A stretch of DNA of 59,561 nt, the filler included, from Sphacelaria rigidula (taxonomy: Eukaryota): assembly GCA_964200075.2 (NCBI GenBank). It is 5 parts of 5 records of this genome, joined end to end, with 100 filler letters (N's around TTAATTAATTAA, not from the genome) between each part and the next. Parts side by side here need not be neighbours in the genome. Positions count along the whole stretch, not along the records: positions 23,869 to 35,699 come from CAXNAA020004447.1; 4 more parts are not named here. One strand, given 5' to 3'. Shown one piece after another: positions 1-59,561 of the stretch (the stretch's first letter is position 1; each line of letters begins with the position of its first letter). Both the position numbers and the translations under genes were made by a program. The notes under the pieces are model-generated. The model was given only the letters and a program-made list of their open reading frames with translations, did no database searches and was not told the DNA's origin.

Positions 1-218
1 CAATTCAAATATCTTGCCTACCCCAGAATACAGTCAGGGAACTCCTTTGGTTTTAGTGTGGAAGTAGCTTTACATGAGAGTTAGTGTCCCCCCCCCCCCC
101 CTCCCCCCCCTCCTGGAGCGCCCAGAATGAAATACATGGGGTGTGGGCTTGGGACAATTTTTTTACTACCCTTGCGCTGCATGACCTTACCCGAACTTTG
201 CACTGTCTACTTACGCAG

Positions 219-388
219 ATTGGGATCAATTGCGCCGTGTTCACAGCTCGCGGTCCCTATCCGACAGCTGAGGGCGTTGACGAGGCAAGGGCAATGGCGA
301 GAAGGGTAGGCGCTAGGTCCATCGTTGGGATTGGAGTTGGAGGGGCGCTTGACACCGCAAAGGCTATCGCCAAGCTGCATTTTACCAG
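219..388 (+). CDS. Iron-containing alcohol dehydrogenase-family protein, internal exon (5' exons outside contig)
   Basis: cag|ATT acceptor, AG|gtgag donor (phase 2). Encodes YPTAEGVDEA...SIVGIGVGGALDTAKAI, matching the Fe-ADH 'PT..V..A...IIALGGGS.LDTAKAI' motif. Confidence 0.8.
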
Positions 389-3300
389 GTGAGCAGAGAT
401 CACTCGTCGTTGTTTTGAACAGCGTCTTGCTTCGCGGACAGTGTCTTATAGTACTCTACCGCAGGTACAGGTTGTTAAAATGAGGCCACGGTCCTGTGCG
501 AAGCACGCCTGCTCTTATTGATCCTGATGTCATAGGCCCGTGTCAGATCTACGCGTCGCCGGTGATGGGCGAAGAGGCTGTTCTCGCTAGTTATGCAGCC
601 CGCTCTACTGCATTCTTTCGCAGCAGCTAAGCATGGTGGTGCCTTCTAGAGTAGTCAGCCTCACTAATGACAGCTCTCCTGCTGTTGTCGAGTAGAAATG
701 CGATCCGTGGTCAAAATCTCCGACATATCGGATGTACGAATGTAAGGACATGATCTGGATTAAATCCCCGGATTAAACGATCTGACGGATATTCGGAGTT
801 GCAGATAACCGTCGCGTTTTCCCTCGAAATGTTTATTATTTTCTCGGCGGGTTGACGGATTTCGGGACAAAAATACAGTATGCAGTAGACGTCGTGAGCA
901 TGCCGTTCGGTGTTCGGCGCGATTCATTGTGCAGTGAAGCACGAGCATCGTGGCATGGCTTATCGAGGCGCCAATGATCGGAAAGTCACAGAATATCAAA
1001 TTTGTATGAGATCTACGTGATGACCCACAGTCTGGTGAATGTGTGCGTCACGTATCGGTGTATCGGCAGCCAATTGCTGGTATTACTGTGCTGTACTGTA
1101 CCCCAATGGCGACAGCTACACAACGACAACGAGAGACGTTGACGTTAGGCCACCGCCACGTGTAACTATTCGTGTGCTCCTTATTACAATATGCGGCCAG
1201 AACAGAACACAGCTTACAATCAGCAAGTCAGAGCAATGCGTGTACGTCACGAGCTCGTCACGGCTACTTTTACTGTTAGACCACAGAACTAGCTCTGCAT
1301 GTGCCCAAGAGCTCGAGTTTACTTTCTTCAGAGCTGTGTCCCATCGCCCTAGACGCGTTGACATCCATCTCACACGCACGTCCTCGCCGCGATGTAGGTG
1401 ACAAGTTAGATACATGCGCTGCGCTGTGTCCTGTTGTATACTATTCACTGTACCGTGCTACTGGATACTGGGGAGTATACGCTCGGTGTTTGCTGGCCAG
1501 ACGGCCTCGAGAGGCGGGGAAAGTCGCGAATCCGTCGGGTTCAAGTCGACGGATCACAGACTAGCAATGACCATCCCAATCTGAATTGGGGGTACGGATT
1601 ATCCGCGGATTGGGACAATGCCGCGGATCAGATGTCAAAATTTGGAAAATCCGGATCGAATCCATCAACTACGGATCAGATCACATCTGGACAAACAAGA
1701 GTACCGAATTTTACGTACGTTCTCCATGTTCTGCATTCATAAACTTCTCTACAAATAACGCGTTTATACCGAAGGGTACACTTCTGTGGGAAGCTCGAGG
1801 GACGGGATAACGAAAAAACGAAAAAAAACGTCGTCCGATTTGCAAACGCGATACCACCTCCTTCGGTGAAACCTAGAAGCTTCTTTTCCGCTCGTCACCT
1901 TTGCAAAAACTTATCCTCATTTTGTAAAAAGGGGTCGGGCTGTTGGCCACATTTTGTTCTGTTTTGCTCGAAGGGGAGCATTGGAGAGCGGCGGGTTGAC
2001 CTCGGTGTGGTGTGCGCCTGCCATACATCATGAGCCAGAGTTGCATCTTTCACGCAAGCTCAATAAGGCTAGAAACACATCGAGCAGTCACCTCCTGCGG
2101 CGCACACGGTTATAACGGGGTGAGGCAATGGCCGATGTCACTTGGGGGACGGCAGCAGCAGAACGACGTAGTCGGGGTCTCGTGGACGACAGACATGTCA
2201 TTGGAGGGTCGCCCGCAGCGGGTTGTGTCGAATTTTACTGCGACCATGACGGCTTTTCGGCAACTGGGGGGAGAACATCGCGCTTGTTTCCCGGGGTTAT
2301 TCGTAGTTTGCTTCCCGCAGAAGTCTGCGGCGATATGGGATTGTTTCTTCTTGGCGAGCGTGTATTTGTTGCCACAAGCATGGTCGGGTATTTTTCACCA
2401 GGGGAGAATGACTACTTGAACACAAACTAATCCATGCGTTTTCTTCACGCAGGCGTCGGGTACAGTGCGCGCCTTTTACTTTTGCTGTTGCCACGTGAAC
2501 CTGTGTCTTTGTCCGCGTCCGGTCGCGTGTTACCGAGAAGGACACGTCCGGTTTTTGTTCACGCATCCCTTGCTGTCGCGCCCTGGTGCTCTAAGTGGTG
2601 CACCAATAGCCTATCAGAAACGAAGTCATTGGGCAGAATCTGATTTCTATCTCTGAAAGTATGAAGACGTGAGCAGCAAAAAAAGTTTATTTGACGAGAG
2701 CCGAAGGAGTGCGGGAGTGGTCATTATTCAGTCCTAGTTATCAAAATGTGAGGTAGGTACCGCGGGAAAGCTGAGTTCATCCCTTGCGATTACCTCTCGT
2801 CTTGAGGAAGGGAGTTCGGAGTATGACCCCAAAAAACAAGCTAGAAGTACTTGCTGTTTCCCCCCACACCAATCGGCAGTGATGTCACGTAATTCTGTCT
2901 TGTTTACGATAACGATCGCTTGTTTCCCGCACGCATTGATGTGCAAAGTGTGAGACCGAAAGGGACCATGCGAATGACACGCCCAACAACATGAGTGTAG
3001 GTGCTACACCTCTTACACTACACTCACGCCGCTTACATCTCCGGCACCGCCACGGTGGAGCCGCCGCGATGCCGACTCCTTTTTCTAGTACGTACTTGTT
3101 CACAGAAGAAAATATTCCTCCAAGTGTCGTGGTTATTTCGTCCTACAGGCCGGTTCACGCGTATCACCCGAAACTGTGCCATCATCAATTGCCTTCACCA
3201 GTACTTACCTATTCGTCGTATATATGATGTCGTATTGACCGCGGTGAACAAAGAGAGGGTGGCGTAGTCGAAGTTTTGTTCAAGGCCATAGCGATGGTGC

Positions 3301-3961
3301 TAAGGGCAAGAAGGTACCTCGACCAATCAGCGTCCTTCAAATTGTTCTGAAATTGAAAATACGGATTCCCACCATCACTCATGCAAAGTTTCTCAATGCT
3401 CGATGATATATGTGTGTTTAGATTTTCAGAGTCTAACTCCAAGAATTGGCGTGAACATTTGCGGGTGAATGGATTTGGGGTGACGAGTGTGAACCAGCCT
3501 GTATGTAACGGTCCAGACCGACGGCAATGTTCAACCACCAGCTGATACGACAAGAGTGGCGTTAGACTGCGAGGTACACAAGGTAAGGTTGGCTTGTTCG
3601 TGTTGGAGCAGAGCATATATCGTCGACGTTCGGCAACACTTGTATGGCGCTTTACGTGCATTGAGGATGAGGTGGCGCTGCAACACCAGCTTTATCGACC
3701 TGAGGCAACATGCTGGTGTCTTGCAAAACATTGTGCCAACCGCTGTCCACTTTGTCTACTGGTCTACGTCAGTCTAGTGGCACTTCGATGCGTCCAGCAC
3801 GAGGGAACATTCGCTATTGAGTGCCGTTGTCAGAATCAGCCCTGAGCCGTTGGCGTGAGCGATTGATGTGCTGTACATGCGTGTGCGACCGGGAAGCTTG
3901 TGCACCAACGCTTGACATCACGGATATTTGTATGCCCCTGTCCTGTCCCCTGTACTATCAG

Positions 3962-4184
3962 TGACAAGTGCAAAGGGTTTTTGAAAAGTCCTGGCAGCGT
4001 CATGATGGGCGAAGGAAGCCACAGCGGACCGAAGGTGCCTTCAGGAGATTCCTTGCCGCTGGTACTGGTACCAAGTTCTGCAGGAGCGGGACCATGCGCC
4101 AACGAGCGATGCCTCATCTGGCACCCGGAAGACGAGGTTCTTGTGCCGATGGCTGAAGCACGAGGGCCACGAAATTCATCATCG
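3962..4184 (+). CDS. Fe-ADH-family protein, internal exon
   Basis: cag acceptor in phase 2 matches the previous exon; gtaaag donor. LPLVLVPSSAGAG resembles the Fe-ADH 'LP.I.IPTTAGTG' motif. Confidence 0.75.
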
Positions 4185-4717
4185 GTAAAGGATACTATTA
4201 TAATGTTCGCCAACATTTTCGGTGCTCCATCTAGCGGACATCGCGCGTACTACTATGTTTCCCCCGTACACTAGGGAAGTGTGCAAAGCCGAAATGGGCT
4301 GCGCACTGCACAGTTACGTTGTGTTCAGGTGGAGACTTGGAGTTACACTCATTGATACATTTTTTTGGCTGTTCTGGCTACTTGACATGCGGTCGAAGGG
4401 ATGTGAAACTATGCGTGATTTTAGTGCGAAACTCTGTGCTGATTCGTTGGCCCAAAGTAGCCAAGTTATTATTTCACGATAACACTCGTGCTACCTACCA
4501 CGTTGACACTCCGAGAAAATGCTTACCGCCAAGGAGAGCCCTAAAATATCTCACTGCTCGTTTTGAGCTTCGATGCCTCAAGTGTTCGCGTTCTACATTT
4601 TCTCCAGGAAGCAGGGTTGCACGGAGCATTCAATCCGTGGCCAATCTTTGCCATCAACACGAATCATGCCTAGCTCGTGAGCTCCATCGCCAATGTCCGG
4701 TTCTTGCTCTCCACCAG

Positions 4718-5020
4718 ATTGCCTTAGTTGACGCCGAACTCTGCGAGCATATCAGCAAGGAACAGACGGTGGCCATGGCGGTAACCGCGGTCTCCGCCTG
4801 CCTTGATGCAATTGTTGCATCCGAGTTGGACATGGCAAGCTCTTTGCCAGATGGCAAGGCCCAGTTACTCCGAGAGCTAGGCACTCTTGGTGTCAGTGAG
4901 GTCGGCTCGGGGTTGCCGTTGGTGCTGGAAGGCAAGGATATGCAGGCGAGGGAGCTGCTGACTTCTGCCAGCTTGCGTGCTGGGCAACTCTGTCACATCA
5001 CACCAGCACCAGCGACGCAG
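4718..5020 (+). CDS. Fe-ADH-family protein, internal exon
   Basis: Pyrimidine tract plus cag acceptor, CAG|gtgcg donor, phase 0/0. IALVDAELC resembles 'AIVDPEL'. Confidence 0.75.
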
Positions 5021-5320
5021 GTGCGTTTTACTTCAGGCGGCCCTATCACGTGTGCGTATTCATGTACAGTACGAGTACATTTGCATGTGTTTGGGACACT
5101 CAACATGAACGGTTATTGGATACGTCAAATTGCACTATTAATATAACACGGGTTTGTGTGGCTACTGCTAGTACGTCTTGCCATATATGAACTCCTGTGG
5201 CGTTTTCCAGCTCTAGATTCGTATTGCGCGGCGAGCGTGTTTTGCCATGATGTGAGTGACCGAAGGGTGAACAGCAAATGCTTGATCTATCTTGCTGTGC
5301 TGTTTGACGCTGCGTGGCAG

Positions 5321-5468
5321 ATTCTCGTTCGAGCTGCGGGATCTCTATTATGCCGTCATGACTACACTTCTGTGTGTGCCGCGGTGTTCCCCCACGTGGT
5401 GCAAGACATGGTCGAACAAGCGAACTCCTTTTCTGGCAGTGCTGACGTTTCGGAAGCCTATTCTCGAG
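5321..5468 (+). CDS. Fe-ADH-family protein, internal exon
   Basis: cag acceptor (phase 0), G|gtgag donor (phase 1). HDYTSVCAAVFPHV resembles 'HG..CA..LPHV'. Confidence 0.7.
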
Positions 5469-5802
5469 GTGAGGTTTGGTGGCATGAAATCGCCTAGCAG
5501 TTGGTTTAACTCGGAGCACATTGGTGTACTTGAGACTGAAGTGTTTCACTGGCACCCAGAGTAAACGAACGCGGTACGCGGGCGTGCCACAAGAGTTGAA
5601 ATAGTGTCATGTTCCTACTCCAAGTAGTAGTGCCTTGCTCGGAAATATTCACATTGACGAGGGCTTGCCCGGCGTCAGATGAGCGCGTCCCGTGTCGAAG
5701 AGCTCATAGTCCCCTCTGCACAAGAAGCACTTGCTATCCTGCTCCTAATGGGCACACGTCACGTCACGTTCCGTGCGTCCCCTCTTTTTCTCTGGCCACC
5801 AG

Positions 5803-6059
5803 CTCTGTCTGGAGCGGCAAACGCCCTGCTAGGTGGAAACGACCTAGATGGCTCAGCTTTGGTGGCCTGGTTGGAGAGCTTACAGAAGCAAAAGTTGTTG
5901 CCGCACGCTTCCTTGTCCGATTTGGACTCGATGGTAACACCCGAGGAAGTGTCGACAAACGTGGAGATGTTGTTGGCTATAGAGGATGACTCAGATGCGG
6001 CTGATCGCCTCTTCAGCGGAAGCGGCGTGCGGGCTGTCGCTGAGCGAGCAATCGGCTAA
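5803..6059 (+). CDS. Fe-ADH-family protein, terminal exon
   Basis: Pyrimidine tract cctctttttctctggccaccag, phase 1 consistent with the previous exon, TAA stop at 6057-6059. Confidence 0.7.
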
Positions 6060-7284
6060 CGTTTCGTCGATATTTTTTGTTCCTGTGTTCTGTGGCTTGT
6101 TTAATGTCTCCTTGGTTGGTGCCTATTCATTTGTCTTGCTTGGCGCATGCTGGCCATCGTGCTAAACGTCTAAATGTGAATGACAAAGAACAGGCGTGGG
6201 TGACGCGTTTAGTGCCATCGTGCAGTTAGCCATGACTGATGGTTGACACCAAATTCGGAGACCACTATGTCACATTCTGTGATCAAGGATCTCTACCTTG
6301 TGGCATTACAGGGTCGTCTCGTCCATCACCGATCGCTGGTATCGGTTGCACCGGGTTAATCAGCGATCAAATTGCTGGGAGAACTTTCCATGTTCTCTTC
6401 TGCTTGCCGAAATGTACCCACCTTGCTAACAAAATGTTTCGGCGCGTACGCATAAATTAAATGGGCACTACTGTAATCGCGATATATCGACGCGTGGTGT
6501 GTCTGAAGCTTTCTGTGAAACTCCTTCTGCGACAATTTCCCGCTATTCATTACAAACCCATTACACCGCCGATTGCAATTACTATCAGATCATGTTTGAT
6601 GTCCCGAATGTCATGGATACGTGATGCTTTGCACAAGCAGAGGTGACTGTGGTGGGAGCATAAATGCTCAAATCAACGCGCATGAAAAATGACAAATCAT
6701 TCAAGGGTGGTGCCGCGATAACCCCTCCGCCCCCCCCCCCCCCCCCCCCCCCCCCCAAACCCCCCCCAAAAAAAAAGACAAAAAGGGCAAGAGAAGTGCG
6801 TCGAACANNNNNNNNNNGCAGAAAGAGCAAATCGAACCGCCGTAAAAATAAACAAATCTTCAAAGGTGGGTGCTGCGAAAACCCCTCCCCCCCCCCCCCC
6901 CCCCACAACCAGCCTCAAAACTGTCACGAAGAAAATGGCCATAGAGCGCATGATAGCTGGTTCAACACCGCGTGAAGCGCCTCACATGAGCGACATTGGT
7001 GGAAACGATCCCAAGCGTGGGAGTTCGCAGTTGCTCGGGGTGCTCGGCCTTTGTCATGGTGACTATCATCACGATTTTGCCTTCTCAAACCAGCCACTTT
7101 TCTGGGGAAGGCATCGCGGGATTACTCTCAACGATGACTTGTTGTTATCGCCCCCGCCAAACAAACGTATGCTTTGCATCCCCTAATGGTTTAATGTTTC
7201 GACGTGTGTACAGAAAACATAAACATTAACCGCGTGCACAAAACCTTCCTGTCCATCCATGGGTTACGGCTAAGAAACGACATC

Positions 7285-8160
7285 TGGTCGCCATTGGGGT
7301 GGAGAAAACGTGGGCTCGACTCCCGATGCGATGCGATTGAGAGTGAAACGCGGTCAATTAGTTGATGCATCGTTTCAGTTCCGAAATGCCCCTCCACTAG
7401 GCTCGATATTCTTTCTGTAGTAGCTTGCTACTGAGGCCCTTGATATCTCTGAGTAGGATACCGACGTGTAGCTGTAAGGACACGCCAGTGATGGAGACAA
7501 AGGAAAGCACGCACGGGATGAAAAATTGACTGAGTTAAAGCGAAGAATGATCAAAGCCACTCTCAATCCGCGCTCTACTCTCAATCTCACGAAAACGTTG
7601 TTGTACGGTATCTGATTTCCACCGTCGAAAGCATGAGTACGTGAAACAACGTTTTCGTGAGGTTGAGAGTAGAGGATACGATTGAGAATGAACAGCCGTC
7701 AATTAGTGAATGAGCCGTTTCAGTTCTGAAATGCCCCTCCACGGGGCCCGATATGCTTTCTGAAGTAGCTTGCCACTGAGACCCTTGATATCTCTCAGTA
7801 GGATATCGACGTGTAGCTGTGAGCACACGGCAGTGATGGAGGCAAAGAAAAGCACACACGGAATGAAAAACTGGCTAGATTCAAGCGAATTAACGAAGCC
7901 GCTCTCAATCAGCGATCCACTTTCAATCTCACGAAAACGTTGTGAGTAAACTTGGAGTAAACAAAAAATAGTTGACTGAGTTTGTTTGACGAGAGTTGAC
8001 GCGGTGCGAGAGTGCTAATCCAAGCCGCGACACCACAACGCAAGGCGTGTACTGGGGAGAGATGGGTTGATTCCTTGAGACCACGGGTTTGTCTCGAGGA
8101 AGGAAAGGGATTCACAGTCTTGGGGAAAAAAATACCGGTGGCGAGACACAATAAAACACG
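7285..8160. repeat. Dispersed repeat family A, with an internal ~350-bp tandem duplication
   Basis: Shared blocks (cccgatgcg; ttccaccgtcgaaa; gagttgacgcggtgcg; caaggcgtgtac.gggga) recur at 9810-10070 and 46150-46440. 7335-7600 is duplicated at ~7680-7940. Confidence 0.7.
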
Positions 8161-8359
8161 AAGTACGTTGAAGTACAGTAGAGTATGTACAACGTTATGT
8201 ATGTAAATGGGTATTGTTGCACTCGGCAAGCGTCCCTGCACCTTTTTGTAGGTTTTAACTGGCGAAAATATCCAGGATATTCATAAAAGGCTTGCTGTGA
8301 CGCGCATCACCTTCATCCGCTAAACCCTCTCGCCTTTTTTTGGGGTTAAACCAGAGGGC

Positions 8360-8553
8360 AGCGAATTTTTTTTCAGGACACGTAAGCCCCAAGATCGAAA
8401 ATTCGAGTTTTTGAGGGATGGGGGAGGGGTAGGGGGGGGGGGGGGGGGAGGGCCCCCCGCCGGGGGTGCCCACGGGGGGGAAGGAAACCGCGGAAANNNN
8501 NNNNNNTTTTTTTACGCGGAACGGGCCCCCCCGGGGAGGGGAGTTGTGTTGGT

Positions 8554-8595
<42 letters not shown>

Positions 8596-9520
8596 AGGCA
8601 CCCAGCCGTGTGTCCCCTGGTTTTTTGCCGAAGCGTTGGCGGATGCGGTCACCTGCCGTAGACAGTAGAGATCCTTATACATGATATTTCTTATATTACA
8701 CTTCATATATTATATTCCATACATTATATTCCATATATTATATTCCATATATTATATTTCATACATTATATTCCATATATTATATTCCATATATTATATC
8801 CCATGTATTATATTCCGTATATTGTATTTCACATATTATATTCCATATATTATATGGAATATATTATATTCCGTTTATTGTATTTCATACATTGTATTTC
8901 ATACATTGTATTTCATACATTCTATTTTATATTATATTCCATGTATTACATTTCATATACTGTATTTCATACATTATATATCATATAATATATAAATGTA
9001 GGTCTATATTATACAAATGCATATTTTCCTTAATATACACTATATTATATATTATAATCAATATGTTCATGTATTATATATGCTATATAATACATATGAT
9101 ACTTATGTTAGAAAATATATTTATATACATGTGTGTAAAAAAGGAGCAGAAGAAGCAAACATACACCCCGCAAAGCCCGCCAAAAGTTTCGGATTTTGTC
9201 AATGTTCATTGATCAATTTCTTCCAACAAAGTTGACAGAAAATATTTTTAAAAAATCAGGATAATTTTAATCGTCGAAAAAATGCCCTCCGGCATCTGAG
9301 GTCATCGGGACAAAACGGGCAAGGAGCAGAAGCAGACATACGAACCCCACGAAGCCCACCATACTTTTCGGTTTTTGTCAGCGTTTATTGGTCAATTTCT
9401 TGTAGTAAATATGACAGAACAAATCAAAACAGTGTTTGTTGATCAATTCCTTGCGACAAACTTGACGAAATAATATCGAAAAAATGATGACAATTTTCGA
9501 AAAAATGCCCTCCGGGAGGA
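8360..9520 (+). mobile_element. Non-autonomous repeat family B, copy carrying an AT-rich minisatellite
   Basis: 8360-8677 and 9140-9520 match the reverse complement of 59097-59230 and 58690-58875. Confidence 0.6.
8678..9130. repeat. AT-rich minisatellite, ~14-bp unit (TATATTATATTCCA / TACATTGTATTTCA)
   Basis: Directly visible tandem units decaying toward 9130. Confidence 0.85.
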
Positions 9521-9619
9521 AGCCTACGTGTCCGAAATTTTTCTCCGCGCTGCCCCCTGGTTAAACAGCTTCCTATATATATATGTGGAGATCGAGTGGA
9601 AACTAGGTTGAGGATCCGT

Positions 9620-9800
9620 ATTTCAATTTCAGAATAACTGTAACGGACTGATTGATCGAGACACCTTCTCGCCCTTAGCCCCACCGCTATGGCCTTACAC
9701 AAAAATCCGGCTATGTCACCCTTGTCATGGCGATCAGTATGATACATGTATGCGACTATTGGGTAGGTATTGCAAAATAATTTGGTTGTCTAGTGAATTT
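9620..9800. repeat. Dispersed repeat family C
   Basis: caaaaatccggctatgtca...cagtatgatac...atgcgactattggg is shared with 25610-25835 and, more diverged, 41530-41750. Related ends occur in inverted orientation at ~3145-3210 and ~3470-3505. Confidence 0.65.
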
Positions 9801-9809
9801 TGGGTGATA

Positions 9810-10070
9810 AAAACGGTGAATGGACGGAGAGAACGAGGGTTCGATTCCCGATGCGTTGGGTTTTTTCTTCGTATGATGCTATCTGATTTCCACCGTGGAA
9901 AGCGTGCGAACGTGAGTAAACAAAGCAGTTGACTGAGTTTGTTTAACGTGAGTTGACGCGGTGCGGGAGTGCTGACCCAATTCGCGGGGCCAAAATGCAA
10001 GGCGTGTACCGGGGGAAGGACGAACTCGTCCCGAGGAAGGGGAGGGGTTCAGAGTGCGACAAATATAAAA
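9810..10070. repeat. Dispersed repeat family A copy
   Basis: Similar to 7960-8160 and 46150-46440. Contains a B-box-like GGTTCGATTCCC at ~9838. Confidence 0.65.
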
Positions 10071-10320
10071 AAATAAAAAATAAACCTATATTCAAGAATT
10101 TAGAATTTCCTTTGGAGAGGGTATGAGTATCGGCTCAGTTCTTTTCCCTAGGGGTGGTAAAAAACGTGATACTATAAGGCGACCTTCGAAGCTGACCAAG
10201 GAGAGTACAAGTTACGGCAGCCGACAGTGCATCTGAGCCTTCACCAACCACCAACAGCAACACCGCGCAGTCGTCAAATATCGTGGCATCCCAACTCACA
10301 ACGGGAACACAGAAACGAAC

Positions 10321-10649
10321 ATGCAGGGCGCTCGAAGGCGCGCTAATCGGGGGGAAGGAGGGCTGGAGTCCCTGTTGCACTATCAGCCAACTCATGCTTC
10401 GGTCGAGGACAATATGAAGGAAGCGGTGCACATGCTTGATCTCTTGCAGCCTGATCAACGCAAAGGCTTCCTTAGACTGTTTGGGCAGTTTGTACAGCAG
10501 AGACATAAGCCGGTTGTCGAGTGGGCTCGGTTGGAGCAGCCGCCGCCGGCGACGGTGGTGAGAACGCGGGACATCCCCCCGTGTCCCAAGGATCAAGCGC
10601 TGCGGCATGAATTGCTGGATAAGATGGTCATACTCAAGCTCAACGGTGG
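10321..10649 (+). CDS. UGP: UTP--glucose-1-phosphate uridylyltransferase (UGPase), probable first exon; remainder not found in the contig
   Basis: GFLRLFGQF..VEWARLEQPP..LLDKMVILKLNGG is the UGPase N-terminus leading into KLNGGLGT. Donor after 10645 (gtgggt) or 10649 (gtattg). Confidence 0.85.
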
Positions 10650-11834
10650 GTATTGTCGCGTAGTGCAGTGTGTGCCGTCGGTGTGCTGTTGTTGCCATTG
10701 TCCTCATTGATGTTGTTCTTGATCGTGTACACATTTTTTTCTGTCGATGTTGTCCGGGATGCATCGTATGCATGCGCAGTGCAGGACTGTTCTGTCGCGT
10801 GTGCTGAAAACTGCAACTTGCTGTTGTTCTTTACTGCTGAACTAATGTCAAATACGATGCCACGACCAAGCTCGTTACTGACTGTTGTACTGTTGTCGGT
10901 GCTCATACACAACAGCACCATAAGCCCTCTGCGCTGTTGAACATCGGGGGCATATGAGCCGCTTGCACTGTACTGGTGCACCCATATGCCATCAAAAGCC
11001 CGTCTCTACGCAGAAACCCAGGTGCATTTCTGCAGGCATGCCTGAGGACGAGTTTTGGCGAAAGTTGGGATGATTTTTTTTTCAAGTTTTCAAGTTTTTC
11101 AGCTGTCATCCACGGTTGAGCTGTACCATGGGCGATCCGACGAGATGTTGCACTTGTTTACTCTCTGTACCAAAGTCCAGGTATACTGTAAAATAATTAT
11201 AATATCATGCGGAATGTTCAGCTCAAACGATTTGTGCGGGGAATATGGTGTGTCAACCGCTGTACACAGCGACTTTCTGCCCTGCGCCACCTTTGTTTCT
11301 CGCCAATCCTTTCAGTGATGGACAAACGTTCGTCAATGTAGTGTGGCGTCGACGCTTGATCCATGCTGGCATTCTTGCAAATTTAGGTCTAACGTATGGG
11401 CTGATATTCATGACCCCGTTTCACATTAATAACCCTTATGGGACTGAAGCTCAAAAGCACCACGTTCACGATGTGTTAATAAAATAATAATTAACAAGTC
11501 TGGGATCTGTCCAATCAGGGCGAGGCGAAATTGATCGACCACATCAGAACGACCAGTGGGGGGGGGGCTGTTGCCGGGAGTGATGTTACTGCAAAGTTGG
11601 TGTACACTGTCCCTGGCCCATAGAAAAGCCTTCGAAGCAAAAGAAAGCCTACATTCTCGGGGGCGGGATTCCCGAATTTTTCATCATTTACTTGCATTTT
11701 ATGTAGGCCTGACCTCCCATCCCCCGAATTGTTTTTGGGTCACCATCCTACAGTAAATCCTAGTTGATAGCACTAACATGTCATGCTCGGGGGAAATGCG
11801 GGAATAAATGTACCCCACTATATATGTGGTCATG

Positions 11835-11934
11835 NNNNNNNNNNNNNNNNNNNNNNNNNNNNNNNNNNNNNNNNNNNNTTAATTAATTAANNNNNNNNNN
11901 NNNNNNNNNNNNNNNNNNNNNNNNNNNNNNNNNN
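11835..11934. other. Artificial contig linker N44-TTAATTAATTAA-N44
   Basis: Six-frame stop linker within Ns, 100 bp, identical at four positions. Confidence 0.97.
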
Positions 11935-13139
11935 TACAAAGCTGCACGTTGCTGAAGTTATTTTCACGTCGCATTTTAAGCAAAGAGAACTGGCAGTCTT
12001 GGGCTGTCTGCACTGCACATTGTCCGCTTCTCCTTCATCTTCTCCTGCATGTAGCACGCACACGCGCTCTCAAGACAACCTACTTGAAAGCAGTGCAAAC
12101 AGTACAGAGCATGTACCGTTTCACGAATTTCACTGTCTTTTTTCGATCGAAAGCTTGAAAATACATCCGGACCCAACTGCATCAAAACGAGTATTTTTCA
12201 CTTGACTCAATTCCACCACTCCTTTTCTCGATCGAAAAAAAAAAGTGTCAGGACACGCCCTAAGGCATGATTAACAGAACAGAGTGGATCAGGTTGCTTT
12301 TTTTCGGTTTTTCACTGGTTTAGAGCGTTCTAGTACGGCAACGACCATTTCTCCACGAGGACGCCCTAACCTCTCTGAAAAAAAGAAAACGGAAGGCCCA
12401 TTGTTTTTTTTATTCGGCACTCTTCTATGGTTCTCCACACCACAATTCGTCGCCACCCGCTAAATGCATCGATCGGGAGTTTCATAGACATTGTAGTATT
12501 GGCGCCATCTCCCTTAGGTATAGGAATTACTAGGGACATGGGGTTTGATCAACGAGAAAATATGGGCCCAATACTTTGAGCAGATGGGCACCTTCCCCTT
12601 GATTAGACGATGAGTATGATATGCGGATCGTGTATCACGGACCGACTCGTCCGTGTCGATGAGATTTCACTTTTAGAGCCCAAGTCCGTTGTTAGGCTGG
12701 CCCAGCTCGTACAAATTGGGAAAAAAATATAGATATCAATCATTATAGATTAGCTTCAGTTTATGACTTACAAATTTTCGAATTTTTTCAACAAATCTTC
12801 TGCAGGTTGGGGCGTTTTCTTTCAATAAAGCCAAATTGCGCCAAACTTTTCGCCTCCAGCGGGGCTCCCTCTCCAGCCGGGGGGGGTCGTTGAAGGCTCG
12901 CTGCGCTCGCCGGGCTCCCTCCGCTCGCCACTATCGATTTTGATATCGTATCGATTCGATATTTGGTTTGATATCTCTCCGGTTTCACCACCGAAATTCG
13001 GGACCGTAACGGCATATCACATTCACATAACAAAGTTGAAATTGGAAGCGTACTGGACACACGAAAATCTGTCCTTCGAAGACTCAGTGGCACCACTGGA
13101 TGATACAGATTCGATCTCCGCTCCCAGCTAATAGCCCTC

Positions 13140-13300
13140 TTCGTACTGGAGGGTCAAAGTTTCTTCCGCGTTGAGGTTGTCCAAACTGCACATCGCGATT
13201 GTGTAAAGTCAAAGCTATATCGCGTGTAAATTAGAACGTTCGGTCTACAGCAATGAGCGCAATGGGATGTACTGTAAGCAGTACACTTGATCAGGCAATC
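13140..13300 (-). mobile_element. Possible degenerate hAT transposase C-terminal remnant
   Basis: Minus-strand translation with stops (..QYIP..TERS..CSLDNLNAEETLTL) loosely resembles the hAT dimerization motif. Confidence 0.3.
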
Positions 13301-15354
13301 CGTCATCTAGGGTGTGAAAGACAGGCCTTCATGTCGATAATCAGAGGCAAGGGTAGGAGGCTCTCCTCGTTGCTGTATCCAGACATCCTTCAAACCTCCA
13401 CCGGAATTCACCATGCCAAGTGTTTCATCACAAAGGGCGTTAGACTCTCCACGTTTCACACCCACTACCGTGGTCGGGAACTCAGTACACCACTCTAGGA
13501 GGGCAACTTTCCGATGTCAAAGATTATCTCGATTTCGTCCAATCGGCGTTTCCGACGTAGTACATCGCCCGTCACACGGGAGCGAGCGGTTTTGCTCGCA
13601 ACTCCTTACGTCGCCCTGCGCTTCATTGTCCGCGACGAGCTGAAAAACTCGAAGCTCCACATTTTCAGAGATGCGAATTTACGGCGACTGTTGATCGACC
13701 ACACCCTCCAGCTTCGTCCTAATAGCGGGTTCGTTTGTCTCATTGCAGATGCATCTACCGCTGGCGTTATCACAGGGACGAAACGGAATGGAGACCACCA
13801 GTGTGAGGAAGGTCTTTCTCACGTTACACAGCGACGGCGATTGTGCACCACATGGCACGAGTGTATTTGCTTCAAAACCAGCGCGACCGCATGATGTGCA
13901 TGGCGTGCGCTCATACAGTAGATGGAAACATTGCAATGTCCTTTGTATCAGTACTTTTGTCACTGGGAAATACCATCACGAACGGGTTAACATATCGAAG
14001 AGGACACTGGAGTCTCCGGGGATCCGTCACACGCGCATGAACCGTCAACGGTTTGTTGCATGCTTCCGGTTTGACTTGTATTGCATTCGATCAAGTACGA
14101 AAGTCGGCCCGGGTTTCCTACTGCCACAACAACAGTACCGGAGAGAGACGTAGAGGTTTATTGAAGCACCGTTTATTGGAGTGAGAACAGCAAGGGATGG
14201 GGAAGAGGGGGGGAGGGGGGGGGAAGCGAAAGCGATTCAATCTGTCACACAAGCAAAATGTCTCCTCGAGACTAGCAACAAAGACACACGAGACCAGCAA
14301 GTGGGCTGGGATTGCACAGACTGAATATCAGCAGCGACTCAGGTTAGTCGGCACACACGATACACTACCTTCCTTCAGCCCCGCCCCAAAATTCCCTTAC
14401 GGCGACAGGGCGAGAGAACTACCCATATCCCACGACAGGCACATGTAGCGGAAGACGTTACACACAGGTGTACAGTAAAATATAATAACCATGTACGGGA
14501 AGGCACCCACTTATAAGGTCGGTCGCCGCCCTCGTCAATCGACACCATGTGTCGGTAAGACTCGGTACATTTTGTGGAGGATTAGAAACAAATGCTAATA
14601 TCATTCTCAGGGATCCACAACACAACACACGCCACGTGCGCCATTCAAAACAGGAAAAAGGTTACGAAGAACACGAACCAGCCGCAGGTTTGCCAAAATC
14701 TGTCCTCCCCTTGCCCATGCATATCTTCGACCACCCCGATTTCCAGCACACACGACCTTGTAATGTTTCATTTGTCTCCTCCATAGCCCCTCACCTTTCC
14801 CGCCAGTACCTACACAATCGTCATCCCTGGAGTTACATGGGAGACACAAAAAGAGTCTTTGTTACACTCTCGGGTACTACAGTACGGCAAGCTGGAAGGA
14901 TAGCAGCTCCAGGGCTCAAGCTCACGTTGCCATCATGACTGTAGGACAAGTGCTCAAAAAGTCATGATCGCCCTCGCTACTCCTCCCCCAACGTGTGTAC
15001 ACTTCGGGGTGCTTCCAAGTACAGGCGGCTGGACCAAAGGATGGAGTGGGACAGGGCACAGATTCCTTATCTTGCTTCATCTTAGAATGACACCACCCAT
15101 GCTTGAGCTACTGTGTGTACACAAGACAAGCAAGTGTGGTCGTCGTGTCCCTCATTCAACATCGACCTCTTCTCCCCTGGACACACTCGTGACAAAGCTG
15201 CCTCTACCCCCCGCCCATGCATCACCGGACGAACATTCGACCGTTGTCCATTTTGCCTGGCGTAATGCACCGGCAATAATAGTAAATCCGCATGCCGCTC
15301 AATCCCTCCTCCTTAAACTCATCGTGCCTTTCCCCTCACCATCGCATCATCAAA

Positions 15355-15441
15355 TTAAATGAGGTCAGCCACGTTCATGGGCATTTCCTCGATTTGGGTC
15401 GTGTAGAATTGCTCGATATCACGCAGGTACCTCACATCGCC
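15355..15441 (-). CDS. eIF4A: Translation initiation factor eIF4A, terminal exon
   Basis: cacag|GGC acceptor; [28 protein letters not shown]. Confidence 0.95.
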
Positions 15442-16283
15442 CTGTGTGGGGGGAGACAGTTGAATGATTGATGTCCGCAGTTGGAGCAACGGCAAGCGGA
15501 GGAAGGTGAGAAGTGCGCCAGATGATGACACTTGCATAACGACGAGAGAATCATCGAGCGCAGATTTAGAGACATCAAAAGCTTCAAGTGTACCGGGACG
15601 GGAAAACGACGAAGATTTTCCGACGTGAATCGATCGGGCAGAGAGCATTCAATCTGGTGCAAAACCGGAAACATCAGACAGTAAACTGGGGGCTATTCGT
15701 TGGTGTCATCTGCTTCGCCATCTGCTTTGCGGGTAACTAGATGTCTTCAAACCGGCGGCTAGCGTCATCCATTCCTGGTTTGTGCTGAGAGGTTCAGCGA
15801 AAACTTGTCTTTGTTCTTGCTCACAGGTCAACCCCCTAGGCCGGATGTCATGGCGACAGATTTTTGGCCCACGGATTGTTCACTTTTGAGACGTCTGGCC
15901 CACTTTTTGACCCTCAAACAGGTGAAATCGCACACATCCGTCTCGGACACTTTTCATCACCCCACACGGAGTAGCCTAGCCTACTCTTCAGATTCATTCG
16001 GCTGCGAGGTTCCGAAATTTCCCGCTGAACAATAATCTATGTGCAACAACCTGTGCTTCCCAACATACGGCAGTTTGCCTCATGATCTGTGGATATCGAC
16101 GGAGATTTAATTGCACGCGGATTGGCCTCATCACTGGTTTCCAGTTGGGCAACCCGAATTGGATACGTACTCCTGCGTTTCTTCCAACGGGCCTCGCGAA
16201 CAATGACGAGGATTTGAAAATCACATTTGATTAGTTTCACCGAGCCGAAACAAAATGAAATACACAGATACCCCGAACATTCA

Positions 16284-16478
<195 letters not shown>

Positions 16479-16602
16479 TCATTGTTCTTACTTTTGTCGG
16501 AAAGGCAGGCCACGAATACGACAGCTGCACCGATCAAACAGCGGAAGAACTCGAGCATATACAGAAAAAACAACGACAAAAACGGGAATGCCACGCACGT
16601 AC

Positions 16603-16889
16603 CTGCTGGACGTCGATACCACGGGCCAGCAAGTCCGTCGTAATAAGCACCCGAGATGAACCCGAGCGGAACTCTCGCATGATGACGTCACGCTCCCCCT
16701 GGCCCATGTCACCGTGCATGCAGGAGATGGTGAAGTCTCGCTCCTGCATTTTTTCCGAAAGCCAGTCCACACGCCGCCTCGTATTGCAGTAGATGATGGC
16801 CTGCGTGATGGTGAGGGTCTCGTAGAGGTCGCACAAGGTGTCCAACTTCCACTCCTCGCGGTCCACCGCGATGTAAAATTGCTTGATAC
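16603..16889 (-). CDS. eIF4A: eIF4A exon (motifs IV-V)
   Basis: [29 protein letters not shown]...[25 protein letters not shown] favours eIF4A-I/II over eIF4A-III. Confidence 0.97.
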
Positions 16890-17446
16890 CTGATGTCGAG
16901 AGTCATTCATTACGTTCACCCAGTTTAGACATCCGCACACATACAGTGACATGATTAGACCCCGAGTGACTCGTGATGGTTTTAAGCTCTCCAGTACACA
17001 TGTTGTGTAGTGGACAGCGCACGGAAGAAGAGTGTTCGAAACGTATGTCATGTCGTACCGAGATTAGACTCATTTCAATACTTTTCTTTTGGCTTAATAA
17101 ATTCTCGAAATGCGGATTATATAGTCAGACGTTAATGGAGTTGAGAGGAACCACGAACTGCACTATTGGGAAACAAATCTGGTAAAATCGGGGTGTGTGC
17201 ACGCGACAAAAAAAAACAAGACTACCTCATGCAAGATACAACACCACCGAGTTGTTTCTTTGCCCGCTATTGTCTTCTAACTGATCAAGCGCAGGTTAAG
17301 CGCTATCAACCAGATTGTACCGCGTTCACTGCTCGAAAGAGAAAACATCAGTCAGTCACGACGCACGTCCACATTCTCACAAGCACGGGTTTGTGCTTCG
17401 TTGTACATTCGAAAATACGGCCGCAACCCTTCCGACACTCACTCAC

Positions 17447-17555
17447 CCTCCAGGGTGAGCTCATCCTTTTTCACCAAGATCCGGACCGGCTCGGGCATGA
17501 AGCGGTTCGTCACTTCCAGCACATCTAGTGGCATGGTAGCCGAAAACAGCGCAAC
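17447..17555 (-). CDS. eIF4A: eIF4A exon (motif III)
   Basis: [37 protein letters not shown]; phase 0/1. Confidence 0.96.
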
Positions 17556-18475
17556 CTGTGCGTGGTCAAAGACAAATGACGCAACGCAACCGGCAGGAAG
17601 TGATGAAGAAAAATTGGCGAAACCAAACATGGCCAACAGAATTCCTCCACACAAGACAACTCTCTCACTACTTTTGTGGTGAAACTGGGGAATAGCCCGC
17701 ATTTCATGTGAGCATGCCACACCAAAAGAACCTCGCGCAGCAAAGTACAGCAAAGTATGCCCCCGCACACGATGACGGGGTGGTATATTTCCAATCTTGT
17801 TCCACATTCAAACATTTTACATCTGGCCGGGTACGGCGAGGAGAGGAGGAATCCACATATTTCACATCTTCAGGAAGTAGTCAAGCCTTCGATGCTCAAG
17901 ATGTTCCACGTATGAGAGCATGTTGCTAGACTCGGGGCAGGTATTGGTAAGAGTGGACCGCGAGTCAGTAGGGTCGTACATATGTGAGGAGTAAGAACAC
18001 CCGATGTGAACAGCCAAGTTTTGGGGAGTAAACCCAAACCCAAAACCGGGCAACACCCCGTCAGGGTTTGGGTGTGAGATGACATTACTTCAAACAGACG
18101 TGTGCTGTAGATCTCTCATCCATATTTTGCAGTTGTTTGATGGATCTTCATGCCACGTCTCTGTTGATTTTTTAGACCAAGTATTAAAGTACTCAGTACA
18201 AGTTTTTCTGGACACCTGGACATCACAGCCTGGACAATAGATGCCATATCAAAAATGTACGCTCACCAGCATCAACATTACACCTGTTGTGTTAGACGTT
18301 ATGATCGATCCTGGACTGGATGCGATATTTGATACTGTACGCAGTACACCTTTTGGCAACGTAGTCTGTCCGGGTTGTGCTAGAGGGGGCAGCAGCCGCG
18401 GACGGGGGAAGGGATAGGAGCGGTGTAGTACAAGAGCTGCCACACCTTGGCACGGCATACATGTTTGGAACCCAC

Positions 18476-18706
18476 CTGTACACGCTCTGGCAGGTACTGG
18501 AAGACATCGTAGATTTGGTCTTTGAACCCGCGCGAGAGCATCTCATCTGCTTCATCTAGAACAAACAGACCTACGCGATCCAGGCGAAGAGCGCCACGGC
18601 TGATCATGTCGTATGCACGCCCGGGCGTGCCCACGACGATGTGCACGCCGTTCTGGAGGGTACGAATGTCGTCACGCACCGCGGTACCTCCCACACAGGC
18701 GTGCAC
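18476..18706 (-). CDS. eIF4A: eIF4A exon (GG, Ib, DEAD motifs)
   Basis: VHACVGGT...VGTPGR...[18 protein letters not shown]; phase 0/0. Confidence 0.97.
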
Positions 18707-19117
18707 CTGTCGAGGCGGAATAACGGCAAATACAAGCAATCGCGATAGCAGACAAGGGCAATGTGGAAAGGAGAAAAAAACAGCGGTGAGGAGAGGGTGA
18801 GGAGATGCGGCGGAGAGCTCCATCCCTCGTGTTGACTACACATTTACACATGTGTTTGGAGTCATGTGTTCAGCGTAGTCACATAATCGAGGAAAGTTTG
18901 AAGAACTTTTCGAAACTAGCTTCCGTCAGGTCAACGATACATTTCGTTGAGTACATACCGGAGGAATGATACAAAAGCTCGGTGTTGATACAGCTTGGGG
19001 AAAAACACCAGCGTGGGGTGGCCGCAACTCGAATTGTTTCATACGTCGGACGAAGACGAGTGTGACTTGTGGCATTCGCACTCGTTGAGCTGCTCGTCGA
19101 CCGTAAAAACTCATGAA

Positions 19118-19325
19118 GCGAGCACTCGGATAATTGCTCGTTGTGGAAAAAATGAATTAAGCGGGCACACAAGTCATCGCTTGTTGGGGGAAAAATCGAT
19201 GGGGTGAGCACTCGAGTCTTTGCTCGTTCTAGAAATAATTTCATAGGGCGAGTGCTCGGGTCATTCCTCGTTGTGAAGAAATATGAATAGGGCAAGCACT
19301 CGAGTCATTGCTCGTTGTGGTGAAA
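19118..19325. repeat. Minisatellite, ~44-bp period with palindromic core, array 1 (5 units)
   Basis: Consensus gcgagcactcgagtcattgctcgttgtgg plus ~15-nt A-rich linker at ~19118, 19161, 19204, 19248, 19292. Confidence 0.8.
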
Positions 19326-20357
19326 ATTAGCCCTTTCAAGACCGGGTCTCATGAACGACCAATGAGCCTGGTTAGGGATGACGTGTCTGACGCCTGCACA
19401 AAACAGTGGCATGATGCTGAAAATCCGTGGATGTAACCACAGGGTTGTGAGGAAGACCGAAAGTTTCATCCAATCTATTTTTTAGGTGCAAGGTGCGCAT
19501 TAGGTAATGTACATCTGGTGTGGCAAGCAGTATGGGTCGCGGTAGAAAACTTTCAACAGGATGCGGCGACCGGCTGGCCGCCCGCCACCTGTGGCCTTGA
19601 ACGATAATAATGTCCTCATCACTTTGCCACACAGCCTTTTGTGGTCAGGGTGCGCCGCCATTCCCCTCCTTGTTACATGCAACAATTTTTTTTCAACGGG
19701 TATTGGCGTTACGGCGAGCATACGTACAGTACAGTACAGAAAGTGCAGTACGCCTCTCCGCCTGCAGCAGCAGCTGCATACTCTCCAACACGTTATGGGC
19801 AGTTCTCAGCGACGGAGATCAGCTGCCTAAACGCAGCTGGTTCATCCTCGCCCACCACATACATGTCGACAGTGTTGTGCAAGCCATCGGCAGAGAAATG
19901 GGCAGATTTCACGACGGTGGCTCCCGTTGTCTTTTCACGGCCCACATGGGTTTAGTGCCTGGTGAAGATGACCACGTTGTGGTATGTACACCCCTCCCGG
20001 TTTCACCATTCCACCCTGTTTTGGTGTGATTAGTACGTTGTGATATAGGCTGGCGACCCACCTGGGAAACCCCGGGAACGCTTCAGTATACTGAATGCAA
20101 GTCATACGATGAGCCATACTCCGAGCACCCCGGTTTTAGAAAGCTGGGAAGGCAATCTGAGCCAGGGATGGCCCCAACACTACTTGTTGAAGTGACGTCA
20201 CACTCGGCAACAGTCCCCGCGCAGGTCGTTCGGATCTGGTCGATGAGTTCCGCCTCGCCGTGATTTGGCAGGTCGCCCCCTGACTCATGTTTTACTAGTT
20301 CACGAAGACAAATCAACCTCGTGTTAGTGAGGAGTCGGTCCTATGCATACGGGTTTG

Positions 20358-20700
20358 ACAGCATTCGAGTCAATGCTTGTTGGCTGTTAAAACTATTAGA
20401 GCGAGCACCCGGGTCATTGCTTGTTGTGGAAACAAACTTATGAGGCGAGCCCTTGAGTCATTGTTCGTTGTGGGGAAAAATTATCAAGGCGAGCACTTGA
20501 GTCGTTGCTCGTTGTGGAAACGAACCAATGAGGCGAGCACTCGAGTCATTGCTCGTTATAGTAAAATTTGGTAGGGCGGGCACACGAGTCATCGCTCTTT
20601 GTTTAAAAAAAGTAATGACTCGAGCACACGAGTCATGCTCGTCGTGTACTCAAAAAACATCCACGAGTGCACTCGTTTCGACGAGCAGTGACTCGTCCCA
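20358..20700. repeat. Minisatellite, ~44-bp period with palindromic core, array 2 (~7 units)
   Basis: Same consensus at ~20358, 20401, 20445, 20489, 20533, 20576, 20620. Confidence 0.8.
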
Positions 20701-21324
20701 TATATGTTGTTTCATTCATCATGAATTTTTCAGCATCACACCAGCACTCCGAGTATCGCATTATGGGTAGGTGGAAAATGGTGTCTAAAAATGACATATC
20801 TCCATGTGATGAGTCCCTTTCACAAAAACGCAGGCATCACGTGAAAAATCTCCACAATCTTTTGTAGCGTCATGAAAAAAACGGACGGAGATTGACCGTT
20901 CCGTCACCATGGTGAGAGATGGGGGAATCCCATAGAGTAAATGGTTATTATCGAGAAAAAACAGTGCGGATTCGATAGATACCCACTTCGACGGTAAAGG
21001 GGTGAAGTGGACGTAATTGTACTCGTTTTCACCAACACACTATGCTCCGTTTTTCCCCCATCCTCGAGGTGAAAATGTTTGGTCATGTCAGAGTGAGTCG
21101 GTGTATGCCAATGCCGACTTTTCCTTGTTGATTTCCTTCCCCAGTCACTTCTCCAGCCAGGTCCTCAAAAGATGGCAGCCCAGCGTTTTCGACTCCCACT
21201 ACATGGTAACGACAAATCTCTCGTGAGTAGAAATACCCCAAAATATGCGGTGGGGCATCAGCTTTCACACCAGGGTCAACACGTGAACTAGGCATGAAGA
21301 ACGAACTCGCGATGGGAAACTGAC

Positions 21325-21479
21325 CTGAAGCTGCATGTAGTCCCCGAGGGCGCGCACGACCTTCACAATCTGCTGCGCCAGTTCGCGAGTGGGCGCGAGC
21401 ACCAGAGCTTGGCACTCGGCAAGCTGTACGTCAATCTTCTGGAGGATCGACACGGCGAAAGTGGCTGTTTTACCCGTAC
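21325..21479 (-). CDS. eIF4A: eIF4A exon (motifs I, Ia); upstream Q-motif exons not found in the contig
   Basis: [17 protein letters not shown]...[15 protein letters not shown]; ccccag acceptor, gtcag donor. Confidence 0.96.
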
Positions 21480-22019
21480 CTGGGGTGAGGGAGGAGGACA
21501 TCATACCCGGCATACACAGTGTCCAATGAAGGATCCAAGGATGAGGGAAGGGGTAAGATGAGGGCGGCAGGATGAGGCTCTTGACATCGTTACCCTCACA
21601 ACACTGACGAGAGCAAATACAAGGAGCTGCTAAATACTCGAACCAAGGGAACACATTTGACGTACTGCAGTCATCCGCGGTTCTTGTTCCGAAAAGGCTA
21701 GAGCCCACGAACTCGCAACACGGGAGTCAGGGATGGCACACGTTACGTAGGGCGTCGGAGCATCGACGGATGATGACGCTAACCGTTTGACCATTGCAAA
21801 TTTGGATGGGCTCTTTTCGTAGTACAAAAGTACATTTGACTTGCTCAGCAGAATTTTTTCATCCGAACACCGGAAGGACCAGCGATTTCGAAGTACTGTG
21901 TTTTTAGCACTGAACCGCACATATAGCAATGGAATTGGGTGCAGTTCAGGTATCACGGGTGGCAAAAAAAATTCCAGGTCACATCGAGTACCGGCAATGA
22001 TGAGGCATGCATCAGCCAG

Positions 22020-22106
22020 GCAGCGGTCAGGTTGTCAGAGGTTCTATCAGTCATGAATTTGGTCAGACTCGAAAGATGGTATTGTGTGTGGTCATCACTC
22101 CGCTGC
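22020..22106 (-). ncRNA. SNORD2: Box C/D snoRNA, SNORD2/snR39B-like, copy 1 (sense to eIF4A)
   Basis: Minus strand: gcagcgg-a-GTGATGA...ACCATCTTTCGAGT-CTGA...ATGACTGA...ACCTCTGACAAC-CTGA-ccgctgc. 7-bp terminal stem, 72 nt from C to D, D' guide complementary to LSU CGAAAGAUGGU. Confidence 0.85.
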
Positions 22107-22253
22107 TGTATTACACGCCAAAACCAAATCTACTAGAAATGTACCGTCACATATAGGAGCTTTCGAAACCGTCGTGGGTAACCAAGATCTATCCTCCTTT
22201 ACTAACTATCGGGTGTGTAAGAGATGGAAACAACGAGATGGGTGGGTAGGAAC

Positions 22254-22346
22254 GCAGCAGCGGTCAGGTTCTCAGAGGTTCTTTCAGTCATGGATTTGGT
22301 CAGACTCGAAAGATGGTATTGTGTTTAGTCATCACCCCGCTGCTGC
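22254..22346 (-). ncRNA. SNORD2: Box C/D snoRNA, SNORD2/snR39B-like, copy 2
   Basis: Same boxes and D' guide; 10-bp terminal stem gcagcagcgg/ccgctgctgc; D-guide variant ACCTCTGAGAAC. Confidence 0.82.
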
Positions 22347-22497
22347 TCAACACACGGCAACAATCGAAAATAATGGGCGACTACACCCGGGAGCCCTCGA
22401 AATGCCAGTGGGTGATCGAGAGTACCGAAAGGCTTCCCTGGACTTGTTCTTGGATGAGTCGGAGAGGAAAATATAGCGGTGGATGCGTGAATACATG

Positions 22498-22584
22498 GCA
22501 GCGGTCAGGTTGTCAGAGGTTTTATCAGTCATAAATTTGGTCAGACTCGAAAGATGGTATTGTGTGTAGTCATCACTCCGCTGC
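22498..22584 (-). ncRNA. SNORD2: Box C/D snoRNA, SNORD2/snR39B-like, copy 3
   Basis: Same boxes, both guides intact, gcagcgg/ccgctgc stem. Confidence 0.85.
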
Positions 22585-23768
22585 TGTATTACACGCCAAA
22601 ACCAAATCTAATGGAAATGTACAATCACATTTAGTAGCTCTCGAAATGGCCGTGGGTGACCAAGATCGACCCTCCTCGAGTCGGCATCAGAAGTTTTCAG
22701 ATTTCGTGGTTGTTTTTTTCCTCTAGTTATTCTGGAGAAATATCCTTCACTACTACTTGCAAGCGCTAGCGCCGGTAGATTTAGATGCAAAAGTGTAGGC
22801 CGCGAGTAAACTGCAGTGCTCAAGTTGGTGTTTCTGGGGCGAAATGGACTCGATACCCCGTTCATCAGGAGGGTGTTATTGACCGTTCTTGGTCCAATGT
22901 AAGCAGTTCACCTACTCTTCAGCGACGAAACGGTAAATATTCAGATAAATGAACACGTAAAGAATCTTCCGCAATACCGATTGAGATCGTTCTTCCCCCC
23001 CATACTGCTTAGACCTCAGTCTAGCATTTTCGGGGATTTCCGCAAAACATTTTGCAAAAGCACTCGGAAGTGCTAGCGTCAAAAGTTTTGGTAAAATAAG
23101 CACCGTGCTCAAATCACAATCGCCCAAGTTGGTGCCATGGGGGCGACACCGGATCAAGATCCTGTTCATCAGGAGGGTGTGATTTCATTCACCGTAAATG
23201 GTGAAAGAAACATAGTTTTCGTGTTCTAGCGCAGTAACTGGGTGGAATTCCAAAAAATCAATATTTTTCGAGTCTTCATTTACATGATCCGGATCGAGTC
23301 AGTCCACCGGAAATACCAAGAAGCTAGGCACAACGCTCATACATGGGGATAAACCATTGTGGTGAAATGTGTAATTCAAGCAATCAAAGTTGCCTCCAGT
23401 GAGGAATCGGCGAAATCTAGCGCCAGTAATATGCGATTTTCGTAGTGAATCCTGGAGTGAAAAACGCTCGTGATTGACTCGCAGGCTCAAGTCACATCTG
23501 TAGTGTACGCCGAGATGGATAGAACAGCAGCAGAGGAACAGAGCTGCAAGAAGACAAGCAGACAGCAAGTAGTATGTTGCCGCCGCAGTGGGTCATTACG
23601 ACGCTCGTATATCAACATATCACCATCTTAGTACTCGTGTGGCTGGTTGTGTCTTCCCGTGGCAGCGAGCGCTGGCGCCGATGCCAACGGCAGCAGCCGT
23701 CATGCTGACGGGTGCAAGCAGTACCCTGGCGGTGCAGTATATCCGCACTACTGTGCTGTGCGTTGCTC

Positions 23769-23868
23769 NNNNNNNNNNNNNNNNNNNNNNNNNNNNNNNN
23801 NNNNNNNNNNNNTTAATTAATTAANNNNNNNNNNNNNNNNNNNNNNNNNNNNNNNNNNNNNNNNNNNN
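23769..23868. other. Artificial contig linker
   Basis: N44-TTAATTAATTAA-N44. Confidence 0.97.
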
Positions 23869-25609
23869 GTTGCTGCTTTCAACGACGATCTGACTTGAAA
23901 TTTCGAGCAACAAATGCCCCGAAATACCCCCACCCCTATCGTAGGATGGCTCCCTACTAGTACCTTACGTCCTCCGAAATAAAAAGTTTGAATTCATGCA
24001 GCGGGGCACATGACGACATTTCCCACAAGTAATACCCCCGAAACCTTCGACCCGAGAAGTTGCTGAGATGGGGAGTAAAACATCGGCTAACGTGTTATTT
24101 TCCACCATATCACAGTTGCACTACCTCACTACCCAGAAAGGAAAACGGGATCTCTGTGTTGGCTAGGGAGCTACCTCGAGAGTTTCGTACGTCCCCCTCT
24201 AAAAGGGGTCGAGATTCCTGGGTGCTACATGGACTGTGAGAATACCGTAGTTGGCTGATGTTTTTTTTGGGGGCTAAAACCAACGGTGACAAGTCCGTCT
24301 TGGGTCGGAAACAATGGGTGGGTGGGGGGTAGGAGGAGAGCGGGACAGCTTCTACGAGAAACGTCACGTGTCCTGTTGGTCATGTGTGGTATAACTCCCA
24401 CAGGTAATAGAAGAGTCATTCAAGCATACAATCGGTAAACTCCAAGTGCCCTCGGCACTGTCAGGCCAGATTATCAGAGCGAAACTCTTCGAGCGCTTAG
24501 GGAGTTGAATCACGAGCAAATACGAACAGATCACGTCAAGTCGCCTGTACAGAATAGCTGGAGACCAGGCACAACATTAAGTAGCATGGAAAACACGCAT
24601 GTCTTCTGCACACCTCCAGAGCCAACCCTATCACAATGCAGAGGGACTTGCGGAAAGGTACCGCATGGTACTTGTGGACAGCATCATCCTTCAGCCAACG
24701 ATGGAATGCATGGCTGGTCCTTCTCGACATGTCAATTGTCACGGTGAAATAACCTGAAAATATCAGTATGGGCACACTCTGTTTTCAGCATGCCGCGTAT
24801 TTACCTCGTTGTACACAACTGCGACTCTTGGGGCCCGTATCGTCCGTGGCCGTGTCCCCACCATACTGGGCATTGCCTCCCCTCCCCCCACGTCTCTACT
24901 GCAGCGTTCACATACCCTGCTATGTACAGGTCATCCCACTGTACAGACATTTTGCACAGCTACAGACAACAAGCTCTGCTATCACTGCCTGCACTGAGTG
25001 TACAGTAAGTGCCCAAATGTACACGAGTATAGTGCTGTACAGAGAAGACAAACAGTGCAGTACGGCGGCACGTATGGGTCCATAGGAAACGTCTTCTGGG
25101 GTGAATTTTACATCAAGGCAAGAAATACTGTGTGAGGTTTTCGAGTTTCTCCACCAAACCTTGTACATGTGTTCCTTGAACTCTCCCGGGACGCATCATT
25201 TCATTATTTTTCTTGGAGGGCATTCTGTACCGCCTTCCGGGGGGCTTCATGTTGGAAGGCCCGGAAGCCCGTAGAGAACGGAGAGAACATTACATGATGT
25301 CAAGAATACAATTTTCCATTTGAGCATCAATACCTACGGCACTGCCGACTTTGAGGGCGATCTGAGCTTTTCTACGACAGATACAGGGGACACCGTCACG
25401 AGGCTCTCTGGGTCTTCCGTGCGTATCATTGGTGGATATTAAACGACGCCGACACCCGACATCACCGAAACATCATGGTTTTGGGTATAATTCGACCCCC
25501 GTAGTTACCGTTTTAACAATTTGATTTTATCGTTGGATTCCCGTATCGATGACAGCTACTACGATTTGAAGCATGTAGGGATTGAGTGAAAATCGAGCTT
25601 GGTATTCGT

Positions 25610-25835
25610 AATTTAGATCTCGGAACAGTTTGAAGGGCGCTGATTGGCTGAGACTCATTTTCTTCCATGGCTCCAACGCTATGGCCTAGAACAAAAATCC
25701 GGCTATGTCATCCCCTTCGTCTCTTCATTGCGGTCAGTATGATACCATATATGCGACTATTGGGTGCGTATTGCGGAAGGCATTTGCTGATGACACAATT
25801 TTGGGTGGTCACCGTGAACCAGCCTGTATGCAGAT
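25610..25835. repeat. Dispersed repeat family C copy
   Basis: Matches 9620-9800. Confidence 0.65.
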
Positions 25836-26059
25836 TTGAAGAGTAAGTCTCTTGGGTGGACAAGCATTCCTTCTAGAAAACCAGGTATTCCATCTTTGCC
25901 GGTCACGTATATTCTAGACAGATATTTGGCATATTCCATTACACACGTCCCGAAACAAACAGATAACTCATCTTGTGCTGTGCCCACATGGTTTGACGTG
26001 AACAGGTATTCCGCATGTGCTCGGCAGATACATTCTACAGTGAACAGATGTTCCATGTG

Positions 26060-26420
26060 TGGTACGAATGAAATAGTCATTTCGGCCAAGCCGTCGGGGC
26101 ACATCGAGACGACGGCTGCGTCATGAGCATTTAGCATTCCCTACACCGCTCTCCGTTCGCGTTCAAGAGTCGTTTCCGTCCCCCTCCCTGTCTCATCGTC
26201 GAGATATACGATGTCCTTGAGGATGATGTCGTCTTCGCTGAATCGCACGAGAACGATCCGGAGTGCCGCAGTAAACGAAGCATTGAACAGCAGCGGAGAC
26301 AGCACACATCTTTGGCGCAGTCCCTGAGTTACCTCAAACCAGTTCGAGAGCTCCCCGTCGTCCATTCGTACGTGGGCCGGCATGCCATCAAGGAGTTGGC
26401 GGATGTGCTCACATATCTTT
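26060..26420 (-). mobile_element. Degenerate non-LTR (RTE-like LINE) reverse transcriptase fragment
   Basis: SNWFEVTQGLRQRCVLSPLLFN (canonical GLRQGCVLSPLLFN), followed after a stop by MLNAHDA (decayed YADD). Confidence 0.85.
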
Positions 26421-29400
26421 CCCTCACGACTAAGTGTGAGTAGGATGGCAATTTCTGTACGGGTAGCTTCGGTCAAAATGACACCCATGAAAACTAGCAA
26501 GTATTGAAAAAATATATATGGAATGGCCTGTCCAGTCGGTCGATAGCTTTTACATTGCATTTCTTCGTACAGAGCGAGTTCCACCACGATGAAGTCAAAA
26601 TTACCCATCACAAGTCTGATCCATAATACCAATACAAGTAGTTGTACTACAGGATTATAGTGCAGAGCCCAGCTCAATGCGGTAATGCCGCACCTGCGAT
26701 CCGCCGTACTCTACTAGGACCCCCACAGGGTGTATATCCCGTGCTCGGGATTGGCTTTCACTATACGTGGGGATGACTGAAAAAATTGCACCCAAGCAAA
26801 TATGGGTCGATAGTTCCAAAGCAGAGACACATCCCCACTACTTCTCGTTAGTTCCACGCTCATGCCAGAGCCCCCCCTCCCCCCCTTCCTTCTTTTGCGA
26901 TGATTCCCAGGAAGTAGTCTCGCGGGCTTACCGTTACGCAAGACGAGTTGTACAGAGTCGTCCTTACACACTGTGCAGCTCATCGACGCCGCAGAACCGC
27001 ACATACGAGTCGCAAACGCTTGTCAGGGTGGTTCACAGGACACTATCTACACACATGTGAAATATTCGCCACCTTGCACCAAACTTCACCGTTGTCTTCG
27101 AATTTATGGCCAGCACAGTATGTGTATACGCGCGCCGTCACATGCTACCCTGTCAGACGCGATACATGTGATGACGTCTGTGTAGGCTCACCACTGCAGC
27201 TCATGGCCACCAGCGACAGCCATGACATAGCACAGCACAGCACAGCAGGAAAAGCTCATTCGTACCATTCCGATGATGAACATGGGGTGCATTTATGTGC
27301 ACAACCTCCTATGAAACCAATCTGATATATTTTCAGAAATCATGCCGGTTCAGTACAAACGCTCGAAAAACATGAAGTTGCGGGAGCGAACATCCTCTTT
27401 TCACGCCGCGTATCTGACGAATCGTTCTAAGACATCAAACTGTCGTTGCACAAACCGTATTCCGATAGTGCGTGTCGGAGTTGCTGTGTCGATCTATCGT
27501 GCTGTCCTGGCCGCACGACGTTTACCGACGACCTCACGACACTGCTCCCATTATTGTACAACGAAAAACGCGCCGTAGGAAGAAGCTGGCTCGGACCAAC
27601 GCTATGCACACCCGCGATCCATCAACCAGCGGCCAACACCTACAACGCATTGTTCCGCCTACATTTATTCCCTAACCTAGGTAACAATAGTGGCTATTGT
27701 CAACATAACCCTCTATTTGTTTTCTGTTTCGATTCTGAATTCCGCCCCGGCGATATGTCCTTCGATATTCTGTTGAAAACACAAATCTTGAATGAGTCGT
27801 TGTACAACTGGGACATTGCTGGAAGTTGCACAGAGGCCGTTGGGTGATGCAAGTAGCACGAAACTACTTGGGAACGTTTCCGTGCAGGAGCTTCAGGTCT
27901 TGCCACATGTGTTTTGATCGAAACCATACTCGAGATGGGTTAGCCTTATAACTGATTGAAGCTCTTTCAGCTATATCTCGTCGACATACGCGAATTGAGC
28001 CGTGATGCGCATATCTTATCATCTTTTTATTTAGGAGACGATGCTCACGCGCGGGAAAAGCCTGGACCGATGATTTCTCGTAGATTGAACGCTATACCGG
28101 GTAAATCGTAAAGCGTACGGATACAGTGTTCATACCAAAGTCTACACGGAACCCCGCACGATACGTGGAGCGAGTGATGATAATATTTCGTGCGAACAAT
28201 CCCTGGAGCACGGGCAAACGATCGGTACTTTCAACTCCACGTCAAAATACCTGCAGGCACCGCATTCGTGTTTCAAGCCGTGTGTGCTTTTCAGCGGCCA
28301 TTCGCCACCTCGGAGCCAAGTGAATATGAAAAGTGGGCTAAACTCCTTTGGTGGGGCACTGCAAAGTGTCCAAGACGTGTGATGGCGATATTCCCTGTTG
28401 AGGGATCACAACCTGTCAAAGGTCCAGAAATGAAAAATACGACCTCAAACAAACACGAACCGCAACGAGGGTCGGACGAATGAATGATTCGTCCGCAAAT
28501 TACTTGATTTTAGTATATTTGATTCGTACCGTACGAATCAATTAATATTGAGGCTTTGATTTCAGCGTTGCAATCTAGGTACGCGTAGCCCAGGCACAGC
28601 GAATGGCGCAAAAGTTGCGTGGAGACCTGTGTGACCAGCGGTCGACCTTTTCTCTCTTTCGACTAATCAGGCCTAAGAAATCATGGATTTGGTAATTGGA
28701 ATCGGGGATGATTCGTCCGAACCGTGAATCGTAAGAAACGGTTCGTGCTACACTAAATGTCCTTACCTCATGCAACAAAGATAAATTCCCTGTCGCAGTT
28801 TTTTTCATCATGCCGTAGTGATTCTCCACACCAACGTTCGAAGCACAAGCACCAAAACTGGGCTGGCAAATGGCCTTCCAAATTCTGCGCCAATTCTCGA
28901 GCGACCTGGGCTGTGAATCTGGCATTCTTACCTCAATTTCGGGCATTAGAAGTTCAAATTTGACATTTAGAAGCGTGAGGGCATGAAGAAACAAACGTAC
29001 ATGTAGGACATAACTTCAGGAATTCAGGGTTCATGTTTAGCGCCGTTCTAGTGAAATATGGATATTGACTTTTGTCCTCAACTCATGGAGGAACAAATTA
29101 TCGATTCATCAAATAATTATTTCCATGCTATACTAAATTTTAAAAGTCGCTTTTGAGAACGACATCGCCCTGACCCTTCCATTAAGCCATGATACGGCAC
29201 GTGTAGTTTTTCTGGCGCTGTTGAATAGCCACGCTGCAGCCCCCCCCTCCCACCCCCCCACACTCGCGCTCCCTCAAATCTGTACCCGAGGGGATTGCTC
29301 ATGTGATGCTTGATAGCAATCGCTCACTCTATCGAGTATTATTTCTGGCTTTTGATCGTGCACAACATTTTCTCGCTGACTCGTCGTGTGTGACCTGTTT

Positions 29401-29668
29401 GCCTCACGTTCGATACTGTGAAATATGTCAGTCATTCCTCTGTGATAAGACATCCTTTAGCATCAGTGTTGTGCTTTACATGCGCCCTGTAACATGACGA
29501 CCCTTTGTTTCGTAGCATACTCGTGCTTGATCCGCCTCCGATTCCTATTGCAACAGCGTAGAGGGCGTCCCATCCGCTGGAATCATTTTGCGAGTCGGCG
29601 TCAGCTTACATGAAGCGTCTTCTCGGTTGAAGGCAGGCAGACGCTTTTTCTCCAGGATCTGTGCAACC

Positions 29669-32353
29669 ATGACAATGACATTTGCACTGCAAAACGGTTC
29701 AACTTGCTTTGGCCCACGGCTCACAAAATATGTTGCGCCGTCTGGGTATTTGTGCTACTGTGAGCAGTACATTTTCGAAAGAGCGCCATCGAAGGAGCTG
29801 ACGGCCGACATTGCTAGAAGAAGGTATATCAACAAGCACGCCCGGGCAGGAATGGTGGATGTGAGGAACAAAATATGCAACTACGAGGGCTGCTTCACGC
29901 TGCCGACGTGTAGTATGGCGGGAAGCACGAAGGCAGCGTTCTGTTTTGAGCACGCCAGGGCGGGAATTGTGAGTATGGCGAAAACGATGTGCGGCTACGA
30001 GGGCTGTCCCTCGCTTGCATCGTATGGTGTAGCGGGAAGCAAGAAGGCGGAGTTTTGCTCCAAGCATGCCAGGGCGGGAATGGTGAGTATGGCGAAAACG
30101 GTGTGCGGCTACGAGGGCTGCTCCACGCTTGCATCGTATGGTGTGACGGGAAGCGAGAAGGCGGAGTTCTGCTCCAAGCATGCCAGGGTGGGAATGGTAG
30201 ATGTGGTGAACAAGACGTGCGGCTACAAGGGCTTCTCCACCCAGCCGTCGTATGGTGTTGCGGGGAGCACGAAAGCGAAGTTCTGCTCCAAGCATACCAG
30301 GGCGGGAATGGTGAATGTGAAAAAGAAGACGTGCGGCTGCGAGGGCTGTCCCACGCTTGCATCGTATGGTGTTGCGGGAAGCAATACAGCGGAGGTTTGC
30401 TCCCAGCATGCCAAGGCAGGAGTGGTGAATGTGAGGAACAAAAAGTGCGGCTACGAAGGCTGCTTCACGCTGCCGTCATATGGTGTGGCGGGGAGCAAGA
30501 CAGCGGAGTTTTGCTACAAGCATGCCAAGGCCGGGATGATGAATGTGAAAAAGAAGACGTGCGTCTACGAGGGCTGCTTCACGCTGCCGTCGTATGGTGT
30601 TGCGGGAAGCACGAAGGCGGAGTTCTGCTCCAAGCATGCCAGGGCCGGAATGATGAATGTGAAAAAGAAGACGTGCGTCTACGAGGGCTGCTTCACGCTG
30701 CCGTCGTATGGTGTTGCGGGAAGCACGAAGGCGGAGTTCTGTTCCAAGCATGCCAGGGCGGGAATGGTGAATATGAGGGCCAAAATGTGCGGCCACGAGG
30801 GCTGCTCCGCGCGTCCGTCGTATGGTGTTGCGGGAAGCACGAAGGCGGAGTTCTGTTCCAAGCATGCCAGGGCGGGAATGGTGAATGTGGGGAACAAGAC
30901 GTGCGGCTACGAGGGCTGCTCCACGCTGCCGTCGTATGGTGTGGCGGGGAGCAAGAAGATGGAGGTTTGCTCCAAGCATGCCAGGGCGGGAATGGTGAAT
31001 ATGAGGGCCAAAATGTGCGGCCACGAGGGCTGCTCTACGCAGCCGTCGTATGGTGTGGTGGAAAGCACGAAGGCGGAGTTCTGCTCCAAGCATGCCAGGG
31101 CGGGAATGGTGAATATGAGGGCCAAAATGTGCGGCCACGAGGGCTGCTCCGCGCGTCCGTCGTATGGTGTTGCGGGAAGCACGAAGGCGGAGTTCTGTTC
31201 CAAGCATGCCAGGGCGGGAATGGTGGATGTGGTACACAAGACGTGCGGCTACGAGGGCTGCTTCACGCTGCCGTCGTATGGTGTCGGGGGAAGCACGAAG
31301 GCGGAGTTCTGTTCCACGCATGCCAGGGCGGGAATGGTAAATGTGAAGAATATTTTCGGGTACGAGGGCTGCTTCACGCTGTCGTCCCATGGTGTTGCGG
31401 GAAGCTCGAAGGCGGAGTCCTGTTTCAAGCATGCCAGGGCGGGAATGGTAAATGTGAAGAACATTTTCGGGTACGAGGGCTGCTTCACGCTGTCGTCCCA
31501 TGGTGTTGCGGGAAGCTCGAAGACGGAGTTCTGTTTCAAGCATGCCAGGGCGGGAATGGTTAGTATGAAGAACAAGATTTGCGGGTACGACGGCTGCTTC
31601 ACGCTGCCGTCGTATGGTGTGGCGGGAAGCACGAAGAGGGAGTTCTGTTTCGAGCATGTCATTGCGGGAATGGCGAATGTGGTGAGTAACAGGTGCGGCA
31701 AGAAGGAGTGCTCCAAATTACCTCTCGACAAGGAAACACTTTGCCAACAGCATGCTAGTAGTTCACACAACACAGCTGCCGTTTTCGACACGACGAAGCT
31801 CAACCCTGGTAAGGGCACCCCCGGCCGTAGCGCAACGGAGGGTGGTGAAGGAAGCGTTGCTGATATACGAGGAGTTAAGCGCAAGCGCGCAGCACTGTCG
31901 GGTTCTGGTGCAAATGACGGCGTAGGTGCTCGCCGTAGTTTGTGCGCCGGTCCCAGGCAGGGGGAGAGATCACCGTCGCTCTCGGGACGTCCACATTTGC
32001 TCCTGAGACACCCACCTCCGATGGCTGATGACGAGGTGTCTCTGCGGGCAGGAGCAAGAGCAGGAATGAAGGTGGAGTTGGCAGTCCCTTCTCCTACACA
32101 CGGTGGCGATGGGACGAGGATGTTTCAGAAGCGGGCTTCTCCTTCAAGCCGTTGGGGTAGCGAAGGTGGTGGTAGTGGATTCACCAGCAGTGGTTGTGGT
32201 GGTACTGGAGGGGGTTTTGGTTCGCCAGCAACGGTAACTAGATGCTTGGGCACATTTGATCACGTGGCGTTTGAAGTGGTTGAGGAGGATTTGGACGTGA
32301 AGTTGGAGCTAGGAGTACCTGGTGCTTCTCCTCGGGCATCCGATACACGGTAG
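29669..32353 (+). CDS. EsV-1-7 cysteine-rich repeat protein (16 full repeats plus partial ones, disordered C-terminal tail)
   Basis: Uninterrupted ORF with 38-aa C-x4-C-x16-C-x2-H units (KTCGYEGCFTLPSYGVAGSTKAEFCSKHARAGMVNVKK). First in-frame ATG is 29669 (caaccATG); the true start is uncertain. Confidence 0.88.
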   Translation: MTMTFALQNGSTCFGPRLTKYVAPSGYLCYCEQYIFERAPSKELTADIARRRYINKHARAGMVDVRNKICNYEGCFTLPTCSMAGSTKAAFCFEHARAGIVSMAKTMCGYEGCPSLASYGVAGSKKAEFCSKHARAGMVSMAKTVCGYEGCSTLASYGVTGSEKAEFCSKHARVGMVDVVNKTCGYKGFSTQPSYGVAGSTKAKFCSKHTRAGMVNVKKKTCGCEGCPTLASYGVAGSNTAEVCSQHAKAGVVNVRNKKCGYEGCFTLPSYGVAGSKTAEFCYKHAKAGMMNVKKKTCVYEGCFTLPSYGVAGSTKAEFCSKHARAGMMNVKKKTCVYEGCFTLPSYGVAGSTKAEFCSKHARAGMVNMRAKMCGHEGCSARPSYGVAGSTKAEFCSKHARAGMVNVGNKTCGYEGCSTLPSYGVAGSKKMEVCSKHARAGMVNMRAKMCGHEGCSTQPSYGVVESTKAEFCSKHARAGMVNMRAKMCGHEGCSARPSYGVAGSTKAEFCSKHARAGMVDVVHKTCGYEGCFTLPSYGVGGSTKAEFCSTHARAGMVNVKNIFGYEGCFTLSSHGVAGSSKAESCFKHARAGMVNVKNIFGYEGCFTLSSHGVAGSSKTEFCFKHARAGMVSMKNKICGYDGCFTLPSYGVAGSTKREFCFEHVIAGMANVVSNRCGKKECSKLPLDKETLCQQHASSSHNTAAVFDTTKLNPGKGTPGRSATEGGEGSVADIRGVKRKRAALSGSGANDGVGARRSLCAGPRQGERSPSLSGRPHLLLRHPPPMADDEVSLRAGARAGMKVELAVPSPTHGGDGTRMFQKRASPSSRWGSEGGGSGFTSSGCGGTGGGFGSPATVTRCLGTFDHVAFEVVEEDLDVKLELGVPGASPRASDTR
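29870..31753 (+). repeat. Coding minisatellite, 114-bp unit (two units of 111 bp)
   Basis: Direct tandem repeats underlying the EsV-1-7 array. Confidence 0.95.
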
Positions 32354-32949
32354 ATAACCCCATTCGTTGTACCGTTCTCGTTGCTCAGATGGCCCGGGTA
32401 GGGAGGTTATAGGAGGTTATTGGTGTGTGCTCACGTATGGTGTCAGCTGTCCGAAACGATAATTGGTTGTTGTAGTGTCTTTTCTTCGACAATGCGAGGC
32501 AGTTCTTGATTTCGATGGGGTCCTGATATAAGAGGGGTTTTGCTAGATTGGAGGTCTTGCGTTTGATTGAGAGTAAGGACACCATAAACAGAATTCCTAA
32601 TCTTTGTATTGACCCGTGCTTGTCGGAGAATACTTGACCCAGTCAGGCTAGGACAGGCTTGAATGAGAGCCCTCCGTCGTGGGATGAATCCAATGTATAC
32701 TTTGATTGTATTGATGCGTAAATATACAACTGAGCTCGAGAAATGGTCTATTCATGTCTGGGATGGTTTCAGTTCTGACATGCTCGTGTGGGCCGTGTGT
32801 GTGAGTAGCAGTTTGACAAGGGCTAGCCGAGCGTACATGTACTACAGCAGTCGGCCACCCGATAAACTGGGACCGCACTGCTCGACTGGTAGTTCGTACT
32901 TTTTCATACTTTTTTTGACTGATGGTGCCATCGGTACTTACAAAACGTG

Positions 32950-33196
32950 CACAGGCACCATAGGTAAGGTAGGTACCCGGTACCGGTATTTTGGACATCT
33001 CGTACCCTACCGATACCGGTCCAATACGGTATTTTGAAATGTCATACCTGCGATACTTACGGTACCAGGGTATTTCGAGATTTCAGTGCTTACCGTACCC
33101 GCCCAATCCGGTATTTGGAGATGTCATACCTACGATACCTACGGTAGTAGGGTAATACGTTACGCTCGGTACGGTACCTTACCTACGGTGCCTGTG
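32950..33196. mobile_element. MITE with 22-bp TIRs; a decayed second copy lies at ~33270-33450
   Basis: cacaggcaccataggtaaggta ... taccttacctacggtgcctgtg (1 mismatch). Flanks aaaacgtg/aaaacttc may be a degenerate 8-bp TSD. Confidence 0.7.
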
Positions 33197-33949
33197 AAAA
33201 CTTCGACTACCCAACTTGCACCCAGATCTGAAACGCTTCGCACTGCCACATGACAGTTTTGAATTCGGTACAGAGGGTAAAGCAGGAACCCGGTATTGGT
33301 ATTGGGGACATCTCATGCCCTACCGATACCGACTCAATCCGGTACTTTCGAAACTCATACCTACAAGACCTACGATACCACGTTACTTCGAAATTTCAAT
33401 ACCTACCGTACCTGCCGATTCCGGTATTTTGACATGTCACACCTACGATTCTCTCAGGGGTATCTGAGAGGTATCCGTGTGGAAAATAAAAAAATGGCGG
33501 TGGTGGTGGTGGTGGTGACCCCTTGTCATTCCACGGGCCAAACCCTTGCACTGTTTCAAATCAAGTGTCCTTCACACCAGTAACCACCTCATTCCGCATA
33601 TATGAATAGTATAAGGATCCGCAAGAAGTTTCAGGTCATTTCGTCCTCCCTGGGTTGAGTTTGACCCATGGCTGCTAATGCGGCTGTGCCCGGCGCTGCA
33701 CGGACGGTGGGTCGGAGAGATGCAACACACGCGGACAAAAACACTTTGGAATAGTATATCTCTGTCAATACGGAAGCAAAATAAACGTATGGCATATCAA
33801 ATTAAAGATCTCCTTCATCACAAATGCATCCACACGTAACAGGGGATTCTCTAAAATGAGGTTGATCAATGAAATGAGATTTGAAGACCCTAGCCCTTGA
33901 ATGACAAAAAGCCCTCAGGAGTACCGCACGACTGCGCTGATGTGCAATT

Positions 33950-35230
33950 TTGGGGAGGAGTAGGAAGTGCGTCCGTGGTTGCACGTGCCGCCCATCCCTG
34001 GTTAGCTGCGGGCGACGGGCCATAACAACGTTTGTTTGATTGTCGACGATGCTCTCGCTTTTGTTTGTCTCGAGGCCCATGTCCAGAATAAAATCTCAGG
34101 TGTCAAGGTGCTCGTCAGTGACGTGCTGGGGGGACATCACTGCCAACGCAGTGATGTGCCGAGCGGATGATTGGGCGTCCACTGTCCTGAAGAAGGGCAC
34201 ATAAAAAAGTATCACTGATCTCCTTTGAGGGTCGATGCACAGCTTGAATAATAGATTGCACGAATGCACCGTACTGCAAATACCGGACGAGCTTTCCAAT
34301 GAGGTTTGAGCATATATGATCCAGCAATGTCTCAGTCGAGAGAAAAATCGTTGGCATCCACCCCAAAATCGCTTCGCATGGTCCCGTTATACACCCCATC
34401 GCAACACCCCATCCATGCTACATGACAGCATCTCGACCCCGCCCTGAACTGTACGTTCGCGTCCACATCCCGGCCTGTATGTTTTCACTCTCCAACGCCA
34501 CTGCAACTCGAGACTCCAGCGTCATCACTACTGCTATTGCAATCATCACCATCATCACCATCGCCATCACTTCCAGTATCACAGTCGTCATGGTCATCAT
34601 CGGGGGCTACCTCGTCCTCCAACCCCTCTCGACTCGTGTCACGTCCGACCCTCAGCCACCGTCGCTCAAACCCTGGTCCACGTACAACCAGATCCCCAGG
34701 AGTGACCGCGATAGGCTGCTTCGCGGTGAGCCTCCCTTTCCTCTCTCCACTCTCTTGCACACTGGCTATTACAGCGTGCTGCGTACCATCTGCGCTGCCT
34801 ACCGCAGCGGTAATGGACGAGTCTCTGGGGCCGTTGTGTGGTATTTTCGACCTTATCCCCATCACAACCCCCTCCCCGCCCGTATCCCATTCCAAATGTT
34901 AGAATGGGCAGTTGTCTGAGACCTCCAAGTACAGTGCCGCTTCCGGCTGGCAGGCTTTTCTGCCGGGTTCTACGAGGCGCCTGAGTTGTCTGTTGGATGC
35001 GACCAATACCAGGCGGATACATTGCTGATCCAGGATTTCTTGAGGTTTCGAATCTACAGGCTCTCTTTTGTACACCCAGTCCTTTCCCCACAAGGGAATT
35101 TCAGGGTATACGACCTTCTGCTGGCCGGGCTTCGTGATGAGGAACAGCTCGTTCAACCGATTGAACGTCGAACGCTGCGACCGAAATCGATAGAGGACAC
35201 GGCAGAGACGGCCGATGGCAACGAACATAA
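33950..35230 (-). mobile_element. Degenerate Ty1/Copia LTR retrotransposon fragments
   Basis: IVDNQTNVVMARRPQLTRDGRHVQPRTHFL (~33960-34050) matches Copia RNase H 'DNQ.AI..A.NP..H.RTKHIDVR.HF'. Weaker integrase C-terminal resemblance at 34900-35230. Confidence 0.55.
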
Positions 35231-35699
35231 GAAAGTCAGGTCGAGATACGAAGGGGTGGTGGATGGAATCAGCGCTCAGACAGGGGTCTCAAAACCACGA
35301 TGTGTACTTCTTCGCGAAACCACATGTCCCCTGGGACATCGCAATGTGGGCGCGCCCATAAATGGCCCCGAAATAAATTGTTTTTCTTCACAAAGTGCGG
35401 TAAAGCGGGAAGGAAAAAAACTCGGTACCACGCAGCAAAGAATACTACATCTCCAAGGGTGCACGAAAAAAACAAGACGTACACATATGTCCCATTTTTT
35501 TAACTTGGACCTCTCAGGGGGAGGGGGTAGGGTACTAGACCACCCCCCCAAAAAAAAAAAAAAAACTATACAAACTCCCATGTGAACCGATGCTATACTA
35601 AGTCCCATACAAAATGACGCAGCGTTGGGGGGGGGGGGGGGGTGCCCACTCGTTCCTTCCCTTAGTCATTTGAACCTTCCCACAGGAGGCCTTTCGGGG

Positions 35700-35799
35700 N
35701 NNNNNNNNNNNNNNNNNNNNNNNNNNNNNNNNNNNNNNNNNNNTTAATTAATTAANNNNNNNNNNNNNNNNNNNNNNNNNNNNNNNNNNNNNNNNNNNN
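35700..35799. other. Artificial contig linker
   Basis: N44-TTAATTAATTAA-N44. Confidence 0.97.
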
Positions 35800-36203
35800 C
35801 TCGGGACTGTCCGCCTGTACAACTGTTCCGAGGCGAGGCTCGTCGTCTAGGGGTTAAAATCTGCTGTGTTTTCTGACATCTGCGACACATTTCGGTTTTC
35901 CTGTTGTTTTTTTCGCGGCTGTTTTTTTGCGCAAAAATACGGAGTTCTGCTTCTTCTGCGGCCGCAGATGGAGTTATAGTCTAGGCATCACCCAACATAT
36001 ACTCGAAGTTTTATCATCACACACGAGATGCGCCTCACCTCCAAGCCTCACCTTCCAACGTACCGCCTCCAAATTGTCGAAAAATAGCAAGAATGACAAG
36101 AAACGAGGACTGGAAATGAAGGCTAGTTGTTGTTGTCTCGCGACGAGAAATCAGGAAATTACGACAGTCGAAAGTTCATGATCAAAATCAAACACGCAAA
36201 ACC

Positions 36204-36790
36204 GTTGCACATCATGGAGAGGTGAGACGAACAAAGCCACCACGATATCTCTTTTGCTTGAACGTACGGTATGCAACACGGGGAGGCGGTGTATATCTTT
36301 CTTTGAGGTTCAAGTGCAGTAGTTTTGTTGACTCCAGGCAGCAGCCAAGAGCTTGAATGCTGGTCGTGTAATGCAAGGGGGCATGCTTGAGCTTTCAAAT
36401 CAAGCCGTGAGGATCTACCGTCCAACTCACCGGTCAGGTAGCTGAGGGGACAAGCTCTGTGCTGTACTTGTCAAGTTGATAACCCCGCTGCACAGCACAA
36501 GTGATGTGTTGCACATCATGCGGATGAGAAACGAACAAAGCCACGATCTCTTTTGCTTGAACGTACCATATGCAACACGGGGAGGCGGTGTATGTCTTTC
36601 TTTGAGGTTCAAGTGCATTAGTTTTGTTGACTGCAGGCAGCAGCCAAGAGCATGAATTGGTCGTGTAGTGCAAGAGAGCATGCTTGAGCGATCAAGCCGT
36701 GAGGATCTACCGTCCAACTCACCTGTCAGGTAGCTGAGTGGACAAGCTCTGTGCTGTACTCGTCGAATCGATAACCCTGCTCCACAGGAT
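36204..36790. repeat. Tandem duplication, ~304-bp unit, 2 copies
   Basis: gttgcacatcatg...ctctgtgctgtact starts at both 36204 and 36508, with high identity. Confidence 0.9.
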
Positions 36791-38600
36791 AAGAGGTGTG
36801 CTGAGAAGAAAAAGCTTCTGGAAACCAAAACACGATGGACTACCTCCTCCTGCTGCTTCCGTGTCTATATCTCTTTATCTTCTCAGACCGGTAAAGACCA
36901 GATCCGGGATGTAGGAGATGACGTTGGGTTGAGCACGTCTCAAGGAAAATTATTATTCTGAATATTGAACATGTTTCGCCATTTGGTCAGACCCGTTGTG
37001 TGCTTTGCACTTCGGTGTATTGCCTAGTGTGTTGACAGTTTCGCAGACTGCTAGCTTCTGCTTGAAAGCTCTTGAGATTTCGCTTCGGTAGCTGTTTTAG
37101 TGCTAGCCTGTTGCTAGCTACTTCTGATGTTTTTGCATGATGATTCTCATCGAATTTCGCGGAAGAAACGTTCCTGCATCCGAGACCGTACCTCTTCGGC
37201 GAGATTAGCATCTGGGGCTGTATGGTAAATCAATTTCGCGCATACAAACAGCAGTGCCACATGATACAAAGTACAGTGTGCAACACACAACAGTGACTGT
37301 GCTGACAGTACTGTACTGTCAGTATTCAGTATCCTTTCTCTATTTTGTTCAGAAGACAACAACGGTACGTAGTGCCAACGTGTATTATTTTTGCTCGCAA
37401 ATCCTTTGGTCATGTTCCTCACCTGTGAGTGTCTGCCTCAAAAATCTAGACCGAACTGAAGCAGCCGTGTGTGAGCGTCGACGCGAGCGTAGGTAAGAGG
37501 CCAATGATATTATGTGCACGCCTCGTGCACACCTACTCATCTGCAGTTTGTGTGACTGGTGGTACTGTGGAACCTTTGATTGTATTTTCTTGTTTTACCC
37601 TAGTACAGACGCAGTACAGCCAGTTCAGTTCAGTACAGGTAACAACTGCAGTTATGTTGCACCGCTCGAGGCAGTATCAGCAGCTTTCGGTACCGACCTA
37701 CTACTGCACTACCGTAGGACAACATGACCCAGTATGGCTGCGCTGGCATCTGGCGTCTACCGATACTATTTTGCACTACAGCCTGTGCTATATTTTGATG
37801 CGAACGTGCAATATTAGGTGTCGCACTGTACCTTCTTCGTGTATCACGGACGCATAATTCGAAGTACCTCGCTGGATGCAAGACTCGTACCAGGACTTCC
37901 TTTCGTTCAGTTAATGTGTATGGCTGACCTAACAGCAACTCTAAACGCTGAACCTTACCCCCAGCCCTTCGCGGTGCCAAATTGAGTCCCAGAAGCCGGG
38001 TTCCCGTGAGTAACGGAACATAATCCCCCCGGACGATAAGTGTATGAGACCCGATTATCACCCCCGATTCTACTCAGGGAGTGGTATACACCGTACCTCC
38101 GTGATGAATGAGTTCATCTATTATTGTAGCTGGTTATTTCCCCGCAATGTGGGTGAGATCGATATCGCACACACCCCGAAGGTAATACCTGTGAGGAATG
38201 TGATAGTGTGCGGAGCGTGTAGAAGTGGATAAACGCTCCAGAGTAGGCAGAATGGTAGGTTACAGCTGAGCGTTGGCGGGAAGTACTATGATCTCGGGTG
38301 CCAGCAGTGTACACGACTCGTGTGTTGAGTCGGCATCAGTTTCACTTGAAAAAAGCTGTCAACATGAACATGATGCAGAGTGCACAAATGCACACCTTTG
38401 GTGCTGAAGGGGTCAAGTACCTAGTACAAAACAGAACATTCTATAGTACAGCAGCGCAGGCGGTTTCTACCGTCGATGTGATGCCTGAAAGCATGAGAAG
38501 GAGGTCAGCTGGTAACAAATGGTACTGTTGTACAGGTTGATTCAGGGTGAACGACCGGAATTTACTTCCCAGCGATTGCTCACACCGTTTTCTCGAGTTA

Positions 38601-39125
38601 AGCTACTTCTTACGTATCAAAAGGTAAAACTTGTTGAAGAGTGCATTTTTTACCCTTTTCCGTCGTTTTTCCCCCGAAAAGAGGGTTGAGCCGTTGTTGG
38701 CACTTTGGAATGACTTGCTCTACTCGCTGAGACGGTTCCAGAGCGCCTTTACGTTTCCTGTAGGCCACGCATTCGTTTTTGGCCAAGCTTGCATTTTCAA
38801 TAACAAACTGTCAAGTTACCCAAAAAAATGTCAGTTTTCCCCTGTTTTTAGACAACTCGATCAAGTTTCCTGTAGGTCACGCTTTCGTTTTTAGCCAAGC
38901 TTGCATTTTCAATAACAAACAGTCAAGTTACCTACAAAAATGTCAGTTTTCCCCCTGTTTTTAGACAACTTGATCATTTTTTGTTATTGAAAATTCAGCG
39001 AGTAGAGCAAGTCATTCCAAGGTGCCAACAGCGGCTCAACCCTCTTTTCGGGGGAAAAACGACGCAGAAGGGTCAAAAACGCACTCTTCAACAAGTTTTA
39101 CTTTTTGATACGTAAGAAAGTAGCC
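38601..39125. mobile_element. Tourist-like (PIF/Harbinger) MITE
   Basis: ~130-bp TIRs (38601-38730 / 38995-39125), TTA on both flanks, two internal ~112-bp tandem units. Confidence 0.85.
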
Positions 39126-39131
39126 TTAGAC

Positions 39132-39350
39132 CCTGAGATTTTGCAGACGGGTGCTCTGAGATATTTAGAAGGGCGGTATGATTGAGGCCTTTCCATTTTT
39201 TCCCCCGACAGATATCCGGGGTCCCAGGAGGGGGGTCTAATACACAGGGGGTCTTATGGACCCCGGATATGTGGCGAAAAACAAAATCGAAAGACTCCAT
39301 TCATACAGCCCTTCTAAATATCTCAGAGCACCCGCATGCGAAATTTCAGG
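39132..39350. repeat. Long imperfect palindrome (foldback element)
   Basis: cctgagattt..gggtgctctgagatatttagaagggc.gtatga is inverted at 39301-39350; inner atatccggggtcc/ggaccccggatat. Confidence 0.85.
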
Positions 39351-42300
39351 CACTGGGCCCACAGATAGGGGAAAGAATTATGAGTGGGAAGGTTTTTCGA
39401 TCAATCCTAGTATTGAAATATACCAAAATGCGGCGACCTTTTTTCAATCCAACGAGAAAAACGAGTGGAATGTGAGGCAAAAAGTAGCTTTGATTGGCCC
39501 ACATATTGCGCCGCTGCGACACAGACAGCTGCCACCGTCAATAAACGAGGATACAGCAGCTCCGTGCTGGCTCAGTTTGTCCCAACCTGCACGCACCCGC
39601 CTGGAGTGTCTTCCCCGATCACAGCACCCGACTATAACTGAAGTAGCAGAGAAGACTCAACAGACAGCTGTACAGCCGTCACGTGACCGATGTGTCAACC
39701 TTTCTTTGTTCCGACAGCACCTTAACCCCACCCCAATTATGTGCAGCCCGAAACGCAGCATGCAGCAGTACAACTGCTCAGGCACTCTCCAGTGCACATC
39801 GCACCGTGATCGTCGTAGAGTGTTTAGATGCCCAACAGCACAGCGAGAACTACAGCATAGAGATGAAGGGTTTGGGGAGCGCCTTATTCCTTTGGCTCGA
39901 GACGAAACAGCCAACACATCATGAACGTTCCAACGGTGTGTAGAGAGCACTGCGTGCCGACAACATTATTCTTCACAGAGACGAACGGAATGACAACATA
40001 AAGCAACTCAGGCACTCCCAGCGGAGATCAAACCGTCTCCACGAAGGCCTGAAGACGCCATAGCGCAGCGACAGCTACAACACACAAGACAGAGTATGAG
40101 TGTATTTGTGCTGCAGCACAGTGATGCAGGACATGTCCCATTCGATAGTTCTTTCCCTGATTCCGGGTGGGTCCTCGATTTTTGCCCAGTGGCGATTTTC
40201 AAACGCTCGGCCATTATCGCGCTTCGCGCGAAGATATTTTAGTTCACTTTGAGTTACCCCTATTCGTGGGAGGTGAGCCAAATTTCAGGGTCTTACCACT
40301 CAAAACGGCGCGAGCAGTAGGCCGTTTGTGCGTTCAAGTATACAGTTGTACGCGGAACCCCCCCTGATAACTTGATTATAGTACGAGCTGGGCCAGCTGA
40401 CAGTGATTTGTGAATGTATCCGGACCAGGCGATGGGTAATCCGAAGCGTTGGGCGCTGAAATTTTGACACAAAATTTTTACCATCGCTACGCACAACCTT
40501 GTCGGGGATGCCAAGAAAAAAGGAAGAGAACAGAAAGTTAGAGCGATTTTAAGTTTCCCCAAAAACTAGAAAATGCTGTAACTCCGTGAAAATAAACGAA
40601 TACGGGGGCACTCCTATTGTGGTTGTGCGTCCTCGTGTGGAGGAGATCCTGGTTAAATTTCGGCCAAAATTTCCAGAAATTCGGCGCAGCATTCAACTTT
40701 GCGTGTGGCACGGCTGCGCTTATTATATCCAAGTGATGCGGTTGACTCCAGTTATGGAGATCACGAGTTCGAATCCCGATGGATTTCTTATTTTTGTCCC
40801 GTCGGCTAGGTGATACATTATGCAGTACATCTTTTTTCTTTTCTTTTTTCATTCAGCGGCGGTCCCGTGCGTTAACATGTTGGTTTGCAGATCACATCGA
40901 TATACTCAAGTCGGGCTGATTCGATAAACTTAAACTTGATAGGTTATGGTTTGACATGCAAATGCGGGCTTTACTGCTGGCCCAGCTCGTATGCTACCGT
41001 TTTCCTTGTGCGGTTGAGCTTAAACCGACCGTTTGGGATCAGTTTTTGGAGTCAGCAACGAAACTTTGTACAAGCCTTCCTTGGACTACCTCGGGATGAC
41101 TCAATTCAAACTTTTCATTTTGAAGCAATCTCTACCGGCTTCTGAGGGTCTTCACGCTGGGACCCGCGGGAACTGATAGAGAGCAGATAAACTGAAAATT
41201 ATTCTTCAACGATTATTTTTTCCCATTCGTACCCACTGTATGTATCAAATTCCCAAGTTTGAGGATGACCAGAGCTTTTCTACGAACGTTACAAGGGAAA
41301 GCGTCAAAAGTCAAAAGGCTTTCTGGGTTTTCGATGCACATATATATATATTATCAATGCAAAGCCGACGACTCCAAAACCCCACACCACCGAAATGCCA
41401 CTTTTCGGGTATAAATCGATCCCCTACAAGCCGTTAAAAAAAAAATGTGTTAGATTCCCCAGCTGATAGCGATTTTACGGTTTGATTTGTAATGAGATTG
41501 GGTACAATTTGAGTCGAGAAGTTCGCATTCTTAATTTCAGAACAATTTGAAGGCCGCTCATTGGCTCAGAAACATTATCACTACCAGCGCCACGACAAAG
41601 GACGCAAGGAAAAACCTGGCCATATCACACTGTTCGTTCGCTCGTGGGGGTCAATATGATACCAAATATGCTTCTATCGGGTCAGTTTCGCGTTCTGTGT
41701 CTACTGGGGAATAAATTTTGGGCATTCACCGTGAACCACCCTGTAGCAACTTTTCGTTTCAAAGACAGAGGGGGTGGTATACAGCGTACCCCAATGATAC
41801 CCTGTCTATCCCAAAAATATCCGGAAACTCACGACGTCGCAGGCTTTCTACTCGTTGCATGTGCTATGTCGGAAACCTACAAGGGTATGCTCTTGAAGAA
41901 ACACCAAAGTTTTCTCAGACGAACATGTCCCAAGCCAGCCGACTATACAGCACTTCTACATGTACAAGAGCAACTAGTCCTTCTGATCAGCGGAGGTGCA
42001 CGTGAGTTTGTCGTCACAAAATCCACGATTGCTTTTTGAGTATTGTAGACCTTCAGTTTCGGATCTTCAGGGGGGCTGACAGTCCCACGTCCTCGCCATC
42101 ATGCGCAGCACGCGATTTTCCTCAACCATGGACCGCGAGGGTAGGTCGTCATCTGCTCACCTGCTCACCTGTTCATGCTTTCATTTTTCAAGTGAAATTG
42201 ATGGTGATTCAGCAGATGAACTCTGCTCGAGGTCAAAGGGTTAAGTTGACGCCCGCTAGTGATGCTTTGGGCTCTGCCAATACACACTCGGCCTTGATTG

Positions 42301-42717
42301 CTCGTTTGCCCGTACTGTCTTCCTAGCGTTGGGGTTTAGGCAATGGTTACTTTTGCCGTTCAGCAGTTTTACAGTAGACCGGTCTCGCGTAAACCCCCTG
42401 GTTTACGGTGAACTGGGCTGAGCGGTAACTGTATCTCTGTGCATAGCCCAAACCGATGTGGTAGCTAGTCAACGTTTACTTGCCAATCGCTGTTCGCATA
42501 GCCGGTCAATATCCCGGAGACGGGTTCCGAAGCGTGCTGGTTTCTGCGTATAGTCAGTCCTAGGATCGGTTGAGCGCGCCTCTTGCTTGGTGTGATATAA
42601 TAGATGAGACATCACGGTCGCTCTCGCGACAAAATATCCGAAGTCAATTGTTGTGGCGCGGGTCGCGTATACCCCTTTGTTTCGCTTCCTGCACACGACA
42701 CGCAGGACCGAGTTGCC

Positions 42718-43125
42718 ATGTCGCTCCTCGCTGGTCTGAAGTTCGTCAAGAAGGTGCCGCCCTCGTCGCTTCCGCCGCCGGCAGCCAGCGAAAAGGGGGG
42801 TGGCGAACGAGACAACGAGAAACGCAAGAGCTCAAGCAGCAGTAAGAAGCACCACCACAAGAAAGACAAGAAGGATAAGGGCCGCAGCAGCAGTAGCCGA
42901 AAAAAGAGCAAGGATGCTATCGCCGACGCGAACGAGCCGGCCTCCAAACGCCAAAAATCCCACAAGAATTCATCTGCATCCGGTGCGTCGGCGGCAGCAG
43001 CAAGCGAGTCAGGGGATGTAGATTGGCTAGATCAGGCGTTCAACTTTGGAGCTGACGGGGGGAAAGGAGGCGGTGACAGCGACTCTTTGACGCCGGAAGA
43101 GATCGCGCAGCGGAAACGTGAAGAG
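42718..43125 (+). CDS. CWF19L2: CWF19-like protein 2, exon 1
   Basis: gccATG start, Lys/Ser-rich N-terminus, GAG|gtacg donor. Identity inferred from exons 3-4. Confidence 0.75.
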
Positions 43126-44479
43126 GTACGGTATTGATAGGTAGGTACATCCTGCAAGCGTATGCCCTCTGTCTGGGAATCTTTCTTCTTTCTGTGTTGG
43201 CAATGATTGTCACAGAGCGTGAGGGAAGGGAGATGCGCAGGTGGGCCCTCGGTAGCACACGTGTCACATGTTCGAAAATGTGTTGTCGATAGGTTACAAG
43301 CGCTGTGGACAGGCGTATCGCCGTTGCGCTACAACGACCGTAACAAGGTTGCCCTTTGTCTTGTCAGACTTTTGAGGCTTTGCTTGAGCGCTGTGGCCTT
43401 TGCCACTACTGCACATGCTCATCAGGTAGGTCATGATGTCGAGAGCAGAGGGGGCTACTTTGGACACCACATAGTGCATGCAGTACCCCCGGTCAGAAGA
43501 AGTTCTAGTATTTCTAGTCGGTAGGAAAATATATGATGGAACATGACCATGCATGTGAGCATTGGGATCAGCTTATTTTCGGTCATAAATTGTTATGACC
43601 GTTCTACGCGAGAAAAATGGCTAACCTACAAATTTGCAGCGAACGAACAAAACTTCGGATTGCTTTGGTCATTGACAAGGCATCGACCCTACACCGTGTA
43701 CTATGTGCGTTGCGGGCAAAAAAAACTGCGCACGTGGAAGAGGCAACGCAATCTCAGCTCACGAAAGGTCTGGCTGCCTCCACGTCAACTAGGCTGAGTC
43801 CAGTGATCATAGGCTACGTCATACGTTAGCATGATATGGGTCATGCGGGGCAAGCAGGTGTTGGTAGGTACGGTTAAAACATTGAGGAACCTACCTGGTG
43901 TATGACCGGATTGGCTTCTTGAAACATGCAATGAGCTCCTCTAGCTCCTCTCGTAGAGGGCGTCGAAAAAGCCGTACTCGAAACTTTTCCCCGATGTGTT
44001 CACCCCCGCCAAGACAGGACAAGCAAGAATATCGCATGTCACGATTTTCAGAGAGATCCTCCAAAGTAAAGAAAGCCCTTGCCTACCCCCAGGTTAGTAC
44101 AAATAAGGTTCCCCACCCCCCCTCCCCCCGTCCTTTTTATTATGCATCAGCTGGGGGACAAAAGTAACAAGACAAAAATGATCTGCCCGCGTGTACTATA
44201 GGCTTTTTTCCTGTTCTCATGTCATACTTAGTACTCTCCTATTGTAATTATACAAAGGGTATCGTGTATGTACAGGTCGGGGCGAGCGTACTGACGTGAA
44301 CCAGGGTTATGATCCAAATGACAGTCTCGTGGGGGGAGGGGTTGATAAAGTCATGGTACAGCGTGCACGAGAAGGTGACACGCCGAATATTGTGTAAAAT
44401 GTTGAGTATCGGGTCGAATTGCTTCCTTTTCATTTTTCAGAAGCCCCCCCCTTCCCCCTTCCCCCCAACCCACCCCCGT

Positions 44480-44725
44480 TTGAGGGTTGGCGTCGGTTGG
44501 CAACAACGCTGTGAAACACGCCACTCACTGTGTGCGCTAGGTAGGCAACCGAGCTACCGTTTTTTCTTTCTGTGTTTTTTTGCGGTAACCATATGATGAT
44601 GGTCGAGCTAGAGTATGTTATGCGGGCTGGGTGAACCCTAGTTCTGCGCAAAGGAGATGGTCGTACCACATGGTGTTGAAATGGTGAGATACCCGTGAGG
44701 CAGCGGATAATCCGCGGCTGCCTCT
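44480..44725. repeat. Dispersed repeat family D
   Basis: Reverse-complement match to ~47845-48090 (acacgccactcactg, ggtcgagctaga, gtaccac). Confidence 0.7.
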
Positions 44726-45235
44726 GGTAGTGGCGATACCAGAAAATAAAGCAAATCATTGTTGGCTGTCATCTATACGCAAGACAACCAGTAGGCTACA
44801 GGCCGAACAATCTGGGTAGAATGTAGCTCACCCTTTATGCGACTCGCCAAACACATCACGGCGCTTGCGCTTGTGTGATTGGTCGCGAGCCTCGTCCGGC
44901 GAAAAGCCGGCGTGCTACGTCCCGACTTTATGGGGATGCGAGATCAATGGTGATATGAATACGGCATGTAAGATCATAAGTACACTGCCCCATCCTTTTC
45001 CCTGCTGCCATTTCAGAACCCAAGGTACAGTAGTTCTCTGCATTTCAAATCATCGCCAATTTATGTGCCATATGCATGAAGTAACTTGGCATCGGGAGTT
45101 CCTGCATGCCCGACCGATGTCGTTTTGTCTCATTTAAGTCGTGTAACATTGGTGCTCGTTTTGTCTATTTTAACTTGTGTAACATTGGTGCTGTTGTTTT
45201 GCTCCGCTGTGGTGGATGTGGTTTTGTTGTGGCAG

Positions 45236-45288
45236 GATATCGATCGCGAAGTGGTTGAGGGCAAGCGCGATCCCAACACCAAGCGCAC
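45236..45288 (+). CDS. CWF19L2: CWF19L2 exon 2
   Basis: cag|GAT ... AC|gtgagt; phase 0/2 links exons 1 and 3 in frame. Confidence 0.7.
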
Positions 45289-45292
45289 GTGA

Positions 45293-45340
45293 GTCGTCGT
45301 CGTCGTCGTCGTTGTTATTGCTGTTGTTGTTATTGTTGTT
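45293..45340. repeat. Compound microsatellite (GTC)6(GTT)n
   Basis: Directly visible. Confidence 0.85.
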
Positions 45341-45813
45341 TCTTGTATCGACCTTTTCCCAGAAGTCTAGCACCCGCGGTAGCAAAGCCATGGCACGGAA
45401 AAACAAAATTTGATTGATCGATTGATTTGATTATCGCGCTTGAACTGATCCCCCAGGAGTCATGATCCAGTCGTGGTCACATGATAGACCTACCCGAGAC
45501 AAAATAAAACTGAAACACTCGCTGAAGAAAGAGGAATAAGGAGAAGAAAGACAATGGAAAAAATTGATGCGCCCACGAACATGAAAACCCGGTGCCCCGA
45601 TGAGCGGGGTTTTACCAACGTGTTGGCGAAAAAAAAGAGAAAAAAAAGAGCATAGTAAAATTAGATTGAGGGTGTCGGTCAAATGGTACGCGGGCCTGGA
45701 GAGGCCAAAAAAAGGGAGCCAAGTAGGGGAAATACTGTAAGCAGGTCGATATGGCGAACAAGTGAGGCAACACGTTGTGTGTGTGTATATGTGTGTGTCT
45801 GTTGGGATGATAG

Positions 45814-45978
45814 GTATGGTCTGTACGACCCCTTGAAGGCGGACCTTGATGAAGCGGCAGCGCCAACATCGGTGGATGGGGGAGGCGAACGAGGGGGCGG
45901 TCTGAGCGGCCGCGGGGGAGGGTTGCCGAGCACGTTTGCACCGCGGCTCACTACCGGAGTAGGCGACAAGGGTGCCGG
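45814..45978 (+). CDS. CWF19L2: CWF19L2 exon 3
   Basis: tag acceptor, GG|gtgggt donor, phase 2/2; ends in GVGDKGAG. Confidence 0.75.
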
Positions 45979-46149
45979 GTGGGTATCTTGAACGCTCTAC
46001 AGTGGGTGCCATTTTCCAATTATATTCATTCTTTTTGATGAGATGTCAACTTTTCGTGTTTTTTTTGTCTCTCCTTGGGGTACTGCATGTATATGCACAT
46101 AGCTTGTGTCTAAGTCGCCGCGCCCCGGTTTTGTGAATTAAAATTTACG

Positions 46150-46440
46150 ACTGTCGCCATTAGAGTGGAGAGGAAGGCTCAGTTCCCGATGCGTTTGTTT
46201 TATCCTCCGAAGTACCTCATTTCCACCGTCGAAAACATGAGTAGTCCTGAGTAAACAGAAAATAGTGGACTTGAGTTTGCTTGATGAGAGTTGACGCGTT
46301 GCGGGAGTGCCGACCCAATCCTCGAGACCGATAATGCAAGGCGTGTACCGGGGAGAGGTGAGGTGGTCCCTTGTGACTTCGGGTACGGACTCGACCCGAG
46401 AAAGGGGAAGGGTCCAAAGTGTGACAAGAAAAAGACGGCT
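46150..46440. repeat. Dispersed repeat family A copy (intronic)
   Basis: Matches 7285-8160 and 9810-10070. Confidence 0.65.
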
Positions 46441-47439
46441 ATTGTTTCGTATAATGCCGATCCACAGTAAGCATACATGTACATGGGGGGGAGTAAGTAT
46501 ACATGTACATGGGGGAAGTATCAATTCCAGGAGCTACTGGGGTAGTCCGCCCGCTGGGAAATATTTGTTTTTTCGTGACGACCCTGTCATTTTCCACCCC
46601 CATTTTCCTCCCTGTCTCTGGATGGAGAAGGATGAGGGTTGTCAATGTCTCCCTGCTGGACAAGATTCAGGCGCTACGTTCAATTCGGATGTGCGGGTGC
46701 CTCGGGGTGTGGCTGATATCTTCGGCACAAGTCACCTTCGAAGCTTTCACAAGATTATCCCCGTACCTCCCGCGAATGTCACGTCGTACCTCCCCGAGTC
46801 ATGCGATTCATATCGTGAGTATGAGGACAAGTATGACTGGCGCCAAACGATCGGGGTATGTAGGTATGAAGGTATGTAGGAAACGACCCCGGGACTACTA
46901 AAAACGATCCTGAATGCCACAATTACCGCTCGGACTCGTTGCACGTGTGGACACATCCACAACCTACCCTGACTCTGTAGTTAGGAGCATCGCCATTTCG
47001 TCCACGAACAGCAAAAGCGGTTGATACCCCCGCCGTGCCCCCCATCCGTTCGCCGGAAGGGGAGGAGGGAGGAGAGGGAGGGCGATGGGTGTTTTTTCCA
47101 TTCCCGGACGAACTATGCGCCCCACCTCCATATCCTGGCCCACCCAGACGTAGGACTCGGAATCGCAGGGCGTATAGACCATGATTACCACATTTAGGAA
47201 CATTGTGGGATGTGCTGTCGCAGGCTCACGTTCGAGCCGTGTAAAGGAGAGGAGGGAGAAAAAGAAGGGGGCGGCGAGCGGTGAGATGGAACATGCCTCA
47301 AAACGGAATACTACATACATGAATAAGCGAAACAATGACTCCAGAAGTCTTCGAAATTGCGCATGCATGTGTATAGTCTGTTAATTTGCTGTCGTGCGTC
47401 GTTCACGGTGTGTACCTATCTATGACCGTAATATAATAG

Positions 47440-47520
47440 GTGGAGGGCGAAAGCGCTCAAGCGTGCACGGGAGAGGGCGGAAAAGTCTGGTGAATCGCTG
47501 GAAGATCTTGTGGGGGAAAG
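47440..47520 (+). CDS. CWF19L2: CWF19L2 exon 4 (gene truncated by contig end)
   Basis: Joined exons read GDKGAGWRAKALKRARERAEKSGESLEDLVGER, matching CWF19L2 'GDGGASW..KALKRA.E.A...G.SLEE...ERWG'; AG|gtaaag donor. Confidence 0.82.
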
Positions 47521-47630
47521 GTAAAGTTTTCGTGGTTCCCGGTTGACAAGTTTTTTTTTTTATGATATTTGCTGTCACGACTCACCAACACGTATGCGAA
47601 GCGCAAGCGCTTCCTCACATGCAGCTCCTA

Positions 47631-47730
47631 NNNNNNNNNNNNNNNNNNNNNNNNNNNNNNNNNNNNNNNNNNNNTTAATTAATTAANNNNNNNNNNNNNN
47701 NNNNNNNNNNNNNNNNNNNNNNNNNNNNNN
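47631..47730. other. Artificial contig linker
   Basis: N44-TTAATTAATTAA-N44. Confidence 0.97.
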
Positions 47731-48345
47731 CGAAGGGTGAGCTGCATCCTGCTGAAATTGCTCGGCCCGAAGCCTACTGATTATTTTGCATTTGGATGAC
47801 AGCCTACAATGAGTTGCTTCATTTTCTGGTATCGCCAGTTCCCGTGACAGCCACGGCTTATATACTGCCTCATGAGTGTCTCACCAAAAAACACTACGTG
47901 GTACGATCATCCCTGCTGTGCGGAGTTGGGGTTCTTCCAAACCGCACAACATGATCTAGCTCGACTACCATCATGGCTACCGTAAAAAAACGCAAGCGCG
48001 CAAAAAAAACGGTAACCTGGTTGCCTAGCTTGCGCAGTGAGTGGCGTGTTTTATAGTGTCATCACCAACCGACGCCGACCCCATTGAGGGTCCGCCCCTA
48101 CAAAGCCGAGACGGAGCGCGCTGGGTTCTCGCCGGCGACATGTGGGGGAGGAAGTGAAAAAACTGGTATCTTTACCGCTAGCTGGGGAGAAAGGCTCATA
48201 GGAGAGGAAACGATGTGGACGCTACCCTACAATTGGCACAAGTGCCCATCGAGGACTCATTACCTGTTCATTACAACACACGAAACAACTCATTGTAGAT
48301 CTCATACTATACGAATCAAGTCTATGGCAACGGACTGCTAGTTGG

Positions 48346-48492
48346 CTATGGCGCACTCTCAGTGCTTCGTAGAACCACCCCGTTCTGACCCACTACTTCG
48401 AAGCGCTTGGTTCGAAGGTCGTGCCACTGCTTCTCTCCCGTTGCGTCGTACGCGCAGCGATGCATTTTCCGTCTTGCATCGTAGCCGATAAT
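48346..48492 (-). CDS. Kinesin terminal exon (second half of Tudor-like domain)
   Basis: cag|ATT acceptor; IIGYDARRKMHRCAYDATGEKQWHDLRTKRFEVV...*; absent from the ORF track. Confidence 0.72.
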   Translation of the reverse strand: MIGYDARRKMHRCAYDATGEKQWHDLRTKRFEVVGQNGVVLRSTESAP

Positions 48493-48756
48493 CTGACGTC
48501 CATCAGTCGACCGGATTTCAATCGTTCAGGGCATGGATACACACGTGGTTCGCAGAAAGAGATGTTCGATAAATATTTCATGATTGAGCAATGGAGCGCC
48601 TTGATAATCTATTCGCGGCTGTTGGAGAGAAACACTCGCGCTGTCCCGGAAGCTGCCCACAATGTCAGGCAATGAACACACACGAGCAGAATAGACGTGC
48701 AGCCATTTCTCTGCACTGCGAAGCATCTTCTCTGACATGTCTAGCCATAGACGTAC

Positions 48757-48795
48757 CTGACACTCGTAGTAGTGGTCGTAACGGAAGGAGTACAC
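48757..48795 (-). CDS. Kinesin 39-nt exon (first half of Tudor-like domain)
   Basis: caacag|GTG ... CAG|gtacgt, phase 0/0; VYSFRYDHYYECQ. Confidence 0.72.
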
Positions 48796-49278
48796 CTGTT
48801 GCACCAGCACCCAGGGAGCGGAAAGGCATGGCCAATAAAGAAGGCGGCGGCAACGCAGCGCGGGAGAGGTCAATGCAGAAATACCGCCGTTCGGGGTTCA
48901 ATTCGACACGCTGAACATGTTATGCCTGTGAAGATACACTGTGTTGAATCGACTTCGAGGAATCGTTCTGCTGTTGTCCGATGATGTTCATTTTACTACT
49001 ACAGGCGCAACGCAGTGGACACCGCAGCGACGTTTCGTCTACAGTAACAAGGGAAGCGAGGTATTCGACTTTCGATTAAAGACTTGGCGATGGGTAGATC
49101 ATCCTCGAGAAATTACGGCCTCGATACCTCGGAGCAGCTTCTTGACTCGACGGCAACAAAGGTCGCTGTAATCGGTGGACGGGTGACGATGTCATTCCCC
49201 AGAAAACAAATCCGAAACGAGCTGCCCTCTCTTCTACATATTGGGATCAAAATCGCCCACGCAAGTACAGCAACGCAC

Positions 49279-51438
49279 CGTTAATCGTAGACCACGGTCT
49301 GCCACACTGTAAGCAAGTCGTGCTCGTCCCTTGCTCGCTGACTTGACTCTAATCTTGGCATCATCAACATCAACATCGGGATCGCTAGTGCATGGTCTGT
49401 CTCGTTCCTGGAACTTGTTCGATGGGACTGCGGAACCGCCGTTTTTATCTCCTGCTGTCGCTACCTGTGACCCGCCTGGTTTCCTCGTTGCCAGCCCGGA
49501 ACCGCCAGGTGAGGAAACATGGGATAGTGGATATGCTGTGTACAGCGCCGTAAGTTTGGCTTCACGATTCCTTGGGAGTGACGCGGCAGACTCTGGTGCG
49601 TCAACCTGCTTGTGTTCAAAGGGCACCGCAGGGCTTCCTTTCTGATGTTGCTGTCGTTTCCACTTGGCACGACTTTTCCTGGCCTTCGATGAGGTGCCTA
49701 GAGTATGCATGCTGTCTGACACTCGCGTAGGGGATTGAGACCCGCCCCTATCCTTTTTCCAGCTTCGCCAAGACCGTGTCCTCGCCAAAGCATTCCCTGC
49801 ACTGGTGACAGGACGTCGGCGGCTAGGGCTTCGTTGCGGCCGAGGTGGAGGTGTGGTCCATCCTGTCTGGCGCGCCATGGGCAACTGACTCGCAGAAGCT
49901 ATTGCGGTTCGGCACTGTTCAGAGAGTGATATGTTCACCTTGTTGGTGACATTCTCTTCCTGTGTATTTTCATCCCTTTCTGCAGTGGTCACGGCAGTAG
50001 CAGCAGCATTAAGTGTAGTATCACGTCTACAAGGTTCGGTGTGTTCGCCGGCATCCGTTCGACCTTCGACCCTGTCATCTATTTTATCACCGAATGTGGG
50101 CGACACCTCGACATCCGCAAGAGGTGCTCGTCTTCCATTTGTGGGCACTCGTCGCGAGAACAATGGTTCATCAACCGTATGGCCTTCTCCCGCGTATTTT
50201 CTTATCGTCGCCTGGGGAGTCGTCGTCGGAGGTTCCGCAGTCTCTGGGTTCACTGAAAGATCCGCGGAATCGCCGTGCGTGACTGCATTTAAAGACGCAA
50301 GCTGCGCTTCCAATGCTAGCCTCTCCGCTCGGGCTGCACTAAGCCTTGCCCTCTCTTCGCGCACACGCTGTCTTTCTCTGCCTTGAGCTTCAAACATGAC
50401 ATCCTCTAGCCGTTGGCTCTCTTCTGCTTCTTGCACAACTATGTCTTTCTCGTTTACGTGCCTAGCACTGGCCATGGCTTCTCCCGTTCTCCTCTGTTCA
50501 CTTCGATCAGCAGACGCAAGCCTGTCCAATTCAGAACGGAACCTCTCTAACTCTCGCACCGCCTTCACCTCGTTCGGGTCTTCCTTCCTCTGGATAACAC
50601 CGGACATCTCACTCCCCTCCCCATCGCCCTCCTCGCCAAGAATTTCGCGTAGCTTCTCGGTCGAGAGATCCATGGCTCGCTCTGGTAGCGTCACTTCACC
50701 CTCCTCCTCCTGAAACGCGTGTCGCCGGAACCTTGGGATAGAGGCACGAGTAGCTGTGACGGAAGGGCTAGCACTCCTGGCCCTGGAGGGCGCCCCTCGA
50801 CTATTAGCACCTAAGATGGAAGATCGAGATGAAGACCCTGGCCTTCTCCTTCGTCTGGCAGCTTCGGCGGCATCCGCGTACCGTACGCCCCAGTCAACAG
50901 GAGACGGAGAAAACGACAGCCTTCCCGCCGCGAGCGATCTGGAGCCGAAGGAGGAGGATCGACCTCGTCTGTAGTGTCGCTTCTTTTGTTTCTGTCGCTG
51001 GTGTTCGCAGTCGACTAGACGCTGAACTTCTGTTTTCAGGCGCTCATTTTCCTCTCGCAAATGCTCGCTGTCGGCGATCAGCCTCGCAACTTGCCGCCTC
51101 TGGCTTGCCGCTGTGAGGGCTGCCGCGTTTCCGCTTCCGACGGCGTCAGGTGAATCTCCCGGACCAGCGGTCTTCTCTGGTGCCGTCTCCAACGAGTCAT
51201 CGATGTTCTGCGGGGCTCGTGTGGATGTGATTGTTTTCACTGCAGCGTGGAGGTCACTACCGACTCCCAACGATATTTTCTCTGCTGCTTCCACTGATTC
51301 TTTGGGGCCAGCGTCTGCTCGGAGGGTGTTGTCGAGGGCTTGCCGGAGCAACTGTTTCAGCCGGACGATTTCTGCCTGTGCGCGGGCCAGTAGTACTCTG
51401 TCGTCCACTACCTCATTCGGCCGCAAGCGAACCATGAC
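49279..51438 (-). CDS. Kinesin neck, coiled-coil and disordered tail exon
   Basis: 720-codon open exon, tag acceptor, ACG|gtgcgt donor. Continues ADRAKK|VMVRLRPNEVVDDRVLLARAQAEIVRLK. Confidence 0.85.
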
Positions 51439-51805
51439 CTATTCACGAGCAAAAAGCTGGCAGATAACGTTAACCTTGTTCGCGAGACGGGTATCATTTA
51501 GAAAACATAATAGTGTTCGCACGTGTTACGATTTCGGCGTGGTGAAAATTGGAGGCTGCCCTCCAAGAACAAAGGGCTCGTTTGGTGTTGCCGACAGAGT
51601 CGAAACTATTTTGCGGTGATCATTATAGTTGATTCTGTGAGTGGTAGTCGAGAAATATGAACATATATCAAAATGGGTCACGTTGTGGATCCACGCTCGC
51701 CTCATCTGTAGCGACTTTGATGCCATAGGCGTTAACGCCAAAGTGGTTATAGATAGGCTACTCGAACCCCATCACCTACCATATAATCCTGTCTTACATT
51801 CGTAC

Positions 51806-52752
51806 CTTTTTTGCTCGATCAGCAAACTGCAGCGTAGATACGGTGTCGTTCGTCTGCTCCGCAAGTGGAGATACACACGCGATTATTGTAGTTCTTGTGT
51901 TTCCGCCCAACGAGTCCTGCAAAAGTCGAGTGAGCTTCGAATCTCGATAGGGTACATGTGTCCTATGCTTCTCCGATAGCGCGGATACAACGTTGCCCAG
52001 GGCAGACAAGCTTTTGTTGATGTTCCGAAGTTCTTTGAAGTGAGTCCTCGTGATATTTATAGTCGAGTCCATTTTTTCCGAGCCAGCAAGGTCAACCAAG
52101 CTCAGTTTTGCCTGTCGGTACGTAACGTGTTCACCACTGCCGGCAGAAGCGGAAAGTCCACCGCTGCCGCACGCTCCTCCACCTCCTCCGCCCCCACTGC
52201 TTTCTGCCTCGACCATGAGCTGCATCACTGCGTGACTTCGGCTGCTAGCCTCATTATGCTGCGTGGCACGCACCCTTCGATTTGTAGCACCGACGTTGAT
52301 GTAGTGTAAAACATCCTGCGCCCCGGCTACCCGAAAAGATGACAGCCCGTTGACGAACACCCGTCTGTTCTCGTTCAGGGCACCTGGTCGTCTTCCCTCC
52401 GATCGTGCGGAGTAGTCCGGCGATCCACCAGCACGGTATGAATCGCTTTGCCTGCCGCTCCTCCGACGTCGCCGCCCACCGTTACTGCCAAACCCTTTAC
52501 TGCTACAGTTGCCCGCTGATGACTCTTCTCGAATTTGCAGGGATAATCCCTTGCTGGTGTGATTGCTTCCATCTTGCAGAAGGTCGACAATTTCTTCATT
52601 GTAGATTTGTAGAAAGGAGCACGTTACAGAGTAGGCAAACGTTTGATCCTCTTCGGAGATCGCTGCGAGGCGATCGAAGAGAAACTGCACGGACCGTGGT
52701 ATAACCCCCCAGTCTGCAGGGTGGTCGGGTAGCCGTGTTCCGCCACCTGGCC
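51806..52752 (-). CDS. Kinesin motor domain exon (switch I/II)
   Basis: SFLQIYNE, NEASSRSH, LVDLAGSE, INKSLSALGNV, HVPYRDSKLTRLLQDSLGGN; phase 1/0. Confidence 0.95.
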
Positions 52753-52994
52753 CTGTGGGGCAGTAGGGAGTGGGGGCATGGCTTGCTTCAGCTTTGAGGG
52801 TCAACAAGCGAGAGGCCTTTCAAACATGCGAATGGGAAGGTCGGCGAAAGTAAGCATGGCAATAGTTTGTTAGGGATTAACGTGGCACACGATGTAGATA
52901 CACACGAGTTGAGCATCTTGGCGACTACCACGCGTCCTCTAGTTTCGCCATACTATGCAGCAGATGTTATCGCCGTGCGCCTTAACATAATGTA

Positions 52995-53181
52995 CCAAGG
53001 TTGTGTTCTGTCGAGTACGGTTTTCTGTATCCGGATTTCTGTCTCTGTATCCGGATTTCTGTCTCTGGGTATTTTACCGCACCCGACACTTTCATACCGG
53101 TACCCGACATTTCTGTAAGTTCTGTAAGGAATCCCATACCCTACAGAACATACTCATACCGTACAGAACACACAACATTGT
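52995..53181. mobile_element. Short MITE-like intronic element with 20-bp internal tandem repeats
   Basis: Inverted ends gttgtgttctgt.. / ..acagaacacacaac; (tctgtatccggatttctgtc) x2. Confidence 0.55.
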
Positions 53182-53376
53182 AATGTACAAACATACATAC
53201 CGTGATGGTTTAATTCACGTGACGAGGGGTTTGCGCTTCACCTTCAGTGACACGGGTGCCTGTTTATGATCATACGTTAAGTACAATCAGTAGAGTGTAG
53301 CGTGGAGTTTGCATCAACATATTTCGGACCATGAACAAGTTCAACAGGAACAATAGCGACTCTTGCCCCAGCTCAC

Positions 53377-53599
53377 CAATAAGCGTGTGGGTCTTTCCGG
53401 AGCCAGTCTGTCCATAAGCCAGGACACAAGCGTTGTATCCCTCCAGCACAGTGTCTAGTGCTGGAACCAGTCCCTTAAATACATCTTCTTGGGTCGAGTC
53501 TGGGTTGAATACTCTGTCGTAGGTGCACTGAATGGCCTTGCTGGGCTGCGACGCGTTCCGAACGGACAGGCATGCGCCGCCCTGGTCGATGTCAACCAC
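53377..53599 (-). CDS. Kinesin motor domain exon (P-loop); upstream exon(s) not identified
   Basis: [37 protein letters not shown]; cag acceptor, G|gtgag donor. Confidence 0.95.
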
Positions 53600-55644
53600 C
53601 TGCGTCCCGTCAATGCACGAGAATGGATCGATAGGTTCAAGTGTACCGGGTTCAACCCTGCCATAAAATAGGAAAGAGACGTGAGATAAATGACTGAATT
53701 CGGCGTTGATGACACTAGGAGATTGACATACAAGAAATGGTGCTGACGGGAATGCGCAAGATAGGATTTTGACCCTCGCCCGAAATAATGCTTATTTTCA
53801 GCTGGCCTGCACGGTAATTACACTCGGAGGACAGAGAAATGGATAACAAAAAGATCTACGCACGTGCGTGTTCAAGAGTGAATACTCAGCTGTGCTCTAC
53901 AGTGACGTATAGTGAAAAACATACAAGAGTATGCAGCAAAGCGTTGATGCCTGATTCGTACAGTGTCGCAGACCTCGTTTCCACTTGGTGTTCTATCGAT
54001 CGGTCACTCACGCACTGAAAGTTCCGTGGCTATCCGTATGGCTATGCCTACTGTCTGCGGTGAAGTGTTTCGTGTGCAGCAAAGGGTATGGCATTCGTAC
54101 AATGCCATGCCCTTGGTGTGCAGATTCTTTGTGAGCACACTATGCTTCACTTAGCTGCAGTGTACTATATTTGCTGCACTGTTTACTACATGACATGAAA
54201 TCCGTGCGCCACCGATGCTAATCCAACCGCCTATACCATGGATAGTTGCGTCCCCGACAGGAGTTCTCCACCACTGTGGACTACACAGCACAACGTCGAA
54301 TTAAATGTAACATATATATGGTATGTGGAGTTGACAGTGTACACGCTGAATTGCGAAGATGCGTACAGCATGTTGCCACATTGAATACGCTTGGCACTTT
54401 TATAATGCACTTCATATACGGTATGGTGCTGTGCTGTACTATCACGTGCTGCGCTGGCGCTACAATGTCCCATATCGTACTTGTACCGTACCTTCATACG
54501 AGTATAGTATTTGCTACGGTAGCTATATTTTGAAGTACACCGAACTGTCGACCAAACGGGGGGGCAGCGATACTGAGCAGAATCGAGACAATACTCGTCG
54601 CAAGCACTGCCGGCAGTTGCCGCAAATGTGGCCGGTACTACACCCAGATGCCGCCCACTCGCGCGATTATCACCGAGCTACCGACGGTAGTTGACAGTTG
54701 AGACACCTCCGGCTGGTAGCTACCTACCTCAGTTTTTGCCGACACACGTTGCCGGCGTTTTCGAGTACTGGCCACACGTCGAAGGTGTGCTTACCCATTC
54801 CTGTCAGTGTGGCCACAAGTTTCTGCCGGCTTGCAGTCGCACTTGAGCAGGTGCGAGCGACATGACTGCCGTGTCACCGACAAGGCATTGTTGCCAGCAC
54901 TTATAGTAAGGTGAGCAACACGGCGAAACTGACGCCCAAACCTTCAGACAATGCGGCCAACACCTCGAGCTGCGGCGCGGCTGCAGCCTACACTTCTGGC
55001 ATCGGACGTGCCTACGGGGGTAGCGGAGATGTCAGCGACAATTGTCGACGGGTGGGCACGCTACCGCCTACCCACAAGGATGGCTCCCAACACTTACGAT
55101 GTCGATGCCTGCACGACCAGCCTATGTGCAATCGGCTCTCATGGAATGTTGGGGATACAATTGACCCTGCTCTCGGCAGTCGCAGAGGTATCGGCGATAT
55201 TAGCTCAGGTACGGCGACAGTTGCGAAATTGTGGGCGACAGTGACGTCCAAACACGGGATTGGTTACCGACGCCTACGACACCGGCGCCTGCACTAGCCT
55301 GAGTGATCGGCGCTTTTGGTACCTTGCGTGGCAGTATCAGCACTCTCATCAGTGGTAGCGAAGGTATCGGCGGAAGGGGCGATAGTTTCTGTGATAGTTG
55401 CGAAAATGTGAGTGAAATACCCGCCTTGGCGTCCACGGTCGAGAAATTGTTGCCGACAAAGTTCGAGTTGGTGCCGGCAATTGACAATGCAGCTACAACC
55501 CGCTGTACCATGGTCGACGGTATCTCGCCTTATGGCCCACACCTGTCACGTGCCCCGGACACATCTTGACTCACCGGTCACAGCGCGGGCGCTGCCGGTC
55601 ACGTTGGGGAGTGTAGCCGGAAATACCAAAGGGCTGATGCGATA

Positions 55645-56300
55645 GCCCACCCCAGAGAAGTGGCTATTTTGAGTAGGCAAAATCTTCATGTAAAAAAAAT
55701 GACATGAGCCGAGCATACCGTGCAGCTGGAAACTCCCACGCGTAACTCGTCTTCGCCAATGTTGCGCATGTGAGGTGCTTCATGCAGTCTAAAACTAGCT
55801 GTCATGTGCGGTATGGCTGTTTTCTTCGTGGTAGTTTTGGGGCTGGCTTGGGGGGACGCTGTCGCGGCATCACCCCGAGGTTGTGCGAACAACACCGAAA
55901 CTGCCATCGAAGTGTTTGTCTACCTCCAGCAGCGTCAGCGACCTGTTGGATGTGCACGCTTGTCGTAAGCATCAACGAGACTGCCCCCCCTTCGGCGGCA
56001 CTTGTGATGAGTGTTGGCAGCGCTGTCTGCAAGTGCAACCACGTGAAGAGATGAGCCTTTATCGAGTCTTTCTACAATAGCTCCCCCCCCCGAAACCAGC
56101 ACAAAACTGTCACGAAGAAAATGGTCATACAGCGCCTGATGTTTGGTTTCAGGCTGCCGGAAGCGCCTTATATGGGTGACATTAGCAAAAACGAACCCAA
56201 GGGTAGGAATTTCTAGTTGCTCGTTGTGCCGACTTTTTGCAGTGCGATTTGCGTGTAAATTGTGCTTTCCCCAAACCAGCTACTTCTGGGGGGGGGACTA
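55645..56300. mobile_element. Foldback-like element with ~200-bp inverted arms; a related single arm lies at 6905-7110
   Basis: 56095-56290 (caaaactgtcacgaagaaaatgg...) matches 6905-7110 directly and 55645-55855 in reverse complement. Confidence 0.6.
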
Positions 56301-58689
56301 TCGTAGAAACGGTGTCATTGCACTCTTTACCCGTGTCTTTTCCCACCAACACCGCGTGCAGCAGTAGGTAGCAGGCCCTACAGTGACAACCAGCCGATAC
56401 TCCCCCAGGTCCAAGATATTGGTGTGGTACATCAATCTATTTCGGTGCCGCTATTTGCGACACCGGTCTCGTAAATAGCGGCACCGAATCTATAGTAGTA
56501 GCTGAGTTACCGAGTTTCACGTCATCTGTAAGGCCCATTATTATCGAAACTATTTTTTCGCAGATCTCTGAAAAAAATGGCGTCTTCAGATCCCGCGTTC
56601 AGCGTTTTCCAAAAATAAAGCGGCTCGATGTTTTCTCCGAAGCTTCACGTTCGGAGAAGTGTAAACACATCGGACTGCAACGCAACACTCCGCAGAGCTG
56701 CCCTGTGAGCACGCCGTGGCGCTCGCAAGCGTACAAGAGTCATCAACAACCTTGCCAGTGACACCCTGGGCCACGTCGCGGAGTATGAAGTGCCGTGGGT
56801 TGGCGGTATCTATTTTCTTAGACGGCGTGTGCGTCGGCAGCGGTGGTTGAGCTGATGGAGTCAAGTACGGTGGTCACCGATTGCGGGCATACCGTACACA
56901 CTTTCGAAGTGAAGAGCAGAAACATCCAGTAGCGACCTACCTGTCTACCTGTGCTGCTACGATTGTCTGCTGTATTGAGTGTACGCTACTGCACCGTATG
57001 TAAGGTCCATAGCTGGCGGTATGATGGGGGGGTATCTGCGCATAGAAGTGACAGAAACTAAGCATGCTCCGAACTTTGCCCTGAGCTTTCACAGGAGGTA
57101 TTTTCATTTGTGGTTCCGGCTGCTGCCTTCCGGGAGGGCTGGTCGATCATGCCCTTGCCTTTCCGGCTGCTCCCCCGTTTCACAGAGGTTGCTAGAAAGA
57201 TGATTACCACAGTTTTGGACGCCGTACACGGGCGGGCAGCATCGTCCTGTCCTTTATTTTGCCGACGAAGGCGAGCCAATGACGAGATCAGCACTGTATT
57301 CGTGATGAGATACTACGTATCTGAACGGCAGGACTCCCTATAATAGACCTAATGGGCCATTTGGAACCCTACTGTAATGCCAGGATATGTCGCGTTCGCA
57401 ATCGCCATATACAAAAAGCATACCGGATATACTCCGCAACGAAGATCTCATATTTGTAGTCACCAAGACAGAATACATACGGTATGGTAACAATGCAATT
57501 CAGTGTAAAGTGTACAGCACGTACATCCTCGTCACTACTCCTCCAAGGCTGCGGTGTTCACCTGAGAGCTGCCATCCGCTTCTTCATACACGCTCCGTGG
57601 TCGCACCCGCACAAAAACGCTGATACCCTCCACTGTGTGTTTCCCTTGACTGCCCTTCTTGCCCATACCGGCCCTCTTCACTCATCCAACACCAACCACG
57701 CGGAATACGTCGGTATTGTAGTACTCTGTGCTGCACTGTCTGTGCTTTATGAATGGCCAGAGAAACTGATAGCGTTGCTCAACAATAGCTAAACGGTTTC
57801 ATTTCTGCCGCCACTGCCAAGTATGTACTCCAATTTACATGGGGGTCTTCCCATTGGTCATGGCAAAATAAAGCGGGGGAACTAGTTCCCTTTCACGAAC
57901 GCCCGCCCTTCTGTGTCATGTGGCGGCATTCAGTGTTGCATCCTGACGAGCATGCCGCTCTCTACCTCTGGTAGAGCTTCCAAGATCAATCGTGGGAATG
58001 TGGGTCCACCATCCCACATTCGTGTATCCTGCTCTCCCGCCGGTTCTCGTTCCAAGTATGTGGGCTCTATTGGCACCAATCTCAGCCGCAGGACTCCCGA
58101 GGTGCGATGGGCATGGCAAGCCATACCAATTCTTGCTCTGCCCCCGGTCCAGGCTGCTGAGACTGGCGTGCCGGTACACCATGCTTCAAAACACCGACCG
58201 ACTAGTCTAGCAACGCGAGTAGAGAACCGTGTGGTGAAGCTAAAGGAGGCTAATGGCGGGGTGGCGAATGCACTCCACAAGGCCGACCAAATCCTTGGAG
58301 AGCGACGAAGGTTGGCAACGTGAACGACATGATGTACTGTACAACTAGGCCAAGCCTACCTCCACCCCCACGTGAGCGAGGGGCCTCACATCCGATACTG
58401 AAGGAGTGGTTTCGAAACGGTAATACACACGCCCTAGACACGCCACAATTTTTGGAGATGACAACAACCATTGATAGGGGTATTTGACATACTGAGGCAC
58501 AGAGGAAACTCAGTGCCTGCAAGATTTCCTTCTGACACACGTTGTCTCGGAACCGTTGGCAGCTCGTAGCCTAGCGTCTCTTTCAGGTTTTTCCTATAGT
58601 AGCCTCTTTTCTTGTATTTTCTTCTGAATATCAACGATTCATAGGGGGCTACGGGGAGAAGTTTTTCGGACACGGATTCTCCCCCTCCC

Positions 58690-59230
58690 CCCTCTGCCCC
58701 CCTCCCAGAGGGCATTTTTTCGAAAATTGTCATGACTTGGGGAGGGGGGGGGGGGAAGGGGGGGGTGAATGTTGCTGCAAGAAATTGACCACTAAACACT
58801 GACAAAAAAACGAAAAGTCTCGTGGGCTTCGCGGGGTTCGTGTCCTTGCTTCTGCTCCTTGCCCGCTCTGTCCCGATGTCGGCTATGCTCACACACACGT
58901 ATGCACACGAGCGCACGGTAGCGACAGCCTGTAGCCAATGTAGAAGCAATGTCTCACGCCTCGCCAAACTTGCCCGGATTGCTACTGGTAGGTATTCGAG
59001 GCACACGACACGGAACATCATCCCATAAATGTAATCATGATAAGTGATAGGCTTGGGGAGGGCAGCGCGTCCGACATTTCAGCGGTCTCCATGGCAAGGA
59101 TCTCTGTACACGGCAGCTGACCGCATCCGCCAACGCCTCGGCGAAAAACTAGGAGACGGCAGGCTGGATGCCTCCCCCTCTCCCTCAAAAACTTAAACTT
59201 TCGATCTTGGGGCCTACGTGTCCCGAAATC
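58690..59230 (-). mobile_element. Repeat family B copy (inverted relative to 8360-9520)
   Basis: Shared blocks tgaccgcatccgccaacgc, ttcgatcttgggg, gaaattgacca, tgcttctgctcctt. Confidence 0.6.
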
Positions 59231-59472
59231 GTTTCCCCATAGCCCCCTGACGATCCTTCATGTTTTTCACTTATTTTTTTCTTTTTCCTTTCTCGAGTTC
59301 CCTTCCGCGAATATTTTCGTATGGTCACCTCGAATACGGCTATCTCATGACCACAGCTGCATTCGTAGCTGATCACTTCATACGTTGATATCAATCAGAT
59401 TTATCAATTAACTGCATCCTCCCCGAACGATTTTCTGCATGGCGGCTCTCCTCGAAGAATGATACCGCGATA

Positions 59473-59518
<46 letters not shown>

Positions 59519-59561
59519 CCCGGACCCCTCGGCGCCTGCGCGAGCAACACACGGCAACCAA

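Follow-up and report, generated by a model that had tools for sequence, protein, structure and literature searches.

Does an intron of eIF4A in a brown alga carry the same small nucleolar RNA (snoRNA) that vertebrates carry in an intron of their own eIF4A gene, and, if so, was this home inherited from a very distant ancestor or found twice? The question is raised by positions 22,020 to 22,584 of a 59,561-nt stretch of Sphacelaria rigidula DNA (GCA_964200075.2; the window), for which the original prediction proposed three SNORD2/snR39B-like box C/D snoRNAs inside an eIF4A intron. In the window, separate contigs sorted by size (11834, 11831, 11831, and 11831 nt) follow one another across artificial linkers (N44-TTAATTAATTAA-N44; 11835-11934, 23769-23868, 35700-35799, and 47631-47730), and neighbors in the chain are not adjacent in the genome. 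The eIF4A contig occupies 11935-23768, and the sequence past 23868 belongs to an unrelated contig. On the first contig, long C and G homopolymers at 6748-6920 and 8437-8600 flank two 10-N gaps and are likely low-quality assembly.

A repeat search identified three direct copies, at 22019-22198, 22256-22435, and 22497-22676, spaced by 237 and 241 nt, which matches the tandem repeat of about 240 bp described earlier. TRF, for which the spacers are too diverged, did not report this repeat. On the minus strand, all three copies contain the same elements in the same order: a 5′ stem, box C (GTGATGA), a guide (ACCATCTTTCGAGT) directly before box D′ (CTGA), a C′-like ATGACTGA, a second guide, box D (CTGA), and a 3′ stem. 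In copy A (87 nt, 22020..22106), recognized from this anatomy, from folding, and from a match to the Rfam family RF00055, these elements lie at 22106-22100 (5′ stem), 22098-22092 (box C), 22080-22067 (D′ guide), 22066-22063 (box D′), 22054-22047 (C′-like), 22044-22031 (D guide, GAACCTCTGACAAC), 22030-22027 (box D), and 22026-22020 (3′ stem). Copy C (87 nt, 22498..22584, minus strand) shares 97% identity with copy A. Copy B (22254..22346, minus strand, 93 nt with its 10-bp stem; Rfam core 22258-22342) is the most diverged of the three and has the same D′ guide as the other two.

The RUGAUGA near the 5′ end, the CUGA near the 3′ end, and the short terminal stem that define box C/D snoRNAs in general are all present in each copy. 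The stem arms read GCAGCGG (5′) and CCGCTGC (3′), with the stem of copy B lengthened to 10 bp, and on folding the terminal stem closed in every copy over 7-10 bp (z-scores -2.4 to -4.5). A 17-mer that spans the D′ guide and box D′ (CCATCTTTCGAGTCTGA) occurs three times in the window and in none of 100 shuffles. Thus, the boxes and terminal stem originally described are present in every copy, and the array is real and consists of three well-formed copies of a snoRNA whose functional family is known; as a molecule, this snoRNA is ordinary.

Tandem copies can also be decaying repeats or pseudogenes that have lost their function, and two features of the array would fit this reading. In copy B, the D guide (GAACCTCTGA[C/G]AAC across the copies) has a G for C four bases before box D, and every copy has a degenerate C′ box (the non-canonical ATGACTGA; two related loci described below, L092 and L011, have a canonical TGATGA at the equivalent place). 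However, the snoRNA parts are 92-97% identical, whereas the upstream spacers are only 49-71% identical, a difference that the original prediction had also noticed and the pattern expected if selection acts on the snoRNAs alone. In addition, none of the three copies has lost a box or a stem, the D′ guide does not vary among them, and the element is kept in a related species and in distant algae. In a run from a related species (X10), contigs match the snoRNA parts only (22300-22343 and 22498-22565) and the flanks diverge. The copies are under selection, and it is very improbable that they are functionless remnants.

To which family the copies belong was examined with Rfam. A scan of the whole window at the gathering threshold gave no matches. 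With a permissive E-value, a scan of the whole contig returned the three copies and nothing else that was snoRNA-like. The best match was RF00055 (the SNORD96 family, to which plant snoR39BY-like RNAs also belong), covered over the whole model (1-85), with 36.2 bits for copy C, 34.1 for copy A, and 32.3 for copy B, scores that do not reach the gathering cut-off of 43; the E-values were 4e-5 to 4.5e-4 in an 851-nt scan and 6e-4 to 6e-3 for the whole contig. The scan assigns RF00055 to clan CL00072 and reports only the best family per clan, so that a score for RF01299 would sit hidden under RF00055. In a published table (Hoeppner and Poole; PMC3511168), Arabidopsis snoR39BY corresponds to RF00055 and guides Gm812, the human homologue is RF01299 of clan CL00072 and guides Gm1509, and yeast snR39B is RF01299 and guides Gm803. 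The Rfam comparison suggested with the original prediction therefore yielded matches to a family of the same clan, at 32-36 bits, and these fell below the cut-off of 43.

The target is more specific than the score. The guide CACCAUCUUUCG is also found in the consensus sequences of RF00055 and RF00535 (Me28S-Am982). Relative to the RF00535 consensus, the algal guide has two extra bases before D′, which moves the predicted target from an A to the G two positions upstream. The guide picks the LSU G that lies two nt 5′ of the A targeted by U51/snR39, the feature that defines SNORD2/snR39B. The RF00055-type D guide, CUGCAAUU, whose target is presumably 5.8S rRNA, is not present in the window; GAACCUCUGACAAC precedes box D instead. 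By target and by clan, the snoRNA would be of the snR39B/SNORD2/snoR39BY type, an assignment that files it by function and not as a scored Rfam member. The earlier description of the copies as SNORD2/snR39B-like agrees with this, as the +5 rule applied to the D′ guide picks the G of (A)CNCG-AAAGAUGG and RF00055 shares clan CL00072 with RF01299. The proposed equivalence of this G with the yeast snR39B and human SNORD2 sites is also borne out by the same table, which gives Gm803 and Gm1509 (PMC3511168).

We compared the D′ guide with the LSU rRNA of L123, a eukaryotic LSU that carries ACUCGAAAGAUGGUGAAC, matches RF02543 at 1431 bits, and comes from a contaminant contig in a bacterial MAG record and not from S. 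rigidula itself; the two form 15 consecutive pairs, including one G-U, with a G opposite guide position 5. This is the complementarity to a conserved LSU segment that had been predicted. With the commoner ACCCG form of the rRNA (seen in L001), the guide has one A-C mismatch at position 3. The algal guide reads CGAGU, which fits ACUCG rRNA. In the 120 listed metagenome loci described below, the guide has the CGAG form in 23 and the CGGG form in 97, a split that fits a guide tracking lineage-specific change in the rRNA. We infer, with the target read from the rRNA of other organisms, that the D′ guide directs methylation of this LSU G. Two viral-contig matches to LSU motifs (L001 and L122) were ruled out as rRNA genes by Rfam.

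The D guide may have a target of its own. A core of this guide beside box D, CCTCTGACAA[AC], is common to five other loci (L092, L011, L036, L098, and L103), which argues that the D guide is used. A search of the L123 LSU gave no partner for the complement of the guide, GUUGUCAGAGGU, which we take to be a conserved segment of 18S rRNA. With 18S as its target, the D guide would probably place another methyl group, on an SSU rRNA U. The change in copy B falls at D guide position 4, adjoining the predicted methylation position. A search of viral contigs for an 18-nt SSU motif did not find it. The 12-mer GUUGUCAGAGGU also occurs in Candida rDNA probe sequences from a report in which the term 18S does not occur in the main text (PMC7118160).

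Next to the array lies its proposed host. tblastn with the Ectocarpus eIF4A (P0015) placed residues 78-404 on the minus strand of the contig. Together with spliced contigs, this search defined exons at 18704-18474, 17553-17445, 16887-16601, 16410-16298, and 15440-15358, the last of which runs to the stop; upstream of these, an exon at 21323..21480 encodes motifs I and Ia ((G)TGKTATF...GDYMQLQV) and is connected by the joint 18704>21323. All introns are GT..AG, and the exon boundaries are accurate to within 1-2 nt. P0015 scores 633.6 bits to eIF4A-I versus 609 bits to eIF4A-III, which makes the host an eIF4A-I type. Motif, tblastn, and 5-mer searches did not find residues 1-77 in the window, as the contig ends at 23768, so the 5′ exons that were reported missing are indeed off the contig.

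Evidence that the array is intronic came from public runs. Contigs from three runs of the same organism (X5, X7, and X6) contain five GT-AG joints through eIF4A at a contig depth of 3000-8000. At 21480, contigs of X5, X6, and X10 run into an exon that reads ...GKDCIAQAQS and is absent from the window; X10, from the related species, shows the same junction. Since the exon starting at 21480 is spliced to an exon beyond the contig end, the sequence at 21481..23768 on the minus strand, including the snoRNA array, is an intron of at least 2288 nt whose 5′ part lies beyond the contig end, as the original prediction had it. The acceptor CAG is at 21482-21480, and the intron is in phase 1, following the first base of the Gly codon in AQS-G|TGKT. 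The three copies lie 540, 774, and ~1015 nt from this 3′ splice site, with the last distance worked out from the coordinates.

The public model of a near-identical S. rigidula protein (P0014, 279 aa) starts at MQLQV and lacks the expressed exon of motif I, presumably for want of the 5′ exons, which lie outside the contig; the public eIF4A gene model of S. rigidula is thus truncated. The introns of the gene also contain other repeats. The host intron has a pair of 63-nt repeats (22818-22880 and 23122-23184, 75% identity), whose core at 22853-22886 is found in 11-16 contigs per run with diverging flanks and is a short, dispersed, transcribed repeat. Within the intron at 18705-21322, a 44-nt tandem repeat (20390-20646, 5.9 copies, 68% matches) is joined to 19109-19327 in many run contigs, forming a repeat family inside the intron.

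The spliced contigs in public runs reveal that eIF4A is expressed. The snoRNA copies have next to no cover in X5, X7, and X6, the only contig being one of 224 nt with a depth of 2.2 (22103-22321), which is uninformative on their expression. Box C/D snoRNAs typically accumulate as stable, discrete RNAs of about 70-100 nt, bound by fibrillarin, Nop56, Nop58, and Snu13; the single hint of such an RNA is a 77-nt contig with a depth of 34.3 on 22498-22565 in X10, the run from the related species, whose nature as an RNA run is a guess. From sequence comparisons, we consider it likely that all three copies are functional genes and encode the same box C/D snoRNA, the equivalent, judged by target, of snR39B/SNORD2/snoR39BY in this brown alga. 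The copies would be transcribed within the eIF4A pre-mRNA and freed from the excised or cleaved intron. Exonucleases would then trim each copy to its terminal stem and box C/D kink-turn, which would be shielded by the core snoRNP proteins that assemble on it. In the resulting particle, the D′ guide would pair with the LSU segment ACUCGAAAGAUGGUG, allowing fibrillarin to place a methyl group on the G fifth from D′, and the D guide would probably direct methylation of the SSU U.

The layout of the array raises the possibility that it is an independent polycistronic unit, with its own promoter inside the intron and free of eIF4A transcription and splicing. Three tandem copies, 540 to ~1015 nt from the 3′ splice site, would suit such a unit, and clustered snoRNA expression is common in plants (PMC7671301). 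However, the copies are on the host strand, and single-copy relatives have the snoRNA in short introns, 66-145 nt before the acceptor, an arrangement for which host-dependent processing is the simpler account. We therefore regard an independent unit as improbable and favor release from the eIF4A pre-mRNA. The spacing suggests that coupling to the splice site is tight in the single-copy relatives and that the array differs; as its copies lie 540 to ~1015 nt from the 3′ splice site versus 66-145 nt in the relatives, its processing may differ from theirs. By analogy with plants, a polycistronic intron RNA is the precursor suggested by the tandem layout and the long distance to the 3′ splice site. 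Plant intronic snoRNA clusters likewise have several copies in one intron, which implies processing from such a precursor, but the algal copies are all paralogues of one snoRNA, and the pairing with the host intron is kept across algal classes.

To see how widely the pairing extends, we scanned metagenome contigs for box C, the guide, and D′, which yielded at least 120 loci. Most of the 120 listed loci have all boxes and a terminal stem. Three of the matches (L008, L081, and L114) look like chance matches in non-snoRNA sequence. For the 83 unique complete members among the matches listed, terminal stems averaged 4.60 bp; when 5′ and 3′ flanks were swapped between loci, the mean fell to 2.18 bp, and across 200 shuffles it reached at most 2.65 bp. 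The stem sequences vary by lineage (gcagcgg/ccgctgc, atcgg/ccgat, aaaagg/cctttt, and gtag/ctac). As real stems are longer than mismatched ones and differ in sequence between lineages, covariation supports the fold.

In 16 of the 120 listed loci, eIF4A exons are present on the same strand, on both sides of the snoRNA or on the only side that the contig reaches. In L004/L110, L011, L042, and L092, the intron interrupts the Gly codon at exactly the position seen in the window. L004 is diatom-like. L011 is a chrysophyte, with an eIF4A 94% identical to a Paraphysomonas protein; the eIF4A of L092 is closest to those of Tribonema and Ectocarpus; and L042 is an AT-rich protist. Diatom hosts were recognized by eIF4A sequences 94-99.7% identical to named diatom proteins. 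In the other diatom loci (L014, L016, L020, L021, L027, L090, L093, L096, L097, L104, and L117), the intron follows the Thr codon in phase 0, 5 nt farther downstream, which looks like intron sliding because the intron content is the same. Three of these loci (L014, L020, and L117) have TTGA where related diatom loci have the box D CTGA. In the single-copy eIF4A loci, the snoRNA ends the stated 66-145 nt before the acceptor.

All 16 eIF4A-hosted listed loci have the CGAG form of the guide. A stramenopile-type eIF4A intron read-through that ends ...NTIFRG (P0496) translates the CGGGG form, so that eIF4A hosting is not limited to CGAG. Since the pairing is kept across three ochrophyte classes, it is old within that group, and the comparison of host intron positions that had been proposed places the intron at the same Gly codon in the chrysophyte, L092, and L004/L110, and 5 nt away in the other diatoms. 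The snoRNA would thus have kept its place in the eIF4A intron from the ancestor that brown algae share with chrysophytes and diatoms. Triplication in the Sphacelaria intron would be a later, local tandem duplication, after which the copies came under purifying selection as the spacers decayed.

Outside these loci, the same type of snoRNA has other homes. Among the 104 other listed loci, 17 have at least 1500 nt on both sides; as eIF4A exons, where present, are within a few hundred bases, most of the other 104 would be expected to show one if it existed. Inspection of flanks placed the snoRNA in introns of an NAT10-like rRNA acetyltransferase gene (L003, L052, and L120), an ABC-transporter gene (L032), and a KDM5/PLU-1-like gene (L036 and L098), and near eIF3c (L023 and L100). 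The plant-type D guide CUGCAAUU is present in 30 of the 84 unique members among the matches listed, and many of these members have no eIF4A nearby.

Is the pairing older than the ochrophytes? Human SNORD2 resides in the third intron of EIF4A2 (PMC10324135), the chicken homologue is in EIF4A2 intron 3 (PMC2653536), and the EIF4A2 host is kept in 84 of 109 vertebrates (PMC13736004). The host family is thus the same as that of human SNORD2, as originally proposed, and the accompanying suggestion that the coincidence is either ancient or convergent has been narrowed: the pairing is ancient within ochrophytes, and between stramenopiles and animals, convergence is the somewhat likelier of the two.

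We queried an exhaustive protein search with the N-terminal exon of L042 and classified the best 150 representative fragments. Of these, 83 diverge and six stop right after AQ.QSG; TGKT follows in 51, and the motif is missing from 10. Many of the fragments that diverge after AQ.QSG are stramenopile-type, and there is also an animal-type set. The animal-type P0128, for example, shares 96% identity over 74 residues with the eIF4A of a gall midge (P0146), which places an intron at the algal position in at least one insect-like eIF4A and keeps deep ancestry possible. P0471, a vertebrate-type transcript fragment, has its exon boundary after ...RELAQQ, and we take vertebrate EIF4A2 intron 3 to lie about ten codons upstream of the algal site. 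When the intron read-through of 100 fragments was searched in translation for the guide, a weak test, one protist case (P0496) and no animal case were found.

One reading of these data is that the home of a SNORD2-type snoRNA in this eIF4A intron (phase 1 at AQSG|TGKT) predates the divergence of stramenopiles and animals, that vertebrate EIF4A2 intron 3 is the same arrangement, and that other hosts reflect later moves. The target and host family shared with vertebrates (PMC10324135, PMC2653536, and PMC13736004), the stability of the pairing across ochrophytes, and the occurrence of the intron position beyond algae (83 + 6 of the best 150 fragments, some of them animal-type, including P0128) all point this way. 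However, neither the P0471 boundary nor the presumed place of vertebrate intron 3 coincides with the algal site, and AG|GT at the algal site is a good proto-splice site, so that introns could have been gained there in parallel. The snoRNA is hosted elsewhere in plants and in several protists, and the read-through of 100 animal-type fragments that diverge after SG contained no guide, again by a weak test. Further, a study of 44 genomes reports no homologous snoRNA in any of the 22 introns that it found shared across supergroups (PMC3511168). We consider such a deep common origin unlikely.

The other reading is that the snoRNA entered eIF4A twice independently, once in an ancestor of ochrophytes and once in an ancestor of vertebrates or of animals. 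eIF4A is a highly and broadly expressed translation gene, the kind of gene in which snoRNAs tend to settle, and the depth of its contigs runs into the thousands. The host of this snoRNA type does vary, from the NAT10-like, ABC-transporter, and KDM5-like genes to the neighborhood of eIF3c and the plant-type members without eIF4A, and the constrained-drift model of PMC3511168, together with the negative result reported there, also fits independent moves. Against this, two landings in one gene family near the same motif-I exon are a notable coincidence, and both pairings would then have to be unusually stable. We judge separate arrivals to be somewhat likelier true than false, and lean slightly toward independent recruitment into a highly expressed translation gene as the explanation of the vertebrate coincidence. 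The probability left beyond these two readings goes to mixtures that are undecidable.

How close the likeness to known snoRNAs is can be seen from their parts. As in human SNORD2 (EIF4A2 intron 3) and chicken GGgCD34, the D′ guide of the algal snoRNA is directed at the LSU G of CCCG-AAAGAUGG (28S Gm1509), and the snoRNA is intronic in an eIF4A1/2-type gene. In contrast to the single vertebrate copy, the alga has three in tandem; its guide reads CGAGU and fits ACUCG rRNA; and it has a conserved second guide. Human SNORD2 also pairs with the downstream intron to regulate EIF4A2 exon 4. Such pairing was not seen in the alga or its relatives in a crude test (RNAduplex, 12 pairs, 100 mononucleotide shuffles per locus, z -1.08 to +0.83). 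The plant-type RF00055 members have the CUGCAAUU guide, of the 5.8S type, whereas the algal D guide is another, and the best algal score of 36.2 is under the curated 43. Yeast snR39B is an independent gene and not intronic. With it and with Arabidopsis snoR39BY, the algal snoRNA shares its predicted site (yeast Gm803/805, Arabidopsis Gm812; PMC3511168).

For brown algae, our literature search found snoRNAs only as computational predictions (PMC4513859, main article). These algae now gain a well-supported snoRNA with two predicted rRNA methylation sites. snoRNA families are ancient, and their genomic homes are thought to drift; here, one snoRNA has stayed with one intron across brown algae, chrysophytes, and diatoms. 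A search of the literature outside supplements found no eIF4A-hosted snoRNA described outside vertebrates. As the vertebrate counterpart resides in the same gene family, the locus is a concrete, testable candidate for a very old bond between a snoRNA and its host. If the snoRNA and the phase 1 intron at the motif I Gly (AQSG|TGKT) have indeed been together since before stramenopiles and animals split, which we doubt, theirs would be the first pairing of a snoRNA with an intron that can be followed back to near the last eukaryotic common ancestor, and it would contradict the published finding that there is no such case.

What the first reader, a model, noticed from the sequence alone, without database searches (positions are those of the whole stretch)
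29870..31753. EsV-1-7 array with a fixed scaffold and two hypervariable patches: candidate repeat-coded recognition system
Seen: 16 full units keep GVAGS.KAEFCSKHARAGM largely constant, even at silent sites. Variation clusters just after the second Cys position (FTLP, PSLA, STLA, STQP, PTLA, SARP, STLP, FTLS) and in the linker (DVRN, SMAK, DVVN, NVKK, NVRN, NMRA, NVGN, DVVH, SMKN), reused as discrete alleles. Known: EsV-1-7 repeats occur in phaeoviruses and are expanded in brown algae (e.g. Ectocarpus IMMEDIATE UPRIGHT); to my knowledge their ligand is unresolved. Inference: the pattern resembles PRDM9 zinc fingers, TALEs or PPRs, i.e. a modular C3H zinc-binding array with a possible per-repeat nucleic-acid or protein code, perhaps in anti-virus or anti-TE defence.
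Basis: partly seen in the sequence, partly recalled or inferred. Interest (0 to 1): 0.75.

Follow-up and report, generated by a model that had tools for sequence, protein, structure and literature searches.

The report
Long EsV-1-7 zinc-finger repeat gene
This is an unusually long but otherwise ordinary member of the large brown-alga family of EsV-1-7 cysteine-rich repeat proteins, and the idea that its variable residues spell a recognition code is possible but not shown.

Summary
The array is real. An open frame at 29588-32353 (+) holds 16 full 38-residue EsV-1-7 units, one partial unit and one short end unit (Pfam PF19114, E 2.7e-224).

Variation is enriched after the second Cys and in the linker: 8 of 38 codons carry 39% of amino-acid differences. 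The same enrichment appears in 60 of 70 related arrays.

Other parts of the observation do not hold:
- The "fixed scaffold" string is exact in only 5 of 16 units, and 32 of 38 codons vary in amino acid.
- Silent sites diverge as much in the scaffold as in the patches.
- Three units have lost a zinc ligand.
- The "reused alleles" follow identical DNA blocks of up to 141 nt, so they come from unit duplication or conversion.

dN/dS in the patches is about 1 (0.9-1.6), against 0.4-0.55 elsewhere. That fits relaxed constraint, not PRDM9-like selection.

One exploratory result favours unit-specific constraint. In 7 close collinear protein pairs the hot positions are better conserved than other variable positions, 0.85 against 0.75.

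Verdict: a new, long member of a known family. The recognition code remains a hypothesis.

The parts
29588..32353 (+). Open reading frame of 921 codons (stop to stop 29531-32353) encoding the EsV-1-7 repeat protein. The true 5' end is unsettled. The first in-frame ATG is at 29669.
29766..29768 (+). Possible splice acceptor, with AG at 29766-29767 and the exon starting at 29768, which is codon 61 in phase 0. Two contigs begin to fit the window at 29766 and carry 119 and 153 unfitted letters upstream.
   Evidence: table 8: X5 record 19 has 0 other letters; X3 record 11 has 21 other letters and may be a paralogue. Sequence read. Inference; weak.
29825..29875 (+). Partial, degenerate first unit (YINKHARAGMVDVRNKI) that matches only the C-terminal third of the repeat model and has no Cys.
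29879..31696 (+). 16 full EsV-1-7 units in the register G-Y-E-G-C...x-C: 14 of 114 nt and 2 of 111 nt (31247-31357 and 31358-31468). The ligand pattern is C-x4-C-x16-C-x2-H.
30233..30235 (+). Second-Cys codon of unit 4 reads TTC (Phe), so a zinc ligand is lost.
31352..31357 (+). Linker end ATT TTC (Ile-Phe) where other units have K-x-C. A 3-nt deletion plus Cys to Phe removes the first Cys of the next unit. The same change recurs at 31463-31468.
30743..30883 (+). 141-nt block identical to 31085-31225, three units downstream. It spans a linker, a zinc knuckle and a post-Cys patch, and marks recent block duplication or gene conversion.
31694..31753 (+). Short terminal unit CGKKECSKLPLDKETLCQQH (C-x4-C-x10-C-x2-H).
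31754..32350 (+). Low-complexity tail rich in G, S, R, A and P. From residue 728 it has net charge +5 and pI 9.5. KRKR lies at 31877-31888. No relative was found among 48 homologues.
32354..32873 (+). Sequence after the stop codon covered by exact contigs that also cover the end of the frame (32304-32873). Possible 3' UTR.
   Evidence: table 8, records 15, 22 and 31. Inference.

Best explanation
This is a host nuclear gene of a brown alga or close relative. [quoted passage not shown]

**Likely architecture.** Each 38-residue unit most likely folds around one zinc ion, held by the Cys before the unit, the Cys at position 5, the Cys at position 22 and the His at position 25. The fold is a small beta-rich knuckle. 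The 16 units are strung together by short basic linkers into a strongly basic chain, followed by a disordered tail carrying KRKR.

**Likely action.** The protein probably acts as a multivalent zinc-finger protein that binds a polyanion, most likely nucleic acid. The literature hypothesises this for the whole family.

**How the array evolves.** It behaves as a coding minisatellite. Whole units and multi-unit blocks are duplicated or converted by unequal recombination, and this spreads a few older unit types through the array. That is why the variants look like reused alleles.

**Why the patches vary.** The positions that differ most lie in the loop after the second Cys and in the flexible linker. 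Replacements there accumulate at about the silent rate, while the rest of the unit is under moderate purifying selection.

**Shown here:** family membership, repeat anatomy, block duplication, and the pattern of constraint.

**Inferred:** zinc binding, nuclear location, nucleic-acid binding, transcription.
For: **Family**
- PF19114 matches with 16 stretches, E 2.7e-224.
- All 48 relatives found carry PF19114. The named ones come from Sphacelaria, Ectocarpus, Scytosiphon and Nannochloropsis. A further 112 hits, query included, came from a second search.

**Host context**
- The 11.8-kb piece holding the gene (23869-35699) has no giant-virus gene among its open frames of 150 residues or more. There is only a weak reverse-transcriptase fragment.

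**Fold**
- The four-unit AlphaFold2 model has mean pLDDT 86.8 and pTM 0.44. Each unit has strands at YGV and MVN. pLDDT dips to 73-82 in the 10-residue blocks that contain the linkers.
- The single-unit model has pLDDT 85.2.

**Charge**
- The array has net charge +43 over 632 residues and pI 9.19. 211 repeats from relatives average +2.0 each.

**Minisatellite behaviour**
- Exact blocks of 141, 92, 72, 69, 68, 65 and 60 nt are shared at offsets of 1-4 units.
- Unit pairs 9/12 and 14/15 differ at 4 and 6 of 114 nt.

**Constraint**
- Pairwise dN/dS is 0.42 in the scaffold, 0.96 in patch 6-9 and 1.23 in patch 32-35.
- Tree counts give 0.55, 1.60 and 1.13 for the same three classes.

**Literature**
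- Passages describe the family as possibly a new class of zinc finger, with 2018 proteins in 31 genomes, often in tandem gene clusters.
- The family has been hypothesised to be zinc-finger transcription factors.

**Hint of transcription**
- In runs X3, X5 and X7, exact contigs on the unique ends of the gene have word depth 13.7-30.8. Exact contigs on flanking non-repeat DNA have 2.7-3.9.
- In run X1 both classes have 63-81 (table 8).
Against: - 3 of 16 units lack a zinc ligand, against roughly 7 of 305 repeat units in relatives (Fisher p 0.0099). Whole-unit dN/dS is 0.58. Part of the array may therefore be decaying.
- The 5' end and the start codon are not settled.
- The kind of the sequencing runs is not on record. 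Contig depth is a poor measure of expression, so transcription is only hinted at.
- No solved structure matches convincingly. The best single-unit hit is Z 3.0 to a RING domain. Foldseek E-values are all 3.8 or worse. No chain of 48161 reaches Z 2 for the four-unit model.
- Nothing here shows zinc or nucleic-acid binding.
- The relaxed-constraint reading of the patches competes with the result that hot positions are better conserved than other variable positions in 7 close collinear pairs: 157/184 against 528/703, odds ratio 1.93, p 0.003.
Confidence: 0.68

Rival explanations
1. Repeat-coded recognition array. Each unit reads one element of a nucleic-acid or protein target through a few unit-specific residues next to the first zinc knuckle (positions 6 and 8) and in the linker (32, 34, 35). 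Shuffling of units by recombination then creates new specificities.
For:
- Position 8 is among the four most variable positions in 19 of those 25 arrays.
- Random sets of 8 non-ligand positions reach the observed mean in 139 of 20000 draws.
- Family-wide, position 8 is mostly R, Q, I, L or K.
- In 7 collinear pairs of at least 70% identity, hot positions are conserved at 0.85 against 0.75 for other variable positions. Six of the 7 pairs go that way (p 0.003).
- The array is strongly basic.
- A single EsV-1-7 domain sits at the N-terminus of a transposase (passage).
Against: - In this array patch dN/dS is about 1, and the N:S contrast with the rest is not significant (p 0.075).
- 32 of 38 codons vary, and replacements are not over-dispersed.
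- Variability across positions forms a continuum, not a discrete class.
- Over all 13 pairs, hot and other variable positions are equally conserved: 219/303 against 831/1147 (p 0.94).
- In the 6 pairs below 70% identity, hot positions are less conserved, 0.52 against 0.68. The 70% split was chosen after seeing the data.
- Units within one protein are not independent observations.
- The comparison group of other non-ligand positions includes structural glycines and aromatics, which inflates the contrast.
Confidence: 0.15
2. A young, partly decaying duplicate with no function of its own. The array expanded recently by unequal crossover and is drifting towards a pseudogene. The long frame stays open only because a stop-free unit was copied many times.
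For: - 3 of 16 units have lost a zinc ligand, more than in relatives (p 0.0099).
- The first unit is partial and has no Cys.
- No clear start codon context or 5' exon was found.
- Other frames across the array are also open, for example 29989-31563 (+) at 524 aa and 30476-31657 (-) at 393 aa. Frame length alone therefore proves little.
- The gene is flanked by high-copy repeats (table 2).
Against: - Scaffold dN/dS is 0.42-0.55, below 1.
- The frame stays open for about 600 nt beyond the repeats and about 290 nt before them.
- Contig depth over the unique ends of the gene is several-fold above the flanking DNA in three runs of two studies, but not in the DNA-like run.
Confidence: 0.13
3. A gene of an integrated phaeovirus (endogenous giant-virus element), not a host gene.
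For: - The motif was first described in Ectocarpus virus EsV-1.
- EsV-1-7 genes occur inside viral inserts of brown-alga genomes (passages).
Against: - No viral hallmark family appears among the 3 open frames of 150 residues or more scanned within 23869-35699.
- The best relatives carrying a source name are brown-alga and Nannochloropsis proteins; most rows are unnamed.
- Only 11.8 kb of true context is available, because the window is a concatenation of pieces.
Confidence: 0.03

Closest known systems
EsV-1-7 cysteine-rich repeat proteins of brown algae (Pfam PF19114 / IPR043822), including Ectocarpus IMMEDIATE UPRIGHT
   Same: - Same motif and ligand spacing, same tandem repetition, and basic repeats.
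- Relatives at 39-59% identity in Sphacelaria, Ectocarpus and Scytosiphon.
- The literature describes a hugely expanded family of unknown biochemical function.
   Different: - It has 17 repeat hits (16 full and 1 partial). The maximum is 12 among 148 relatives of 286-1612 residues scored with the same model. IMM is said to have five repeats (passage).
- No relative above 59% identity was found, and none for the N- or C-terminal parts.
- Three units lack a ligand.
Coded repeat arrays: PRDM9 and KRAB C2H2 zinc fingers, TALEs, PPRs (their properties are recalled, not tested here)
   Same: - Tandem units with a conserved frame.
- Variation enriched at a few recurring positions.
- Minisatellite-like shuffling of units.
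   Different: - Variation is spread over 32 of 38 positions.
- There is no excess of replacements at the hot positions.
- No binding data exist.
- The fold is not a C2H2 finger: the model has only short strands and no recognition helix.
SBP (SQUAMOSA promoter-binding) DNA-binding domain, first zinc site
   Same: - The first SBP zinc site is of the Cys3His type (passages).
- The four-unit piece gives a match to positions 1-37 of the 75-position SBP profile (E 6e-4).
- From recall only, the SBP spacing is identical, C-x4-C-x16-C-x2-H.
   Different: - The match is below Pfam's cut-off, 20.5 bits against 27, and is seen in 3 of 43 sequences scanned.
- There is no second zinc site.
- SBP structures did not appear among the fold-search rows.
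- This is a lead, not membership.
RING / B-box and the nidovirus helicase (nsp13) zinc-binding domain
   Same: - Weak fold resemblance of one unit: RING of MEX-3C at Z 3.0, rmsd 2.4 over 38 residues; other RING and B-box domains at Z 2.1-2.6.
- nsp13 is among the top Foldseek rows, with TM 0.57-0.58 over 38 columns but E above 8.
- One relative, P0014, passes the Pfam cut-off for CoV_NSP13_ZBD, 41.3 bits against 27.7.
   Different: - All structural scores lie in the range that chance gives.
- RING and B-box domains bind two zinc ions with eight ligands, whereas this unit has four ligands. The RING/B-box ligand count is recalled.

Membership tests
EsV-1-7 cysteine-rich repeat family (PF19114) | Match to the Pfam model above its gathering score | tested here: met
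   725.1 bits against a cut-off of 25, with 16 stretches
EsV-1-7 cysteine-rich repeat family (PF19114) | C-x4-C-x16-C-x2-H ligand pattern in each unit | tested here: met
   Complete in 13 of 16 full units. Unit 4 lacks the second Cys, and the two units after the 37-residue units lack the first Cys. In relatives these columns are Cys or His in 245/245, 284/286, 302/305 and 302/304 repeats.
EsV-1-7 cysteine-rich repeat family (PF19114) | Tandem repetition of units of about 38 residues | tested here: met
   Period 114 nt, 16.3 copies
EsV-1-7 cysteine-rich repeat family (PF19114) | Zinc binding | not testable with these tools
   Inferred only from the invariant Cys and His columns
Coded repeat arrays (TALE / PPR / C2H2 type) | Differences among units confined to a few fixed positions on an otherwise near-identical frame | tested here: not met
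32 of 38 codons vary. The scaffold string is exact in 5 of 16 units.
Coded repeat arrays (PRDM9 type) | Excess of replacement over silent change at the specificity codons | tested here: not met
   Patch dN/dS is 0.96-1.23 pairwise and 0.91-1.60 on a tree. Fisher p 0.075 against the rest. Numbers are small and recombination among units disturbs the tree.
Coded repeat arrays (TALE / PPR / C2H2 type) | Specificity positions differ among units but are conserved between orthologues | tested here: inconclusive
   In relatives only. Over 13 pairs: 0.72 against 0.72 (p 0.94). In 7 pairs of at least 70% identity: 0.85 against 0.75 (p 0.003). In 6 pairs below 70%: 0.52 against 0.68. The threshold was chosen post hoc. 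No orthologue of this gene was found.
Coded repeat arrays | Sequence-specific binding that follows unit order | not testable with these tools
   Needs binding assays
SBP DNA-binding domain (PF03110) | Match to the Pfam model above its gathering score | tested here: not met
   20.5 bits against 27, covering profile positions 1-37 of 75 only, in 3 of 43 sequences
RING / B-box / nsp13 zinc-binding domain | Shared fold | tested here: inconclusive
   Best Z 3.0. Foldseek E is 3.8 or worse for the four-unit model and 6.7 or worse for the single unit. No chain reaches Z 2 for the four-unit model.
Integrated phaeovirus gene | Viral hallmark genes as neighbours | tested here: not met
   None among the 3 open frames of 150 residues or more scanned in 23869-35699. 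Only 11.8 kb of true context is held.

The most novel reading that the evidence does not exclude
EsV-1-7 arrays may be a modular reader of nucleic acid with a small set of unit-specific determinants: position 8 (the third residue after the second Cys) together with positions 6, 32, 34 and 35. These would be kept between orthologues and reshuffled between paralogues by minisatellite-type recombination. On this reading the large brown-alga family is a fast-diversifying set of sequence-specific regulators, comparable in logic to the KRAB zinc-finger genes of animals. This 16-unit gene would then read an unusually long target.
Probability: 0.12. Interest if true: 0.75.

Novelty: new member of a known kind. 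Interest (0 to 1): 0.3.

Why it matters
EsV-1-7 proteins form the largest orthogroup across brown-alga genomes (passage). They include the developmental regulator IMM, yet their biochemical activity is unknown.

This gene adds little to that picture by itself. It is one more family member, although it has the longest array among those compared here.

What may be useful is the family-wide pattern found while checking it. The same few positions (8, 35, 34, 6) distinguish units in most arrays, and they appear to be conserved between close relatives. That names concrete residues to mutate or swap in binding assays, so the zinc-finger-code question becomes testable.

If those residues turn out to be neutral loop positions, the family is better seen as a set of generic multivalent zinc modules.

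Tried and rejected
**Searches that returned nothing usable**
- Whole genome: none is held for this window, so paralogues in the same genome could not be compared.
- Earlier scan notes: none on this genome.
- Orthologues: the best relatives are 39-59% identical over 29-50% of the protein. The metagenome scan gave 3 loci at 30-40% identity. No unit-by-unit orthologue test was possible for this gene.
- tblastn of 48 relatives against the rest of piece 3, with the array masked, found no further exon. The best E was 0.005, in a repeat region.
- BLAST of the N- and C-terminal parts against 48 relatives gave only repeat-derived or insignificant hits.
- The original IMM paper (Development 2017) is not held. 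What I say of it comes from passages of papers that cite it.
- A full-text search for 'EsV-1-7' found 11 papers, 9 of them listed. In the six whose passages I read I saw no binding data and no per-repeat code. Supplementary tables such as Table S17 of the Phaeoexplorer preprint were not read.

**Sequencing runs**
- No RNA holder is listed.
- Contigs of X1, X3, X5 and X7 show many joints inside the array, for example skips of 1030, 1372, 578 and 240 nt and steps back of 1090 and 107 nt. Some have extra letters between the two sides. They are not clean multiples of 114, and the contigs come from a short-word assembly. I do not read them as length alleles.
- Little or no contig cover in X3 and X5 upstream of 29766 is noted only as an absence.

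**Structure**
- There is no PDB sequence match for four units.
- A multi-repeat profile gave only chance rows, E 1.4 or worse.
- Foldseek and VIA-align found nothing for the four-unit model.
Whether the variable residues line one face could not be computed.

**Other**
- Inverted repeats of 40 nt or more in piece 3: none.
- The Phe_ZIP Pfam hit (38.7 bits, 0 stretches) is rejected as an artefact of summing weak repeat matches.
- Entropy in this array correlates only weakly with family-wide entropy (Spearman 0.33, p 0.04).
Full report
**What is there.** Tandem Repeats Finder reports one array at 29833-31681 with period 114, 16.3 copies, 84% matches and no indels. It lies in a + strand frame, 29588-32353, of 921 codons, or 29531-32353 from stop to stop. 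Pfam gives PF19114 (EsV-1-7 cysteine-rich motif) with 16 stretches, 725 bits against a cut-off of 25.

Read in the register G-Y-E-G-C...x-C, there are 16 full units at 29879-31696. Fourteen are 38 residues long and two are 37. A partial, Cys-less unit precedes them at 29825-29875. A short C-x4-C-x10-C-x2-H unit follows at 31694-31753.

After the array comes a 199-residue tail rich in G, S, R, A and P, with KRKR at 31877-31888. A model built from the 16 units finds no second array in any frame of the window. The only other hit is a lone weak match at 14813-14932 on the minus strand (E 0.004).

**Context.** The window is not contiguous. Four joints of 44 N, TTAATTAATTAA and 44 N divide it into five pieces of about 11.8 kb. 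Only 23869-35699 is true context for this gene.

In that piece I found a weak reverse-transcriptase fragment and several stretches to which very many contigs map, which indicates high-copy repeats (table 2). There are no viral hallmark genes. The kinesin exons at 51.8-53.8 kb belong to another piece. No whole genome is held.

**Checking the observation.** Positions 6-9 and 32-35 are 8 of 38 codons and carry 39% of the mean pairwise replacement differences. Their mean amino-acid difference is 0.56, against 0.26 at other non-ligand positions.

Three parts of the description do not hold.
- **The scaffold is not fixed.** The quoted string is exact in 5 of 16 units. 32 of 38 codon columns vary in amino acid. 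The minimum number of replacements per non-ligand codon is no more clumped than a uniform scatter (index of dispersion 0.66). The patches stand out mainly because their variants sit at intermediate frequency, while scaffold variants are mostly singletons.
- **Silent sites are not constant.** pS is 0.245 in the scaffold and 0.26-0.34 in the patches. 9 of 19 scaffold codons have synonymous variants.
- **Three units lack a zinc ligand**. In relatives the figure is about 7 of 305 repeats (Fisher p 0.0099). That comparison favours intact repeats, because only model hits were counted.

**Why the variants look like reused alleles.** The array contains exact shared blocks of 141, 92, 72, 69, 68, 65 and 60 nt at offsets of one to four units. 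The 141-nt block, 30743-30883 equal to 31085-31225, carries a linker, the next zinc knuckle and the next post-Cys patch together. Units 9 and 12 differ at 4 of 114 nt, and units 14 and 15 at 6.

The alleles are therefore copies spread by unit and block duplication or conversion. This is how a coding minisatellite behaves. They are not independent recurrences.

**Selection.**
- Nei-Gojobori pairwise counts give dN/dS of 0.96 for positions 6-9, 1.23 for 32-35, 1.00 for 32-37 and 0.42 for the rest.
- Counting changes on a tree of the units gives 1.60 (S 4, N 14), 1.13, 0.91 and 0.55. The N:S contrast between patches and the rest has Fisher p 0.075.
- Minimum-state counts give N:S of 19:7 in the patches and 50:21 elsewhere.

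The patches therefore evolve at about the silent rate and the rest is moderately constrained. This is not the strong replacement excess known, from recall, for the contact codons of PRDM9. Numbers are small, and recombination among units disturbs any tree.

**The family at large.** Two searches returned 148 relatives, all carrying PF19114. Named sources include Sphacelaria rigidula, several Ectocarpus species, Scytosiphon, Pylaiella, Ascophyllum and Nannochloropsis. None exceeds 59% identity to this protein.

In 306 repeats from 47 of the first 48 relatives, the near-invariant columns are the three Cys, the His and Met30. Several Gly, an aromatic, Pro/Ala9 and V31-N/D32-V33 are strongly conserved. 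Its constancy here therefore reflects the youth of the array and is not a family rule.

With one family model this protein has 17 repeat hits, against a maximum of 12 in the 148 relatives. The length limits of the searches apply to that comparison.

**A reproducible pattern.**
- Among the 25 homogeneous arrays (mean unit identity at least 0.6), the figure is 24 of 25 (ratio 1.50). The ratio in this array is 2.15.
- In those 25 arrays the most variable positions on average are 8, 35, 34 and 6. Position 8 is in the top four in 19 of 25.
- Random sets of eight non-ligand positions reach the observed mean in 139 of 20000 draws.

The clustering is thus a family property. It is a gradient, not a discrete class. 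The arrays are not all independent, since several are paralogues from one species.

**Are the hot positions fast-evolving or unit-specific?** I took 13 non-overlapping pairs of collinear relatives at 57-81% identity and compared aligned units.
- Over all 13 pairs, positions 6, 8, 32, 34 and 35 are as conserved as the other variable positions: 219/303 against 831/1147 (p 0.94).
- In the 7 pairs of at least 70% identity, they are better conserved: 157/184 against 528/703 (odds ratio 1.93, p 0.003; 6 of 7 pairs).
- In the 6 pairs below 70%, they are less conserved: 62/119 against 303/444 (p 0.0016; 0 of 6 pairs). Three of these are same-species Sphacelaria pairs.

One reading is that these residues are kept unit by unit over short times, while whole units turn over at longer times so that aligned units are no longer orthologous. 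That is what specificity residues would do. However, I chose the threshold after seeing the data, and the protein-level test cannot separate selection from alignment error. I count it as a lead.

**Fold and likely action.** A four-unit AlphaFold2 model has mean pLDDT 86.8 and pTM 0.44. Each unit shows short strands at YGV and MVN and a bridge at Phe21. Confidence dips in the 10-residue blocks that contain the linkers. A single unit gives pLDDT 85.2. The one-face test could therefore not be run.

- No PDB sequence matches.
- Foldseek and VIA-align find nothing for four units.
- For one unit the best rows are RING and B-box domains at Z 2.1-3.0, and the nsp13 zinc-binding domain at E above 8. 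All are within chance range.
- Pfam gives a sub-threshold match to the first half of the plant SBP DNA-binding domain, 20.5 bits against 27, in 3 of 43 sequences. The first SBP zinc site is Cys3His (passages). The identical spacing is my recollection.
- Some relatives pass the Pfam cut-offs of Zf_WRKY19 and CoV_NSP13_ZBD.

The array has net charge +43 and pI 9.19, and repeats of relatives average +2.0. Two further points fit nucleic-acid binding. A transposase has captured an EsV-1-7 domain (passage). Nucleic-acid binding is the most likely activity, but it remains an inference.

**Expression and gene model.** No run is on record as RNA. In X3, X5 and X7, exact contigs on the unique ends of the gene (29766-30009, 31620-31906, 32079-32324, 32304-32873) have word depth 13.7-30.8. 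Exact contigs on flanking non-repeat DNA have 2.7-3.9. In X1 both classes have 63-81 (table 8). This is what transcription would give, but contig depth is a poor measure and I treat it as a hint.

Two contigs start to fit at 29766 and carry 119 and 153 unfitted letters upstream. One is exact and the other has 21 mismatches. AG lies at 29766-29767 and codon 61 starts at 29768. A phase-0 acceptor with a missing 5' exon is possible.

**Literature.** Passages read describe:
- a cysteine-rich motif that may be a new class of zinc finger;
- 2018 family members in 31 genomes, often in tandem gene clusters;
- IMM as the one member with a known phenotype;
- a probable viral link;
- the hypothesis of zinc-finger transcription factors.

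The original 2017 paper is not held. In the passages read I saw no binding data and no per-repeat code. The only search for this was the single term 'EsV-1-7', which found 11 papers.

**Verdict.** This is a real, unusually long and young member of a well-known family. It evolves as a coding minisatellite. Its variable patches fit relaxed constraint in this array. The coded-recognition idea is not excluded, and the family-wide analysis gives it a concrete, testable form, but no test here establishes it.

Noticed in passing
window 11835-11934, 23769-23868, 35700-35799, 47631-47730: Each site reads 44 N, TTAATTAATTAA, 44 N, which is a spacer with stops in all frames. The window is therefore five separate pieces of about 11.8 kb joined end to end. 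Features in different pieces need not be neighbours in the genome.
   Followed up: yes
window 51797-52819 (-) and 53273-53791 (-): Open frames matching the kinesin motor domain (E 8.8e-73 and 2e-19) look like exons of one kinesin gene. The adjoining 734-residue frame at 49237-51438 (-) may be its coiled-coil tail. All lie in piece 5 of the window.
   Followed up: partly
window 6808-6817 and 8497-8506: 10-N gaps lie next to long homopolymer runs of poly-C and poly-G. These are probably assembly gaps.
   Followed up: no
window 25161-25934, 28257-28643, 32901-33674, 34449-35222: Thousands of contigs from every run pile up on these stretches flanking the gene, which indicates high-copy repeats. 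A weak RVT_1 match (E 0.0065) lies at 26144-26710 (-).
   Followed up: no
window 14813-14932 (-): A lone 40-residue frame ending ...CSTRECNKDSFCVSHVTPGMTIV resembles a single degenerate EsV-1-7 unit (E 0.004 with a model built from this array). It lies in a different piece of the window.
   Followed up: partly
window 31358-31582: The two units that lost their first Cys both carry His in place of the usual Tyr at position 11, which is rare in relatives (12 of 288 repeats). Because the two units are copies of each other, this counts as one event. A substitute ligand is conceivable but untested.
   Followed up: no
relatives P0058, P0014 and P0068: Some EsV-1-7 proteins also pass the Pfam cut-offs of Zf_WRKY19 (36.2 against 27 bits), CoV_NSP13_ZBD (41.3 against 27.7) and TnpV (45 against 27) on the same residues. 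These models may overlap with, or be distantly related to, the EsV-1-7 motif.
   Followed up: partly
window 30011, 32004, 32042, 32277: Contigs of the laid runs read other letters than the window. 30011 T>A (S142T) appears in all four runs, and 32004 T>C (L806P) in most. 32042 C>T is silent. 32277 T>A (V897E) appears in X1 only. These may be alleles or paralogues.
   Followed up: partly
window 29588-32350: Pfam's Phe_ZIP model scores 38.7 bits, above its cut-off of 25, but no single stretch passes. This is a false positive built from many weak repeat matches.
   Followed up: yes
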